In this document: positions 1 through 64,000 of the stretch, one piece after another
How positions within the stretch are numbered: the first letter of the stretch is position 1
How the letters are laid out: each line of letters opens with the position of its first letter
IMG/VR virus record: IMGVR_UViG_3300027749_000044
Length of the DNA: 64,000 bases
Origin: a virus
Direction: 5' to 3' (one strand)
The notes under the pieces: generated by a model
Database searches by the model: none
Seen by the model: the letters and a program-made list of their open reading frames with translations, nothing else
Told to the model about the DNA's origin: nothing
Translations under genes and position numbers: made by a program

Positions 1-1
1 A

Positions 2-2653
2 GTTTCGTTTACTTTGCAATCAGGTGGGTCAGGTTATACTACATCAGCCAATGTTTATGTTTCAAACACAGTACTGTTTTATTCAGGTTTGACCAATTCA
101 AATGCGGCGGTACAAACATTCACGACGATCGAAACAATCAAACAACCTTTGGCAACATTTCAATATATTTCCGCCTCAGGTCTAACAGGCAATGCATTTG
201 CCGTTGGTGCCAATGTAACCAGTTATTATGCAAACAACACAGTATCAGGCAATGGTTATATCGTTACTAGTAATAAGACTAGTAATACAAACGGAACAGT
301 TGTAATTTCAGTGGTCAATGGATCATTTTCGAATTCGGCCACGGCTTATATTACATTAACTGGTATTGCTACATCTAATGCCCAGACTGCCGGCAACACA
401 TATGATATATCTGCTTCTGGATTATTGATTGGTTCTAATACGTCATCTAATACAACAGGCGCCCTTGGTCTATGTGTTCTATCTAATACATTCATTGTTG
501 GTGGGCAATTAGTCGGACAATCGACCAATACTGTAGCCAATTTGGCCACTATATCGACCGGTTCAGGCGCCACATTTTCTGTAGGTTCATTGAATACAGT
601 AGAAACCTTGCCTCTATTCAGCGATATGACCGGCGCAAACAACAGTGCTGGTATTCCTTTCATGAATATTAAATTAGATGGTACAAACTCAAACGTCAAC
701 CATATTAGTGGCACAGGTACAATTACAGTCAATACAATTAACCAAACGGTCACTGGGACAGGCACATCCTTTATTGCAGAACTTGCCGCGCTTAATTTCT
801 CCAATGGTGGTATTGCTTCATGTAACACCACCAATACAACAGTAACTGGCACATCAGGCTTATTCACCAATATATTCCCAGGTTATATCTTATATGTAAC
901 GTCTAATGCTGCCATCATTGGTACAGTAAACAATGTCACGAATTCAACAAGCCTACAATTGAATTCAAATGCATCATATTTGCTTACGTCGAATAACATT
1001 ACATATTCAAAGAATAATATCGTTCCGGTTGCATTATATGCTGCTGCTAATGGATTATATTTGGGTACTGTCAATACCGTATTGTCTAATACATCATTGA
1101 GTTTGACTGCAAATAGTCTAGCAAATGGTTCTGGTATTACTTTCCAATATGGATATGGTGGCTATGGATTCGCCAAGAATACAGGCGCCGGGTTGTTTAA
1201 TACATTGAGTGATATATTATCTGTAGGTAACTATAATTTGGGCCCTATTGCTTCTATTTCTGGAATCAACCCTGGGTCAAATTACAATGCCAATCCTTTC
1301 GTGATGATTAGAGATAATTTGATTGCTGGTTATGATCGTAGATATTTTACTATGGCCATCGCCAATTCAACTGGCACATTTAATACAGGCGATACTTTGC
1401 AACAACAATTAGGGTTGACCGGTGTATCATTTTCGTTAGGTACAGCTACAGGAACGACCTCCAATGGTACCATTACTGCAAACAGTGCAACCAACGTGGT
1501 CACTGGCGTAAACACAACGTTTGTGGCCAATATTGCTTCGGGATATTTGATTTATGGTGCCAACACATTATTGGGAACAGTTGCTGCAATTGCAAATAAT
1601 ACGTCACTCACACTTACTTCTAACAGTGCCGCCAATGTTGTAGCAAATAGCATTCAATTTTCTTATGGTTCTACTTTTGCTAATGGTGAAGCCATTTATC
1701 AACCATCGACCAATGCATATGGTACTATCGCTGGTATAAGCGGATCTACTTACACCATCACAAATATAATCAATACATTTTCAAACACATCGGCAGTGTA
1801 TGGGTTGGCCACCAAGTTCACAGCAAATATAACTTCAACCATCTCTACACTGTCGGTGCCCGTATCTGTATTCCAAAAGGGCAAAGTGATATCAGCCAAT
1901 AGTACTTCGCTATATGTGCAACGTGTATTATTCAATACTGCTTTTATTCCTGGTGTTGCCATTACAGATTCAAATACTGCCGCTTCAGCGAATATTATCT
2001 CTGTTAATCAAGACCCAACTTCACCTCTAATGGGCAACAATGGTGTAGTGTCGGCTAACGTAACCACCTCAACAGGAATTGCAACCGCGGTTCAAATTTA
2101 TACATCAGGCTATGGATATGATCAAACAACTAGAACATGGTCACCAAACATAACATATAATGCAAATGACCGGGTATTGTACAATGGCAAGTATTATGTT
2201 GCCTTACAATCAGTGCCTTATACTACTTCATCTCCTGACATATCAACAAGCTATTGGTCACAGTATTCTGACCTTACACTATATGGCGTTACTAATACGA
2301 ATGCTCAATTGATCCAAGGTAATGCATTAATACAAAAACAAGGTGTCGGCGCAGGTTATTGGACAGATAACAGAGGCAAACTTAACTCAGACAAATATAT
2401 ACATGACAACAAATATTATCAAGAATATTCGTATGAAATCAGGTCATCCAAGAGCCTTGATAGATATGCAGACATTCTAAAGAAATTGGTCCACGTATCA
2501 GGCACACAATTGTTTGGCAATGTTGTAACTGGCTCAACCATTACAGGTATAGCAACCGCGCCTGGTGCATCTGTTTATCTTTCTAATTATCCAGCATATT
2601 TGGATTTCCAGTATGCTAACAACAGTGGGTATGCTGTTATAATTCCACTCTAA
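2..2653 (+). CDS. gp7: Baseplate wedge protein gp7-like, 5'-truncated by the window edge, with inserted beta-rich modules and a CBM5/12-like segment
   Basis: Frame is open from base 2. C-terminus GKLNSDKYIHDNKYYQEYSYEIRS..LKKLVHVSGTQLFG is typical of T4-like gp7. WSPNITYNANDRVLYNGKYYVA resembles a chitin-binding CBM5/12 motif. Lies upstream of gp8. Confidence 0.75.
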   Translation, partial: VSFTLQSGGSGYTTSANVYVSNTVLFYSGLTNSNAAVQTFTTIETIKQPLATFQYISASGLTGNAFAVGANVTSYYANNTVSGNGYIVTSNKTSNTNGTVVISVVNGSFSNSATAYITLTGIATSNAQTAGNTYDISASGLLIGSNTSSNTTGALGLCVLSNTFIVGGQLVGQSTNTVANLATISTGSGATFSVGSLNTVETLPLFSDMTGANNSAGIPFMNIKLDGTNSNVNHISGTGTITVNTINQTVTGTGTSFIAELAALNFSNGGIASCNTTNTTVTGTSGLFTNIFPGYILYVTSNAAIIGTVNNVTNSTSLQLNSNASYLLTSNNITYSKNNIVPVALYAAANGLYLGTVNTVLSNTSLSLTANSLANGSGITFQYGYGGYGFAKNTGAGLFNTLSDILSVGNYNLGPIASISGINPGSNYNANPFVMIRDNLIAGYDRRYFTMAIANSTGTFNTGDTLQQQLGLTGVSFSLGTATGTTSNGTITANSATNVVTGVNTTFVANIASGYLIYGANTLLGTVAAIANNTSLTLTSNSAANVVANSIQFSYGSTFANGEAIYQPSTNAYGTIAGISGSTYTITNIINTFSNTSAVYGLATKFTANITSTISTLSVPVSVFQKGKVISANSTSLYVQRVLFNTAFIPGVAITDSNTAASANIISVNQDPTSPLMGNNGVVSANVTTSTGIATAVQIYTSGYGYDQTTRTWSPNITYNANDRVLYNGKYYVALQSVPYTTSSPDISTSYWSQYSDLTLYGVTNTNAQLIQGNALIQKQGVGAGYWTDNRGKLNSDKYIHDNKYYQEYSYEIRSSKSLDRYADILKKLVHVSGTQLFGNVVTGSTITGIATAPGASVYLSNYPAYLDFQYANNSGYAVIIPL

Positions 2654-2682
2654 ATAACACATGACATATAATAGGAACCAAT

Positions 2683-5600
2683 ATGGCTGTTTTATCGAAT
2701 ACAATCATCTATAGTAACGTAACCCAAGGTTATAATGCGTTCTCTAACGCAATTAATAATGGTGTACTATACATGTTTGCTGGTCGTCCTTTGCCATGGT
2801 CTGTTAATGATTTGGTGCCCGATAATGTCGATGCGTCTGTTCATCTCAATCAATATCAAATATTCGACGAAATGATTTTTGGTAAAATTGTCAGTTCGTC
2901 TGATTTCTTGCCAATGGTCAATTATTATCCATGGGTATCGGGTGATACAACAATCGCTCAATTCGATGACCAAGATATTCTGTTGTACTCAAAGAAATAT
3001 TATGTAATGACTCACGAAAATGGTTATTATAATGTGTTCAAGTGCCTTAATAACAACGCCAATGCAGCATCAATATACCAACCAAAACTCAGTGAAACGT
3101 CAGAGTCGGATGAATACTATTCGACCGCAGACGGGTATCAATGGAAATACATGTATGGAATACCTGACTCAACATACAATAAGTTTGCCACAGCCACTTA
3201 TTTTCCTTTGACACCAAATGCAAACGTCGCAAAATATGCAGCCAATGGATCTATAGATGTCATTACTATTTCATCAGGCGGGTCGAATTATGTTGCCGTA
3301 ACGAATGGATATTTTACATCTATTGGTATTGGAGGCAACTCACAATTATATGCCATCCAATCTGCCGGAACAATTACAGTAAATTTCCCATACTCGAATA
3401 GCCTATTCAGTGCCGGTGAAACGGTATCACAAGCCAATAACATTGCCAATACTTCAATGACAGTCGGTGGCACAACAACCACAACATACGCCACATCTAC
3501 TGCAACTGTTGTATCTGGCAACAACACCGCGGTTGTATTAACAAATATTAGTGGCGCATTCAATACAAATACATTAATGGTTGGTGCCACATCACATGCC
3601 AACGTCACTCCAACAGCGATCATTTCTTCTGCCATATCACCAAATACAGACTTCTATACAGATTCTTCAATCTATATTGATAGTGGCACAGGCGCCGGTC
3701 AAGTCCGAAAGATTTCTCGTTATATTGTAACCGGCACACAGAATCGTGTATTGACTGACACCGCCTTTTCACCACAACCTGACCTATCATCACATTATAT
3801 AATTTCACCTAGAGTTGTAATCACAGGCGATGGATCAAATGCCTCGGCTGTTGCCTTTGTCAATACTATAACCAATAGTGTACAATCGATTAAAATGATC
3901 GGCAAAGGGTATAATTATTCTTATGCCAATGTGTCGGTAATAGGTAATACCGGATCTTCTTCACAGTATTTGAATCTCGGCATCACTAGCACCATTGGTA
4001 CATTCCAAATCGGTGAAACTGTTACTGAATCTTATACAGGCGCAACAGGCCAAGTTGTTACAGTTAATTCTACTATCATGAGCCTTACGAATATCAATGG
4101 TGTATTGTCAGGTAGTTCTAATGCGGCATCTAATACCAATTTCACTTCGGGGTCTATTATAATTGGTTCATCTTCTACTGCTACAGCCAATATATTAACT
4201 GTAGGCACATCTTCTGCCAATTGTAGGGCCATCATTTCTCCATTTGGTGGACATGGCGCCAATCCAGTATATGAATTGAATGCAAATAAAGTTGGTGTGT
4301 CTGTAACCTTTTCTAATACAGAATCAGGCACCATTACTGTTGACAATGAATATAGACGTATTGGATTGTTGGCCAATCCATTAGTATCAAACGTTGTATT
4401 GACCATCAGTTCTAATACATTCCAAGTAGGCGAAACAATAACACAAGCAGGCACAACCAATACAGCATACTCAATTTTTATTGCAAAACTAAAGACATAC
4501 ACATACAACATTGCCAACTATTCTACAATTCAATTGACCACTGCGCCTGCTATGAGTGTTGGCGATAATATATTCCAATTGTCGCCTGTGACAGCCAATG
4601 GTATTGTGGTCTCTAATACAGTTGGATCAAACAGTATCATTGTACGTACTGATACCGGATCATTTGCTAATGGTGCCACTATCTATGATGCCAACACATC
4701 AAACACTGTATATACTATTGGGTCTAGTGGTGTCAATGTCGCCAATACAACCAATATTATTGGTCTTGATGCATCGAATAGTTCATTCACATATAATACT
4801 AACACATATAGCATAGATGTAAAACTCAATAACATTCCATTGCCACAGATTGGCAATTTGCCTCTGTCATCAACAACCATCAATGGTACATTTACTGGTA
4901 ATACAAACAGCAACACTGTTACATCTACAACTTCAGTATTTGCCAATACATTCGTGGGTTATAATTTGTATTATACATCCAATGGTGCGTTATTAGGTCA
5001 AGTCGCATCAGTCACCAATGCCACATCATTACAATTAACTGCGAATGCTCCATATCTATTCACATCAAACAGTTTGAATGCAGTCATCCGCAATACAACC
5101 GTGCCTGCATATTCAGTAACAAACACCAACCTAACCATCTATAATCATCCATTGGTAGCAGGTGATGTAGTAGTAGCCAATGTTTACATTCAGACCAGTG
5201 GCATTACTAATAATTCTTACCCTCGCGCCACTGGTCTTGTTACATCATCCAACTCAACATCCATTACTATGACCAATGTTAATGGATTCTTTGTCACAGG
5301 CCAAACTATTATTGGATCGAATTCAGGCTATTCAGCCAATGTAGTAACAATATATGGCCAACCAACACCAACATTCGACCAAAGAACTCGCCTGGCCTGT
5401 ACTTATCAATCAGGCTCAAAGTTGTTTGTTGATGGGGATTATGTCCAACAAGGTTATATTGGGCTAGGTGGTGCGTTTGGTTATATTCAAGCCATCGATG
5501 CCGTACCAACTACATTTGGTAATGGTACAATATCTACGACATCCAATTCAACAGTCGTTACTGGTATCAATAGTGCATTCAATAGTGTTCTATTAGCCGG

Positions 5601-5982
5601 TTCTGCCTTGTATGTTGGTAGCAATAATGCTCTCATTGGTGTAATCGCCACTAGTGGTGTGACCAATGCCACATCTGTTACACTTACGGCAAATGCTCTC
5701 GTTACTATATCATCCAATACCTGGGTATATGCCAATACTAGTGGCAACTTCACTGTTGCGCTGACCAATGTAAAGGGCCAATTCCAATCATCGGACATAT
5801 CAGGCATATCACCAAAGTATATTTCATCAGCCGATGGCACCAAGAATATGAAAGTATTGGGTGTAATCAATCCTGCATTGATCCCATACACAGGTCAAGT
5901 AGTATATGCCGAGAATATACAGCCAGTAACTAGAGCCTCGAACCAATCCGAGACCTTAAAAATAGTAATCGCATTCCCATAA
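2683..5982 (+). CDS. gp8: Baseplate wedge protein gp8 (expanded, 1099 aa)
   Basis: LYMFAGRPLPW, VFKCLNN, TADGYQWKYMY, SPFGGHGANPVYEL, EYRRIGLLANP and C-terminal YAENIQPVTRASNQSETLKIVIAF are gp8 motifs. Confidence 0.85.
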   Translation: MAVLSNTIIYSNVTQGYNAFSNAINNGVLYMFAGRPLPWSVNDLVPDNVDASVHLNQYQIFDEMIFGKIVSSSDFLPMVNYYPWVSGDTTIAQFDDQDILLYSKKYYVMTHENGYYNVFKCLNNNANAASIYQPKLSETSESDEYYSTADGYQWKYMYGIPDSTYNKFATATYFPLTPNANVAKYAANGSIDVITISSGGSNYVAVTNGYFTSIGIGGNSQLYAIQSAGTITVNFPYSNSLFSAGETVSQANNIANTSMTVGGTTTTTYATSTATVVSGNNTAVVLTNISGAFNTNTLMVGATSHANVTPTAIISSAISPNTDFYTDSSIYIDSGTGAGQVRKISRYIVTGTQNRVLTDTAFSPQPDLSSHYIISPRVVITGDGSNASAVAFVNTITNSVQSIKMIGKGYNYSYANVSVIGNTGSSSQYLNLGITSTIGTFQIGETVTESYTGATGQVVTVNSTIMSLTNINGVLSGSSNAASNTNFTSGSIIIGSSSTATANILTVGTSSANCRAIISPFGGHGANPVYELNANKVGVSVTFSNTESGTITVDNEYRRIGLLANPLVSNVVLTISSNTFQVGETITQAGTTNTAYSIFIAKLKTYTYNIANYSTIQLTTAPAMSVGDNIFQLSPVTANGIVVSNTVGSNSIIVRTDTGSFANGATIYDANTSNTVYTIGSSGVNVANTTNIIGLDASNSSFTYNTNTYSIDVKLNNIPLPQIGNLPLSSTTINGTFTGNTNSNTVTSTTSVFANTFVGYNLYYTSNGALLGQVASVTNATSLQLTANAPYLFTSNSLNAVIRNTTVPAYSVTNTNLTIYNHPLVAGDVVVANVYIQTSGITNNSYPRATGLVTSSNSTSITMTNVNGFFVTGQTIIGSNSGYSANVVTIYGQPTPTFDQRTRLACTYQSGSKLFVDGDYVQQGYIGLGGAFGYIQAIDAVPTTFGNGTISTTSNSTVVTGINSAFNSVLLAGSALYVGSNNALIGVIATSGVTNATSVTLTANALVTISSNTWVYANTSGNFTVALTNVKGQFQSSDISGISPKYISSADGTKNMKVLGVINPALIPYTGQVVYAENIQPVTRASNQSETLKIVIAFP

Positions 5983-6036
5983 CAAGGAATTAGTTATAAA
6001 TAGAAATAACATAACGTTTTTAAATCCATTGGGGTA

Positions 6037-9000
6037 ATGACATACATGGTCAGTTCTATCACAACCAATCTTAATATTAGTCCTTATTATTCAGATTTCA
6101 ATGCCAAATCTAATTATATGAGAGTACTATTCAGGCCTAGTGTACCACTACAGGCCCGAGAGTTGACCAATCTACAGTCAATGCTTCAAAATCAAATCGG
6201 CAACTTTGCTGATAATATATTCGTTGATGGGACCATAGTATCTGGTTGTACATTTAACTTTGATGCCAATTACAATTATGTAAAACTACCAGACCTACGC
6301 ATCGATGGTCAGCCAGCACAGGTCAGCCAATATGTTGGCTTGATTGCATATGATGCCTCTTCCAATCTACAGGCAATAGTTGTTAATTCATATGATGGGT
6401 TCGAGTCACAGAACCCAGACATGAAGACACTATACTTGAAGTACCTCAATAGTGGTACATCTTCATTGGCTGCATTCACCCCATTGACCACACTGACCTT
6501 CTATTCAAATACAGTCAATAGCTCGAACTACCAGACCTCATTAGATGTAAAGGTTGCCAATACATTATCAAGCCTAGGCGTCGCCCAGAACCCAGTAGGC
6601 AAGGGTTATGCTATGTCAGTCGGCGAAGGCACCATCTATCAAAAAGGTCACTTCATCTATGTGGCTAATAACCTTACTGCCATTGTATCAAAATATATTA
6701 ATACACCAAACAATATTTCTGTTGGTTTCACCACATCAGAATCAATTGTAACCGAACTATCTGATACATCACTATTAGATAATGCCTCTGGTTATTCGAA
6801 CTATACTGCACCTGGTGCCCATAGACTACAATTGACCCCTGCTCTGACTGTATCTAACACATATGGTGTCTTTACTAACAACAGCGGCACATATGTCAAT
6901 ACAGCCGTGTCTGGTTTGCCTTCTAATAACTTCCTTTCTATTGTATCCTTTTCTGGTGGTCAACCAGTCAGAACGAATCAAGATACACAGTACAATGCCA
7001 TTGGCAATGAAATGGCCCGACGTGAATACGAATCAGCAGGCAATTATGTTGTAAAGCAATTCACACTAGGTGCCGAACCCAACCCACAAACAAAAGATTA
7101 CTTCAATGTTATTGTTGGTGCAGGCCTGGGTTATGTTGGTGGGTTTAGAATCCAACAATTGGCACCAGCCCGCTTCTTGGCTAGAAAAGGTAATGATGTA
7201 AAGAACCTCTATTCACAGAGCATTGGAACTAATTTTGGTAATTATGTCCGTGTCCAGGATATGGCAGGCATTATACCACCAGGCAATACAGTAGTACTCT
7301 ATTCATCTAATAGCCAGGGTATTACCAAAGGCGCCAATACATCTGGTGGTTATACCACCACACCAACAGGCACTGCCATTGGTACAGCACTGGTCACAGG
7401 CCTACAGTATGAAGGCGGTAACATCGATACCAATACAGCCGTGTATGATGTATATCTGACCAATATTAATATGAATAGTGGATACTCATTTGCCCAGGTC
7501 AAATCAATGGCCGCATCTAATGGTACAGCCAATACAGGTATCGCAGACCTTATTCCAGAGTATAATGCCACCCTTGCCGCCAATGTGGCAAGTATTCGTA
7601 ATCCAAACTATTCACCCCTATTGTTTACAATATCACCAGGTGGTACAAGAACCCTCGTACCAACCACAGTCAATACATCCTTTGTATTCAGATCAGCCAA
7701 TACCATTACCTTTACATCAGGTGTAGGTGCCAAGAACCTACCAGGCACATCAGTATTTGCTTATGGTAATGGAGCACTCAATCAAATACAACAAGGATCA
7801 GTTATTGTCATCCCACAGACCACAGCCAATGTGGGTAATAGTACCACCTTTGCTGGTACAGTAGCCACGACCTCAGGCCAGGCCAATATTACAGGTACCT
7901 CAACCAAGTTCACAACCCAGTACCAGGTACTTGACTATATTTTCATTGGTAATACAGTGAATAGAATCATATCTATTGCCAATGATACCTTTGCAGTAGC
8001 CGCCCAGACTATTCCTTATTCCTTTACAGCCAATACACACAACAAGACCTATCCAGCAGGTATACCTATCAACTTCCCTAATAGGTATTCCAATGTTGTA
8101 ATCACCTCGTCCAATACGATGACCATTACACTCATTAGCGCCAATGGAACCACAGAGAATACATCCTTCACAGCCTCAATACTATATGATGTACTAGCAC
8201 CAGCCAATTCGGCAACAGTAAAGACCGTGAATCAGAATGTATATGTGGCCATTGATACCGCAAAGAATGCCAACCTTGTAGGTACAGTAACCGCCACATC
8301 CACATCCAACCAAATCTCAGGCACAGGTACGTACTTCACCAATACATTACAACCAGGTTATACCTTGTATACAGGTAATACATCCAATCCAGTATTACTA
8401 GGAACCATCTCGACTATCAACTCCAACACCTCAGCCAACCTAGTAGCCAATGCCACCTCATCCATTACCGCCAATAGTATCCTATACTCGGCAGTAAACC
8501 CAGTAGGTAATACAGGCCCATGGTCATTAGGGTTCCCTGATGCCTATAACCTAAGAACAGTATTCAAAGCCAGCCAGAACACCTCATGGGCAACAACCAA
8601 TAGCTCAATATATGATGTAACATCCGAGTTCATGCTCAATACAAACCAAACAGATACAACATATAATATATCAACATTAGCAAAACAACCAGGTTCATAC
8701 CTTACAGTCCTTAATGGTGATAAACTCATTTGTATCTTTGATACCTTTACTATCGCTAATCCCAATACAACCAATTATTATACAGTGGATAGCTATAAGA
8801 TAGATGATGCCAATACATCCAATACAAGCGCCATCCAAACAGTTAACCTGCCTTGGTATAAGACTTCCGTTGGTAGTTATTTGCCATTGAAGAATGCAGT
8901 CGATTTTAGAGTTTATGTGGGAAATACCATTTCCATTAGTTCCAACGTCGCCACCGCGAGCGCCAATAGTAAAATAAATCCTAGTGGTAATAATGTGGTA

Positions 9001-10455
9001 CCAACTGGAGCAACGTGGGTGAGCCCCGTGAACAAGTTTAATTATGATATATCCTATTATTTGGGACGTGTTGATAAGGTCACGGTTAATCCATATGGCC
9101 AATTCAATATATTGGAAGGCAATCCATCAGAGAATCCAATGCCTCCTGGTGACCAGGATTCAACAATGACCATTGGTACGATCTCTATTCCACCATATCC
9201 ATCATTATTGCCAAACCAAACAGCTAATACACGTTATCCGATGCCATCGGTTGTTTATTCGGCATCCCAACCACGCCGGTATACTATGAAGGATATCGGT
9301 ACATTAGCCACAAAGATCCAAAGCCTCGAATATTATACATCATTGTCATTACTTGAATTACAAACAAAGAACCTTACAATCAAGAATACGGCAACAGGAC
9401 TCGACCGATTCAAAAATGGAATATTCGTGGATGCATTCAAGGATACTTCAAGTGCCAATATGAATGATCCTGAATACAATATTGGTAACGATATGGCCGA
9501 GAGTTCATTGATTCCTGTATTCCACCAATATAACCTTCCATTGAAGTATGATTATACTCGTAATGGATCGGCTAATACAACATCACATTCAAAGATTGGT
9601 GATCTTGTTTCATTGCCTTATACTACGACTCAATACTTGGTTCAATCGAATGCAACTCGAATCCGTAATGCGGCACCTGGGTTCTATGATTGGATTGGTA
9701 AGGCAACAGTAAGTCCTGCTTATGATAATTACATTGATAACAGAATTCCTGGTGTAACAACTATTTGTCTTCCATATATCTGTACTCCGGCAGCTGCCGG
9801 TCCTATTGCCAAATCATGCAGCGGTTCTGTAATTACTAAACAACCTGTTCCTGTGGTTATTCCACCTATTCAATGTATAACAACTTCGGTACCTTGTAAT
9901 GTTCCTACTACAACTGTACCTCAACCATATCTTGTTCCTGTTGTTTCTTATGGAGGAGCAAGTGGAGGTTCAAATGCAGGTACAGGCAATCTTAATTATC
10001 CAACTATAGTTGCCGGTGGTGGAATTGGAAACAATTGGTTGCCTAACTTTAATCTCAATGGGCCATGGAGTATTACTCCATGTATTCCTTCTATTAGAAA
10101 TGTATCGGCATGTTTCGGCATCCAAGTACAGAATCCTGATGGAACTTGGGGACCTACTTACTGTATAGTAACTGTTTGTGGTTCGACATATGCCCAATGT
10201 ATTATTCCAGGTTCATGTGGAATCAATGTGTGTAATATTGATCTCGTTGGATTACCTAATGTAAGTTGGTGTAATACTCCAGTCGTCTCAGGATGCTCCT
10301 ATTCGAATTATGGTTGCTCTGTGCCTTATACTTGCTTTGGTGGAGGCTGTTATGGCGGCTGGGGTGGAGGTTGTTTTGGTGGAGGTTGCGGTGGTTCAAC
10401 CGGTTGGGGCGGCGGAGGTCCTACTTGCCGATGTAGTTTACTCGATGAAGCCTAA
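6037..10455 (+). CDS. Virion structural protein, DUF4815/VrlC-like N-terminal part, with Cys/Gly-rich C-terminal tail
   Basis: NISPYYSDF..RVLFRPSVPLQARELTNLQSMLQNQI, APGAHRL, RYTMKDIGTL, DRFKNGIFVDAF. Start may be 6037 or 6046. Late promoter at 5995. Confidence 0.8.
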   Translation: MTYMVSSITTNLNISPYYSDFNAKSNYMRVLFRPSVPLQARELTNLQSMLQNQIGNFADNIFVDGTIVSGCTFNFDANYNYVKLPDLRIDGQPAQVSQYVGLIAYDASSNLQAIVVNSYDGFESQNPDMKTLYLKYLNSGTSSLAAFTPLTTLTFYSNTVNSSNYQTSLDVKVANTLSSLGVAQNPVGKGYAMSVGEGTIYQKGHFIYVANNLTAIVSKYINTPNNISVGFTTSESIVTELSDTSLLDNASGYSNYTAPGAHRLQLTPALTVSNTYGVFTNNSGTYVNTAVSGLPSNNFLSIVSFSGGQPVRTNQDTQYNAIGNEMARREYESAGNYVVKQFTLGAEPNPQTKDYFNVIVGAGLGYVGGFRIQQLAPARFLARKGNDVKNLYSQSIGTNFGNYVRVQDMAGIIPPGNTVVLYSSNSQGITKGANTSGGYTTTPTGTAIGTALVTGLQYEGGNIDTNTAVYDVYLTNINMNSGYSFAQVKSMAASNGTANTGIADLIPEYNATLAANVASIRNPNYSPLLFTISPGGTRTLVPTTVNTSFVFRSANTITFTSGVGAKNLPGTSVFAYGNGALNQIQQGSVIVIPQTTANVGNSTTFAGTVATTSGQANITGTSTKFTTQYQVLDYIFIGNTVNRIISIANDTFAVAAQTIPYSFTANTHNKTYPAGIPINFPNRYSNVVITSSNTMTITLISANGTTENTSFTASILYDVLAPANSATVKTVNQNVYVAIDTAKNANLVGTVTATSTSNQISGTGTYFTNTLQPGYTLYTGNTSNPVLLGTISTINSNTSANLVANATSSITANSILYSAVNPVGNTGPWSLGFPDAYNLRTVFKASQNTSWATTNSSIYDVTSEFMLNTNQTDTTYNISTLAKQPGSYLTVLNGDKLICIFDTFTIANPNTTNYYTVDSYKIDDANTSNTSAIQTVNLPWYKTSVGSYLPLKNAVDFRVYVGNTISISSNVATASANSKINPSGNNVVPTGATWVSPVNKFNYDISYYLGRVDKVTVNPYGQFNILEGNPSENPMPPGDQDSTMTIGTISIPPYPSLLPNQTANTRYPMPSVVYSASQPRRYTMKDIGTLATKIQSLEYYTSLSLLELQTKNLTIKNTATGLDRFKNGIFVDAFKDTSSANMNDPEYNIGNDMAESSLIPVFHQYNLPLKYDYTRNGSANTTSHSKIGDLVSLPYTTTQYLVQSNATRIRNAAPGFYDWIGKATVSPAYDNYIDNRIPGVTTICLPYICTPAAAGPIAKSCSGSVITKQPVPVVIPPIQCITTSVPCNVPTTTVPQPYLVPVVSYGGASGGSNAGTGNLNYPTIVAGGGIGNNWLPNFNLNGPWSITPCIPSIRNVSACFGIQVQNPDGTWGPTYCIVTVCGSTYAQCIIPGSCGINVCNIDLVGLPNVSWCNTPVVSGCSYSNYGCSVPYTCFGGGCYGGWGGGCFGGGCGGSTGWGGGGPTCRCSLLDEA

Positions 10456-10500
10456 ATCCATCTAGATACTTAACATAGAAATAAAGAAAAGGAATATAAC

Positions 10501-13266
10501 TTGGCGGCGAACATTGTTGCAATTGGATCTGGATCTGGCATTATTGCCTCGACCACTCCTTATACCGATTCGGTTGGTACATTTAAAACCGATCCAACTG
10601 TACTTGCTTTTATTAGAGAGCAAACAATTGGTATCTCTGCTGTTGGTATGAGGCCTTCGACTCGTCTTTATGTCTTCTTTGATGGAGTATTGATGAGTGG
10701 AACAAATTCTGGTGGAGCATCATATATCACTCCTGCTCTATTGGACTTCACTAAGACTTCGCCATCAGTATCCGATTATCAACCAGCCGGAGCTCCAGGA
10801 ACAGCACTCTATTCCGATTCACAAGGAAGAGTTGCTGCATTACTTCATATTCCACCTGGAGTATTTTATGCCGGTACGAGACCAATCGTTATTACTGATG
10901 TATCATCATTGGTATCATTAAGTGCGGCGACAACAACCGCAGTTACCAATTTCAATGCTTTTAATTATCTTAATTATGTTCCTGATCAGACTGTCATTTC
11001 TACTCGGCCGATTACAACAACCACTCCATCGACTACAGATCAAACAACAGCAATCGTCGCCGGTGGTTCTACTTCAAATGTTACTCCATCGACTTCATCC
11101 AATGTATCGTCATTACCGAATTCATCGGGCGGAACAGGATTAATTCCACCATCAACATTCGCCGGCTTACGTAACTTTGACTTTGGCCAATTCCATTTGG
11201 ATCCATTGGCACAAGCCTTCTATGTTGGATCAGATGGACTTGGAGCATTAACCGGGATTTATTTGACTTCTGTTGATCTATACTTCGCCTCGGCTGATTC
11301 TACATTAGGTGTTACTGTTGAAATTCGAACAATGCAAAATGGAACACCGACAACAACAGTTGTCCCATTATCACAAGTTCACTTAAATGCAAACCAAGTA
11401 AATGTCGATGCAACTACAGCATCCGCCAAAACAACGGTTACATTCCCATCTCCAGTATTCCTTGCTGCCGGTTTCTCTTATGCTCTGTGTATTACTCCTG
11501 ATGGAAGTAATCCTAATTATAATGTTTGGACTGCGGCTGTTGGTGGGACTGATGTAACAACTTCCCAGGCTATTACCAAGAATTGGGGATCAGGCGATCT
11601 CTTTACTTCGACCAATGGAGAAACTTGGGTTCCTGTTCAAAATGAATTCATGAAGTTCACTTTGTATACTGCCAACTTTACTTCGACTTCTGGATCTGTT
11701 TCATTGACAAACCGGGATTTCGAATTCTTTGCTGTTACCAATGCAACTTCACAATATACAATCGGTGAATATGCATTCATCTCTGGCTTGTCACCGAATG
11801 TTTTCATTACTTCTGGATCAAATTCGGTTGCAACTGTTTCGACTTCATCATTAACCATGACATTGACTTCCGGTAATACTGTATATGCCAATAATACAGG
11901 TGGAACGATTTCATCTGCCGGCTTTACTGCATTCACGGATAATACTGCATTGATTGTTTCCAATGGATCGGTTTATGATATACTGTTCGTTTCTGGAACA
12001 CCATCATCAACAACAACACTTACATTGAAGAACTATCCGAAATTCTCGGGTTCTGTTTCACTTTCTACTCCACCGGTTGGTAAAGTATTTGAGTTCGATC
12101 CAACCAGATTGATTTTGTCATTGGATGAATCAAATGCATCCAATACAAATTATTTCGTATCATCGAATTCGACCAATACTTACTATATGATTGGCACTCG
12201 TTCAGGTGCAAACTCCAAGATCAAGACTTTGCGTAATAGAACAATGAACAGGTTCATGACGAACTTCAATACTATTGTTCCAACCGGATCTGCATTGCAG
12301 TTCAATATGGTCAATACTGTTCGATATAACTATTCAAATACTATTCAGACTCCATTCAATCTATCTGGAATGAACTATTTCACCAATGCGGAAATTATTG
12401 TTGCATCTAGGTCAAATGAGATCGTCAATATGGGTTCTGCGAAATCATTGGTGGCGAATATTGTTCTTTCGTCGACCTCGAATACATCTTCTCCTGTACT
12501 TGATCTATCGGCAACCTCGTTGCTTGGTTTCCGTAATATCATTTCTGGATTGAATTCAGTCCAAAGCGAAAACACCAAAACAGGACTTATCCAAAACAAG
12601 TATGTCTCCAAGACGATTACATTGGCCAATGGATTGGATTCAGAAGACTTGGTTGTTTATCTATCTGCATATCAACCTCCTGGTACATACATTAATGTCT
12701 ATGGCAAATTCTTGGCTGCATCTGATCCCGAGCCATTCGACAATAAAGATTGGACTCTATTGCAACAGAATGCGGCATCATTTGGTCTTTATTCATCTCC
12801 AACTGATTTGTCCGATATCAAAGAATATCAATATTCGGTTGCTCCATTCCTTCCTTCTGTACCAAAGCCAGGATATATTTCATTCACTGCTGGAGCAAAT
12901 ACGATTACTGGGACAAATACATCATTCTATACGGATGCTCCTGTTGGATCTGTAATTACTGTATTCCCTGATGCAACATATTTGACTTCCCAGACTGTTC
13001 GAGTTACTGCGGTTAATTCTAATACATCAATCAATGTCGATCAGAATATGACTTACAATGCAACCGGTGGAACTTATCAATTCAGTCCTGTTCCAAAGAC
13101 GGCGTTTCTGAATCAAAATAACTTGGGTCTAATTCGTTACTATGGATCAAATGGTATTGCTTATGATAATTTCATTACTTTCGCGATCAAGATTGCATTG
13201 ATTGCCAATACCAACTATTCTGTTCCTCGGGTACTTAATCTTCGTGCAGTAGCGGCTACAGTATAA
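10501..13266 (+). CDS. Virion structural protein, DUF4815/VrlC-like C-terminal part (TTG start)
   Basis: MRPSTRLYVFFDG, DPLAQAF, TSVDLYF, FAIKIALIA..VPRVLNLRAVA. AAGGAA RBS precedes the TTG. Confidence 0.78.
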   Translation: MAANIVAIGSGSGIIASTTPYTDSVGTFKTDPTVLAFIREQTIGISAVGMRPSTRLYVFFDGVLMSGTNSGGASYITPALLDFTKTSPSVSDYQPAGAPGTALYSDSQGRVAALLHIPPGVFYAGTRPIVITDVSSLVSLSAATTTAVTNFNAFNYLNYVPDQTVISTRPITTTTPSTTDQTTAIVAGGSTSNVTPSTSSNVSSLPNSSGGTGLIPPSTFAGLRNFDFGQFHLDPLAQAFYVGSDGLGALTGIYLTSVDLYFASADSTLGVTVEIRTMQNGTPTTTVVPLSQVHLNANQVNVDATTASAKTTVTFPSPVFLAAGFSYALCITPDGSNPNYNVWTAAVGGTDVTTSQAITKNWGSGDLFTSTNGETWVPVQNEFMKFTLYTANFTSTSGSVSLTNRDFEFFAVTNATSQYTIGEYAFISGLSPNVFITSGSNSVATVSTSSLTMTLTSGNTVYANNTGGTISSAGFTAFTDNTALIVSNGSVYDILFVSGTPSSTTTLTLKNYPKFSGSVSLSTPPVGKVFEFDPTRLILSLDESNASNTNYFVSSNSTNTYYMIGTRSGANSKIKTLRNRTMNRFMTNFNTIVPTGSALQFNMVNTVRYNYSNTIQTPFNLSGMNYFTNAEIIVASRSNEIVNMGSAKSLVANIVLSSTSNTSSPVLDLSATSLLGFRNIISGLNSVQSENTKTGLIQNKYVSKTITLANGLDSEDLVVYLSAYQPPGTYINVYGKFLAASDPEPFDNKDWTLLQQNAASFGLYSSPTDLSDIKEYQYSVAPFLPSVPKPGYISFTAGANTITGTNTSFYTDAPVGSVITVFPDATYLTSQTVRVTAVNSNTSINVDQNMTYNATGGTYQFSPVPKTAFLNQNNLGLIRYYGSNGIAYDNFITFAIKIALIANTNYSVPRVLNLRAVAATV

Positions 13267-13481
13267 TGAAACTCGTAAAAACCGACCAAGAAGATTTCAT
13301 GAAAGACTTACATAGCAAAGCCATTCTAAATACAAATGTCGATGCTTGTAATGCATACAAGAAACAAAGAGATCGATTACTTCGGACGGACACTTTGGTT
13401 ACTGAAGTAGAAACACTGAAATCGGATGTATCGGAAATTAAGTCAATGCTATTAACTCTATTGAATAGGACCGCAAATTAA
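13266..13481 (+). CDS. Small conserved coiled-coil protein of T4-like tail regions
   Basis: KDLHSKAILNT and LKSDVSEIKSMLLTLL. Overlaps both neighbours (TAATG coupling). Confidence 0.7.
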   Translation: MKLVKTDQEDFMKDLHSKAILNTNVDACNAYKKQRDRLLRTDTLVTEVETLKSDVSEIKSMLLTLLNRTAN

Positions 13482-16408
13482 TGTCCAAGTCTTATTACCT
13501 TTCAGCTAATATTTCTCCAACATACGATACATTTGCTTCTTGGTTAACAAAGACAAATACTATCTTATATGATATGGGAACATATGTTGTTACCACAGAT
13601 ACGACAACTTCTGGCGGAACGACAACAGGAAATGCCTATGTCAATGGTTTCTTTTCTGCAAATACATTAATTGCCCAGGACGCCCTTCGTGGTGGTAATA
13701 TTGCATCCAATGGTGTCCTGAATATTGTCTCAAATACTGTGGTCAACAATTCGATCTTGACTGTTGGTAATTCGACTTTCTATGTCCAATCAGGATATAT
13801 TCCTTCCCAGTTATCTACTGTATGGAATCAATTATCGGTCAATAATTATACCCAGGTTGCTCTTGTAAATGCCAATACAGGAACTTATGCTTCTGGTGAC
13901 TTTGTTGTTTATAATGATATCGGATCAGCAACCCAGAATATCTATGTTGATATGGGTATTAATTCATCTGGATTTACTGGAGCTGGTACTTGGACAATCA
14001 ATGGTCCTTCTGATGGTTATATCTATACTGGTAACTCGAATTTCTCTATTGGTGCTGCAAATAACAACTATGTAAACTTCTTTACTAATGGTACTCTTGC
14101 TGCCAACGAAAGAATGAGAATTGCTGCTAATGGAAACATTGGTATTGGTAATACTGCTCCTGATGCCTTATTGAAAGTCCAAGGTACTGCAAATATCATT
14201 GGTAATACATTCATTTCTGGTACATTGAATGTGGCGTCTACAGGTTATTTCCAGAATAACGTAACCGTATTAGGAACTCTGACGACTTCTGGATCAGTAG
14301 GAATTTCTACACTCACAGGATCAATTGCAAATACATTCGTAAAGATCAGCGGATCAAATACTGTTACATATGCAACAATAGCATTGGGCGATCTCAGCAA
14401 TGTCACAGGAGTTGGATCGCCGACTTCAGGATACGTGCTTGCATGGAATGGTACTTCATGGACAGCAACAAATCCATCTGGCATTTCCACTGCTATTAAT
14501 TCGAATACTATTTTAATTGCAAATACTGCCCAGATTGGTGGTAATGCTACTGCTAATTATATTTTTCAGGTAAATGGAAATACGACTGTTGGTTCTATTA
14601 TTGCCAACTCTGCCAATATTACTCTCCAATCAACTGCAAATGTCCAAATCCTCGGAAGCGCCAATGTTACCGGAAGCGTATACGGAACATTCGTTGGTGG
14701 ATTAACAGGAAATGTCACCGGCAATTCAAATACAGCAACTAAATGGTTTGCTCCCGTAAACGTAACTGTTGCAGGTGATGTGGTTAATTCTTCTGCCACA
14801 ACTCTTGATGGTTCGTCTAATATTACTATCAATACTATCCTTTCAAATACGGCTGTTACTCCTGGAACTTATGGTAATTCTACTTCATATCCTGTTATTA
14901 CTGTTGATTCAAAAGGAAGACTTACTGCTGTTTCGAATCAATCCGGTGGTGGAGGTGGAGTATCAACCTTCAATACTAGATCAGGTGCTGTTACTTTACA
15001 GGCATCAGATGTTACGGGTGCATTAGGTAACGTCGTCCAGACTAATACTTCTCCTACATTTACTGTTCCTGTTATTATTTCAAACACGGCCAATGTTGCT
15101 TCTCTATTGACATTGAATGGCGGATTGGCCATGAACAATACTGGCATCACAATGAATGCCGTGTCTATTGTTATAACTTCAGGTGACATAACAACCAGAG
15201 ATTTGATTTCAGGTCGAAATGTTTCGGCAGCAAATGCCGTGTTTACTGGAAGTGCTACTGTTAATACCACAATATCTGGATCAACAATTTCATTTGCTAA
15301 TGCCACCGCAACTGTTACTATTAATGCAACATCTTATGGTGGCGCCGCGAACAATGCATCTTATCTTGGTGGAACCGCGGCGGCATCATATGCTCTACAG
15401 TCATATGTTACTGGATTAGGATTCGCGAATTCTACCAACGGAGCATCAATCAATGGTAATGCTTCGAATATTACAGGAACATATAGCGGAACAATTACAT
15501 CTACCCAAGTAACAAATGGGCTTGGTTATACTCCATACAATTCTAGTAATCCTTCAGGATTCATTACTACAGGCGGCGGAACATTCAGTGGTGCCGTTAC
15601 ATTCAGTGCCGGAATTACAAATAACCAAGCATATGTCATGAATGCAAACAATGGTTCTGGATACAGTTATAATTTCCAAATCGGAACCGGCGGTATCTCA
15701 AAGTTTCTAAGAACAAATAGTGCCGGTGGATTAGAATTTATTAATAGTGCATACAACTCGGTAATTGCTACTTTGACTGATGCTGGATCATTTAATGCCG
15801 GTAACTTAACAATTGCTGGCAGCCAAGTATTATATTCGGGAAATTATACTTCATATTCACCTTCACTTACAGGATCAGGTGCTTCGGGTACTTGGGGGAT
15901 TAACGTAACTGGTTCATCTGGATCTGTATCGGGCGTTACCTTGCAAGGCGGTTTGGGAACAGGAAATTCTCCACAATTCAATTCACTTGGTATTGGAACC
16001 GGCGCTTCCGGAACCACAGGTGAAATTCGAGCAACCAATAACATTACGGCATACTATTCAGATTATAGATTAAAGACAAATATTACTGTAATTCCTAATG
16101 CCCTTGATAAAGTCATGTCTATATCCGGTGTTACCTTCCAGGCAAATGAATTGGCCGGAACTTATGGTTATACAGATAAACGAACACAAGTCGGAGTTAT
16201 TGCTCAAGAAATTGAAAAGGTATTACCTGAAATTGTTGTGCCTGCTCCATTTGATATTACACAAGATGAAGATGGACGCGAATATTCTCGGTCAGGAGAA
16301 AATTTCAAAACTGTACAATACGAAAAATTGGTTCCATTGTTGATTGAAGCCATCAAAGAACTTAAGTTAGAAGTTGATGTATTGAAGGCAAAGTTGAATG
16401 ACGCTTAA
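13481..16408 (+). CDS. Long tail fibre with C-terminal intramolecular chaperone (peptidase S74-like)
   Basis: N-terminal TFASWLTKTN fibre anchor, beta-rich repeats, and SDYRLKTNI...GVIAQEIEKVLPE...VQYEKLVPLLIEAIKEL autocleaving chaperone motifs. Confidence 0.85.
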   Translation: MSKSYYLSANISPTYDTFASWLTKTNTILYDMGTYVVTTDTTTSGGTTTGNAYVNGFFSANTLIAQDALRGGNIASNGVLNIVSNTVVNNSILTVGNSTFYVQSGYIPSQLSTVWNQLSVNNYTQVALVNANTGTYASGDFVVYNDIGSATQNIYVDMGINSSGFTGAGTWTINGPSDGYIYTGNSNFSIGAANNNYVNFFTNGTLAANERMRIAANGNIGIGNTAPDALLKVQGTANIIGNTFISGTLNVASTGYFQNNVTVLGTLTTSGSVGISTLTGSIANTFVKISGSNTVTYATIALGDLSNVTGVGSPTSGYVLAWNGTSWTATNPSGISTAINSNTILIANTAQIGGNATANYIFQVNGNTTVGSIIANSANITLQSTANVQILGSANVTGSVYGTFVGGLTGNVTGNSNTATKWFAPVNVTVAGDVVNSSATTLDGSSNITINTILSNTAVTPGTYGNSTSYPVITVDSKGRLTAVSNQSGGGGGVSTFNTRSGAVTLQASDVTGALGNVVQTNTSPTFTVPVIISNTANVASLLTLNGGLAMNNTGITMNAVSIVITSGDITTRDLISGRNVSAANAVFTGSATVNTTISGSTISFANATATVTINATSYGGAANNASYLGGTAAASYALQSYVTGLGFANSTNGASINGNASNITGTYSGTITSTQVTNGLGYTPYNSSNPSGFITTGGGTFSGAVTFSAGITNNQAYVMNANNGSGYSYNFQIGTGGISKFLRTNSAGGLEFINSAYNSVIATLTDAGSFNAGNLTIAGSQVLYSGNYTSYSPSLTGSGASGTWGINVTGSSGSVSGVTLQGGLGTGNSPQFNSLGIGTGASGTTGEIRATNNITAYYSDYRLKTNITVIPNALDKVMSISGVTFQANELAGTYGYTDKRTQVGVIAQEIEKVLPEIVVPAPFDITQDEDGREYSRSGENFKTVQYEKLVPLLIEAIKELKLEVDVLKAKLNDA

Positions 16409-17156
16409 TGCATCTGGTACAATCAGTTTAGCCGGAACTACCGCAGGCCAATCGATTGAAATTGAACTTGGTGGAAATGGAACAACTCAAATTTCATTGA
16501 ACGATACAAACGTACGGACTCTTTCTGGAACATCCTCGGGTACCCAAGTATCATTATCTACATTTTATGGTAAATCTAATTTTACTCCATTCAATCAAAC
16601 TATTACTTCTGGATCAGGAACTGTTACTGCTCCTGCTGGTGCCGTACAATGTGTCATTTATATGTGGGGCGGCGGCGGAGGCGGTGGTGGTACGATATCA
16701 GGAGGAAACTCTTCGGGTGGAGGCGGCGGTGCATTCGTTTATAAAACCGTGGCCGTTACAGGTGGATCTACAAGCTTTAGTTACACCGTAGGTGGCGGGG
16801 GCGGCGGCGGTACATATATTGGTGGCACAGGCGCCGGAACGGCCGGAGGTACGACGACTATAACTGGAGGAGCCACAATAACCGCAGGTGGCGGAGGCGG
16901 AGGCGCCCGGGGTGGTGCGGCCGCAGGTGGTACAGGTGGTACGCAATCTGGCGGCGATGCTAATTCCGCCAATGGACAAGCCGGAGGTAGCGGCACGGTT
17001 CAAACCGGCGGCGCAGCCGGCGGAACGGCATACGGCGGCGGAGCCCAAGTGAGTTTTGGAGCTGACGGAAATCTTTATGGCGGCGGCGCCGGCGGCGAGT
17101 CAGATGCAAGCGGCAACAACGGGGCAGCAGGAGCTATTATATTCCATTGGACCTAA
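16398..17156 (+). CDS. Glycine-rich adhesin / fibre-tip protein (T-even gp38-like)
   Basis: Overlaps the fibre stop. N-terminal SGTISL..SLSTFYGKS, many poly-Gly stretches, aromatic C-terminus, locally high GC. Confidence 0.7.
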   Translation: MTLNASGTISLAGTTAGQSIEIELGGNGTTQISLNDTNVRTLSGTSSGTQVSLSTFYGKSNFTPFNQTITSGSGTVTAPAGAVQCVIYMWGGGGGGGGTISGGNSSGGGGGAFVYKTVAVTGGSTSFSYTVGGGGGGGTYIGGTGAGTAGGTTTITGGATITAGGGGGGARGGAAAGGTGGTQSGGDANSANGQAGGSGTVQTGGAAGGTAYGGGAQVSFGADGNLYGGGAGGESDASGNNGAAGAIIFHWT

Positions 17157-17205
17157 TAAATACGATAATATAAATAGACCGACAAATTTTCAGGAGCAAT
17201 AGTTA

Positions 17206-17811
17206 ATGACGACGATCCAAATTAAAGACGGCAATGGTAATTTATTAACTGTACCTGTGTTGCCAATCGGGCAGCAAACTGCCGCTAATTCTGTATCATA
17301 TGTTCCTGCATCAGATTTAGGACCAAATTCAGTTACAGTAACTCCAACAGTAACTGCATCTTCAAATACAACATCACAATCTTGGTATACTTCAGGTCAA
17401 GTTGTTGGTGGATTATTGACATTTGCAAATATGGTCAATGCATCTACATTATCAGGTAGACTAGATTCAATTGTTGTTACCACAAAATCTACACAAACAG
17501 TTGGATTTAAATTATACCTATTTAAACAAAATCCAACAAATACAACGTGGACAGATAAAACTTCTCCTGTAATTAACTCAGCCGATATTCCAAATCTAAT
17601 TGGCGTCTATAGTTTAGACGGAACAGATGATAGTGGATTAGGATTGGGAACAATATATCAGGCAGCATCAACTTTGGGTATTGGAGTTTCTCCAAGAGCC
17701 GTAGTTCTTTCCAACACCAATTTATACGGAGTACTTGTTACTTCTGGTGGTCCAATGCAATTTACGTCAACTTCCGATGTTTCGGTGACAGTGAATATTT
17801 TGAAGACTTAA
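17206..17811 (+). CDS. Hypothetical virion protein
   Basis: ORF with AGGAG RBS and TATAAATA at 17169; S/T-rich. Confidence 0.6.
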   Translation: MTTIQIKDGNGNLLTVPVLPIGQQTAANSVSYVPASDLGPNSVTVTPTVTASSNTTSQSWYTSGQVVGGLLTFANMVNASTLSGRLDSIVVTTKSTQTVGFKLYLFKQNPTNTTWTDKTSPVINSADIPNLIGVYSLDGTDDSGLGLGTIYQAASTLGIGVSPRAVVLSNTNLYGVLVTSGGPMQFTSTSDVSVTVNILKT

Positions 17812-17849
17812 TAACATAAATAAATTGAAATCAAATAAGGATAACATTA

Positions 17850-19754
17850 ATGACTTTTAAGACACCATCAAATACTACCGTAATTCAGCCTGTGGCATTG
17901 GCTACGGCCGCTAAATTTGGTTCAATGGATGGCCTAGGAAGAATTCGTACTTCTCGCCACCAAAACATCTATGAAGCCGACTTCGAATATGGTACACAGC
18001 CAATGCGTTGGGAAAATTATATCATTTCGAGTGCCGGCGGATCATCTATTACACACCAACCAGGTCAAGGTGGCGTCAGGATGCGCCTTGGTACGGCAAA
18101 CGGTGATATGACGATCAGACAGACACGTCCATATCATAGATATCAGCCAGGCAAAACTTTGTATATGGCTACCGCAATTAATTTCGGTGCAGCCCAAACA
18201 GGCCAACGTCAGCGCGTCGGATTTTTTGATGACGGCAACGGTATGTTACTCGAACAAGGCGATCCAATCGCCACTGCCACAACAAATACTCAAACTGGAA
18301 CATTGGTTTCTGGTAATAATTTGATGACCGGATTATCAAATACTTATGGATTCCATTGGGGTATGCAAGTTTCTGGAAATAATATTCCGGCAGGAAATAC
18401 CTATGTCATTCATTCAGTAAATAGTACAGCCTTAATGTTGTCTCAACCGGCAACCGGTTCTTCGACATCCAATTCGTATGTTTTCCAGCTTCCTGCTAAT
18501 CCTTCTGGTATGTTTGCGGTAATGCGATCAGATGTACAAAATTCATTGGGTACTGGTATTGGTGTAAACGGCGGTGTTCCAAATGATATTCGTGTTCCTA
18601 TTGCATATTGGAATGGAGATGCCGGAACAATTTCATCTATCGATTGGACTCGACTCCAAATGATTTGGATGGAATACGCATGGTACGGCGGCGGAATGCT
18701 TCGTTGGGGTGGATTTATTAATGGTGAACCTGTTGTACTCCATTATACCGCTGCCGGAAATAGAACATATGGTACTTTGTCGCAACAAGGCCCATGGTCC
18801 CGTACCGGCAATTTGCCTGTTAGATATGAACAAAGAAATCTAACAACAACTACAGCAAACAATGATATGCTGCACTACGGTGTATCTGTTGTTGTTGAAG
18901 GCGGTACCGACGAACAGCGCGGGTTCACTTACTCATATGGACCAACTCAACCACAAAGAACAGTTACTAGTGCAAATACCAGATTCCCTGTGCTTTCTGT
19001 CCGACCACGTACTATGGGAACAATTGAAGCTTCTGGTAATTCCAGTTTCAATGCAGTAAATTCATCTTCGAATACAACTACGTTGGTATTAAGCACAGCC
19101 AATGCTTCTTGGTCTGCAAATCAATTTGTGGGACGTCATATTTTTTTCCCTGGACTAACCTCAAATTCCGCGGCCATCGGCATCACAGGAAGAATAACTT
19201 TCAATAATACTTCGGCAATTGGATTTGTTGATGTAATAACAAACAACGCAATCGCAAATACCCCTCCTGCCGGACAAGCGTATCAGATTGGATTGATTAA
19301 TCGAGGACAACTATTGCCGAAAACACTTTTTATTAGTGCGAACAATGCAACAATTATTGAATTGATTTCTAGTACACCAAATTCGCCTGTGGTATTAACC
19401 GGACAAACTTGGTTTACTTTAGCAAATACGGCCTATACCTTGAATACAGCAAACGGCGCCGCGGCCAACGTACAGCAAGCACTTATGCCTGGATCAAACA
19501 ATTCTGGACTCGGATCTAACTATTCGTTTGCTGAAAGAGATGTTAATGCCACAGCGATCACTGGCGGAGAAGTTGTGTTCGCTCTCGTTTCGCCTGCTGG
19601 TGGTTCTGGATTGCAACAAATTGATTTGTCGTATTTCTTCCCTCTGTATAACACTATTGCTGGTGGTTCTCCCGACATTTTAACACTTGCGGCAACAACT
19701 ACTGCCACTACAGCAATTGGTGTACACTTAATTGCCCAAGAGGCCATGTCTTAA
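17850..19754 (+). CDS. Hypothetical virion/fibre-associated protein
   Basis: 634 aa ORF with AAGGA RBS and CATAAATA at 17815; located in the structural block. Confidence 0.6.
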   Translation: MTFKTPSNTTVIQPVALATAAKFGSMDGLGRIRTSRHQNIYEADFEYGTQPMRWENYIISSAGGSSITHQPGQGGVRMRLGTANGDMTIRQTRPYHRYQPGKTLYMATAINFGAAQTGQRQRVGFFDDGNGMLLEQGDPIATATTNTQTGTLVSGNNLMTGLSNTYGFHWGMQVSGNNIPAGNTYVIHSVNSTALMLSQPATGSSTSNSYVFQLPANPSGMFAVMRSDVQNSLGTGIGVNGGVPNDIRVPIAYWNGDAGTISSIDWTRLQMIWMEYAWYGGGMLRWGGFINGEPVVLHYTAAGNRTYGTLSQQGPWSRTGNLPVRYEQRNLTTTTANNDMLHYGVSVVVEGGTDEQRGFTYSYGPTQPQRTVTSANTRFPVLSVRPRTMGTIEASGNSSFNAVNSSSNTTTLVLSTANASWSANQFVGRHIFFPGLTSNSAAIGITGRITFNNTSAIGFVDVITNNAIANTPPAGQAYQIGLINRGQLLPKTLFISANNATIIELISSTPNSPVVLTGQTWFTLANTAYTLNTANGAAANVQQALMPGSNNSGLGSNYSFAERDVNATAITGGEVVFALVSPAGGSGLQQIDLSYFFPLYNTIAGGSPDILTLAATTTATTAIGVHLIAQEAMS

Positions 19755-19790
19755 TCATAAATACTCCTGATTAATGAATAGGAGGCTATC

Positions 19791-20153
19791 ATTTCAGCAA
19801 AGGCTAATATTGTTGTAGATCAAGGTTCAACCTTTTCGACCTATCTCAACTTAACAGATAGCACAGGAAATACTATAAACCTGACCGGTGTCACTGCCAT
19901 CGGTCAGGTTCGTAGTTGGTATACTTCTTCAACGTACGTGAATTTTAACATTACTATTCCTACTCCTAATACAGGAAATATTAATATTGCATTATCTTCG
20001 AATGCAACAGCAAACATGTCTCCAGGAAGATATGTTTATGACATAGATACGGTCGATGCTTCTGGAAACGTCACGCGGGTCGTTGAAGGTATTTTAACTA
20101 TAACACCTGCCGTCACTCAACTACCTGGTGTGGGGTATGCAAGTGGCTATTAA
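19791..20153 (+). CDS. Small conserved baseplate/fibre Ig-like protein, probable ATT start
   Basis: In frame with the listed 19938 ORF; reads (M)SAKANIVVDQGSTFSTYLNL...GRYVYDID..RVVEGILTITPAVT. GGAGG at 19781; in-frame TAG at 19779. Confidence 0.7.
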   Translation: MSAKANIVVDQGSTFSTYLNLTDSTGNTINLTGVTAIGQVRSWYTSSTYVNFNITIPTPNTGNINIALSSNATANMSPGRYVYDIDTVDASGNVTRVVEGILTITPAVTQLPGVGYASGY

Positions 20154-20367
20154 TAACAGTATAATAAATGTCAAATTCGCATCAAATGTAAATCCTATCA
20201 TCCTTAAGAATCAAAATCCATCATCTGTAATAAATGGAGCAACAACTCTTAAAGGACTGAACGATGTTATTTTGGATAATCCAACAAATAACAGTGTATT
20301 AATTTACAACAGTTCCGACCAAGAATTTCATCTAGACCAATTGTCTCTGGATGGTGGAAAATTCTAA
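20137..20367 (+). CDS. Small fibre-associated protein ending in DGGxF
   Basis: LKGLNDV..NSVLIYN..LDGGKF. Start is ATG 20137 or GTG 20143. Confidence 0.6.
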   Translation: MQVAINNSIINVKFASNVNPIILKNQNPSSVINGATTLKGLNDVILDNPTNNSVLIYNSSDQEFHLDQLSLDGGKF

Positions 20368-20393
20368 ATAAAAGAAAAAAGGATCCGTAAAAC

Positions 20394-21563
20394 ATGGCCA
20401 ATACTATATTACAAATTAGAAGAGGTACTACGACCGCCGTGCCTGCCTCTTTGGCCAACGGCGAACTTGCGTATTCTTCTAACGGCACATCTAATTCATT
20501 GTTCATTGGTTCGCCAGACGGTGTAACCGGAGTTATTAGAATTGCCGGCGGTAAATATCCATATTTACACCAAGGTACCGCTGGTGGTATACTTACGGCA
20601 AATGCTGTTCCTATCACGGACGCCAATGCATATATGTCGAATACGTATACGTCTGGATTGTTTGTTTCGCCATCTATTGCTTCTCCTGCCGCAAACTCAA
20701 CTGCGGCTTTAATTACATCTATTACCCCAGTCGGCAACACGACCCAGATTGGATCTACAATCACAGGTACAAATACCGAATTGGCGACAACATATGCTAT
20801 TACAACATATGTTAACGCAAAAGTTGGTGGTGGTTCTGTAAACACACAAGCCCAATACTCATTTTCAAATACTATTACCTTTTCTAATGCTGTTTCTTTC
20901 CCGGTTAACTCTCGTATTCTTGACTCTACCGGATCACAAGGTACTATTGGTCAAGTACTAACATCTAACGGTACCGGCAACGTATATTGGTCTTCCGTAG
21001 CAGGTGTTAATACTTCGGCGCAATATACATTCGCAAACACTATTACATTTTCATCAAACGTAACTATTAACGCATCCGCCTCTATTACAGGCAACTTGAA
21101 TGTAACAGGTACAATTACTTCTATTGACGCGATAAATCTGCAAATCAAAGATAATTTCATTCGTTTGGCCGACGGCAATTTGGGTGTATCTTCAGATATT
21201 GTTGATTTCGGTATCTATGCTGGCGCGAACTCAGCCGGAACAAATACTTATTTTGGTATTGGTCGCGTTGCGTCAACAAACACATTTACATTCTTTTCTA
21301 CAACAAACGATCCATCAACAAACAACAATATCATCGGTACAGTTACCGGTATGGCTGTTTCTGCTGGATCTCTTACGCTTACAACTACTGCGCTTTCTGC
21401 CACTTCAGGAGGAACAGCACAAAATACATATGCCGCCGGTGATACGTTATATGCTTCTGCCGTAAATACATTGTCGAAGTTAACGGTCGGCGCCAATGGT
21501 AACGTACTTCAAGTAATCAATAACCTTCCTGCTTGGGGTGGTATTGATTGCGGAACATTCTAG
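20394..21563 (+). CDS. Tail fibre/appendage protein with Mtd_N-like N-terminus
   Basis: ILQIRRGT..LANGELAY N-terminus, GQVLTSNGTGNVYW repeat, C-terminal IDCGTF. Confidence 0.7.
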   Translation: MANTILQIRRGTTTAVPASLANGELAYSSNGTSNSLFIGSPDGVTGVIRIAGGKYPYLHQGTAGGILTANAVPITDANAYMSNTYTSGLFVSPSIASPAANSTAALITSITPVGNTTQIGSTITGTNTELATTYAITTYVNAKVGGGSVNTQAQYSFSNTITFSNAVSFPVNSRILDSTGSQGTIGQVLTSNGTGNVYWSSVAGVNTSAQYTFANTITFSSNVTINASASITGNLNVTGTITSIDAINLQIKDNFIRLADGNLGVSSDIVDFGIYAGANSAGTNTYFGIGRVASTNTFTFFSTTNDPSTNNNIIGTVTGMAVSAGSLTLTTTALSATSGGTAQNTYAAGDTLYASAVNTLSKLTVGANGNVLQVINNLPAWGGIDCGTF

Positions 21564-21616
21564 ACACTCGCAACTTTGCCTATATACCATAGTACAAAGT
21601 ATTATGGAGAATTACT

Positions 21617-22198
21617 ATGGAAAAGTATGGATTTATTTACGTATGGTTTGATAAAGGATATAATCGATTTTATGTCGGCCGCCACTGGGGCCATGTAAAT
21701 GACGGATATATTTGTTCATCAAATAGTATGAGAGATGCACATCGCCGGCGTCCAATGGATTTCAAACGCAGAATTGTGTCGATTGTTCATACAAAAGAAG
21801 CTCTTGTTATCGAAGAACAAAAATGGTTGGATATGATTAAACGAACTGAATTAAATAAGAAATATTATAATAAAACGCAAAAGGCAACGACGCCATCTAT
21901 GCTTGGTTATAGTCATTCTGATGAAACGAAAGCTAAAATTGCAAGTTCAAATAAAGGTAAAAAAAGATCAGAAGAAACTAAAGAAAATATTCGAAAATCT
22001 CTATTTGACCAATATGAAAATACGAACAAACGAGAATTGATATCACAACAACAAAAGAAAATTTGGTCCGATCCCGAATACAGGCAGAGACAATCAGACG
22101 TACATAAAGGTAAACCAGGACCAAATAAAAATCGTCCCATGAAAGAGTCAACCAAAGAAAAGCTACGGCAATTAAATCTAAATAGGAACAGAAAGTAA
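21617..22198 (+). mobile_element. Free-standing GIY-YIG (Seg-like) homing endonuclease with NUMOD3 repeats
   Basis: GFIYVW..FYVGRHWG..DGYICSS, conserved E and YYN, and HSDETKAKI/RSEETKENI NUMOD3 motifs. Confidence 0.85.
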
Positions 22199-22233
22199 AC
22201 TCCGTCCTTATATAAGGACTCACAGGAGGCCAT

Positions 22234-23853
22234 ATGGCTAATACGGTACTACAAATAAGGAGGTCTTCTGTTACAGGAAGAATTCCTAATACGACCTCAT
22301 CTTCTAACACCCAGTATATTAACCAGGGTGAGTTGGCTCTTAATATGGCCGACTTTAAAATGTTTTCGTCTAATGGTACCGTCTCCTTCGAAATTGGCTC
22401 AAATGTCGCAACACAATATATTGGCAATTCATCTTCGGCCGGATTAATATCGAATTCAACCGGAATATATTCTCCTTTAATTGTAACTAATGTGATTTCC
22501 ATCGGAGTTGGAAATGTTGTTTCTTCAGGAACAACTACGACACTCAATCAAAATTCTCCTAGTGTAATACGTGTAACGGGAACTTCAACTCAAACGGTAA
22601 AATTACCAGATTTGACAACAATTCCAGTCGGTACGTATTATATTATTGATAATGATTCAACTTCTAACGTAACGATACAAGATAGTGCCGGCGGTCCTTT
22701 GGGTACAGGCGCTCCTGGTATGGCAGGTTACATTTATTCTATGGCAAATTCTTCTGCTACAGGAAATTGGGGAGGATATGCATTTGTTCCTGGAGGCGCC
22801 ATTTGGGGAACATCAGGATTATATTACACGGGGTATTTGGCTGTAAGTAACGGAACTTCAAATACATTTGTTGTTAACAATACAAATTTCTCCGTAAATG
22901 TCGCAACTACTTTATCAAATACGGTTACAATTAGTAACTCTGTGATTTTTTCTATTGGTGCAAAAATCACAGACTCTACTGGATCCCAAGGTACAGCAGG
23001 CCAAGTATTAACTTCCAACGGATCAGGAAATGTATATTGGTCAACCGTATCTGGTGGAGGTGGTGGTTCAGTTAATGTTAATTCAACTTATAGTTTCACC
23101 AACACGATTACATTCACCAATTCGATATCTCTTCCGGTGGGATCCCGCATTCTTGATTCGGCCGGATCACAAGGTGCCGTAGGTCAAGTATTATATTCAA
23201 ATGGATCAGGAAATGTATATTGGGGGGCGGCCGCATCTGGTGGCGCCGGCGTTAATACTGCATATCAATACGGATTCACGAATACTATTTCGTTTTATGC
23301 AAATGTTAATATTGTTGGAAATTCCACGTCTGAACTTGTAGTAGGAAACACAACAGTTTATGTTATAGCTAATTCTACTTCTATTTCAGGCACAGGCGGA
23401 AATTCTACTATAACCGCGAATGGTTTCGTAACCACATTTGATATCTTAGGTAATTTTTATCCAGCCAATAATTTGTATATTGCAAATGGGTCAACCATAA
23501 TTGCCAACGGCGCTTCTGGATCAAATGGGCAAGTACTCACATCAAATGGCACAGGAATATATTGGGCGACCGCGTCCGGAGGCGGAACAGGATCAAATAA
23601 CAGATCAGTGTCATCAAATACAACACAAACATTAAATGATGATTTCATTTTAGCAACAGGTCCTGTAACTATTACTCTTCTTTCGGCAGCCACAGGCAAA
23701 AAAATATATATACAAAATGCATCAAATACAGGCCCAGTAACTATATTACCTAATGGATCTGATACTATTGGAAACCAAGCCAACTTAGTGATTGTATATA
23801 GAAGATCATCAGTTGGCTTGCAACCTGCTACAACCGATTGGGTAAAATTCTAG
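22234..23853 (+). CDS. Tail fibre/appendage protein, paralog of 20394..21563
   Basis: VLQIRRSS..GELALN N-terminus and three GQVL(T/Y)SNG(S)G(NV/I)YW repeats. Confidence 0.7.
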   Translation: MANTVLQIRRSSVTGRIPNTTSSSNTQYINQGELALNMADFKMFSSNGTVSFEIGSNVATQYIGNSSSAGLISNSTGIYSPLIVTNVISIGVGNVVSSGTTTTLNQNSPSVIRVTGTSTQTVKLPDLTTIPVGTYYIIDNDSTSNVTIQDSAGGPLGTGAPGMAGYIYSMANSSATGNWGGYAFVPGGAIWGTSGLYYTGYLAVSNGTSNTFVVNNTNFSVNVATTLSNTVTISNSVIFSIGAKITDSTGSQGTAGQVLTSNGSGNVYWSTVSGGGGGSVNVNSTYSFTNTITFTNSISLPVGSRILDSAGSQGAVGQVLYSNGSGNVYWGAAASGGAGVNTAYQYGFTNTISFYANVNIVGNSTSELVVGNTTVYVIANSTSISGTGGNSTITANGFVTTFDILGNFYPANNLYIANGSTIIANGASGSNGQVLTSNGTGIYWATASGGGTGSNNRSVSSNTTQTLNDDFILATGPVTITLLSAATGKKIYIQNASNTGPVTILPNGSDTIGNQANLVIVYRRSSVGLQPATTDWVKF

Positions 23854-23862
23854 GAGAAATGA

Positions 23863-25368
23863 ATGTATTTAGAAACCCTTAATTTAACTGACGCCAATCT
23901 TTTTATTACTACGACAGTAGGTAATACATATCTTAACGCAGTCTTAACCAATGGAAGTGCCAACATTGCCAACTTATCGGCAATGTCAAATTCCAATATT
24001 GGACAATATCTTTCTCCAATTACAGGATTTACACAAGGTACATTCGTTACATCTGTAACGAATTCGTCTCTTGTAACTGTATCAAGTACTTATACAGGAC
24101 CATCTACTTCTACGGCCACAGTTGCATTTTACCCGATTGTAGGAACATCAATTGATACTACTAATTATGCTTCTGTTGTAATTCAAGCTACTGGTACGTT
24201 CATGGCAGAAATTTTTATCGAAGGATCAAATGATAATACGAATTGGGATAAGTTATATATTCTTCCGTTGAATGATCTTGTATTGACTGATAATATTTCA
24301 GTTGCCGGTAACTATCATCTAAAAACTTCGACTAGATATATTCGATACAACGTACAGCAAATACAAAACGGTACAATTGCTGGCATTATAATGTATGGAA
24401 GATCAGGCACAGGACCTTCTGCGGCGGATGGATTATCAATTGCTCTGTCTCAAGAACAATATACGCCATTAAACGTAAATATTATGTCTGGTCTAAAAAC
24501 CGACCAAAAGCAAGCATTAGTATTGGCCGATGCTTCTGTTCCATTTGTTATTCAGAATCCGTCGGTTGGTTCGAATTATATCATTGATACGACAGGATAT
24601 CAATCAATTGATTTAACTTCAATTGGATATACGGCATCTGCCGTACAAGGATCAAATGACGGATTAACTTGGTCGGCAATAACAGGAACAACACTAGCCG
24701 GTGTTTCGTCAACAACTGTGGCTGCGGGAACTAGTTATGTATTTCCTTGTTATACGAAATATGTCAGATTTATTGCATCTGCTTCCGGTACAGCTACAGG
24801 ATTTTTGAGGCAACAGCCTTATAACATGGGATTGAATATTTCGACTATAGCAGGTGTTGCTATCTCGGCAACTACTGCGCAGTTAGGAATGAATTTGGTC
24901 AATATTGGTGGTACGGCCGCAGTTACAGGTGGTTTAGCTGGTACTATTGGTGTCGGTGGTCCTTCTGCTGCCAATATTACTCCAACTTATAACTATTTGG
25001 GTGTTGGTGGAATTGATGCAAACGGATTTATGAGAAGAATTCTTACTGATTCTACAGGAAGATTACAACTCAATGGATTTAACGCAATATCTGCCCAATC
25101 GGCAAATACATCCACTACAGATCCAAAAACAACCATTGGTGCAATTACCAGTACAACTCAAGCCACGGCTGCTTTGAATGTACAGGATACTTCACAGTTT
25201 GAAGGTCAATCTCAAGTCGAATTACTTGCTTTGATCTTATTAGAATTGCGCATAGCAAATCAACAAAGATATGAAATGGTAAATATATTAAATAATGGAA
25301 TAACAAATGGTATGGATCCACCAGAAAATTTCAGATCAGATCCTTCTACTCTATTCTTTGTACAATAA
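23863..25368 (+). CDS. Hypothetical virion structural protein
   Basis: AGGAG RBS; two EGSND/QGSND..W repeats; beta-rich. Confidence 0.6.
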   Translation: MYLETLNLTDANLFITTTVGNTYLNAVLTNGSANIANLSAMSNSNIGQYLSPITGFTQGTFVTSVTNSSLVTVSSTYTGPSTSTATVAFYPIVGTSIDTTNYASVVIQATGTFMAEIFIEGSNDNTNWDKLYILPLNDLVLTDNISVAGNYHLKTSTRYIRYNVQQIQNGTIAGIIMYGRSGTGPSAADGLSIALSQEQYTPLNVNIMSGLKTDQKQALVLADASVPFVIQNPSVGSNYIIDTTGYQSIDLTSIGYTASAVQGSNDGLTWSAITGTTLAGVSSTTVAAGTSYVFPCYTKYVRFIASASGTATGFLRQQPYNMGLNISTIAGVAISATTAQLGMNLVNIGGTAAVTGGLAGTIGVGGPSAANITPTYNYLGVGGIDANGFMRRILTDSTGRLQLNGFNAISAQSANTSTTDPKTTIGAITSTTQATAALNVQDTSQFEGQSQVELLALILLELRIANQQRYEMVNILNNGITNGMDPPENFRSDPSTLFFVQ

Positions 25369-25397
25369 CCAATTAACAAATCTAAAGGAGATATTAT

Positions 25398-26054
25398 ATG
25401 TTAGTACAAAAGCAAGTAGGTCCAGTAACTACAACTTCATCATTGGCTGCTGGTGCCTCAATCAACGGACGACTTGGAAACATGGGCGAGGATATCGTAT
25501 CCGAACTACATGGTCGTTATTATGAAACTACATATCGTCGCGCCAATTTCTCCGCGTCGGCATTAGCAACAACACATTCATCTACTGGTGTTCCTACAAC
25601 AGGTGCTGCCTTTACCGGTGTTGTATTAGTAAATCCTCCAGGCAACGTATTTAACATGGTTGTTAATAAGTTCAACGCATTCCATTCAGTTGCGCCTACT
25701 GCTGGTGTAATTGGTTTGGCTAGAGCATATGGACTCACTGCGATAGCAACAACTACTGCTCCGGCCGCGCCTGGTACTTCAGGGGTTAACCGTTATGCAG
25801 GCGGCGCGGCTCCAACAGGATCACTATACATTGTTGGTACATACACATTTGCTCCAGCCGCAATCGTAACAAATGTTGTTGGATATAACGGTGCCACTCT
25901 TCTTACAACTACCGCACAACAGCCATCTAACCTTATTGATCTTGAAGGTGGATTCATTCTTCCTCCTGGATCTTTGGCCGCAGTTTATCTTTCTGCTGCG
26001 TCGGGTGCTTCTGGGCTCAACGTTTCGGTTGATTGGGAAGAAGTTCCAGTATAA
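25398..26054 (+). CDS. Hypothetical virion structural protein
   Basis: AAGGAG RBS; ORF is followed by a terminator. Confidence 0.6.
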   Translation: MLVQKQVGPVTTTSSLAAGASINGRLGNMGEDIVSELHGRYYETTYRRANFSASALATTHSSTGVPTTGAAFTGVVLVNPPGNVFNMVVNKFNAFHSVAPTAGVIGLARAYGLTAIATTTAPAAPGTSGVNRYAGGAAPTGSLYIVGTYTFAPAAIVTNVVGYNGATLLTTTAQQPSNLIDLEGGFILPPGSLAAVYLSAASGASGLNVSVDWEEVPV

Positions 26055-26062
26055 TATTAGAT

Positions 26063-26090
26063 TGGCCCCGGAGAGATCCGGGGCCATTTG
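26063..26090 (+). terminator. Rho-independent terminator
   Basis: 10-bp stem TGGCCCCGGA/TCCGGGGCCA with GAGA loop, followed by TTTGTCT. Confidence 0.7.
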
Positions 26091-26108
26091 TCTAGAATTG
26101 GTATTACT

Positions 26109-28682
26109 ATGAATTTGTCGGGCGTAACCCTCAACGGAGTTAATTTAAAAAGTATTTTATTTAACTACGTATATAATTTCAATTCTGGTAATTATACTCA
26201 AGCAACTAGTAGCTATAATAGCTATGATCTTGGTATTTTACCAGGATGGTCATATTCACGCTCAGGTGATTCCGGATTAACTAATACTTACGTTCTACAA
26301 TCTCCAAATTTATTAACAAATTCTATTCCCAATAGTGGTAATGGTTGGGCAAGTAATTATTCATTAAACCAAATCACCAATACAAACGTTGCTTATGCTC
26401 CAGATGGAACATTCACTGCATCCCATTTCGGAGATAATTATGGTGGCGGTGGGTTTTATGCGGCGGCAACAAGTGTAGATTCTTCTTTCGCGAACAACAA
26501 TTGGGCTATATCTGGATATTTCAAATATTGTTCCGAAGTTACTTATATCGGTGTCTATATCAAAGACTCATTTTATGGATCAAATCAATTTGGGTGTATA
26601 ATAAACATACAAAATGGACAAATAACTTCTCCTGTGGGAGTATCAGGAAATGGAACTTTTATTTCCGCATTTGTCGATACTTTACCTAATGGTTGGTTTA
26701 GATTAAAGCTCATAGGATCATTTTCTGCTGCATATGCTCCAACAATTGTATTGACATTATTGTCAGATGCAACAGGTACAGGATGGAGTGGAGGATCCGG
26801 CGGCGGGTGTTATGTTTGGGGATTCCAAGCAGAGCAAGGATCTACAGTTAATACTTATATTCCAACAAATGGTACTGTAGCTCCACCATTGGCCACCTTT
26901 CCCGCGACGGCAACAAACATATTACAACATAGTACACCAAATGCATCAAATAGTTGGTCTGTGTATTCAGGATCACCGACTATTACTTCTGGTCAGATAG
27001 ATCCTATAGGTGGTACAAATGCAGTGCTTGTTGCTTTATCGGCGGCATCCCGTGGAACTAATGTATGGACTAGCCCTTCGGATTCATCAACATATAGTGG
27101 AACTACTTACACATATTCTGTGTATTTAAAAACGTCAAGCGGAACAGCATCAATAGCATTAGCATATGGAGCCTACGGAGTTTCTGGATTTGATCCTTTG
27201 TATGGACCTGATATATTGGTTACTTCAACATGGCAAAGATTTACAGTAAATTTTATACCTCCAATAAATAACTCAATTACTTATGTTGGAATCACTAATG
27301 GTTCGGGGGGTGCGGCCGCGACTGTTTATATGGCATTTGCTCAACTAGAAACAGGAACAATAGCAACTACATTTAAGCCAACCACAGGATCAACCGCGTC
27401 GGCATCATTTCCCCGCGTTACCAATTTAGGATTATATGAAGAAAATTCTACGACGAACGTATTATTATGGAGCCAAGACTTCACAAACGCTTCGTGGGTC
27501 AAATTTAATGCAACCATGGCTTCGACGGCTGTGCTTGCTCCTGATGGGTCTTCAACAGCTCAGACACTTACAAACGCAGCTTCCACTTCAAACACCCAAT
27601 GTGCAATTTATCAAACCCCGTCAAAGTCTTCGGGAACAAGCTACACGTTTTCGGTTTTTGTAAAATCAGGAAATACAAATAGAATTACTATAAGCCAACA
27701 ATATGGCACGTCTTCATATGCTGACAATATTTTTGACGTTTCAAGTCAGACTTGGATACTTGTAGCCTCAGCAACATCTTTCAAATCAGCCATAGCCTTA
27801 GCGAATGGATGGTGGCGGATCTCCGTCACCATGACGACTACCGCGGCCGGAAATTTTCAAACCGGCGTCGGAGTGGTAGACAGCATCGGTGCTTCTCCAG
27901 CCGCAAGTCAGCCTGGAAACTATTGTTATGTTTGGGGGTTTCAGTGTGAAACTGGGAACTCTCCGACGTCTTATACTCGCACGTCAACTGCTACTGTTAC
28001 ACGCGGTTCTGAAACAATTACTCAAACATACGGATCTGTACCTAATAATATTGCAGTAACTAGTACTCCACTCGGAACGATGAATTATCCATTTCCAAGC
28101 GTAACAAATTTATTGCCAGCATCGTCGCTTAGTAATGTTTATCAAGGATACAACGTAGGATCACCACAATTAACATCAAGCGTATCTACACAAGTAATGC
28201 CAGACGGAAGTACGTCAGGTGGAACTGATTTAGTTTTGGCTTCAGGTTATCCTCCTGGATTCTGTTTTTATGGTGGATTTTATAATTATAACGTAATTCT
28301 ATCGGCCGCAACTACTTATACAGTGTCAGTATGGGCAAAAACTACATCAGGTACCTGTCAATTCCAATTTGATTATTGGGATGGAACTCAACAAAGATTT
28401 TCGGCCAATCAAACTGTAACAACAACTTGGCAAAGATTTACTTGGACGTACACAACAGTTAGCCCTTCCGGAACACAGCATACACCTTTAGGAATAACTT
28501 TTAATAGTTCACAAACGGCCGCTTCATTTACGGTTTGGGGATGGCAAGTTGAAAAATCAAACGTAGCAAATGGATATATTCCTACAACATCTTCTTCTGC
28601 TACATTATCTGTTAATTCTCCATTCACGTTATCACAGGCGCCATTTTTAAATCAAACTATAAATTCTCTTTATATCTCATAA
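26109..28682 (+). CDS. Fibre/head-spike protein with four tandem carbohydrate-binding-like domains
   Basis: Four units, each beginning (T/P)N(L/I/V)L and ending W/F-G/A-x-Q-x-E-x-G/S...Y/F-x-P/R-T (e.g. VWGFQAEQG..TYIPT, MAFAQLETG..FKPT). ATG at 26109. Confidence 0.65.
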   Translation: MNLSGVTLNGVNLKSILFNYVYNFNSGNYTQATSSYNSYDLGILPGWSYSRSGDSGLTNTYVLQSPNLLTNSIPNSGNGWASNYSLNQITNTNVAYAPDGTFTASHFGDNYGGGGFYAAATSVDSSFANNNWAISGYFKYCSEVTYIGVYIKDSFYGSNQFGCIINIQNGQITSPVGVSGNGTFISAFVDTLPNGWFRLKLIGSFSAAYAPTIVLTLLSDATGTGWSGGSGGGCYVWGFQAEQGSTVNTYIPTNGTVAPPLATFPATATNILQHSTPNASNSWSVYSGSPTITSGQIDPIGGTNAVLVALSAASRGTNVWTSPSDSSTYSGTTYTYSVYLKTSSGTASIALAYGAYGVSGFDPLYGPDILVTSTWQRFTVNFIPPINNSITYVGITNGSGGAAATVYMAFAQLETGTIATTFKPTTGSTASASFPRVTNLGLYEENSTTNVLLWSQDFTNASWVKFNATMASTAVLAPDGSSTAQTLTNAASTSNTQCAIYQTPSKSSGTSYTFSVFVKSGNTNRITISQQYGTSSYADNIFDVSSQTWILVASATSFKSAIALANGWWRISVTMTTTAAGNFQTGVGVVDSIGASPAASQPGNYCYVWGFQCETGNSPTSYTRTSTATVTRGSETITQTYGSVPNNIAVTSTPLGTMNYPFPSVTNLLPASSLSNVYQGYNVGSPQLTSSVSTQVMPDGSTSGGTDLVLASGYPPGFCFYGGFYNYNVILSAATTYTVSVWAKTTSGTCQFQFDYWDGTQQRFSANQTVTTTWQRFTWTYTTVSPSGTQHTPLGITFNSSQTAASFTVWGWQVEKSNVANGYIPTTSSSATLSVNSPFTLSQAPFLNQTINSLYIS

Positions 28683-28704
28683 ATAACCAAAAAAGGAGAA
28701 TAGA

Positions 28705-29448
28705 ATGTCTACACCAATAACAAGAGCACAGTTCAAGGCTAATGTATTAAGAAGAATTGGTGCACCTGTAATTGAAATTAACGTAGATGACGATCAAGTC
28801 GATGACAGGATTGACGAAGCTCTTAGTTATTGGCATGATTTCCATTACGACGGACAAACAAAACAATATTACAAGTATGGCCCGATTACAATAACCGACC
28901 AAACAAATAAGTATATTACTTTGCCTGCAAATATTATTGGGGCGGTTTCTATTTTTCCTGTAGGACAATCATTATCAACAAATAATCTTTTTAATATTAG
29001 ATATCAAATTGCATTGAATGATCTATATGATTTAACTGCAACAACGATGGTGCCATATTACATGGCCATGCAGCATATCCAATTCTTAGAACAGCTATTG
29101 GTTGGCAACCAACCAATTAGGTTCGAGAGACATTCTGGTAGATGTTATATAGACATGGATTGGACAAAAGTTAATGCCGGACAATATTTAATTATTGAAG
29201 CGTACGGAATAGTCGATCCTGATGTATATGCTGATGTTTGGTCGGACAGATGGCTACAAAGATATGCGGCCGCGCTGGTAAAACAACAGTGGGCAGAAAA
29301 TTTGTCAAAATATACTGAAGTAAGTTTACCAGGCGGAACCAAATTTAACGCCGTAAATATTATGCAAACTGCTTTATCGGAAAAAGAAAAATTAGAGGAA
29401 GAAATTAGGACAACCTATTCTCTTCCCCCTGGATTCTTTATGGGTTAA
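28705..29448 (+). CDS. gp13: Neck protein gp13
   Basis: LRRIGAPVIEINVDDDQVDDRIDEAL, ALVKQQWAENLSKY, LPGG..FMG. Confidence 0.92.
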   Translation: MSTPITRAQFKANVLRRIGAPVIEINVDDDQVDDRIDEALSYWHDFHYDGQTKQYYKYGPITITDQTNKYITLPANIIGAVSIFPVGQSLSTNNLFNIRYQIALNDLYDLTATTMVPYYMAMQHIQFLEQLLVGNQPIRFERHSGRCYIDMDWTKVNAGQYLIIEAYGIVDPDVYADVWSDRWLQRYAAALVKQQWAENLSKYTEVSLPGGTKFNAVNIMQTALSEKEKLEEEIRTTYSLPPGFFMG

Positions 29449-30542
29449 TGTTCTAATCTTAGAACATAATCCCAATCGATCATGCTACGTCTGTTATACT
29501 TGCATATGCCGCTAACATGCGGACAATAAAAATTGATGTGTTTGTCATACCAAAATGCACGATCTAATGCCGAAACAATAGATTTGCTGTCTGTTGGATC
29601 TGCCCATAATGTTTTATTTGACCAATCTATTTCAGGACAAGTAACAATTGGAACATCACAATTAATAAAATCGGCCGCCACAATGTTAAAAGTTTCAGAA
29701 AAAGAAACTTGCATTCCTATATCCATACTACGAACTAACAACAAAAAATCTTCGTGTTGCATCCAAGGATGTTCTATTAATTCACAGTCCTTGACGTGAT
29801 CAAATATTTCTCTTAAATTCTTGAGAATAGGTTGTCCATTTCCTTCGAGTCGATTTCCATTAATGTGGAAACGTAACTTTTTTTTCTTTTTGTGTGCAAA
29901 TTCTATTGCAGCAATAGCTTGTGTGATATGATTTTTTAAAGGACGGATTGCACCAAAACAACCAATGTCGAGTGTATCTTTGTTTTTAGGATATGGTGTT
30001 TTTTTTCTAACATTCAAGGGGTAATAATTCGGAAGATAATTTATTTTTCGTTCTACGAATTCTCTATCCCAAAATGGATATGTTTTCCACGCCAATAATC
30101 TAAGTTCACGCAAAGCTTTAGGATGATTACAAGAAACGTGAACATTTGGATATTGAAGGTATTGTAACGACCAACCAAATGCAATACCTTCATTGGCAAG
30201 GAAAGGAGTATTGCTGTGATTTCTAATGATCCAGATTACATTAGGATGTAATTTCGTTAGAATATCAAATTTTTCAGGAACAACCCAATATGCTTCAATA
30301 ATTACGTGTGTTGGTTGATATAAATTTACTTCGCGATCAATGTCATTGTTATCATGGACTTGTACTAATTTTGATTCGTAACCGAGATTTTCATACAACA
30401 TGTTACACACAAATTTAGCTGAATTCAATAATCCGCTAGATAGACCTTTTGTATATGCCCAATCTTTTGTTTCGAGTGTAGGATTATTATAAGTTCCATA
30501 ATCGCTTTCTCTGTATTTTAAAATAAATAATACACGTTTCAT
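29445..30542 (-). CDS. Glycosyltransferase (GT-B fold), with its own late promoter
   Basis: IGCFGAIRPLKN and QVSFSETFNIVAADFI (E-x7 motif region of GT4-like enzymes). Last gene of the sugar operon. Confidence 0.7.
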   Translation of the reverse strand: MKRVLFILKYRESDYGTYNNPTLETKDWAYTKGLSSGLLNSAKFVCNMLYENLGYESKLVQVHDNNDIDREVNLYQPTHVIIEAYWVVPEKFDILTKLHPNVIWIIRNHSNTPFLANEGIAFGWSLQYLQYPNVHVSCNHPKALRELRLLAWKTYPFWDREFVERKINYLPNYYPLNVRKKTPYPKNKDTLDIGCFGAIRPLKNHITQAIAAIEFAHKKKKKLRFHINGNRLEGNGQPILKNLREIFDHVKDCELIEHPWMQHEDFLLLVRSMDIGMQVSFSETFNIVAADFINCDVPIVTCPEIDWSNKTLWADPTDSKSIVSALDRAFWYDKHINFYCPHVSGICKYNRRSMIDWDYVLRLEH

Positions 30543-30567
30543 GATCCGCTCTCCTTGCTGGCGGATC

Positions 30568-30575
30568 TATTTATG
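30568..30575 (-). promoter_or_regulatory. T4-type late promoter CATAAATA for the 29445..30542 glycosyltransferase
   Basis: Forward TATTTATG is CATAAATA on the minus strand, about 25 nt upstream of the ATG; the same variant precedes gp13 and gp22. Confidence 0.65.
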
Positions 30576-30576
30576 G

Positions 30577-31167
30577 TTAAAACGGGTATGGATTCTTCAC
30601 ATCCGGCAATAAATTTTTGTGACGAATATTTTGCGCGATCATATGCATAATCATTTGGTGGCAGTCTTCCACGATTCCATAATTATTTTCTTTTACATGC
30701 ACGGTAACTTCAGATTCAAGAGACGCTCCTCCATCAAATCCACAAAAAGATATTACAGGCACATTATGGTTATGTGCAGTTTGTATTGCTTTTTTAATAT
30801 TAGGAGAATTTCCACTGGAAGAAATAGTAATCACTAAATCCATTTCGTTTAGATAATTATTAAGTTGATGCGAAAATACTTCTTCATATCCAATATCATT
30901 AGCAATCGCGGTAATAATAGGAACATTTGATGATAAAGATACAATCTTAGGACACAAATTTGTATTTGTTGAAATGCCTTTTTGACAATCACAAACCAAA
31001 TGATTGGCAATAGCAGCGGAACCTCCGTTACCACACACATATATGTGCCTGTTTGATTTTATCGTATTTTCAATTAACCAAGATGCATTATTAATTCCAA
31101 TGAATAGGTCTATGTCATCAAAGACTTTTGCAACTCTAGCCGCGTAATCTCGTGGAGTTATATACAA
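30577..31167 (-). CDS. gmhA: Phosphoheptose (sedoheptulose-7-phosphate) isomerase, SIS domain
   Basis: CGNGGSAAIANH, TAIANDIGYEEVF, ISSSGNSPNI, VEDCH. Confidence 0.88.
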   Translation of the reverse strand: MYITPRDYAARVAKVFDDIDLFIGINNASWLIENTIKSNRHIYVCGNGGSAAIANHLVCDCQKGISTNTNLCPKIVSLSSNVPIITAIANDIGYEEVFSHQLNNYLNEMDLVITISSSGNSPNIKKAIQTAHNHNVPVISFCGFDGGASLESEVTVHVKENNYGIVEDCHQMIMHMIAQNIRHKNLLPDVKNPYPF

Positions 31168-32137
31168 TTTCAGTTCCTTTATCTACAAAGTTAAAACGGA
31201 ACTCTTTGAGTCCCCGCTCTTCCATTTTCTTTTTTAATTCTTGTTGATTGTGTTTTTGACAATAAAACAAGAAATATCCTCCGCCGCCGGCACCAAGAAT
31301 TTTGCCGCCGGTCACTCCATGTGTCCTAGCATAATCATAAATGTCATCTAGATCAGGATCTGAAATCCCAGAAGCCAATTCTCTTTTTTTATGCCATGCT
31401 TCATCCAATAATGGACCAATGCCATCAATTTGTTCATTATACAACATATCTCTAGCAAAATAAACTTGTTCGACCATAGAATCTAACAATTTTGTGTATT
31501 TGTCGCTGGAAATATTTTGTATAGAATTTTGAACTTTCAAAATGTCATTTGCCTTTCGGGTACGACCGGTATAATACATCACCAAATTATCATCAAGTTT
31601 TTTGATTGTTGTGTTTGGAACCGATAGAGGTTTCACATTAACTCGACCAAAATTAAACTCAATAACATTCAACCCACCAAAAGATGCAGCATATTGATCT
31701 TGTTTACCAATTGGACTTTTGCATTTTTCGATTTCCATTTTGCACGCCAACTCTGCGATATCATATCGATTCATTGGTTGATTTTTAAATGTCGATAATG
31801 CATTGATCAATCCTACAGCATATGTAGAAGAAGACCCAAGTCCTGTACCAACCGTAGGAATATCGGCGAATGAACCAATTTCCATATTGGATTTGATTTT
31901 AAAGTGTTTGAGAATTTCCCTGGCCAATTCATGGTCAAGGTCTTTAGCATTTTCTACAACCTCCACTTTTGAATAGGTTAATTTTAGGTGTTGATTTGGT
32001 GTAGGATTAATCACAGTATGCATATACTTATCGATAGAGGTCGATAAAACTGCACCACCAAATACATTATAAAATTCAGCAACGTCAGATCCGCCACCGA
32101 AAAAACTAATCCGTAAAGGTGTTTTTGCTACAATCAT
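31136..32137 (-). CDS. hddA: GHMP kinase, D-glycero-alpha-D-manno-heptose-7-phosphate kinase-like
   Basis: KTPLRISFFGGGSD, GTGLGSSS, IGKQDQYAASFGG, GGKILGAGGGG. Confidence 0.85.
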   Translation of the reverse strand: MIVAKTPLRISFFGGGSDVAEFYNVFGGAVLSTSIDKYMHTVINPTPNQHLKLTYSKVEVVENAKDLDHELAREILKHFKIKSNMEIGSFADIPTVGTGLGSSSTYAVGLINALSTFKNQPMNRYDIAELACKMEIEKCKSPIGKQDQYAASFGGLNVIEFNFGRVNVKPLSVPNTTIKKLDDNLVMYYTGRTRKANDILKVQNSIQNISSDKYTKLLDSMVEQVYFARDMLYNEQIDGIGPLLDEAWHKKRELASGISDPDLDDIYDYARTHGVTGGKILGAGGGGYFLFYCQKHNQQELKKKMEERGLKEFRFNFVDKGTEIVYNSTRLRG

Positions 32138-32349
32138 AGTACTTTTATATATCCTGGTTCATATTCAATCTCAACGTTTGCCCATTCTAAATGACTCCCG
32201 TGAGAATCGGTTACAATATACCCATATTGTAATACTGGCATTTTTCCCATTTGATAATACCAACGAAGTTTAACTGGTCGCAAGTCCACAGTTTTCCATG
32301 GAGATAAGTATGATGTTTGTATAACATTTGCTGTATCTTCGAACATCAT
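32134..32349 (-). CDS. Hypothetical protein in sugar operon
   Basis: ATGA overlaps with both neighbours. Confidence 0.55.
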   Translation of the reverse strand: MMFEDTANVIQTSYLSPWKTVDLRPVKLRWYYQMGKMPVLQYGYIVTDSHGSHLEWANVEIEYEPGYIKVL

Positions 32350-33368
32350 CTCGTTCCTGTATTGAACGTGACAACTTGTTTAGGAAGAGCAAGGGACTTG
32401 CCTTCATACTCTCTCAATAATCCTTGCAACAGATTTGTCCACTGTGCAGTAATTTTTGTCCAATTATACCTTTGGTCCGCATACATTTTTACGAACTTAA
32501 GATAATTTTGCATATTTTCTTCATTGACTGTGTGGATGGCTTCGTTCATCATTCCGTAAAATATACTGGCATTGATATTTCTATTTCCATCCCATTGATA
32601 CATTGCAGTCAATCCTCCGGCAGTATCTGCCAGACCTGCATAATTTGGGTGAATACAAAGACAACCTGCGGACATTGCTTCGATTAATGAGCGCGAATTG
32701 CATTCCATCCAAATAGACGGATAAGCAAAAACATGAGCATTCTTGACGGTTTCTCTGACCACTTCATTTGTAGCAAACCCATGATAATTGATTTTCGGAT
32801 GTTGTCTGCAACGTTCATACAAAGGCTCATAATCAGCATCTCTTTGTTCCCATCCATAAATTTTAAATGAAGAAAATACGTCCAGTTGTAGGTTATCGTG
32901 GTGCTTGCATAGTTCTTCGAATACAGGAACTAGAAGCTCCAGACCCCGTTGGGGAGTGGAGGTATAGACAAACCGGATGATACCATCGTTTGGCTTTGTT
33001 ACATGTGGAAATGGAACAATAGCCGTCTCAATGACAGTTGACTTTGTGTCATGAGGAACACCATGGGTCATTTGGTATGCATTCATTTGCCAATGTCCGC
33101 AGTACACGGTCTTATGGAAACGATTTCTCAAATTGACATCTTTTAGATGTTCCGTTTCCGGATCACCAGGAAGATCATGTACATGATATATTCTAATTTT
33201 ATCTTCTCGTAAATGTCTAACCCTACTTGAAATTAATTGAAAATGCTGAATTAATTCTTGATCAACTCTAGAAACGATGCCTTCCATCATTTGTTCAGAG
33301 CCACCCATAGAATTTTTATTCAATTCGTTACGTTGCCATGCAACGTATTCTTCTTTCTTTTTAGTCAT
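32346..33368 (-). CDS. Glycosyltransferase family 4-like (GT-B)
   Basis: MGGSEQM, YTSTPQRGL, INYHG, FAYPSIWMECNSRSLIEAMSAG. Start reassigned to ATG 33368, which follows AAGGA. Confidence 0.85.
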   Translation of the reverse strand: MTKKKEEYVAWQRNELNKNSMGGSEQMMEGIVSRVDQELIQHFQLISSRVRHLREDKIRIYHVHDLPGDPETEHLKDVNLRNRFHKTVYCGHWQMNAYQMTHGVPHDTKSTVIETAIVPFPHVTKPNDGIIRFVYTSTPQRGLELLVPVFEELCKHHDNLQLDVFSSFKIYGWEQRDADYEPLYERCRQHPKINYHGFATNEVVRETVKNAHVFAYPSIWMECNSRSLIEAMSAGCLCIHPNYAGLADTAGGLTAMYQWDGNRNINASIFYGMMNEAIHTVNEENMQNYLKFVKMYADQRYNWTKITAQWTNLLQGLLREYEGKSLALPKQVVTFNTGTR

Positions 33369-34302
33369 TATTATTATCCTTATAATATTTCCATGCACTT
33401 TCAATGATATTATCGATATACGACGACTCACTGTAATGTGCCAAAAATTTCAAATCTCTGTTTTTGAATTTTGTGTTTGATCCTATCAAAATATCAGGAT
33501 CACCAGGTCGATATGGACCAATATTGAAATCGATTTTTGCGCCTGTTACTTCTTTGAACGTCAAAAATAAATCTATGTTTGACGTTCCTACACCAGTACT
33601 TAGATTGTATGCTTCCGCACCATAATTTCCTGCCAGTAATTCCGACAAAATGGCCCGACATACATCCAACACATGGATATAATCTCGAACACAGGTTCCG
33701 TCAAACGTTTCATATTTTTGACCATTGATCGTGAAATTTTTACCAGCAACTGCCGCACGACACATAGATGTGATAATATGAGGTTGGTCTGCCGATTGTC
33801 CTGTATTGTTTTTATTGTCGGCCCCGCAAACATTAAAAAATCTAAATGAAGTTGATTGGAATCCGTATGCCTCGAATGCATCTTGTAAAATATGCTCAAA
33901 ATGCAATTTTGTTTTTCCATATGGATTAATCGGATCTTTTTTGTCATACTCATTAATTTTACATCTGCGATTGCCATATACAGCAGCCGAAGAAGCAAAA
34001 ATAAATTTGCCTTTCCATCCACTGCCAATCAAAGCTTTCAGCATGGAAGTAGATCCTACCACATTATTATCATAATATGATAATGGATCTTTTACTGACG
34101 GTCCTAAAAGACTGTGTGCGCCTAGATGTACAATACCATGAATTTCATTCGGCATTGAAGTAAGTAATCGACGAATGCCGGTATAGTCATTACTGGGAAC
34201 GTCACGAAGATCCAATCCATATACTTGGTATCCAAATCCTTCCAAATACTTCTTAAGTACAGAACCAATATATCCTTTATGCCCGGTGATTATAATATTC
34301 AT
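33361..34302 (-). CDS. galE: NDP-sugar epimerase (GalE-like extended SDR)
   Basis: ITGHKGYIGS, SSAAVYG, YGKTK (YxxxK), RFFNVCGA, DGTCVRDYIHVLD, RPGDP. Confidence 0.8.
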   Translation of the reverse strand: MNIIITGHKGYIGSVLKKYLEGFGYQVYGLDLRDVPSNDYTGIRRLLTSMPNEIHGIVHLGAHSLLGPSVKDPLSYYDNNVVGSTSMLKALIGSGWKGKFIFASSAAVYGNRRCKINEYDKKDPINPYGKTKLHFEHILQDAFEAYGFQSTSFRFFNVCGADNKNNTGQSADQPHIITSMCRAAVAGKNFTINGQKYETFDGTCVRDYIHVLDVCRAILSELLAGNYGAEAYNLSTGVGTSNIDLFLTFKEVTGAKIDFNIGPYRPGDPDILIGSNTKFKNRDLKFLAHYSESSYIDNIIESAWKYYKDNNND

Positions 34303-34469
34303 TCTTCTTCCTTAAATTCTATTTCTTCCATTAATAGCGTATTATAACCTTCTGCGACTTGTAGTGCCAGCGACAAAGCAGCAAGACTATTAATTTTAAA
34401 CGCAATTTCCATTAAAGTTTTTGCAACCCACGCGGTAAAATATTGCCACCCAGTTAACTCATGTCTCAT
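34299..34469 (-). CDS. Small hypothetical protein (56 aa, not in the ORF track)
   Basis: MRHELTGWQYFTAWVAK...EFKEEE; ATGA overlaps at both ends. Confidence 0.55.
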   Translation of the reverse strand: MRHELTGWQYFTAWVAKTLMEIAFKINSLAALSLALQVAEGYNTLLMEEIEFKEEE

Positions 34470-34756
34470 AGACCAAACTCAATTGAAAGAATTGAATCGA
34501 CTCGGATCGAACGCCATTCATTGATTTCTGTGTCAAATACAGAGATTACACCAACAGAAGGAACTTTTGTTCTTTCGGTTTTCTTTTCCGGAGCCACGTA
34601 ATTTTCAGTAATATATTGATTGTTCAACGTGCAATACATCCGACGGGTGGTGCCATCTTTCTTTTCGAATTCAATTACGACGGTACCTTCATGTAAAAGT
34701 CCATCTAACCATGCCTTAAGTTGTACTTCTTGTGTATTATCTACTTCATTGTCCAT
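34466..34756 (-). CDS. Conserved T4-like SH3/WYL-like beta-barrel protein
   Basis: FEKKDGTTRRMYCTL...VFDTEINEWRSIRVD. Confidence 0.7.
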   Translation of the reverse strand: MDNEVDNTQEVQLKAWLDGLLHEGTVVIEFEKKDGTTRRMYCTLNNQYITENYVAPEKKTERTKVPSVGVISVFDTEINEWRSIRVDSILSIEFGL

Positions 34757-34991
34757 CGATATATTCCTCTAATTGTGTGAATCCGCCGATATAAGTTTCA
34801 TGACCAGAATTATGAACAACTATTTGTGGATATGTTTTTGCGTCAGGAAACTTTTCTAAAAGTTCATCGCGAGTAAAATGTTCGCCTAAATTAAAATATG
34901 TGTATGATTTGTCACATTCTGCCAATAAAGTTTCTGTCATCTTACAAAATGTGCAATCTGTTCTACCGTAAACATAAAAATGTTCTGCCAT
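34746..34991 (-). CDS. Glutaredoxin
   Basis: CTFC, TYPQI and IGGF motifs. Confidence 0.9.
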   Translation of the reverse strand: MAEHFYVYGRTDCTFCKMTETLLAECDKSYTYFNLGEHFTRDELLEKFPDAKTYPQIVVHNSGHETYIGGFTQLEEYIDGQ

Positions 34992-35470
34992 TAATTATTT
35001 TCCTTTAAATTAAATGTAAATTCGCCATCGACGACATTGATTTCTACTCTAGGATACTTACATGCATCTCCTCCGAGTCGGACGTAATCTCGACCACCGT
35101 CAATGAACCCGCCTGGAATACCATGCATATCATGCCGATATCTAGAAATATGAACTTCGCCTTTAGGATCTACAACACCCAATAATGGCGAGTCAAAACA
35201 CTTTTCACCGTTTGCTATCAAAAGTGGTCCTTTGGACCCATCATAATTTCGTTGATAATACATTGCAAAATAATTTGAATGACCAAGAGACCGGTCTGGA
35301 TTTTCTACGTAAAATAATTCGACAGGTTCTTCAGTCCAATTGCCGTTTTTCCGTGGCATTGCAAAATAACCTAGATACTTTGCTTTATATTTTTCACAAA
35401 CAATATTAATACCTTTGGCATTCAACCAATAGCCATCCGTAGGAACCGTAAGGAACATAGCTTTCTCCAT
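34991..35470 (-). CDS. Conserved hypothetical phage protein
   Basis: SRYRHD..FIDGGRDYVR; first gene after the early promoter. Confidence 0.6.
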   Translation of the reverse strand: MEKAMFLTVPTDGYWLNAKGINIVCEKYKAKYLGYFAMPRKNGNWTEEPVELFYVENPDRSLGHSNYFAMYYQRNYDGSKGPLLIANGEKCFDSPLLGVVDPKGEVHISRYRHDMHGIPGGFIDGGRDYVRLGGDACKYPRVEINVVDGEFTFNLKENN

Positions 35471-35482
35471 GATTTATATCCA

Positions 35483-35513
35483 ATCATACACCCTTCATAT
35501 AAATAAGGCAACC
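35483..35513 (-). promoter_or_regulatory. Sigma70-type early promoter of the sugar operon
   Basis: GG-TTGCCT-N17-TATGAT on the minus strand. Confidence 0.7.
35498..35505 (+). promoter_or_regulatory. T4 late promoter TATAAATA for gp14
   Basis: Exact gp55 consensus. Other exact copies at 5995, 17169, 39239, 43730, 47631, 57122; variants at 17815, 19756, 20363, 28678, 46461, 49036, 49643, 57722, 60520. Confidence 0.8.
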
Positions 35514-35532
35514 AGAAAAATAGGATTTTTTG

Positions 35533-36237
35533 ATGCCTACCACAAATTTCTTTTTTAACAATTTTTCATCGGCATCTGAACAGAGGCTTTTGGCTGATCT
35601 TAGTACAGAAATGATCAAAATGTATGGAGTGGAAGCTTATTATTTGCCTCGAACTCATGTTGCATTGGATCAACTATTTAATGCTGATGCTCTATCAAAA
35701 TTCGATCATGCCATTCCTTTAGAAATGTATATCAAAAATTTTTCTGGCTATCAAGGCGAAGGTGACATGCTATCTAAATTTGGCATCACAATGGCCGATC
35801 AAATTACATTTTGTATTTCTCGGACTAGATTTAGCGAAGATATCGGAAGTCCATATAATTTAATTAGACCAAATGAAGGTGATCTTGTTTATTTAGGCAT
35901 GACCTCCGCTTTGTTTGAAATAAAATTCGTCGAACATGAATCTACGTTCTATCAAACCGGATCATTGCAATATTATGAAATGAAATGTGAACGCTTTAAT
36001 TATAATAGCGAAAAACTTAATACAGGAATTCCAGACGTCGATATTATTGCCAATACATATAGTGAAGCTGGCGCAGTATTAACAACTATATCTGGAATTT
36101 CATTGCAAACATTAAATGGTGAACCAATTGAAATAAATTCAATTTCTGATCCTGCCGCACAAAATGACTATTTCGTTAATGCTGCGACGCAATTTGTTGA
36201 TTTTAGTGTAACAAATCCATTTGGAGATGTAATATAA
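35533..36237 (+). CDS. gp14: Neck protein gp14
   Basis: EMIKMYG..YLPR, LSKFG, RPNEGDLVY, FEIKFVEHE, NPFG. Confidence 0.92.
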   Translation: MPTTNFFFNNFSSASEQRLLADLSTEMIKMYGVEAYYLPRTHVALDQLFNADALSKFDHAIPLEMYIKNFSGYQGEGDMLSKFGITMADQITFCISRTRFSEDIGSPYNLIRPNEGDLVYLGMTSALFEIKFVEHESTFYQTGSLQYYEMKCERFNYNSEKLNTGIPDVDIIANTYSEAGAVLTTISGISLQTLNGEPIEINSISDPAAQNDYFVNAATQFVDFSVTNPFGDVI

Positions 36238-36238
36238 C

Positions 36239-37144
36239 ATGTTAGGTTCTAGTTTTTATCACGGCACTATAAGAAAATATGTTACTCTTTTTGGATCAAT
36301 GTTTAATGATATTTACATTGATCGTGTCGATTCTAGCAATAATGCATTACAGTCGATGCGGGTTCCTATTTCGTATGGACCAAAAGATAGATATATTGCG
36401 CGGGCCCAACAAAATCCAGATTTACTTCGGCCTGTGTCTCAAGTATTTCCTAGGATGTCATTTGAAATTAATAATATAAGATATGACCCAGAAAGAAAAC
36501 TCAATACAGTAGGAAGAAATTCTGGACCTAATAGTTATAAAAATAACGTTAATACACAATTCAATCCTGTGGCATATGATTTTGATATTACTTTATCCAT
36601 AATTGCAAGAAATTCCGACGATGCTACAAGAATTGTCGAACAGATATTGCCATTTTTCACACCAGAATGGACAACAGCAATTAAACTTATTCCAGATTTG
36701 GTCGAAATGGATATTCCTATTGTTCTAAAGACGGTATCTCTTGAGGATTCATATGAAGGAGATTTTGAATCCAAACAATTTATCATATGGACTTTGGGGT
36801 TTACACTCAAAGGTTATTTGTATGGGCCAGTAAATAAGAAAAAAATCATCAATCAAGTCGAAATTAACTTCTATACACCTTCGACAAATACTGCGGCACA
36901 AGGTGTAGGAAACACAAAAATTTCAGAATATGTAATTGTCACTCCAGGATTGGATGCAAATGGCAATCCAACAACTTTGCCGGCAAATTCTATTCCTTTA
37001 TCTCAAATTGCAGCAAATTCTAATTATGGATTTATTGTTGAATTTTTGACTAATTATCAAGTGGAAAATACAATTCTTTATGGAAATAATACTGACTTCA
37101 GATTCAAAGAAGCCAGCCAATATATTGATTTATTATTACTCTAG
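36239..37144 (+). CDS. gp15: Tail sheath terminator gp15
   Basis: FYHGTIRKYVTLFGSMFNDI, VPISYGPK, PRMSFE, IVEQILPFFTP. Confidence 0.92.
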   Translation: MLGSSFYHGTIRKYVTLFGSMFNDIYIDRVDSSNNALQSMRVPISYGPKDRYIARAQQNPDLLRPVSQVFPRMSFEINNIRYDPERKLNTVGRNSGPNSYKNNVNTQFNPVAYDFDITLSIIARNSDDATRIVEQILPFFTPEWTTAIKLIPDLVEMDIPIVLKTVSLEDSYEGDFESKQFIIWTLGFTLKGYLYGPVNKKKIINQVEINFYTPSTNTAAQGVGNTKISEYVIVTPGLDANGNPTTLPANSIPLSQIAANSNYGFIVEFLTNYQVENTILYGNNTDFRFKEASQYIDLLLL

Positions 37145-37155
37145 AAAGATTTAAA

Positions 37156-37557
37156 ATGACTAACGATCCATTAGCCAACGTGCTAAACATAACCCCAATG
37201 TCAACTTCTTTGGTTACAACTTCTAATAGTGATGTTGTACAACATCAAACACCAGTTGAAAAAATAGAGCAAGATTTCGAAGAAGTAAGACAAAATTATA
37301 AAAACATGATTGAGGTTGGTGATGATGCACTTACCGAAATTTTAAATGTTGCTAAACAATCACAATCGCCTCGCGCGTTTGAAGTTGTGGCGACATTGAT
37401 ATCAACTCTCAACAATGTTAATAAAGATTTGTTAAATTTACATAAAGCTGCCAAAGACCTTGCAGGTGAACAATCTACTAACGTCACCAATAATACTCTC
37501 GTTTTAACAACAAAAGATATGTTAGAATTGATGAAAAGAAAACCAGAAGAAGAATAA
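37156..37557 (+). CDS. gp16: Small terminase subunit
   Basis: SPRAFEVVATLI; position before gp17. Confidence 0.88.
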   Translation: MTNDPLANVLNITPMSTSLVTTSNSDVVQHQTPVEKIEQDFEEVRQNYKNMIEVGDDALTEILNVAKQSQSPRAFEVVATLISTLNNVNKDLLNLHKAAKDLAGEQSTNVTNNTLVLTTKDMLELMKRKPEEE

Positions 37558-39219
37558 ATGTCAGAAAATTACTTAGGTAATATTAATCTAAAGGCTGCCG
37601 GTGTACCAGTCGAATGGACACCAGAAACATTCGCTGAATATTCTAAATGTTCGCAGGCGCCTGTTTATTTTTCTAAAAATTATGTTCAAATTGTCAACGT
37701 TGATAAAGGATTGATGCCATTTAATATGTGGCCATTCCAAGAAGAAATGATGATGAACATGGTGAACAATAGATTTTCTATTGCTAAAATGCCACGTCAG
37801 GTAGGTAAAACCACTGTTACCGCAGCAACAATTCTTTGGCATATATTATTTAATTCTAATTATTCTGTTGCAATACTCGCAAACAAAGAAGCTCAAGCAA
37901 TTGAAATTCTTTCTCGTATTAAAGATGCGTATGAATTGCTCCCTATGTGGATGCAACAAGGCGTTCTTTCTTGGGGAAAAAGAAGTATCACTTTAGAAAA
38001 CGGATCAAAAATAGTATGTGCGGCCACCTCATCGACTGCTATTCGTGGACGTTCCATGAATTTAGTATATCTGGACGAATTTGCATTCGTACCTACAAAT
38101 GTCCAAGAAACGTTTTTCGCGTCGGTATATCCTACAATTTCTTCTGGTACAACAACAAAAGTTATCATCACTTCTACTCCAAACGGATTCAATTTATTTT
38201 ATAAGTTTTGGCATGATAGTGAAGAAGGACGAAACCAATATGTCCGATCTAATGTTCATTGGTCTGACATTCCTGGGCGAGACGAAAAGTGGAAACAAGA
38301 AACCATACAAAACACTTCTGAAAAACAATTCAGGGTCGAATTCGAATGTGAATTCCTTGGTTCTTCTAATACACTTATCGATGCCTTCAAATTGCAACAA
38401 ATGGTATATCAAAATCCGTTGCGTAGTTTCGAAAACTATGCGGGACCAACTGACATTTATTTCTTGCCTGAACCAAAAAGAAAATATGTCATTACGGCCG
38501 ACGTTGCGAGAGGAGTCGAAGGAGATTATTCGGCGGCTGTTGTATTTGACGTCACAGAATATCCTTATAAAATTGCTTGTAAATATAAATCAAATGAAAT
38601 ATCACCTTTGCTATTTCCAAACAAAATATATGAATTGGCAAAAGCATATAATGATGCCGTAGTACTTGTTGAAGTCAATGATATTGGTCAACAAGTCGTA
38701 GATATTCTTTATATGGATTTAGAATATGAAAATGTTTTGGTCACGCAAACGAAAGGTCGCGGTGGTCAAAAAATCGGCGGTGGATTTGGTGGCGTAAGGC
38801 CTCAAATGGGTGTAAAAACCACAAAACAAGTAAAAAGAATCGGGTGTGCTAACTTAAAAACTTTGATCGAATCTGACAAATTAATCAATTTAGATTATGA
38901 TATTTTTTATGAATTGACAAGGTTCGTCGAAGTACGAGATTCATACGAAGCAGAAGTTGGCGCCCACGACGATTTGGTTATGTGTTGCGTGTTGTTTGCA
39001 TGGCTTGTCAACCAATCATATTTTAAAGAATTATTCACAACAGATGTTCGCGAGCAACTTGTGCAAGATAACCAAAGAATCATTGAAGATTCTGGTGTAA
39101 CTTTTGGATTTATTTCTGATCATGGAACCGAAGAATTATCAGAAGGTCCGAAGTTATCATTATCAGAAAAAGAATTTTATAATATGGATTTTCATCCTGA
39201 TACTTATCATAGGTGGTAA
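37558..39219 (+). CDS. gp17: Large terminase subunit
   Basis: PRQVGKTT (Walker A), YLDEFAF (Walker B), TSTPNG, DVARG, HDDLVM. Confidence 0.97.
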   Translation: MSENYLGNINLKAAGVPVEWTPETFAEYSKCSQAPVYFSKNYVQIVNVDKGLMPFNMWPFQEEMMMNMVNNRFSIAKMPRQVGKTTVTAATILWHILFNSNYSVAILANKEAQAIEILSRIKDAYELLPMWMQQGVLSWGKRSITLENGSKIVCAATSSTAIRGRSMNLVYLDEFAFVPTNVQETFFASVYPTISSGTTTKVIITSTPNGFNLFYKFWHDSEEGRNQYVRSNVHWSDIPGRDEKWKQETIQNTSEKQFRVEFECEFLGSSNTLIDAFKLQQMVYQNPLRSFENYAGPTDIYFLPEPKRKYVITADVARGVEGDYSAAVVFDVTEYPYKIACKYKSNEISPLLFPNKIYELAKAYNDAVVLVEVNDIGQQVVDILYMDLEYENVLVTQTKGRGGQKIGGGFGGVRPQMGVKTTKQVKRIGCANLKTLIESDKLINLDYDIFYELTRFVEVRDSYEAEVGAHDDLVMCCVLFAWLVNQSYFKELFTTDVREQLVQDNQRIIEDSGVTFGFISDHGTEELSEGPKLSLSEKEFYNMDFHPDTYHRW

Positions 39220-39291
39220 ATAGTGTAATTCTAAATTCTATAAATAATAAGAAATTTAATGTAACTATAACGCCTCTTGAGGAGAAAAAAT

Positions 39292-41418
39292 ATGGTCGGA
39301 CAAGTAAGCCCAGGAATTAATACTAGTGAAATTGATCTAACAACTATTGTTCCTTCGGTATCAACTACAGTAGGAGCAATTGCCGGTGTTTTCCGTTGGG
39401 GTCCAGCTAACCAAAGAGTATTGGTTGATTCTGAGGCAACATTGGTTAGAATTTTTGGTAAACCAAATTCCAATAATTACGAAACATTTTTTACAGCCGC
39501 TAATTTCCTTTCTTATGGAAATGCTTTGCAGGTAGTACGTACTGTTGAGAAATCAACAGGTAACGCATATAACGCTTTCGCGAACTCAACTGGAGCAGCG
39601 ACAGCAAATGTTGTGCAAATTGATAACGCCGATGCATTTAGCACAACTACAATTTCAAATACTGCAATTGATTTCGTCGCTAAGTACGAAGGTTCTTTGG
39701 GTAATTCAATCAAACTATCTATTTGTGATAGCGCGAACGTTTATAACTCAAACATTACAGTAACTGGCGGATCTCAAAATGCATTCGTATTTTCTGCAGG
39801 ATCAAACGTCGCTCAAATTCAAATCACAATGTCTTCTAATGCGGCCGCAGTTGGTAACGTAAATACTGTACTTGCTGGATTAAAAGTAGGTGATTGGGTT
39901 GTAATCGGCAACACAACCATTGGAACTCAATATGCTAAAGTGTCTGCTATTCCCGCAAACTTAACGACATCTACTGCAAACGGAGGTAACTTTACTGCAT
40001 TAGCCAACGTTTCTTTGGCTACTGTATACAATGGATCAACGACATATCAAGCAAACACAATCAGTCGTTATTGGGAATTCTATAACGCCGTAACGAAATC
40101 TCCTGGAACAACAAATTTCATGACCATTAATGGTTATGGTACTGTTCAAGACGAACTACACGCGGTTGTTGTAGATTATAATGGATTGTTTACTGGAAGC
40201 CCAGGACAAATTTTGGAAGTATTTTCAGGTATGTCGCGAGCAATTGATGCCAAAACTGACCAAGGTGGAACAAATTATTATAAAAACGTTTTAAATAACG
40301 GGTCAGCATATGTTTGGGTTGCCAATTATGAAACAAACAGAAATGCATCTACAGGTGGATATTCAAACACTGGCGCCGTTCTTTATACCAACGTAGGAAC
40401 ATATACGGCAAATGCCACTGCTTATAGCGTAGTTTTTGGTAACGGGTTCGATGGTGCGGCCGAAGGTAACTGTTCTTTGGCAACATTAACAAACGGATAC
40501 AATTTATTCCTTAATAAATCAGATGTTGACGTATCTTTGATCCTACAAGGCAAGGCTAGAGGAACAACCGTAGATAACGGAGTTACGCCTTCGTCTAATT
40601 CCGTTTTATATACTCAATTGGCTAATTACATTGTCAGCAATATCGCAGAAGTTAGAAAAGATTGCATCTTGTTCGTTTCCCCTTCATATTCTGATGTCGT
40701 TGCGACCGGATATACTTCTGTCACTGATCCAACAACAAATATCGTTGCATTCAGAAACAACATTTCTTTGAATAGTTCGTATGCTGTATTGGATTCAGGT
40801 TACAAATATCAGTATGACAAATATAATGACCTATATCGTTGGGTTCCATTGAACGGAGATGTCGCGGGCACATGTGTTGTCACTGACCTTCTTCGTGATC
40901 CATGGTTCTCTCCTGCTGGATTCACAAGAGGTAACATCAAAAACGTCGTTAAGCTTGCATACAATCCAAACCAAGCACAAAGAGATACATTGTATCTAAA
41001 AGATATTAACCCAGTAGTTTCATTCCCAGGACAAGGAACTGTACTTTACGGGGATAAGACACTTATTGGTCGACCTTCTGCATTTGATCGTATCAACGTT
41101 AGACGTTTGTTCATTGTACTTGAAAAGGCAATTTCTTTGGCAGCACAGTCAAGCCTATTCGAATTTAATGATTCGTTCACACAAACACAATTTAAAAATC
41201 TAATTGATCCATATCTACGAACTATTCAAGGTAGACGTGGTATTACAGATTACCGTGTTGTTTGTGACTCTTCAAATAACCCACCACAAATTGTTGACTC
41301 CAACCAATTCGTCGGAGACATTTATGTCAAACCAGCGCGTAGCATCAATTTCATTCAGTTGAATTTCGTTGCTGTCCGTACAGGGGTAGACTTTACAACA
41401 ATTGTCGGCCAATTTTAA
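39292..41418 (+). CDS. gp18: Tail sheath protein
   Basis: SPGINTSEIDLT, FRWGP, PWFSPAG, FDRINVRRLF, KPARSINFIQLNF. Confidence 0.97.
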   Translation: MVGQVSPGINTSEIDLTTIVPSVSTTVGAIAGVFRWGPANQRVLVDSEATLVRIFGKPNSNNYETFFTAANFLSYGNALQVVRTVEKSTGNAYNAFANSTGAATANVVQIDNADAFSTTTISNTAIDFVAKYEGSLGNSIKLSICDSANVYNSNITVTGGSQNAFVFSAGSNVAQIQITMSSNAAAVGNVNTVLAGLKVGDWVVIGNTTIGTQYAKVSAIPANLTTSTANGGNFTALANVSLATVYNGSTTYQANTISRYWEFYNAVTKSPGTTNFMTINGYGTVQDELHAVVVDYNGLFTGSPGQILEVFSGMSRAIDAKTDQGGTNYYKNVLNNGSAYVWVANYETNRNASTGGYSNTGAVLYTNVGTYTANATAYSVVFGNGFDGAAEGNCSLATLTNGYNLFLNKSDVDVSLILQGKARGTTVDNGVTPSSNSVLYTQLANYIVSNIAEVRKDCILFVSPSYSDVVATGYTSVTDPTTNIVAFRNNISLNSSYAVLDSGYKYQYDKYNDLYRWVPLNGDVAGTCVVTDLLRDPWFSPAGFTRGNIKNVVKLAYNPNQAQRDTLYLKDINPVVSFPGQGTVLYGDKTLIGRPSAFDRINVRRLFIVLEKAISLAAQSSLFEFNDSFTQTQFKNLIDPYLRTIQGRRGITDYRVVCDSSNNPPQIVDSNQFVGDIYVKPARSINFIQLNFVAVRTGVDFTTIVGQF

Positions 41419-41437
41419 TCCATAGGAGCATACAACA

Positions 41438-41998
41438 ATGGCTTTTTCCGTAAACGATATTCGAAGTGCTCTTAAATTTGGTGGCACCCGTAATACATTA
41501 TTCAGTGTACAATTGACGTCGCCTGCTTTTTTGGGTGGTTCACAAGCAGATCAAAAATTAACTTTTACTGCTCGCGCATCTGAAATTCCAGATGACACAA
41601 TTGGTACAATTCAAGTAGGATATTTTGGTCGTAAGATCAAATTAGCTGGAGACCGTGTGTTTCAACCATGGACAACAACAGTAATCAATGATGAAGATTT
41701 CTTGGTACGTAATAACCTAGAAGCTTGGATGTCTTCTATCAACGGACATCAGGGCAACCTTATGTCGCAAAATGCCACCAACGTAAACTATAAATCAACT
41801 GCTATTGTAACTCAATATGCAAAAAATGGTACTGCTATCAGAACTTATCAATTCAATGGTATTTTCCCCGCTTCCATTTCTGCCGTGCAACTTAATTGGG
41901 ATCAAACAGACACAATTGAAGAATTCCAAGTTCAATGGAATTACGATTTCTGGACTGTTGTCCCCGGCCAAACAGGTACCGGTGGTACTCTAACATAA
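41438..41998 (+). CDS. gp19: Tail tube protein
   Basis: GRKIKLAGDR.F..WT.TVINDEDF, IEEF.V. Confidence 0.95.
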   Translation: MAFSVNDIRSALKFGGTRNTLFSVQLTSPAFLGGSQADQKLTFTARASEIPDDTIGTIQVGYFGRKIKLAGDRVFQPWTTTVINDEDFLVRNNLEAWMSSINGHQGNLMSQNATNVNYKSTAIVTQYAKNGTAIRTYQFNGIFPASISAVQLNWDQTDTIEEFQVQWNYDFWTVVPGQTGTGGTLT

Positions 41999-42043
41999 TA
42001 GAGACTATCTACATACCTTATATAATAAAAGTAAGGAAATACT

Positions 42044-43792
42044 ATGGAGTTTTTTGGGTTTGAAATAAAGCGAAAAGAAGAAAAAGATTATACGCAGGAT
42101 ATTACGACATTTGCTCCTGTCGATAAAGATGACGGAGCAGTAACAGTATCAGCCGGCGGCGCCTGGGGAACATATTTGGACCTAGAAGGCGCCGCCAAAA
42201 CCGAAGCCGAATTAGTTACAAAATATAGAGAGATGGCTTTACAACCAGAATGTGAAAGTGCCATCGATGAAGTTATAAATGAAGCTATCGCAAAAGAAGA
42301 CAATCAATCCATTGTATCTCTTAACACAGATGAATTAGATGGTATTGTCCCTGATAGTGTCAAAAAAACAATGCATGATGAATGGAATAAAGTCCAAGAA
42401 ATGTTGAATTTCAACAATTTTGGATATGAAATGTTCCGCCGTTGGTATGTCGATGGCCGTTTATATTATCATATGATGATTGATACGAATAATCCGCATG
42501 ATGGCATTCAAGAATTTAGATATATTGATCCCAGAAAAATACGTAAAGTTAGATCGACCCACAAAGAAAAACGGGGCACAGCCACTGTATTAATTACAGA
42601 TGAAGAATTCTTTATTTACAACGAAAAAGGATTTAAAAATACTAGTGGCGTAAGTACAGGCGATAACCAAGGTCTAAAAATTTCAACCGACTCTATTATT
42701 CATGTGACATCTGGACTGTTAGACAAAGAAGGAAAATTAGTACTTTCTTATTTGCACAAGGCAGTTAAACCTTTGAACCAAGTTCGTATGCTAGAAGACG
42801 CAACTGTAATTTACCGTATTTCTAGGGCCCCAGAAAGACGAGTGTTTTATATCGACGTAGGAAATCTTCCAAAAATGAAAGCGGAAGAATACGTCAAAGA
42901 TATGATGACACGACATAAAAATAGATTGGTATATGACGCGGCCTCAGGAGAAGTCCGAGACGACCGTAAATTCATGACCATGTTAGAAGATTATTGGCTT
43001 CCTCGCCGTGATGGCGGGAAAGGAACCGAAGTTTCTACTTTGCCTGCCGGCCAAAATTTAGGCCAAATGGAAGATGTATATTATTTTGAAAAGAAATTAT
43101 ATAAAGCACTAAATGTTCCTCCTGGAAGAATAAATGGCGGAGAAGATAGTGGCGGGTTTAATATGGGTAGGTCTTCGGAAATTTCAAGAGATGAATTGAA
43201 ATTCCAAAAATTTATCAATAGACTAAGAACAAAATTTTCTGATTTTCTATTACAAGCATTAATGAAGCAACTTGTGTTGAAAGGAATTTTCAACAGCGAA
43301 GAATGGGATAGCATTTCAAGTAAAATTTTCTTTGAATTTTCTAAAGATAATTATTTTGCTGAACTCAAAGATGCCGAAATTCTCACACAACGGCTCAATA
43401 CTTTGCAATTGATCGATCCATATGTCGGTCGTTATTATTCTATGCGTTGGGTTAGAAAGAATGTGTTGAAACAAACTGATGAAGATATAGAAGAAATTGA
43501 TTTCGATAATGAAGAGGCCGCGGCTGAAAATGCAGAAAAAGGATTAGATCCAGCGGGCAATCCTTTGATGGATCCAATGGGAGGCGATGGTGCCGGTGGT
43601 CCTCTAGGCGGCGGATCTGACACTGGTGGTGGAGATTCATCCCCTTCTCCAAGTTCTAAACCACCACAAAAAAAAAGTAAACCCAAAGTAAAGAAAGAAG
43701 AACCAAAATCAACGAAGGCTATTGGTTCTTATAAATATATTACAGTTCAAGGAAAAACAAAACCTTACTATAGAAAAATTTCAAAGAGATAA
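42044..43792 (+). CDS. gp20: Portal protein
   Basis: WYVDGR, IYRISRAPERRVFYIDVGNLPK, EDYWLPRRDGGKGTE. Confidence 0.97.
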   Translation: MEFFGFEIKRKEEKDYTQDITTFAPVDKDDGAVTVSAGGAWGTYLDLEGAAKTEAELVTKYREMALQPECESAIDEVINEAIAKEDNQSIVSLNTDELDGIVPDSVKKTMHDEWNKVQEMLNFNNFGYEMFRRWYVDGRLYYHMMIDTNNPHDGIQEFRYIDPRKIRKVRSTHKEKRGTATVLITDEEFFIYNEKGFKNTSGVSTGDNQGLKISTDSIIHVTSGLLDKEGKLVLSYLHKAVKPLNQVRMLEDATVIYRISRAPERRVFYIDVGNLPKMKAEEYVKDMMTRHKNRLVYDAASGEVRDDRKFMTMLEDYWLPRRDGGKGTEVSTLPAGQNLGQMEDVYYFEKKLYKALNVPPGRINGGEDSGGFNMGRSSEISRDELKFQKFINRLRTKFSDFLLQALMKQLVLKGIFNSEEWDSISSKIFFEFSKDNYFAELKDAEILTQRLNTLQLIDPYVGRYYSMRWVRKNVLKQTDEDIEEIDFDNEEAAAENAEKGLDPAGNPLMDPMGGDGAGGPLGGGSDTGGGDSSPSPSSKPPQKKSKPKVKKEEPKSTKAIGSYKYITVQGKTKPYYRKISKR

Positions 43793-43816
43793 TAGTAAGA
43801 AAATAAGGATTTAAAT

Positions 43817-43999
43817 ATGACATATTCTGTAGATGATATTGTAGGATTCGCGGTAACTAAAGATCATATGGGTCTAAAATCTGCAATTGATGATGTTCTA
43901 TCACAAAAAGCGGCCGATGCTTTAGATTACGAAAAGCAATTGGTTGGTCAATCATTTGGCTCAAACGATACCGAGGAACAATATGACGAAGAATATTAA
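43817..43999 (+). CDS. Prohead core protein gp67-like
   Basis: Small acidic ORF directly after the portal gene. Confidence 0.6.
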   Translation: MTYSVDDIVGFAVTKDHMGLKSAIDDVLSQKAADALDYEKQLVGQSFGSNDTEEQYDEEY

Positions 44000-45782
44000 T
44001 TTACACGAAATCGAAGATACAGAATACAAATATTATGAGCCTAAACCGAAGGACGAAAAAGAATTCGTCGCTTCTCATAAACCAACGCGCCGGGACGTTC
44101 CTAACGAAGATGGCAAAGATGTATTCCGTCATATCAAAGCAATAAAAAAAGATAAAACACGGCCGGCCGATCCTGAAGGCTTCGATAAAGTAAATCGCGG
44201 CGGAAATTTAGGCAAAGAAGTTCGTGCAATGGAACTTCCTGAATCTGATTGCAAATGTAAGCTTGATAGAATCAGAAATAAAGCCAAGAAAATTTATGAA
44301 GGAACAGATGACGCTGCTCCTCCTCAACCTGTGGCATCTGATAATCCTCAGACGGGAAATATGCAAGCCGAACCAGATCCAAAACCTTCATCTGCCGATC
44401 CAATGGGCCCAATTCGTATACAATTGAAAAATATTGCATTAGCCGCGGCTGATATTTACGATGGTGTTTCCGAAGATACTACCATGGAACCATGGATGAC
44501 ACAGACTATTTCGAAAGCCGAAGGTGAATTTAGTAAAATCATTGAACAATTCAGAAAAAAATCCGGCGCCGAAAATCAAGTTTCTGAGACATATGAACAA
44601 AAAAAGGATAATAATCCTCAACATGTTAAACCATCAGTAAATCCTGAAGTTGCGAAAACACCAATCAAACCAAAACGTCCTTTCGGATCAGATAAGATTT
44701 CTCCTACTAAACCTGTAGAATATACAATGGCAAAAGAAGCATTTGATCCTCCAAATCCTAAATTGGTTGGAGATCACAAAGGCAATCCAACGTATGTTTA
44801 TCCCATCAAGAAAGTTACTGCTAAGCCTAAAAGGATTACAGATTTTCCTTTAGTTTCACCTAATCTTTCTCCTACGAATGAAGACATGTCTATTTCAGGA
44901 AACGAAGGTTCTTCAACTCATGAAGAATTATCTAACTTGTCATCTTCGCCAAATGGCAGAGTAAAAATTCAAGGTAAAGCATTTCCTATTAAACCAGGAG
45001 CAAGATCCGATACAAGAAGAGAAACTAGATATTTGCCAAATGTTACACCAAAGTCAATCAAAATTTTGGCTTCACCTGTTTATGAACAAGAAGTAATATT
45101 TGAATCTTCTTCATATAAAAAATTGTCAAAATTGCATGATGCATTAATCAAAGCTGGTTATAAACATTTGCACACAAAACATTCGAATCCTGAAGAAACT
45201 GAATATTCCACAGGAAGATCAGAATATCATAAAATTTTCCCAGGCGGCACAGATCAAATTGTTGTACAGCATTCTCCTGGTGATGCCGGTTCCGACCCGG
45301 GTCTTCATAGGATCATCAGAACAAAAACCACCGGACAAAAGCCAGAAGATTTTTCTTTGTCGGAATCAATTCATATTAACGAGGTACTAACAATGTCAGA
45401 CGATCAAATGTCACGCTATGCTAATTATATTGCATTGCATGAATCAAGAAGAAAAGGTTTAACTGAATCCGCTAGACGTGATGCCATGAAAGCTATGGGT
45501 CCTGCCGCCAAAGAAGTTGAACATGAGCCAGAAGATGAAAATCTTGAGCATGACGAAGAAGGTAACGCGAAAGGCGGGTCCGGACGTTATGTAGATGATT
45601 TACGTAAAGTTCCAAACACTGGCGGCATGGTCAAACACGGCGACGGAAAAATGCATCATGTTTCTAGAGTGGAAGCAAAGCGACGAGTTGCTGATATTCT
45701 GTCAAAGACAGTTGCTCATGGCGCCAGAGAAGCATTGCAAAATCAACATTTCAACAATCCACCAGCGCCACCAAAGGATTAA
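43983..45782 (+). CDS. Expanded prohead core/internal head protein (gp68 position)
   Basis: Between the gp67-like gene and gp21; many (L/I/V)-x-E putative gp21 cleavage sites; GAGGA RBS before ATG 43983. Confidence 0.6.
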   Translation: MTKNINLHEIEDTEYKYYEPKPKDEKEFVASHKPTRRDVPNEDGKDVFRHIKAIKKDKTRPADPEGFDKVNRGGNLGKEVRAMELPESDCKCKLDRIRNKAKKIYEGTDDAAPPQPVASDNPQTGNMQAEPDPKPSSADPMGPIRIQLKNIALAAADIYDGVSEDTTMEPWMTQTISKAEGEFSKIIEQFRKKSGAENQVSETYEQKKDNNPQHVKPSVNPEVAKTPIKPKRPFGSDKISPTKPVEYTMAKEAFDPPNPKLVGDHKGNPTYVYPIKKVTAKPKRITDFPLVSPNLSPTNEDMSISGNEGSSTHEELSNLSSSPNGRVKIQGKAFPIKPGARSDTRRETRYLPNVTPKSIKILASPVYEQEVIFESSSYKKLSKLHDALIKAGYKHLHTKHSNPEETEYSTGRSEYHKIFPGGTDQIVVQHSPGDAGSDPGLHRIIRTKTTGQKPEDFSLSESIHINEVLTMSDDQMSRYANYIALHESRRKGLTESARRDAMKAMGPAAKEVEHEPEDENLEHDEEGNAKGGSGRYVDDLRKVPNTGGMVKHGDGKMHHVSRVEAKRRVADILSKTVAHGAREALQNQHFNNPPAPPKD

Positions 45783-45786
45783 TAAG

Positions 45787-46455
45787 ATGAAACTTATCGT
45801 CGAAACCGTCGAAGAGATCCAAGTTATAACAGAAGCTCGCGAAGATGGCAAGAAGAATTATTTCATTGAAGGCGTATTTCTTGTATCCGAAAAAGGCAAT
45901 AGAAATGGACGTTATTACCCAGAAAGTGTAATGGACCAAGAAGTTGCAAGATATACAAAAGAAGCAATCCAAGCTAACCGTGCTTATGGTGAATTAGGAC
46001 ATCCTTCGGGTCCAGCAATTAATCTTGATCGTGTATCTCATATGATTAAAGAATTACGCAAAGACGGAACCAATTATATTGGTCGTGCTTTGGTTACTGA
46101 AACTCCTATGGGTAAAATTGTACAAAATCTTATCGATGCTGGCGCCAATTTGGGTGTTTCTTCCCGTGGGCTAGGAACACTACAAAAAGGCAGAGATGGT
46201 TTGATGGAAGTAAAAAGTGATTTTAGATTAGCAACCGCCGCAGACATTGTTGCTGATCCTTCTGCTCCTGGAGCATATGTACGTGGAATTATGGAAGATA
46301 CCGATTGGTGGTATGATTTGGCTTCTCAATCCTGGAAAGCATCCAGACAAATTGAAGAAGACGTAAAAACAATCAATAAAGTTTCAAGCAAAGTATTATC
46401 AGAGCAAAAGGTTGCTATGTTTACTCGATTTGTAAACTCTTTGGTTCAAAAGTAA
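45787..46455 (+). CDS. gp21: Prohead protease
   Basis: NRNGRYYP, GELGHP, LGVSSRGLG, DIVADPSAP. Confidence 0.96.
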   Translation: MKLIVETVEEIQVITEAREDGKKNYFIEGVFLVSEKGNRNGRYYPESVMDQEVARYTKEAIQANRAYGELGHPSGPAINLDRVSHMIKELRKDGTNYIGRALVTETPMGKIVQNLIDAGANLGVSSRGLGTLQKGRDGLMEVKSDFRLATAADIVADPSAPGAYVRGIMEDTDWWYDLASQSWKASRQIEEDVKTINKVSSKVLSEQKVAMFTRFVNSLVQK

Positions 46456-46503
46456 AAAAACATAAATAATAAGAAATTTTTATCCGACAGGAGTTTAAAG
46501 AAT

Positions 46504-47625
46504 ATGAGCAAGAAAGACATTCACGAATTTGCATCAGTTGACCAACAGTCGCATGTTCCTGACCCAATTACAACCGCCGGGCATAATCGACCAGCCGACA
46601 AATTTGATCGCGCCAATGGCGGAGAAACATACTCGGATACAACCAAGGCAGAATCTATGGCCAAGTTGATGGCCATGGCAGGACAACTCGGCAAAGAAGA
46701 GTTGAATGATATTTTCACTCAAGTAGCCGCGGCTCTTGGTGGATCATCTGCGCGTTCGGCCGACAAAGCCACTGGAGAAATTGGAATTCTTGCAATTTCA
46801 CCTTCGGCTGCTCCTACGAACGGTAACGTATATAAACCAGCCGGCGCTGTCCACAGCGTTCCAGGTGGTAAGGGTGAGATTGGTCAAGTACGTTTATCAC
46901 CTACTGCCGTAATGGCAGAAGATATGGACGAACTATTCGCTGGCGACGATCTCTCAGAAGAATTTAAAACAAAAGCTACTGTAATTTTCGAAGCTGCAAT
47001 CAATGCCCAATTGGCTGTTGAAATTGCTAGATTAGAAGAAGAAGCAGAAGCTATTTTGGAAGAAGAAGTAGAAAATATTCGTGAAGAATTAGTTACAAAT
47101 GTTGACAAGTATCTTAGCTATGCAGTAGAAGAATGGGTAAAAGAAAATAAACTTGCCATTCGTCATACTCTAAAGTCAGAAATTGCAGAAGATTTCATCC
47201 TAGGATTAAAATCTTTGTTTGAAAATAATTATATCGATCTTCCAGAAACCGAAGTTGATGTAGTTGCTGAATTGGAATCAGAAATTGATGCTCTAAAAGA
47301 AGAGTTGTCAAATAAAATTGAAGATATCATCGAACTTAACGAACAACTTTCTGCTTATGACGCTTCAGAAGTACTTTCTGAAATGACTCATGGCTTAACT
47401 TATAACCAAGCCGAAAAACTTAAAGTTTTGGCTGAAAACATTAGCTATGATTCTGCCGATGAATTTCGGTCAAAAGTAGGAATTCTACGTGAATCTTACT
47501 TTGGTAACAAAACCGCAAATCTAATCGTTGAGCCTTTAAATGAAGAGTTTGAACAAGAAACTCCAACAGCTACTGGCGTAATGGCAGACTACGTTGCTGC
47601 AATTTCTAGAACAGTCAAAAAGTAA
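46504..47625 (+). CDS. gp22: Prohead scaffold protein
   Basis: LSEEFKTKATVIFEAA, VDKYLSY, acidic coiled coil. Confidence 0.92.
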   Translation: MSKKDIHEFASVDQQSHVPDPITTAGHNRPADKFDRANGGETYSDTTKAESMAKLMAMAGQLGKEELNDIFTQVAAALGGSSARSADKATGEIGILAISPSAAPTNGNVYKPAGAVHSVPGGKGEIGQVRLSPTAVMAEDMDELFAGDDLSEEFKTKATVIFEAAINAQLAVEIARLEEEAEAILEEEVENIREELVTNVDKYLSYAVEEWVKENKLAIRHTLKSEIAEDFILGLKSLFENNYIDLPETEVDVVAELESEIDALKEELSNKIEDIIELNEQLSAYDASEVLSEMTHGLTYNQAEKLKVLAENISYDSADEFRSKVGILRESYFGNKTANLIVEPLNEEFEQETPTATGVMADYVAAISRTVKK

Positions 47626-47661
47626 TAATTTATAAATAAGATACCAACAAGGAGAACAAAA

Positions 47662-49011
47662 ATGTTTCTAAACGAAGAAATTCAAAATAAGTGGGATAAG
47701 GTCCTTAACCACTCAGAACTACCATCAATTGGTGACGTACATCGCCGATCGGTTACAGCACAATTGCTAGAAAACACCGAAAGAGCTATGCGCGAATCCG
47801 GTGGTTGGGCTCCACAGTCTCTAATGGAAGTCTCTGGATCTGCTCCTACCTCTCTAACAGGTGGTTCAGCTAACTATGACCCAGTATTGATTTCACTCGT
47901 TCGTAGAGCTATGCCTAACCTCATTGCTTATGATATCTGCGGCGTTCAGCCAATGACAGGACCAACTGGTCTTATCTTTGCCCTACAACCACAGTATAAC
48001 ATCCAGAGCGATCCAACTACCGGTTCTGGTAACAACGCATTCTACTACGAATCCAACACAGGATCTTCTACCTATGGTCTAACCGCCAACGGTGCTGGTG
48101 CTCCTCTTGGTCAAGCTGGTAACAACTTCTCTGTTAACTCTTCAATCGTTATTTCTTCAAACACCCAGCAGTATAACTTCTCTGGTGGTACTACTACCGC
48201 TCAGGCTGAAACTTTGGGTGCAACTGGTAACGTTGATTTCCGTCAAATGGCCTTCAGCATTTCGAAGGTCCAAGTAACTGCCCAGAGCCGTGCTCTTAAG
48301 GCAGAATACTCAATCGAACTCGCTCAAGACCTCAAGGCCATCCATGGTCTAGACGCAGAAACAGAATTGTCAACAATTCTTTCTTCTGAAATCTTGGCCG
48401 AAATCAATCGCGAAATCATTCGTACAATCCAAATTACTGCCGTTCAAGGTGCTGTTAACACAACAACCGCAGGCACATTCGACCTCGACATCGATTCAAA
48501 CGGCCGTTGGTCAGTTGAGAAGTTCAAGGGCCTTATGTTCCAAGTTGAGCGTGAAGCAAACGCTATCGCCAAGCTAACCAGACGCGGTAAGGGTAACATT
48601 GTTATCTGTTCTTCAGACGTTGCGTCTGCTCTACAGATGGCCGGTGTTCTTGATTACGCTCCTGCTCTAAACAGCAATAATCTAGAAGTTGACGATACAG
48701 GCAATACTTTCGCTGGCGTCCTTAACGGCCGTATCCGCGTTTATATTGACCCATATGCAAACGGTCATTATATGGTTGTTGGTTACAAGGGTTCATCTGC
48801 ATTCGATGCTGGTCTCTTCTATTGCCCATACGTTCCACTACAAATGGTCCGTGCAGTCGGTCAAGACACTTTCCAGCCAAAGATTGGATTCAAGACACGT
48901 TACGGCGTCGTCGCCAACCCATTCTCACCTGGTGCCCAGTTGTCAAACGGCCAGCTAGTTGCTGCAACCAATCAGTACTATCGTTCAGTATTGGTGAATA
49001 ATATTCTCTGA
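47662..49011 (+). CDS. gp23: Major capsid protein
   Basis: LVRRAMPNLIAYDICGVQPMTGPTGLIFA, ELAQDLKAIHGLDAE, FQPKIGFKTRYG. Confidence 0.98.
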   Translation: MFLNEEIQNKWDKVLNHSELPSIGDVHRRSVTAQLLENTERAMRESGGWAPQSLMEVSGSAPTSLTGGSANYDPVLISLVRRAMPNLIAYDICGVQPMTGPTGLIFALQPQYNIQSDPTTGSGNNAFYYESNTGSSTYGLTANGAGAPLGQAGNNFSVNSSIVISSNTQQYNFSGGTTTAQAETLGATGNVDFRQMAFSISKVQVTAQSRALKAEYSIELAQDLKAIHGLDAETELSTILSSEILAEINREIIRTIQITAVQGAVNTTTAGTFDLDIDSNGRWSVEKFKGLMFQVEREANAIAKLTRRGKGNIVICSSDVASALQMAGVLDYAPALNSNNLEVDDTGNTFAGVLNGRIRVYIDPYANGHYMVVGYKGSSAFDAGLFYCPYVPLQMVRAVGQDTFQPKIGFKTRYGVVANPFSPGAQLSNGQLVAATNQYYRSVLVNNIL

Positions 49012-49038
49012 AATAGACACTTTATTATTAGATACACT

Positions 49039-49071
49039 AAATACTCCCGTAGCAATGCGGGAGTATTTTTT
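49039..49071 (+). terminator. gp23 terminator that also sequesters the endonuclease RBS
   Basis: 13-bp stem with GCAA loop and T-run; the 3' arm contains GGGAG just upstream of ATG 49072. Confidence 0.8.
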
Positions 49072-49647
49072 ATGTCTAAAGAAAAAACATCAGGGTTTGT
49101 GTATATTTGGTTTGACCGTAAACACAAGCGTTATTATATTGGTTCTCATTGGGGTGACCAAAATGACGGTTATATTTGCTCATCGGATTGGATGAAAAAG
49201 GCCTATAAACGAAGGCCGGATGATTTCAAACGTCGTATATTAAAAATTGTAATAACCAATCGACAAGATTTGTTGAATGAAGAAAATAGATGGCTATCTA
49301 TGATAAAAAAAGAAGAACTTAAAATCAGATATTATAATCACCATAATACTGAATTTGGCCATTGGTCAACAGATGAAAAACGTCGTGCTGAAATAGGCCA
49401 AAAAATATCAAAAACCAATAAAGGAATGAAGATTGAATTTTCAGATCCTGTGGGGCGCGGACAGAAGATAGCTGAAGGTAAACGTAAAGCATTCGAAAAA
49501 CGTAAAAAAGAAACGGGTGAATGTTTTAGTGAAGAACATCGTGAAAAATTGGCAGCCAAGAAACGAGGCACAACTAGATCACCAGAAGCAAAAGCCAAAT
49601 TATCTGAAACATTGAAGAATAAATATGCTTCTGGTTGGAGAGCCTAA
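49072..49647 (+). mobile_element. Free-standing GIY-YIG (Seg-like) homing endonuclease
   Basis: GFVYIW..YYIGSHWG..DGYICSS..DFKRRI, YYN, NUMOD3-like SEEHREKL; paralog of 21617..22198. Confidence 0.85.
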
Positions 49648-49673
49648 ATACCTAAAAGTGACAGAGGTTATAC

Positions 49674-50198
49674 ATGTCAGCATTAACAGAAACACCAACA
49701 GATAAAAATTTTCTATCACCATTAGGTTTCAAATTTGAAATCCAAAGGTTAACGCATTTTAATTATTTTATTCAATCTGTCGATTTTCCAAGTATGAATA
49801 TTGGTGATTCTGGATATTCAACTCCATTTAGCAAATTATCTATTGCCGGAGACCATGCCAAATTCCAAGATTTAACTGTGACGTTTAAAGTTGGAGAAGA
49901 TATGTATTCGTATACTGAAATTTATGATTGGATGACAGGGTTAGGAAAACCTGAATCTTTCGATCAATATAAATCATTAGAAAGTGGGTTGCCTGGATCA
50001 GGTAAAGAACTATATTCGGATGCAACTTTGATTTTTCTCAATGGAACTATGAATCCAAATGTCATTTTTACATTTTATGATGTGTATCCAAAAGCCCTTT
50101 CTGGATTCAATTTGGATTCTAGAAACACAGACGTGAATTATGTTACAGCAACAGCAACCTTTAATTATAGAGAATTTGTTTATAGCAGGACGGTTTAA
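49674..50198 (+). CDS. gp3: Tail completion protein gp3
   Basis: NFLSPLGFKF, YSDATL, FYDVYP..LS, ATATFNY. Confidence 0.88.
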   Translation: MSALTETPTDKNFLSPLGFKFEIQRLTHFNYFIQSVDFPSMNIGDSGYSTPFSKLSIAGDHAKFQDLTVTFKVGEDMYSYTEIYDWMTGLGKPESFDQYKSLESGLPGSGKELYSDATLIFLNGTMNPNVIFTFYDVYPKALSGFNLDSRNTDVNYVTATATFNYREFVYSRTV

Positions 50199-50632
50199 TG
50201 AATATTGATCAAATTTTTGCATTATGGAATGAAGATTCGGAAATAAATGTTTTGGATGTAGGGCAAGAAGCTCTGAATATACCAAAATTGCACAATAAAT
50301 ATATTCAAATATACACAAAAGAAAAACTTCTTCTTCTCAAGTTAGAAAAAGAATATTCAAAATTACACAAAAATTTATATGAATATTACTCGGGCACTTT
50401 AGATGATGTTACTCGAAAGGAACTTGAATTGGTTCCTAATCCCAGAATTGTATTAAAATCTGACATTCCCATGTATATGGAATCAGATGATAAAATCATT
50501 GACATATCCTTGAGGATTGGCGTACAAAAAGAAAAATTGCAACTTTTAGATTCAATATTACGAAACATAGGAAATCGAGGGTTTCAAATCAAATCATATA
50601 TTGATTATCAGAAATTTATAAACGGAGCCTAA
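50198..50632 (+). CDS. uvsY: Recombination mediator UvsY
   Basis: IPKLHNKY, YYSG, RGFQIKSYID. Confidence 0.9.
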   Translation: MNIDQIFALWNEDSEINVLDVGQEALNIPKLHNKYIQIYTKEKLLLLKLEKEYSKLHKNLYEYYSGTLDDVTRKELELVPNPRIVLKSDIPMYMESDDKIIDISLRIGVQKEKLQLLDSILRNIGNRGFQIKSYIDYQKFINGA

Positions 50633-52108
50633 ATGGCCGATATTGTAATTGAAAAAATTAATGAAGTATTTGTAAAAGTACGATGTGATTTAGGCATAGG
50701 ACACGAATTGCAAGAATGTTTTACATTTATGGTTCCAGGTGCCCAATTTAGTCCTAAGGTAAAAAATAAAGTTTGGGATGGAAAAATTCGACTGTACAAT
50801 CTAATGACTAAAAATATATACATTGGTTTGGTTCCAGATATTGTAGACTGGGCCAATAAAAATGGATATACAGTAGACATTAATTATGACGTAGGAGCAA
50901 AAAATTTATCCATAAAAGAAGCCAGCGAATTTATTCGATGGTTAAAAACGGGTATGATTCCTCATGAACACCAAATGAAAGCTTTTGTTCATTGTGTTCG
51001 AAATGGGCGTGCAGTAATTTTATCTCCTACCTCAAGTGGAAAAAGCTTTATCATTTATACACTTTCGCGGTATCTAAACAAAAAAACTCTTGTCATTGTT
51101 CCTAGAATTGGCTTAGTCAAACAGATGACGAAAGATATTGCTGATTACGGCTACAAAAAAGACGTACATATGATTATGGAAGGATCAGAAAAAGATACTG
51201 ATAGTTTAATAACCATTTCTACATGGCAATCCATTCAAAACATGAAAAAATCATGGTTTAAACAATTCGAAACTGTCATCATTGACGAAGTGCATATGGC
51301 CAAATCAAAGGCGTTTGTTAAAATTTTGGAAAATTGTGATTCTTGTGCCAATCGGTTTGGATTCACAGGAACTTTAGATGATATTGATGTACATGAATTG
51401 GTGATCAAAGGTTTGATTGGACCCATCAAACAATTCGTAACAACTTCCCAGTTGATGGAAAAAGGAATAGTATCAAAACTAAATATCAAAGCTTTGATAT
51501 TACAATATCCTGAATTATTGAGAAAAGAAAAAAAAGCATTCAAAGAAGCAAAAAAAGAAAATTCTCCAGTTTTAGGGTATAAAGATGAAATTGAATTCAT
51601 TGTTACTAACAAAGAACGCAACAAATTCATCCGAAACCTGGCGCTATCTCTCGACAAAAATACTCTTATCTTGTACCAGTTTGTGGACAAACAGGGAAAA
51701 GTATTGTATGATGATATTGTAAGTAAATCAAATGGAAGACCTGTATATTTTGTTGATGGATCAGTTAGTGCCGACATACGCGAAGAAATACGAACAAAAG
51801 TCGAAACCGACAAAAATTGTATTATTGTAGCTAGTTATGGGACATTCTCTACAGGAACTAGTATAAATAATCTACACAATATCATATTTGCATCTCCGAG
51901 CAAATCAAAGATAAGAGCCTTACAATCAATTGGCCGTGGACTAAGATTACATGGAGAAAACAAACAAGCAACTCTATACGATATCTCAGACGATTTGTCA
52001 TGTAGATCCAAAAAAAATCATACGTTGGATCATCTAGAAAAAAGATTGATGATATACAGTAAAGAAAATTTTGATTATAAACTCTATAGGATTAAATTAT
52101 ATGACTGA
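50633..52108 (+). CDS. uvsW: UvsW helicase
   Basis: WDGKIRL, SPTSSGKS, DEVH, GFTGTL, QSIGRGLR. Confidence 0.95.
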   Translation: MADIVIEKINEVFVKVRCDLGIGHELQECFTFMVPGAQFSPKVKNKVWDGKIRLYNLMTKNIYIGLVPDIVDWANKNGYTVDINYDVGAKNLSIKEASEFIRWLKTGMIPHEHQMKAFVHCVRNGRAVILSPTSSGKSFIIYTLSRYLNKKTLVIVPRIGLVKQMTKDIADYGYKKDVHMIMEGSEKDTDSLITISTWQSIQNMKKSWFKQFETVIIDEVHMAKSKAFVKILENCDSCANRFGFTGTLDDIDVHELVIKGLIGPIKQFVTTSQLMEKGIVSKLNIKALILQYPELLRKEKKAFKEAKKENSPVLGYKDEIEFIVTNKERNKFIRNLALSLDKNTLILYQFVDKQGKVLYDDIVSKSNGRPVYFVDGSVSADIREEIRTKVETDKNCIIVASYGTFSTGTSINNLHNIIFASPSKSKIRALQSIGRGLRLHGENKQATLYDISDDLSCRSKKNHTLDHLEKRLMIYSKENFDYKLYRIKLYD

Positions 52109-52460
52109 AGAAACTTATCTAATCATTAGAACCATTGGCGGAAATATTATTGGAACGAGAGTACTTAGCGAATACAATGATTCTGAAATTGTATTGAAAA
52201 ATGTTATGGATATTATCCAAGAAGAAGACGGCGGAGCTATCTTCTATTCAATGGTACCACATTTTATTCTCTACGAGAATGAGTCCGTTACTTTTAATTC
52301 AAGATATATTTTAGAACAAAGTAAGCCAACTGAAAATTTGATCAAAATCTATCAAAAGTCATTTGACAAATACATGTTAAATTTCAAGGAAAATAACCGT
52401 GAAACCACTAGAGATGAAATCTCAGAAGGATTAAAATTCGACAAAGGTCGGCTTAACTAG
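52101..52460 (+). CDS. Conserved hypothetical protein between uvsW and gp55
   Basis: ATG 52101 after AGGA; conserved synteny position. Confidence 0.6.
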   Translation: MTEETYLIIRTIGGNIIGTRVLSEYNDSEIVLKNVMDIIQEEDGGAIFYSMVPHFILYENESVTFNSRYILEQSKPTENLIKIYQKSFDKYMLNFKENNRETTRDEISEGLKFDKGRLN

Positions 52461-52497
52461 GTCCAATTAATATCCAATAATTTCAAAACAACACCTG

Positions 52498-52528
52498 ATT
52501 ATAACAATATCCTCCGGGGTTGGCAACC
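52498..52528 (-). promoter_or_regulatory. Sigma70-type promoter pointing antisense into the late region
   Basis: GG-TTGCCA-N17-TATAAT with TG extended -10 on the minus strand. Confidence 0.7.
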
Positions 52529-52559
52529 AAAATCCGCCATGAAATTAAATTATTTTTGT

Positions 52560-52589
52560 GGTTGCCAACCTCCTAGGATTTGATACATT
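52560..52589 (+). promoter_or_regulatory. Early/middle promoter for gp55
   Basis: GG-TTGCCA-N16-TACATT with TG extension. Confidence 0.7.
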
Positions 52590-52618
52590 AGGATCAACAA
52601 TAACAATAAGGTATTACC

Positions 52619-53191
52619 ATGGCCGAAAAAACCAAACCAATCCATTACGTTGACAACAAAAAATTCTTCCAGGCAATGGTGGCATACCTCGACAAATGTA
52701 AACTTGCAACTGAAGCCGAACAAGAATTACCAAAAATTCCAGATTATATTGGCGACTGTATTTACAAAATTGCCGAAGGACTATCATACAAAAAGAATTT
52801 TATAAATTATTCTTTTCGAGAAGAATTGGTAGGAGATGGAATTGAAAGTTGCATTAAATATTTGAGAAGTTATAATCCAGAAAAAACAAATAATCCTTTC
52901 TCATATTTCACGCAAATTTGTTTTAATGCCTATATACATCGCATTGGCAAAGAAAAAAAAGAACAATATACAAAATATAAAATGATGGAAAAACATTTTA
53001 CTTTTGATATGAATTCTGAAGACTATCAACATTTAAGGGATAGTGGGCATAATTTCGAGGCCGGGGATAATATTATTACCTCGTTCGAGGCAAATTTAGA
53101 AAAGAAAAAAGCAGAAAGTAAGGCCAAACAAGGCCTCGAAAAATTTATTTTGGAGACAGAAGATGAGAGAGACACTACCTCCAATCCTTAG
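52619..53191 (+). CDS. gp55: Late-transcription sigma factor
   Basis: HYVDNKKF, NFINYSFREE, NPFSYFTQI, RIGKEKK. Confidence 0.93.
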   Translation: MAEKTKPIHYVDNKKFFQAMVAYLDKCKLATEAEQELPKIPDYIGDCIYKIAEGLSYKKNFINYSFREELVGDGIESCIKYLRSYNPEKTNNPFSYFTQICFNAYIHRIGKEKKEQYTKYKMMEKHFTFDMNSEDYQHLRDSGHNFEAGDNIITSFEANLEKKKAESKAKQGLEKFILETEDERDTTSNP

Positions 53192-53321
53192 AGATTGGAT
53201 CACCCAGTTTGAAAATGAAAAAAATCCAAAGATCAAATACAATTTCTATAGGCAACTGTTGAACTGTCAACAAGAAATTGAAAAAGTCACGAAGAATTAT
53301 AATGAAAGTGTCAAGGTATAA
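53163..53321 (+). CDS. Small hypothetical protein (52 aa)
   Basis: MRETLPPILRDWITQF...; GGAG RBS; fills the gp55-gp47 gap. Confidence 0.5.
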   Translation: MRETLPPILRDWITQFENEKNPKIKYNFYRQLLNCQQEIEKVTKNYNESVKV

Positions 53322-53324
53322 TTA

Positions 53325-54386
53325 ATGGTTAAGGTAGCAATCCTCGGTGATACTCATTTCGGTGTAAGAAATGACAACCTAAAGTTTCATGATTTCTACC
53401 GCAAATTTTATACCAATGTTTTCTTTCCTTATTTGAGAGAAAATGACATTGGAGATATTATTCAACTCGGTGATTTGTTTGACCGACGTAAGTATATTAA
53501 TTTCAATACTTTATATTTGTCGCGTCAATATTTCTTTGATGTGATAGAAAATGAAGATTTTCAATTATATGCTTTTCCTGGAAACCACGACATTTTACAC
53601 AAAAATACATTAGAAGTAAATGCACTTGATTTATTGCTAGGTGAATATAAAAACACAAAAGTAATATCAACGCCAAGTAATTTACTTTATGGAAACACAG
53701 AAATTGCTTTGGTGCCTTGGATCTGTGATGATAATGAAGATGATGCTCTCAGTTTCTTACATAATACCACAGCCAAAATTTGCATGGGACATTTCGAAAT
53801 ACAAGGGTTCGAAATGCACAAAGGTCATGTATGTGAAACGGGGTTTCCAAGAAATGCATTTTCAAAATTTGATTTAACGCTTTCTGGGCATTATCATACT
53901 CGTTCAGAAAAAGAAAATATTACTTACGTCGGTACACCTTATGAAATGACATGGAGTGATTATGGAGACCAAAAAGGATTTCATATTCTTGACACAGAAA
54001 CTTTGGACTTGACATTCGTAAAAAATCCATATAGAATGTTCAATAAGGTACATTATGACGACACAACAAAAGACTTAAAAGAAATTTTGAATAAAGATTT
54101 TGATTCGTTAGACGGAACTTATGTTAAAGTTATTGTGTCAGGAAAAACCAATCCCTATTGGTTTGATTTATTCGTCGATGCCATTGAAAAATCTTCTCCG
54201 GCGCATATCCAAATAGTAGATGACAATCTTAAATTGGATACGGAAAATGATGATCATATAATTGACGAAGCAGAAGATACAGTTACTATTTTATCAAAAT
54301 ATATTGATAATTTGGAAGCAGATGTTAACAAACCACAATTAACAAATTTGATTAGAACACTTTATAATGAGGCAATTAATTTATGA
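53325..54386 (+). CDS. gp47: Recombination endonuclease subunit (Mre11/SbcD-like)
   Basis: GDTHFG, LGDLFDRR, GNHD, SGHYH. Confidence 0.95.
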   Translation: MVKVAILGDTHFGVRNDNLKFHDFYRKFYTNVFFPYLRENDIGDIIQLGDLFDRRKYINFNTLYLSRQYFFDVIENEDFQLYAFPGNHDILHKNTLEVNALDLLLGEYKNTKVISTPSNLLYGNTEIALVPWICDDNEDDALSFLHNTTAKICMGHFEIQGFEMHKGHVCETGFPRNAFSKFDLTLSGHYHTRSEKENITYVGTPYEMTWSDYGDQKGFHILDTETLDLTFVKNPYRMFNKVHYDDTTKDLKEILNKDFDSLDGTYVKVIVSGKTNPYWFDLFVDAIEKSSPAHIQIVDDNLKLDTENDDHIIDEAEDTVTILSKYIDNLEADVNKPQLTNLIRTLYNEAINL

Positions 54387-54481
54387 AAAATGAAAATATC
54401 GTTGATAGAGCCAGCAAAGGCCTCCCGCCTTTATATCTATAGTTTAAATTTATTTGTTTTTGTCAAGTTGGAGTATACTTT

Positions 54482-56194
54482 TTGCTTAATTTTCGAACTG
54501 TTCGATACCGGAACATACTTAGTACCGGAAACGCATTTATTGAAATTAATATGGACGAAGCCAGGTCTACGCTTTGCCATGGGGTAAATGGTGCCGGGAA
54601 AAGCACATTCATCGAAGCAATTTCATTTGCATTGTACGGTAAGTCATTCAGAAAAACAAATAAACCACAATTGGTAAATTCTATCAATAAAAAAGACATG
54701 TTGGTCGAAATAGAATTTGTTGCAAATAACCGTGAATATATGATTCGACGCGGCATGAAGCCAAACATTTTTGAAATTTTTGAAAATGGAAAATTACTGA
54801 ATCAAGAATCTGCAACAAAAGACTATCAGGAAATTCTCGAAAAATCTATTTTGAAAATGAACCACAAATCATTTTCACAAATTGTTGTTTTGGGTTCTGC
54901 TAATTATACTCCATTCATGCAATTGTCAGCCTCCGCGCGGAGAGATTTGATTGAAGATTTGTTGGATATCCAAGTATTCTCGACAATGAATATTTTATTG
55001 AAAGATAAAATTTCGGCGGCAAAAGAAGATTTGACAACCGTCAGATATAACATTGACATAACCAAAGAAAAAATTGAATTACAAAAAGAATATATCAGAA
55101 AAATTCGACAGAATGCAAAAACTGTCATCAAAGAAAAAAAAGCAAAAATTAAAGAAAATAATTTATTGGTGAATGCATATACAGATAAAATTTCGGAAAT
55201 TTTGATCGAAATTGAAAAATGTAATCGTGCAATTGCTGATAGCGATGAGACCTTGAAGAAAAAATCGACCATGGTCGATATGCAAAGACAAATACAATCA
55301 AAAATAGCGAAAATCATTAAAGAAATTTCATTTTACGATGAAAATAAAACTTGCCCTATGTGCAAACAAGGAATAGATCATGATTTTCATTCTGACATAC
55401 AAGATGAAAATAGAAAAAAAGAAAATGAATTTCGGTCGGCGGCAACATTGATTTCTAAAAAAATCTTGGAAATTGACAAAAAAATAGATGTAATACATGG
55501 GGTCAATAACGAAATCCAAGGATGGAACCTAAAAATTGCAGGTTATAACCAAAGCATTTCAGGAGTAAACAAATATACGTCTGAACTACAAAAAGAAATT
55601 TTAGAATTGCAAAACAAAGAAGAATTTGACGATAATGAATTGCAAAAATTGGAAGAATTGACCGAGACATTGACTAAATATGAGAGCCAGAAAGAAGAAA
55701 TCTTGGCCCATAAAGCCACATTAGATGTCGCATCCATGATCTTAAAGGATGGCGGAATCAAATCAAAAATCATCAAACAATATATTCCAGTAATCAATAA
55801 ATTGATTAACAAATATCTGGCACAAATGGAATTTGTTGTAGATTTTAATTTGGATGAAAATTTCAACGAAACTATTAAATCTAGATACAGAGACGAATTT
55901 AGTTATGCAAGTTTTTCTGAAGGCGAAAAGGCCAGAATTGACGTTGCTCTGCTATTCACTTGGAGAGCAATCTCCAAATTGAGAAATAGTAATAATACAA
56001 ACATTCTTGTATTGGACGAAATTGGCGACAGTTCATTGGATTCTTCTGGTGCAGAAGAGTTTATCAAAATCTTGCAAGACTTGGCAGGTGACACAAATAT
56101 TTTCATGATTAGTCACCGAGCAGGAGATATACAGGATAAATTTGACCGAACAATTGAGTTTGTAAAAGACAAAAATTTCACACGATTAGTATAA
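54482..56194 (+). CDS. gp46: Recombination ATPase subunit (Rad50/SbcC-like), TTG start
   Basis: GVNGAGKS, CPMC zinc hook, FSEGEK signature, LDE, ISH. Confidence 0.95.
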   Translation: MLNFRTVRYRNILSTGNAFIEINMDEARSTLCHGVNGAGKSTFIEAISFALYGKSFRKTNKPQLVNSINKKDMLVEIEFVANNREYMIRRGMKPNIFEIFENGKLLNQESATKDYQEILEKSILKMNHKSFSQIVVLGSANYTPFMQLSASARRDLIEDLLDIQVFSTMNILLKDKISAAKEDLTTVRYNIDITKEKIELQKEYIRKIRQNAKTVIKEKKAKIKENNLLVNAYTDKISEILIEIEKCNRAIADSDETLKKKSTMVDMQRQIQSKIAKIIKEISFYDENKTCPMCKQGIDHDFHSDIQDENRKKENEFRSAATLISKKILEIDKKIDVIHGVNNEIQGWNLKIAGYNQSISGVNKYTSELQKEILELQNKEEFDDNELQKLEELTETLTKYESQKEEILAHKATLDVASMILKDGGIKSKIIKQYIPVINKLINKYLAQMEFVVDFNLDENFNETIKSRYRDEFSYASFSEGEKARIDVALLFTWRAISKLRNSNNTNILVLDEIGDSSLDSSGAEEFIKILQDLAGDTNIFMISHRAGDIQDKFDRTIEFVKDKNFTRLV

Positions 56195-56206
56195 TAGGAA
56201 ATAATA

Positions 56207-56797
56207 ATGGAAAATAAAATAAATTCGGTGTCAGGATTTCTTGGCGAAATCTTAGACAAAACACAATTAAATTTTTCGCCTCCTTTAACCATTAGAGATT
56301 ATAACGATCCTATCCTTAAACAAAAATGTGAAAATTTTAATTTTAAAGAGCCACAAGTTGATATTGTTAAATTTTCTACTGACCTCGTAGAAACAATGTA
56401 TAAGAAAAATGGAATTGGTCTTGCTGCAAATCAAGTTGGTGTGCCGTTACGTATTTTTGCTATGCACGCCGATCCTGCTCTAGTTGTTATTAATCCTAAA
56501 ATCATTGAAGTGTCGGATGAGGTTGTTTTGTTAGAAGAAGGTTGCCTTTCGTACCCAGGCCTGTATGTTAAAGTAAAGCGGCCATTGTGGATTAAAGCTA
56601 GATTTTCATATCCTAATGGTCAGGCAAAAACCTTCAGATTTGAAGGCATGACTGCCCGAGTATTTCAACATGAATTCGCCCATCTTGAAGGATTGAACAT
56701 GTTGGATTTTACAAATAAATTTTACAAAGACAAGGCAATGAAAGTATTGTCTGCCAGAGAAAAAGCATTGAAACAAATTGAAAAGGTGATCGCATAA
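56207..56797 (+). CDS. def: Peptide deformylase
   Basis: GIGLAANQVG, EGCLS, QHEFAHL. Confidence 0.93.
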   Translation: MENKINSVSGFLGEILDKTQLNFSPPLTIRDYNDPILKQKCENFNFKEPQVDIVKFSTDLVETMYKKNGIGLAANQVGVPLRIFAMHADPALVVINPKIIEVSDEVVLLEEGCLSYPGLYVKVKRPLWIKARFSYPNGQAKTFRFEGMTARVFQHEFAHLEGLNMLDFTNKFYKDKAMKVLSAREKALKQIEKVIA

Positions 56798-57126
56798 TGA
56801 AGAAAACACATGAGCCTTGGGAAATCGACTATAAATATAGTGAAAATTTAATTATGGAAGATTTACAACAACATCTTGACTCCACATACAGTCAACATTA
56901 CATTGCTGACGACAACATCCAATGTTTCGATGCATGGATTGCCATGGGTGATTCCACACCTACTTTCCGCAACACTGCAATGAAATATCTTTGGAGATAT
57001 GGCAAAAAGAACGGCAACAATAAAGCCGATCTAATGAAAGCACTTCATTATATTATTCTATGTTTGCATGTCGACCATTATAGAGATGCGTCATATGAAT
57101 GTGAAGATGGAGTTTGTTCTATATAA
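56797..57126 (+). CDS. DUF3310-like (putative nucleotide kinase-like) protein
   Basis: YSQHY..IQCFD..MKYLWRYGKKNG..DLMKALHY. Confidence 0.75.
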   Translation: MKKTHEPWEIDYKYSENLIMEDLQQHLDSTYSQHYIADDNIQCFDAWIAMGDSTPTFRNTAMKYLWRYGKKNGNNKADLMKALHYIILCLHVDHYRDASYECEDGVCSI

Positions 57127-57148
57127 ATAATTATTTCCGGAGAAACTC

Positions 57149-57511
57149 ATGTTGTCTTATTCTTTATTCTGCGAACGTTCACAAACAAACAGTCCAGTAT
57201 TCAAAAGACTTAAGTCACACGATAAATCTTTCCATACAGTCCGACAACACGGCGACGGATATACCAGTAGCACCGCTGATCCTAGATCAGGTGTACTACA
57301 TCATGGACGAGATGATGGACAACATGAAATAGGACACGTAGCCCACAATAATGAACTTATAGGTAATGTAATTCCTGTGCGAAATGAATCTGGAGGTCTA
57401 GAAGGCGCAATTCCTGTTACACATGGCAAAGAAGTCGGTGAAATGATACCAGGAAAAAATGCCGTCATGGATGCAGTCGATCATGTAATTAAAACGCATA
57501 AAGGTGGGTAA
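57149..57511 (+). CDS. Putative internal head protein (late)
   Basis: TATAAATA at 57122; N-terminus MLSYSLFCE resembles the T4 capsid-targeting leader MKTYQEFIAE; His-rich. Confidence 0.55.
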   Translation: MLSYSLFCERSQTNSPVFKRLKSHDKSFHTVRQHGDGYTSSTADPRSGVLHHGRDDGQHEIGHVAHNNELIGNVIPVRNESGGLEGAIPVTHGKEVGEMIPGKNAVMDAVDHVIKTHKGG

Positions 57512-57726
57512 TGTCATACACAACTAAAGAAGAAAACCATGGAGTTGTTACTGTACATCATGAAGGCGAAAAGGTCGGCGTAGTTGTTCCGGAAAGACAT
57601 CCAAAAACAGGAGACGTCCGGGCACATTGCGCCATACATCAATCCGGTGATTGTTATCCTAAAATACCAGAAAAAGAAACTGCAATTAACGCTGTGATTG
57701 CAATGGATAAAAAACACAGGACATAA
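57511..57726 (+). CDS. Hypothetical late protein, paralog of the C-terminal half of 57149..57511
   Basis: VHHEGEKVGVVVPERH versus VAHNNELIGNVIPVRN; TAATG coupling. Confidence 0.55.
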   Translation: MSYTTKEENHGVVTVHHEGEKVGVVVPERHPKTGDVRAHCAIHQSGDCYPKIPEKETAINAVIAMDKKHRT

Positions 57727-57762
57727 ATACAATAGGCTATAAAATATTTTAAGGAAAAACTC

Positions 57763-58452
57763 ATGACCGACAGATTTCTAAGATTCACTGCAAACAGATT
57801 AAATACACAAAATATTAGTGAAATGTTTGGTAGGTCAAGAAAAGAAGATGACACTCTGTCGGAAGGTCCTTTTTCTCAAGGTAGCGTAAAGCCCACCCAA
57901 AAAATGAAAGATGAAATGGATCGTATTTCATCTACTATGCATGGCGTCGATGAAAAAGGTTCTTTTACTCAAAAGAAAGTAAATGGAAAATTGGGACCAA
58001 AAGTTTATGCCGAATCTGTAGTCAATGAAATGTTTGGTAAAAAGAAACAAACAGTTTCAGGGGAACAACATTTGCAAAATCTTTCGACCGATGCACATAA
58101 AATAAGCGGCGAAGCCGGTTGGTCTAGTGACGATGCATGGCATAGAAAGCCAATAGAAAGCCAAATTAATCCCCGAGCAAACCGAGAACACGTAAAAAAT
58201 ATAACAGCTGGTCTTTATCATCCTGAGGCAAAAAATTCAGATGCAGAAGATGTAAGAAGTAATCATCAAGTTGCACAAGAACATCATGAAATTGCTGGCG
58301 CCGCACATAGCGCCGCTGGTCAAGAAGCCCTCAAACAAGGTAATCATGATTTGGCAAAAGAACATTTCGAACATGCCAAACAACATGCAGTACACGCAAA
58401 AGCACACCAAGATGAATATGAAAGAGTAAACGGAACACATTACACCTGGTAA
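57763..58452 (+). CDS. Putative internal head protein, His/Ala-rich C-terminus
   Basis: CATAAATA at 57722; ISE, LSE, YAE and VNE putative gp21 sites; AHxxA repeats. Confidence 0.55.
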   Translation: MTDRFLRFTANRLNTQNISEMFGRSRKEDDTLSEGPFSQGSVKPTQKMKDEMDRISSTMHGVDEKGSFTQKKVNGKLGPKVYAESVVNEMFGKKKQTVSGEQHLQNLSTDAHKISGEAGWSSDDAWHRKPIESQINPRANREHVKNITAGLYHPEAKNSDAEDVRSNHQVAQEHHEIAGAAHSAAGQEALKQGNHDLAKEHFEHAKQHAVHAKAHQDEYERVNGTHYTW

Positions 58453-58505
58453 TTTATAAATCTGACTTGAATTAAACTTTTACTATAATATATAAAGGAA
58501 AAATA

Positions 58506-59357
58506 ATGGAAATTAATATTGAATTAGACGAACTACGTAAGCGTAAATTGTTTGTTGCGGCCCCCATGTATGGCGGCCAATGCGCAGGCATGTTTTGTCG
58601 ATCCACAAATGACTTGTCCGCAATGGCAGTTCATTACGGAATCGATTTGAGATTTTATTATCTATTCAATGAATCATTGATTACTCGTGCGCGTAATTAT
58701 TGTGTCGATGAATTTATGAGATCAGATTGTACTCATATGCTATTCATTGACTCTGACATTGGATTCGATGCCAAAGACGTAATGACTTTACTTGCATTAA
58801 TGGATGACGAAAGTCCATATGATGTACTTTGTGGTCCTTATCCTAAGAAGTGCATTTCTTGGGAAAAAATTAAACAAGCTGTTGACTTGGGTGTTGCCGA
58901 CGATGATTCAAATGTACTAGAACGATTTGTCGGCGATTACGTTTTCAATCCAGCCGGGGGTCAAACACAAATTAAAATTGATGAGCCGGTCGAAGTTATG
59001 GAATCTGGTACGGGATTCATGATGATTCGACGACAGACATTTGAGAAGTATGCAGAAGCATATCCTCAATATTGGTATCGTCCGGATCACGTCCGAACCG
59101 CCGCCTTTGATGGGTCTAGGGAGATCATGATGTATTTCCAAGCAGATATCGATCCTATTACGGATTCAAAGAGGTATCTTTCAGAAGACTATTGGTTCTG
59201 TCAATTATCACGGGCCGCCGGACTTAAAGTATGGCTATGTCCATGGATCCAACTCAGTCACGTCGGTTCTTATATTTTTGGTGGATCTCTCGCTGACATT
59301 GCGTCAATTGGGGCTTCGGCGACTGTAGACCAAGCTAAACTTGGATCAAAGAAGTAA
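58506..59357 (+). CDS. GT-A-fold glycosyltransferase-like protein
   Basis: AAPMYGG, NESLITRARN, THMLFIDSDI (DxD), GTGFMMI, LSEDYWFC, L.HVG. Confidence 0.75.
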   Translation: MEINIELDELRKRKLFVAAPMYGGQCAGMFCRSTNDLSAMAVHYGIDLRFYYLFNESLITRARNYCVDEFMRSDCTHMLFIDSDIGFDAKDVMTLLALMDDESPYDVLCGPYPKKCISWEKIKQAVDLGVADDDSNVLERFVGDYVFNPAGGQTQIKIDEPVEVMESGTGFMMIRRQTFEKYAEAYPQYWYRPDHVRTAAFDGSREIMMYFQADIDPITDSKRYLSEDYWFCQLSRAAGLKVWLCPWIQLSHVGSYIFGGSLADIASIGASATVDQAKLGSKK

Positions 59358-59373
59358 AAAAGGAAATTATATT

Positions 59374-59784
59374 ATGCAAGCACTTGGTAAAACACTTAAT
59401 ATTAAAACAACATTTGCGGTAAAAGACGTCATTGGATTTCTAGAAAAGCATCTAGAACAACATAAGAAAGAATATGCTGAAGCGGTTGAAGTTTATGAAA
59501 AAACCGTGGCAGAAAAATTGCAAGTACTTTCGGCCGTAGCATATGACATGTCAGAGACAAAATATAGCTATACCAAACTAAGCGAACCTTGGTCTGCAAT
59601 TGTTTCTCTTAAAGTTCCTGTAAATCAAACAGAAATGTACGAACAATACATTTCAATTTTCAAGCAATCCACTTCTACGGACGTTGAATTGTCTATGGAA
59701 GATGCGAATTGCTTGATTAATGACGCTTGGGATTGGGCAATGACTGCCAAAACCACAAATTCATTTTATTCCAGCCAGCGTTAA
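59374..59784 (+). CDS. Hypothetical protein
   Basis: AAGGA RBS; helical ORF. Confidence 0.6.
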   Translation: MQALGKTLNIKTTFAVKDVIGFLEKHLEQHKKEYAEAVEVYEKTVAEKLQVLSAVAYDMSETKYSYTKLSEPWSAIVSLKVPVNQTEMYEQYISIFKQSTSTDVELSMEDANCLINDAWDWAMTAKTTNSFYSSQR

Positions 59785-59790
59785 AAAATG

Positions 59791-59828
59791 GGTTGCCATT
59801 ATCCTGGAGTTTGATAGACTCCAGGATA
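59791..59828 (+). promoter_or_regulatory. Early/middle promoter for gp45 with overlapping 11-bp inverted repeat
   Basis: GG-TTGCCA-N16-TAGACT; inverted repeat TATCCTGGAGT/ACTCCAGGATA. Confidence 0.7.
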
Positions 59829-59858
59829 TACCCCACAAATTCATATCATGAGGATTAA

Positions 59859-60518
59859 ATGAAGATTTCTGATCGCGCACTAATGGTACTAAAGAATTTT
59901 AGTTCAATCAACCAGTCAATTATCATTGAGCCTGGTAATGCCATCGTTACAATGTCTCCACAAAAGACAATTATGGCCAAGGCAGTGGTTGACGATACAT
60001 TCGATAGGACCATGTGCATTTATGACCTATCACAATTTCTACAAGTACTGTCATTGTTCAAGCAACCTGAACTTGAACTAGAGACAGAAAGTGTTCTTAT
60101 TCATGATGCACAAAGAAAGTCTCGGTATTTTTATGCCGATGAATCTCTGTTGCTTCATCCTCCTACCAAGGAACTTAAGGTAAAGGATGACATTTCATTT
60201 TTCCTTCCTTATCAAGCTATTTCTAGCATTCTTAAGGCAACTAATATTCTTTCAGTTCCAGAGGTTGCCTTTGTCGGAGAAAATGGTAAGCTGTATATTC
60301 GGTCTATCGATACGAAGAATTCTTCATCAAATAGTTTCAGTCATGAACTTGGTGAAACTGAAGCCGGCGAATTTAACGTAATTTTTAAGCCAGAATATCT
60401 TGCCAAGCTGTTCGATGCTGATTATAATGTGATTATCTCGTCATCCAAGATCGCAAGGTTCGAAGCAAAGAATATTGTGACTTATTGGATTGCCGTTGAA
60501 AGTAATTCAACTTTCTGA
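59859..60518 (+). CDS. gp45: Sliding clamp
   Basis: LKNFSSINQSI, IYDLSQFL, YWIAVE. Confidence 0.93.
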   Translation: MKISDRALMVLKNFSSINQSIIIEPGNAIVTMSPQKTIMAKAVVDDTFDRTMCIYDLSQFLQVLSLFKQPELELETESVLIHDAQRKSRYFYADESLLLHPPTKELKVKDDISFFLPYQAISSILKATNILSVPEVAFVGENGKLYIRSIDTKNSSSNSFSHELGETEAGEFNVIFKPEYLAKLFDADYNVIISSSKIARFEAKNIVTYWIAVESNSTF

Positions 60519-60539
60519 CACTAAATAGAACATAACAAT

Positions 60540-60613
60540 GCGGGGATGGTATATTGGTCGTGCCCCGGGTTTCCAACCCGTAGAAGTCGGTTCGATTCCG
60601 ACTCTCCGCTCCA
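60540..60613 (+). tRNA. tRNA-Gly(TCC)
   Basis: Acceptor stem GCGGGGA/TCTCCGC, anticodon loop TTTCCAA, GGTTCGATTCC T-arm, U73, encoded CCA. Confidence 0.92.
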
Positions 60614-60628
60614 TACATACAATATCAG

Positions 60629-60705
60629 GGCGGGGTGGAGAAGGTAGTAATCTCATCAGGCTCATAACTTGAAGGTCGTCCGTGGGACTCGGACTCCCGC
60701 CCCCA
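60629..60705 (+). tRNA. tRNA(CAT), initiator-derived and atypical
   Basis: GGCGGGG/TCCCGCC acceptor, TCAGG-CTCATAA-CTTGA anticodon arm, T-loop TGGGACT, encoded CCA. Confidence 0.8.
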
Positions 60706-60724
60706 TTTTTTAATTAACAGGATT

Positions 60725-60832
60725 ATGGATTATTTAAAACATTATAATTCTTTGATAGAACGAGCAATATCTAGGAAAAATTTGGTGTGGAAGGATCCAG
60801 AGCTGGAAGTTCTTATTTTTCTTCGATACTAA
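60725..60832 (+). pseudogene. Remnant of an HNH (Mob-like) homing endonuclease
   Basis: MDYLKHYNSLIERA resembles the MNY.KIY..LI.RA N-terminus of T4-type Mob endonucleases; stops after 35 aa. Confidence 0.55.
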
Positions 60833-60869
60833 AGTCAAAAAATATTGATGTATTGAATAGAAGAAATTC

Positions 60870-60944
60870 GCCCCCAAAGCATAAAAAGTGATGCGCCGGC
60901 TTTGTAATCCGGAAAACTCCGGGCAGTACGGGGTGAGGGCACCA
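60870..60944 (+). tRNA. tRNA-Thr(TGT), non-canonical T-loop
   Basis: GCCCCCA/TGAGGGC acceptor (one mismatch), loop TTTGTAA, T-arm CTCCG-GGCAGTA-CGGGG, ACCA end. Confidence 0.8.
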
Positions 60945-60973
60945 TTATTACACCATTATTATGAGGATTTAAT

Positions 60974-61144
60974 ATGACTGAAGAAAATAATCAAACAGAA
61001 GAAATGGCGGAAGTTGAACTTGAATTAACGGAAGAGCAATTTCTGCGTATCGCCAAAATGGCACACGAGAATGATATTACATTCAATAAACAAATTGAAC
61101 TCATTCTCACTCACATGATTGAAGAACAAGAAAATAATGTCTAA
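60974..61144 (+). CDS. Small ribbon-helix-helix-like protein (56 aa)
   Basis: VELELTEEQFLRIAKMAHENDITFNKQIELIL; GAGGA RBS. Confidence 0.6.
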   Translation: MTEENNQTEEMAEVELELTEEQFLRIAKMAHENDITFNKQIELILTHMIEEQENNV

Positions 61145-61703
61145 CATTTTTTTATATTCTGATCCTCATTTTGGACACCAAGGTGTCTGTAATTTCACTA
61201 GGGAAGATGGATCTCCATTGCGTCCTTGGAATGAGGTCGAAGAAATGGATGAAGCTCTCGTTGATCGTTTCAATAAAGTCGTCGGTCCAAAAGACAAAGT
61301 TTATTTTTTGGGTGATGTTGCCATGCGTAAACCAGGATTACAGACGGTATTGAGATTGAACGGTGACAAAGTACTGATCAAAGGCAATCATGATATTTTT
61401 GATCTTAAAGATTATTTGTCTGTAGGTTTCAGAGATATCCGCGGATGTCACGTATTGTCTGGTATGATTATGACTCATATTCCCATTCATACTCAGTCAT
61501 TACAAAGATTTGGAACTAATATCCATGGACACCTTCATGCCAACAGGATCATGAAATTTGATACATTTCGAGGATATGAAATCGATCCTGACTATCATTG
61601 TGTTTGTGTAGAACATACGGATTACGCTCCTATTTCATTAGAAGATATTAAAAAGAAAATCGAAACCGAAGGCGGGTGTACTTCATTTAGGGAAAAGAAA
61701 TGA
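61137..61703 (+). CDS. Calcineurin-like metallophosphoesterase
   Basis: SDPHFGH, LGD, GNHD, THIP, HGHLH. Confidence 0.9.
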   Translation: MSNIFLYSDPHFGHQGVCNFTREDGSPLRPWNEVEEMDEALVDRFNKVVGPKDKVYFLGDVAMRKPGLQTVLRLNGDKVLIKGNHDIFDLKDYLSVGFRDIRGCHVLSGMIMTHIPIHTQSLQRFGTNIHGHLHANRIMKFDTFRGYEIDPDYHCVCVEHTDYAPISLEDIKKKIETEGGCTSFREKK

Positions 61704-61873
61704 CTTTTGAAGACTGGTTTGATGGCGAAGAAGGTTTTGGATTCAGGTCAGAAAGATTTTTTGACGGCCTTCCTACATTAACCGAAAGTGAATCGAAATA
61801 TATTATCTTATGGCTAAAAACTGCATATGGTCAAGGCGTCTTAGACGGATTCGATCTCGGTCGAAAAAAATAG
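61700..61873 (+). CDS. Small hypothetical protein (57 aa)
   Basis: MTFEDWFDGEEGFGFRSERF..WLKTAY; overlaps the end of the phosphoesterase gene. Confidence 0.55.
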   Translation: MTFEDWFDGEEGFGFRSERFFDGLPTLTESESKYIILWLKTAYGQGVLDGFDLGRKK

Positions 61874-61902
61874 GTTGCCATTCCTTCCAGACCACGTATG
61901 GT
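61873..61902 (+). promoter_or_regulatory. Early/middle promoter for the RNA ligase operon
   Basis: GG-TTGCCA-N16-TATGGT. Confidence 0.6.
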
Positions 61903-61923
61903 GGGATCAAATGAGAGGTCAAA

Positions 61924-63063
61924 ATGTTTCCTGAAATTAATCATATCGACGACGTTTTGTCGGCTATCAAAGCCCGGGATGAATTTATCGTAGCCGAGAG
62001 AGAAGGCTATAAGGTGGTCAATTATATGGTCGCCTTGCAAGATACTTTTCCTGATCGCATCCATAAGGATGCAGGGATCCTTCGCGAGCTGCGAGGTATT
62101 ATTTTTTGTTCGGAAACCGGCAAGATTTTGGCTCGTCGCCTTCATAAGTTTTTTAACGTAAATGAACGGGATGAAACCAAGCTGTCTGCTTTGCCATGGC
62201 ATGAAGAGTTTTATGTTATGGATAAGCTTGACGGTTCCATGATCACTCCTATCAAGATCGGCGACCATATCCGATGGGGTACGAAGATGGGCGTAACTGG
62301 TGTTTCAATGCAGGCCGAAGAATTCGTGGCCACTAGGCCGGAATATCAAGATTTGGCAAAGTTTCTGATTTCGATCAATTGCACACCAATTTTTGAGTGG
62401 TGTTCGAACCAGCAGAGAATTGTAATTAATCATCCAGAAGACAACCTGATACTACTTCACATTCGAGAAAATGTGACAGGTAAGTATTGGCCAAGACAAA
62501 ATGTAGAAAGATTGGCTTCTTTCCGTAGTATTCCTACTGTCAAAACTTGGTCTTCCCTTGATTATAGTTCTTCAGAACTTTTGGAATATATTCGCAATCT
62601 TGAAGACGCCGAAGGTGTTGTTATTCAATTCCATAATGGCGACATGGTCAAAATGAAATCTGATTGGTATGTCCGGATTCATCGTGCCAAGGACAAAATT
62701 TCTGATGACCGACGGACCCTCGAATGCATTTTAGAAAACGAAATCGATGACCTGTTGCCTATTCTTCCTGACGAAGATGTAGACAGAATCCGGGCCCTCG
62801 AAAGAAATTTTCTTGGTGCAGTTGCGAAATCTACAGAAATTGTCATGTTCGAACTGAAAAGTATGAGGGTCGATAATGTTACCCGTAAAATGTTCGCCCT
62901 GGATAATAAGTTTAATCCTGCCATTCGTGCGGCCATTTTCAAGTTTTGGGATGAACAAACTCTTCTTAAATCTGAAGTGTCTCAATTTTTTATCGACCTG
63001 GTAAAAAAGAATATGACATCTGGTGCCAAATTTGACGAAATTAGAAAGACGATTGGATTTTAA
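61924..63063 (+). CDS. rnlA: RNA ligase 1 (T4 RnlA-like)
   Basis: ELRGIIF, HKFFNVNE, DKLDGSMI (motif I), FEW, EGVVI, VKMKSDWY. Confidence 0.9.
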   Translation: MFPEINHIDDVLSAIKARDEFIVAEREGYKVVNYMVALQDTFPDRIHKDAGILRELRGIIFCSETGKILARRLHKFFNVNERDETKLSALPWHEEFYVMDKLDGSMITPIKIGDHIRWGTKMGVTGVSMQAEEFVATRPEYQDLAKFLISINCTPIFEWCSNQQRIVINHPEDNLILLHIRENVTGKYWPRQNVERLASFRSIPTVKTWSSLDYSSSELLEYIRNLEDAEGVVIQFHNGDMVKMKSDWYVRIHRAKDKISDDRRTLECILENEIDDLLPILPDEDVDRIRALERNFLGAVAKSTEIVMFELKSMRVDNVTRKMFALDNKFNPAIRAAIFKFWDEQTLLKSEVSQFFIDLVKKNMTSGAKFDEIRKTIGF

Positions 63064-63065
63064 TT

Positions 63066-63527
63066 ATGCCTAAGTTGATCATGTTAGTTGGTATTCCTGG
63101 TTCGGGTAAGTCGACCTGGAGAAAGTTGCATCACGACAATTTTATTGTTTTGAGCACAGATGATTACATTGATAGGGTTGCCATGAGCAATTCCATCTCA
63201 TATACTGAGGCATTCAAAGATGCCATCGGTCGTGCAACAACCGCCATGGAAAATAGTATTAAGGATGCATTGTCAGCAAAGATGAATGTCATCTTTGACC
63301 AAACTAACGTAACCAGAAAGACTCGGGCCAAAAAGCTTAAGCCTTTCTTGGATGCTGGATATAAATGTGATGCATATTACTTTGAATCCAAGTTTTCATT
63401 GGAACAAGTGAATGAATTGCGGACAGATAAAATTATCCCGTCGCACATTTATTACAATATGTTGCACGACCTTGAAATACCTTCTGTTGAAGAAGGTTTT
63501 GATTATGTTTATCATGTGAGATATTAA
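63066..63527 (+). CDS. Polynucleotide 5'-kinase (PseT kinase domain only)
   Basis: MLVGIPGSGKSTW, STD, DQTN..R; no HAD phosphatase domain. Confidence 0.8.
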   Translation: MPKLIMLVGIPGSGKSTWRKLHHDNFIVLSTDDYIDRVAMSNSISYTEAFKDAIGRATTAMENSIKDALSAKMNVIFDQTNVTRKTRAKKLKPFLDAGYKCDAYYFESKFSLEQVNELRTDKIIPSHIYYNMLHDLEIPSVEEGFDYVYHVRY

Positions 63528-63536
63528 GGAGATAAA

Positions 63537-64000
63537 ATGACTGTAACAATTTCGAACGCAGATGAATTTCTGTGGGTAGAAAAGTATCGTCCTAAAACCA
63601 TTGAAGAAACTATTCTCCCGGAAAGTCTAAAAGCTACTTTCCGGGAATTTGTTCTCCAGAAGAATGTGCCAAATTTGATTTTGGCTGGTGGTGCCGGCAT
63701 CGGTAAGACCACTGTCGCGAGGGCCCTATTGGAAGAAATCGGGTGTGATTATATTATCATTAACGCATCCATGGATAACGGCATCGATGTTCTTAGAACG
63801 CATATTAAGAATTATGCATCGACCGTATCGTTCAAGGGCGGGCGTAAGTATATTATTCTAGACGAAGCCGACCATTTGAGCCATGCAGTTCAACCGGCCT
63901 TGCGTAATTTCATGGAAGAATTTTCCAAGAATTGCGGATTTATTCTGACCTGTAATTTCAAGAACAGAATTATTTCGCCTCTACATTCACGGTGTTCGGT
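63537..64000 (+). CDS. gp44: Clamp loader large subunit (3'-truncated by the window edge)
   Basis: My translation gives LWVEKYRPKT, GGAGIGKTT, INAS, ILDEAD, ALRNFMEEFS, PLHSRC. Confidence 0.95.
   Translation, partial: MTVTISNADEFLWVEKYRPKTIEETILPESLKATFREFVLQKNVPNLILAGGAGIGKTTVARALLEEIGCDYIIINASMDNGIDVLRTHIKNYASTVSFKGGRKYIILDEADHLSHAVQPALRNFMEEFSKNCGFILTCNFKNRIISPLHSRCS

Follow-up and report, generated by a model that had tools for sequence, protein, structure and literature searches.

The GDP-D-glycero-alpha-D-manno-heptose pathway, which serves S-layer glycans and capsules, uses the four enzymes GmhA, HddA/WcbL, GmhB and HddC. HddA-type kinases belong to the alpha-1-phosphate route, and retaining GT4 enzymes take alpha-linked NDP-sugars (GT4/GT9 and Kneidinger/Valvano pathways). 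Among phages, the aquatic T4-like pelagimyophages and cyanomyophages carry heptose-pathway genes and glycosyltransferases as LPS-like genes (PMC7029224), the contig 53 cluster with heptosyl-5hmC belongs to the 5mYOX-associated DNA sugar-hypermodification clusters (Pyle et al. 2024), and RB69/DLP3-type phages have a paralogous arabinose pathway with identical enzyme classes (PMC13326640). Virion glycosylation is described for mycobacteriophages (Freeman et al. 2023, as cited in PMC12619734 and PMC12801897). In Caulobacter phage Cr30 (AGS80890-AGS80896; KF301602, positions 1644-6761), the gene order is glutaredoxin, UDP-glucose 4-epimerase, glycosyltransferase, 'D,D-heptose 7-phosphate kinase', a small ORF and 'phosphoheptose isomerase', the functions being as annotated.

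We analyzed a 64,000-nucleotide window (IMGVR_UViG_3300027749_000044) of a complete 151-kb freshwater T4-like phage genome. As originally predicted, gp13 and gp14 are split by a minus-strand block at positions 29445-35511, whose ORFs and domains match the earlier description (Table 1). That description did not list the WYL_2 protein, nor three or four ORFs that are small or unassigned. The gp13 protein is 52-62% identical to that of relatives, and its stop codon overlaps that of the terminal GT-B gene in the sequence TTAA. An assembly artifact was rejected as the cause of the insertion, which is spanned by a 54-kb contig at 44.8x; at the right junction only, between the block and gp14 (35360-35938), it is also confirmed by an identical contig found in an independent sample. 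The genes from the 159-aa ORF through the isomerase all lie on the minus strand and overlap their neighbors by 1-32 nt. The predicted tight coupling thus holds for these genes, but not for the terminal GT-B gene, a separate unit beyond a 34-nt gap.

Table 1. Features of the block between gp13 and gp14 and of its flanks (window positions)
Feature	Position	Strand	Evidence
gp13-type neck/head-tail adaptor, left flank	28705-29448	+	phrog_211, E 5e-37
Stand-alone GT-B glycosyltransferase (terminal)	29445-30542	-	weak PF13692/PF00534 matches
Late promoter CATAAATA of terminal GT-B	30575-30568 (within 30543-30575)	-	
GmhA-like SIS sugar-phosphate isomerase	30577-31167	-	PF13580, 70.8 bits
HddA/WcbL-type GHMP kinase	31136-32137	-	PF00288 + PF08544
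71-aa ORF, not conserved, no assigned function	32134-32349	-	
Retaining-type GT4 glycosyltransferase, 340 aa	32346-33368	-	PF00534, 41.6 bits (cut-off 26.4)
GalE-type NAD-dependent UDP-hexose 4-epimerase (SDR)	33361-34302	-	PF01370, E 1e-40
56-aa ORF, not conserved, no assigned function	34299-34469	-	
WYL_2 (DUF2693) small protein	34466-34756	-	PF10902, 52.7 bits
Glutaredoxin, NrdC/Grx-type	34746-34991	-	PF00462, 36 bits; phrog_22
159-aa protein, first block gene	34991-35470	-	phrog_12504 (unknown)
Candidate sigma70-type early promoter, TTGCCT - 17 nt - TATGAT	35483-35511	-	consensus-level match only
Late promoter TATAAATA before gp14	35498-35505	+	
gp14 neck protein, right flank	35530-36237	+	PF11649, E 4e-35; phrog_460

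Both glycosyltransferases show a GT-B fold in their AF2 models, in agreement with the original prediction. The terminal one (pLDDT 89) matched SenB, MshA and BshA, with the T4 alpha-glucosyltransferase (AGT) at rank 25. Its family is very widespread in phages (5157 homologues, more than 591 IMG/VR contigs), and not one of 80 sampled neighborhoods contained heptose genes. Judged by these neighborhoods, it is unrelated to the heptose module, and its supposed membership in the heptose operon was not borne out. NATAAATA occurs only once on the window's minus strand, at the late promoter of this gene, and the plus strand carries all 9 TATAAATA and 5 CATAAATA sites, mostly 20-40 nt upstream of structural genes. 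The AUG of the gene is directly preceded by a hairpin (-13.9 kcal/mol, z -3.2) that contains the Shine-Dalgarno site. The terminal GT-B is probably translated late, from its own promoter. The heptose block, on the other hand, is probably transcribed early from the sigma70-like candidate, which shares a 59-nt divergent gap with the gp14 late promoter; sigma70-type sites are no more numerous in the region than in shuffled sequences.

The Grx-WYL2-GalE-GT4-HddA-GmhA module was found in more than 470 IMG/VR contigs and in Cr30, with the core trio GT4-HddA-GmhA in a fixed order in 69-78 of 82 loci. About 80 relatives carry it in the nrd-RNase H region, with nrdAB on one side and RNase H on the other, and it is 25-100 kb away from gp14 in five genomes. 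Since gp13 and gp14 abut in five relatives, Cr30 among them, the neck position of the module is, by synteny, a derived and recent move, and it is therefore uninformative about function. At the ancestral site, the window phage has kept f30-f10-RNaseH beside a segE homing endonuclease, and the module is missing. The neck location is no evidence for virion glycosylation, given that relatives carry the same module in the nrd-RNase H region. The heptose block itself is genuine and frequent among related phages, and only its location between gp13 and gp14 is a recent move. The glutaredoxin, originally listed with the operon, is a carried-along NrdC-type neighbor, its gene coming after nrdA-nrdB in relatives. 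WYL_2 is a conserved neighbor of the glutaredoxin and GT4 genes (44/82 loci, also phiM12). The 159-aa gene was not seen beside the module in the loci compared, and its product had no match in Pfam or NCBIfam and no usable one in an atlas search.

The GT4 gene also occurs without the heptose genes. In phiM12, DLP6 and about 10 MAG-binned phage contigs, it sits in the corresponding Grx-WYL2-GT4-f30-RNaseH-PhoH block, and it is syntenic and 36-46% identical among phages of Sinorhizobium, Rhizobium, Stenotrophomonas, Caulobacter and uncultured aquatic hosts. All 67 heptose-linked GT4s grouped in a single clade (SH-aLRT 99) that excluded the heptose-less GT4s, a split that is partly a sampling effect because the kinase served to retrieve the heptose-linked loci. 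The GT4 is a core gene of the phage clade, and the heptose genes look like donor-supply add-ons gained once. Its ORF is extensible to a GTG at 33431, but homologues begin at the ATG at 33368. The AF2 model (pLDDT 92) has a GT-B fold with BshA, HepE, SdgB, TarM and SenB as the best PDB matches, and the EX7E pair E222/E230 is invariant.

The predicted GmhA, HddA-like kinase and GalE-like epimerase were upheld at the family level, and the window proteins retain all invariant residues of their families. The best PDB matches of the isomerase were GmhA structures; its H56, D60, E167 and H175 are invariant among 74 homologues, and the phosphate-binding motif SSSGNS is intact. The kinase family profile matched WcbL (4usm/4usk), 3k85 and 4n3o at E 9e-72 to 1e-67, whereas the next-best family reached only 1e-29, from which we infer a D-glycero-D-manno-heptose-7-phosphate 1-kinase. 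For the epimerase, every top PDB match was a UDP-Glc/Gal 4-epimerase, with GxxGxxG, Ser and the YxxxK motif all in register. However, all equivalog cut-offs were missed: the isomerase scored 68-107 bits against GmhA models with cut-offs of 209-320 (107 versus 276 in one case), the kinase 182 against 600 (NF049969) and the epimerase 232 against 262 (TIGR01179), so the substrates could differ. The arabinose pathway of RB69/DLP3-type phages, with its shared enzyme classes (PMC13326640), also counts against the heptose reading.

GmhB and an HddC-type nucleotidyltransferase had been reported missing from the window, and neither was found in the whole genome; these absences, like the family-level gene identities, the synteny and the translocation, were computed directly. 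Cr30 and a sister contig (L006) likewise had no phosphatase or nucleotidyltransferase. Among 46 well-covered syntenic loci, 40 had a PF01467 nucleotidyltransferase (best NCBIfam match, TIGR02199 rfaE_dom_II) and 7 a GmhB-like HAD phosphatase; in some other contigs, the kinase gene is accompanied by HddC-like and GmhB genes. We tentatively regard the block as a rearranged, trimmed sugar-donor module around a cytoplasmic GT4 in an aquatic/alphaproteobacterial T4-like phage clade. The substrates, the anomer, heptose use by the GT4 and the acceptor are what we infer. The SIS enzyme would convert sedoheptulose-7-P to D-glycero-D-manno-heptose-7-P, which the GHMP kinase would phosphorylate at C1, presumably to the alpha-1,7-bisphosphate. 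In relatives, an RfaE-domain-II-like nucleotidyltransferase (usually) and a GmhB-like phosphatase would complete the NDP-heptose; the window phage, having neither, must borrow host enzymes. The GalE-type enzyme would supply a 4-epimerized UDP-hexose, and the retaining GT4 (EX7E) would pass the sugar, most likely alpha-heptose, to the acceptor, its alpha-donor preference matching the HddA-type alpha-1-phosphate route. The route may stall without a phage nucleotidyltransferase and phosphatase, or the GT4 may take the GalE product instead, and an alpha-specific kinase would be a misfit with a host HldE-type (beta-specific) adenylyltransferase.

As for the acceptor, a phage-made macromolecule is favored because the GT4 is kept in a replication-side block across hosts with very different envelopes and has no accompanying export, flippase or ligase genes; we lean, with considerable doubt, toward a virion protein. 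Fold searches do not tell acceptor types apart. Early timing and nucleotide-metabolism neighbors would fit host-surface or nucleic-acid targets better. A rather unlikely but serious alternative is that the phage raises or diverts the heptose supply and the GT4 sugars a lipid-linked LPS-core, capsule or S-layer-glycan intermediate at the cytoplasmic face; the altered cell surface could then provide superinfection exclusion or keep more progeny from being lost on debris. These glycans characteristically contain heptose, lipid-linked or polysaccharide acceptors are common for GT4 enzymes (matches HepE, PimA and TarM), the promoter is early-type, the surroundings in relatives are early genes, and a phage relying on GmhB and nucleotidyltransferase from its host implies that this host has a heptose pathway. 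The same reading has been given to the LPS-like genes of pelagimyophages and cyanomyophages (PMC7029224). However, the GT4 is conserved and syntenic across phages of diverse hosts, it lies in a conserved replication-side block, outside the hypervariable host-recognition region, and neither a flippase or polymerase nor a ligase or membrane protein occurred in the sampled modules. The LPS cores of Sinorhizobium, Rhizobium, Stenotrophomonas, Caulobacter and aquatic hosts differ, and some have no heptose.

DNA hypermodification, in which the GT4 or the late GT-B would glycosylate a modified base with NDP-heptose (or UDP-Gal), would likewise account for conservation across hosts, and replication and nucleotide-metabolism genes surround the module in relatives. 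Both heptose on 5hmC, from a phage kinase/HAD, cytidylyltransferase and GT-B cluster, and epimerase-GT pairs have precedent (bioRxiv 10.1101/2023.12.21.572611). We consider DNA, proposed originally as one heptose acceptor, very improbable: every known acceptor-making enzyme is missing from the complete genome, where no ThyA-family hydroxymethylase, Tet/JBP dioxygenase or C5-cytosine methyltransferase was found and ThyX is encoded. Among module-bearing relatives, ThyA-like matches followed no consistent pattern: two had none, two had weak ones, and Cr30 had a true ThyA. The T4 AGT fold matches were no better than those of dozens of GT4 enzymes. It is also unlikely that the target is a metabolite, RNA or host protein, or that the purpose lies in the heptose phosphates as such, e.g., as an S7P drain or through heptose-1,7-bisphosphate production. 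The nearest folds do include BshA (malate), MshA (inositol-P), GlgM (Glc-1-P), sucrose-P synthase and SenB, the phage-encoded pathway ends at the bisphosphate, and relatives also carry TylF-like O-methyltransferases of the kind typical for natural-product sugars. However, the kinase and isomerase are persistently linked to a GT and mostly also to a nucleotidyltransferase, which points to an NDP-sugar used by the GT, and no precedent for such a target is known from T4-like phages.

Of the known systems, the Cr30 block shares gene order and families with that of the window (38-48% protein identity), and it too is without nucleotidyltransferase and phosphatase; however, it lies about 100 kb from gp13/gp14, has no WYL_2 gene, and the next gene after it encodes f30, not the widespread GT-B. 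From the GDP-heptose pathway, the first two families are present and adjacent, with WcbL, 3k85 and 4n3o as the nearest solved structures to the kinase, but GmhB and HddC are missing, the isomerase tetrad is H-D-E-H rather than H-E-Q-H, and relatives show a non-canonical pairing, with an RfaE-domain-II-type (PF01467) nucleotidyltransferase in place of HddC. The DNA sugar-hypermodification systems (T4 alpha/beta-GT and the 5mYOX-associated clusters) resemble the module in their kinase/(phosphatase)/cytidylyltransferase-like/GT-B logic, epimerase-GT pairing and heptose, but their kinase is APH-like rather than GHMP, and the window phage has no C5-methyltransferase, TET/5mYOX or dCMP hydroxymethylase. 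As in mycobacteriophage virion glycosylation, soluble phage-encoded GTs could modify virion proteins inside the cell, with no need for an export system; the mycobacteriophage GT families, hosts and sugars are different, and the genes lie in the late structural operon, whereas our module is ancestrally early-side. Synechococcus phage SynMITS9220M01, another aquatic T4-like phage, encodes nucleotidyltransferases, phosphatases and epimerases besides a kinase and an isomerase. The pelagimyophage/cyanomyophage clusters are large and variable and stand with tail-fiber genes in the host-recognition cluster, whereas the module described here is compact, vertically inherited and built around a clade-core GT4 in a replication-side block.

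The window corresponds to the reverse strand of positions 6398-70397 in the complete 151,248-bp IMG/VR record, which has direct terminal repeats and belongs to a T4-like phage recovered from freshwater metagenomes, an origin judged with the small-share runs X3-X5 set aside. The large terminase shares 54-57% identity with its counterparts in Caulobacter phage Cr30, Methylophilales phage Melnitz, and cyanomyophages. Nearly all genes of the 64 kb are structural genes on the plus strand, and the sole sizeable minus-strand island is a block of ten ORFs at 29445-35470, in which adjacent ORFs overlap by 1 to 32 nt from the 159-aa ORF through the isomerase. The block is flanked by gp13 (phrog_211 head-tail adaptor) and gp14 (PF11649, phrog_460), the latter followed by gp15, gp16, gp17, and the sheath, tube, and portal genes. 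This placement, noted in the original prediction, was confirmed by a single 54-kb contig with 44.8x coverage that spans the region and by an identical contig, from another sample in a different study, that bridges the junction of the block with gp14. A megablast search of GenBank phages with the 6-kb block gave no match. In run X4, one contig joins gp13 (to 29009) with gp14 (from 35721), skipping 6711 bases; the join is weak, with a shorter side of 24 nt, and its source may be a relative in the same sample in which gp13-gp14 is uninterrupted. The candidate early promoter of the block is a match at the consensus level only, as the sigma70 site counts did not exceed those of shuffled sequences.

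Minus-strand block between gp13 and gp14, in the order of transcription (window coordinates)
Feature	Coordinates	Strand	Family evidence
159-aa ORF	34991-35470	-	phrog_12504 alone
Glutaredoxin	34746-34991	-	PF00462
WYL_2 protein	34466-34756	-	PF10902
56-aa ORF	34299-34469	-	no family match
SDR epimerase (GalE-like)	33361-34302	-	PF01370
GT4 glycosyltransferase	32346-33368	-	PF00534
71-aa ORF	32134-32349	-	no family match
GHMP kinase	31136-32137	-	PF00288, PF08544
SIS isomerase	30577-31167	-	PF13580
365-aa protein (terminal GT-B)	29445-30542	-	weak GT1 signal

The assignment of the isomerase and the kinase to GmhA and an HddA-like enzyme held at the family level, but both scored below the equivalog cut-offs. 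In the isomerase, the SIS_2/SIS domain spans the whole protein (PF13580, 70.8 bits against a cut-off of 27, residues 8-142), and the closest solved structures are GmhA (5by2, 9e-25; 1x92, 1e-20), ahead of the paralogue DiaA (6e-17), with GmhA equivalog scores of 106.6 versus 276 bits (NF010546), 100 versus 209 (TIGR00441), and 81.7 versus 265 (NF001628). It keeps the phosphate-binding SSSGNS loop (residues 116-121; motif S-x-S-G-N-S) and IAND (88-91). Its tetrad, H56-D60-E167-H175, is invariant in all 74 phage homologues and thus constitutes a conserved variant rather than the canonical His-Glu-Gln-His. We take the canonical Zn/catalytic tetrad of GmhA to be His61-Glu65-Gln172-His180 in E. coli numbering, as placed by PDB alignments and presumed residue numbers. 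The phage H-D-E-H proteins form a distinct subfamily of GmhA-like enzymes.

The kinase has both GHMP domains (PF00288, 52.4 bits; PF08544, 31.6 bits) and scored 182 versus 600 bits for NF049969. Its closest relatives, P0002 and P0003, share 81% kinase identity. A profile built from the kinase and 28 homologues matched WcbL (4usm/4usk), 3k85, and 4n3o with E values of 9e-72 to 1e-67, the next family being fucokinase at 3e-29. By this profile comparison, the nearest solved relatives of the kinase are heptose kinases, well apart from other GHMP kinases. The epimerase was likewise GalE-like as first proposed, in that its top 30 solved relatives are all UDP-Glc/Gal 4-epimerases (8wxk, 5e-48) with the Ser and YGKTK (YxxxK) motifs aligned, but it fell narrowly below TIGR01179 (232 bits versus 262). 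Because all three enzymes lie under the NCBIfam equivalog cut-offs, they are divergent family members rather than proven equivalogs. Their substrates, and that of GT4, are predicted from family membership and gene context.

The GenBank record of Cr30 already annotates a matching set of genes: glutaredoxin, epimerase, glycosyltransferase, 'D,D-heptose 7-phosphate kinase', a small ORF, and 'phosphoheptose isomerase'. The lone kinase sequence retrieved no related loci; with the kinase alignment as the query, a pattern scan across IMG/VR confirmed at least 470 contigs, of which 80 loci were kept and analysed together with Cr30 and the window. Among these, the order of genes was constant, with GT4 present in 69, the isomerase in 78, GalE in 46, WYL_2 in 44, and the glutaredoxin in 24. 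The usual context, with variable members in parentheses, is nrdA-nrdB-(segE)-Grx-WYL2-(AdoMet_dc-like)-(PF01467 nucleotidyltransferase)-(methyltransferase or HAD phosphatase)-GalE, followed by GT4-kinase-isomerase-(f30)-f10-RNase H-DUF6433-PhoH-PD-(D/E)XK, where f10 and f30 are protein families found at these loci. In one relative, a 2OG-Fe(II) oxygenase gene (PF13759; L073:11556-12197) directly follows the isomerase; oxygenases of this superfamily can make hydroxyl acceptors on proteins or bases.

Genes for the remaining pathway steps were frequent in these relatives. Of the 46 syntenic loci that extend far enough upstream, 40 carry a 140-aa PF01467 enzyme whose best NCBIfam match is rfaE_dom_II, the heptose-1-phosphate adenylyltransferase domain (68-74 bits; cut-off 181). 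A GmhB-like HAD-IIIA phosphatase was found in 7 of them and a methyltransferase in 10, while 6, including Cr30 and the related locus L006, have neither nucleotidyltransferase nor phosphatase. At four non-syntenic loci (L041, L050, L076, and L083), the kinase is paired with HddC-like and GmhB genes. These associations of the kinase with nucleotidyltransferase, HddC-like, and GmhB genes strongly support the predicted heptose pathway.

The phage itself belongs with the reduced forms. GmhB and an HddC-type nucleotidyltransferase had been reported missing from the window, and HMM searches extended this to the complete genome: there was no PF13242 or TIGR00213 match for a GmhB-type 7-phosphatase and no hit with the HMM of the phosphatase family f26, and for a heptose-1-phosphate nucleotidyltransferase there was no match to PF00483, NF049965 (HddC), or TIGR02199, nothing below an E value of 1 with the family-5 HMM, and a single PF01467 signal of 13.5 bits inside a 555-aa ORF. 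The kinase, isomerase, and GT4 of the window nevertheless keep all the invariant residues of their families. With no phage nucleotidyltransferase or phosphatase, the phage genes are predicted to carry sedoheptulose-7-phosphate just to heptose-1,7-bisphosphate, so host enzymes would have to finish the route unless GT4 uses another sugar, e.g., the GalE product. Two candidate substitutes were rejected. The f30 protein (about 370 aa), which comes after the module in Cr30 and L006 but was left at the ancestral site in this phage, is not a replacement nucleotidyltransferase because the two co-occur in three loci; it gave no Pfam or PDB signal. The 159-aa ORF was rejected as a hidden nucleotidyltransferase or phosphatase solely for the absence of any signal (no family and no atlas match).

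The neck insertion had been read as a hint of virion glycosylation, but the comparison with relatives indicates that this position is derived. In none of the 80 loci does gp13, gp14, or gp15 lie within 10 kb of the module, and four large IMG/VR genomes as well as Cr30 have it 25-100 kb away from gp14, which gp13 abuts. In the complete genome of our phage (G000), RNase H, f10, and f30 occupy C1:124078-126417 and a segE-type GIY-YIG homing endonuclease gene lies at 126918-127301, with the module missing there. G000:C1:124078-127510 is the ancestral module site, the segE-type gene standing exactly where relatives carry the module, and the move may have been caused by an endonuclease-driven rearrangement. 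The sister of the window GT4 is that of L006 (SH-aLRT 100), which retains the ancestral arrangement. The layout in relatives, the ancestral site without the module, and L006 together show a lineage-specific translocation of the block from the glutaredoxin to GmhA, so the neck position provides no evidence for a virion target. On a separate note, tblastn with the relatives' genes as queries did not find nrdA or nrdB in G000; the NrdC-type glutaredoxin was kept and moved with the module.

GT4, with a probable true start at the ATG at 33368 (340 aa), is a CAZy GT4-type retaining enzyme by its PF00534 score (41.6 bits; cut-off 26.4), GT-B fold, and EX7E motif, the E222/E230 pair of which is invariant. 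Consistent with the initial proposal that both transferases are GT-B enzymes, AlphaFold2 models of GT4 (pLDDT 92; Foldseek E value of 1e-11 to GT4 enzymes) and of the terminal GT-B (pLDDT 89) have this fold.

GT4 is also found without the kinase and isomerase, in a Grx-WYL2-GT4-f30-RNaseH-PhoH block in Sinorhizobium phage phiM12 and about ten MAG-binned phage contigs, and immediately after the glutaredoxin, again without heptose genes, in Stenotrophomonas phage DLP6; phages of Rhizobium and Ochrobactrum have homologues as well. Scanning 185,579 species genomes yielded 35 GT4 loci only, the majority on what are evidently phage contigs, which makes the family essentially viral. A quick IQ-TREE tree placed all 67 heptose-linked GT4s in one clade (SH-aLRT 99) with the heptose-less ones outside; since the heptose-linked set was gathered via the kinase, the tree shows a single origin of the linkage and is silent on its retention. 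GT4 is core to a large and abundant aquatic and soil T4-like clade, and the heptose genes look like add-ons. The main reason to think that GT4 consumes the product of these genes is that donor-making genes have accreted on both its sides. Retaining GT4 enzymes require an alpha-linked NDP-sugar, and the beta-ADP-heptose route supplies inverting GT9 enzymes; going by established pathway knowledge, the alpha-donor need of GT4 would agree with the alpha-1-phosphate made by HddA-type kinases. In DLP6 (locus L207), the GT4 homologue beside the glutaredoxin is accompanied by a GT-A 'nucleotide-diphospho-sugar transferase' and a methyltransferase, and the DLP6 paper describes 18 restriction enzymes tried on the phage DNA (PMC5349666).

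The terminal GT-B had been counted as part of the heptose operon, and it proved to be a separate unit, with a late promoter of its own, a 34-nt gap before it, and no heptose genes beside its family in any of 80 sampled loci. The gap contains CATAAATA, the sole minus-strand NATAAATA in the window; on the plus strand, all 14 copies of T/CATAAATA face structural genes, mostly 20-40 nt upstream. A hairpin after CATAAATA (-13.9 kcal/mol, z -3.2) has AAGGAG in its loop and the AUG covered by its stems, and a late transcript starting a few bases past the promoter would miss the 5′ arms. A similar arrangement has been described for T4 lysozyme. The palindrome TTAA is shared by the stops of gp13 (plus strand) and the terminal GT-B (minus strand), and no intergenic terminator separates the two genes (29445-29465), so two late transcription units are predicted to converge head-on; a short inverted repeat, GTTCTAA..TTAGAAC, follows TTAA inside the terminal GT-B coding end.

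The terminal GT-B model gave generic GT4-like matches (SenB, MshA, BshA, and GlgM), with T4 alpha-glucosyltransferase at rank 25. The family has 5157 matches and is represented on more than 591 IMG/VR contigs, as well as in two Ralstonia jumbo phages, phiRSL1, where the gene adjoins DNA polymerase I, and RsoM2USA. These homologues are mostly viral and about 50% identical across unrelated phage types, and their only recurrent neighbour is a downstream 65-aa ORF (25 of 80 loci). This breadth of conservation suggests that the terminal GT-B may act on a universal acceptor.

As to the acceptor of GT4, DNA is very unlikely. The complete genome has no PF00303 (ThyA-family hydroxymethylase), PF12851 (Tet/JBP), or PF00145 (C5-cytosine methyltransferase) and encodes ThyX, which disfavours the DNA heptosylation initially considered as an option; ThyA-like genes are inconsistent among module-bearing relatives, and the known heptosyl-5hmC cluster depends on MT and TET (Pyle et al.). 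Remodelling of the host surface, with the envelope as the acceptor, agrees with the early-type placement of the module and with the classical 'LPS-like' reading of such genes in aquatic myophages (PMC7029224). In the other direction, GT4 is kept in a stable replication-side block despite the very different envelopes of the hosts, and no sampled module carries export, flippase, or ligase genes, both of which favour a phage-made acceptor glycosylated in the cytoplasm. In favour of such an acceptor, too, a module-bearing relative (G001) has another glycan cluster on the late strand, immediately upstream of gp13. A virion protein as the acceptor is, on this evidence, a tentative suggestion, and the host envelope is only slightly less likely. 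The second cluster (L167:97-7152, i.e., G001:C1:134096-141151) encodes a sulfotransferase, GT2, methyltransferase, APS-kinase-like protein, PfkB sugar kinase, PF01467 nucleotidyltransferase, HAD protein, and SDR epimerase, and looks like an ADP-heptose-type route with tailoring enzymes; G001 also has the nrd-side module.

Two attempts to sort the acceptor types were uninformative. Fold searches gave generic GT4 matches for both transferases, the GT4 model resembling retaining enzymes of every acceptor kind (BshA, HepE, SdgB, TarM, GtfA, SenB, and PimA), and did not separate protein, lipid, small-molecule, and DNA acceptors. A scan of all proteins for Ser/Thr-rich regions returned nothing beyond fibre-like proteins and a single Ser-repeat ORF of 113 aa (G000:C1:148274-148615), which has an (SSSSN)n repeat and may be spurious or a Ser-rich glycosylation substrate. 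A small molecule or other acceptor seems improbable to us.

Taken together, the clade that includes Cr30, phiM12, DLP6, and relatives from fresh and marine waters by the hundred may keep an early, retaining, clade-core GT4 that decorates a phage-made polymer, with one subclade making NDP-alpha-heptose for it, although we put forward this combined scheme with little confidence. In that subclade, the GHMP HddA-type kinase, the H-D-E-H GmhA variant, and the RfaE-domain-II-type nucleotidyltransferase would together yield the NDP-alpha-heptose. If true, phages of Gram-negative hosts would have virions, or some other component, that are heptosylated. Such virions, or an NDP-heptose not seen before, would be new biology, whereas an effect on host LPS would give the standard assumption a solid basis. 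Phage sugar pathways are usually labelled 'LPS-like auxiliary genes' with no test behind the label. Since the module is present in Cr30, whose host is the genetic model Caulobacter crescentus, and GT4 stands alone in phiM12 and DLP6, the acceptor question is directly testable by knockouts and mass spectrometry.

Heptose genes of T4-like phages have been treated generically as LPS-related auxiliary genes (PMC7029224), and heptose-pathway annotations are already present in Cr30 and SynMITS9220M01. Phage DNA heptosylation and virion glycosylation are likewise already known, with other enzymes and in other hosts. New are a compact, vertically inherited module defined around a clade-core GT4; a non-canonical enzyme mix, in which a GHMP kinase is combined with a nucleotidyltransferase of the RfaE-domain-II type and with an isomerase of the H-D-E-H kind; and the reduced and translocated form of the module in this phage.
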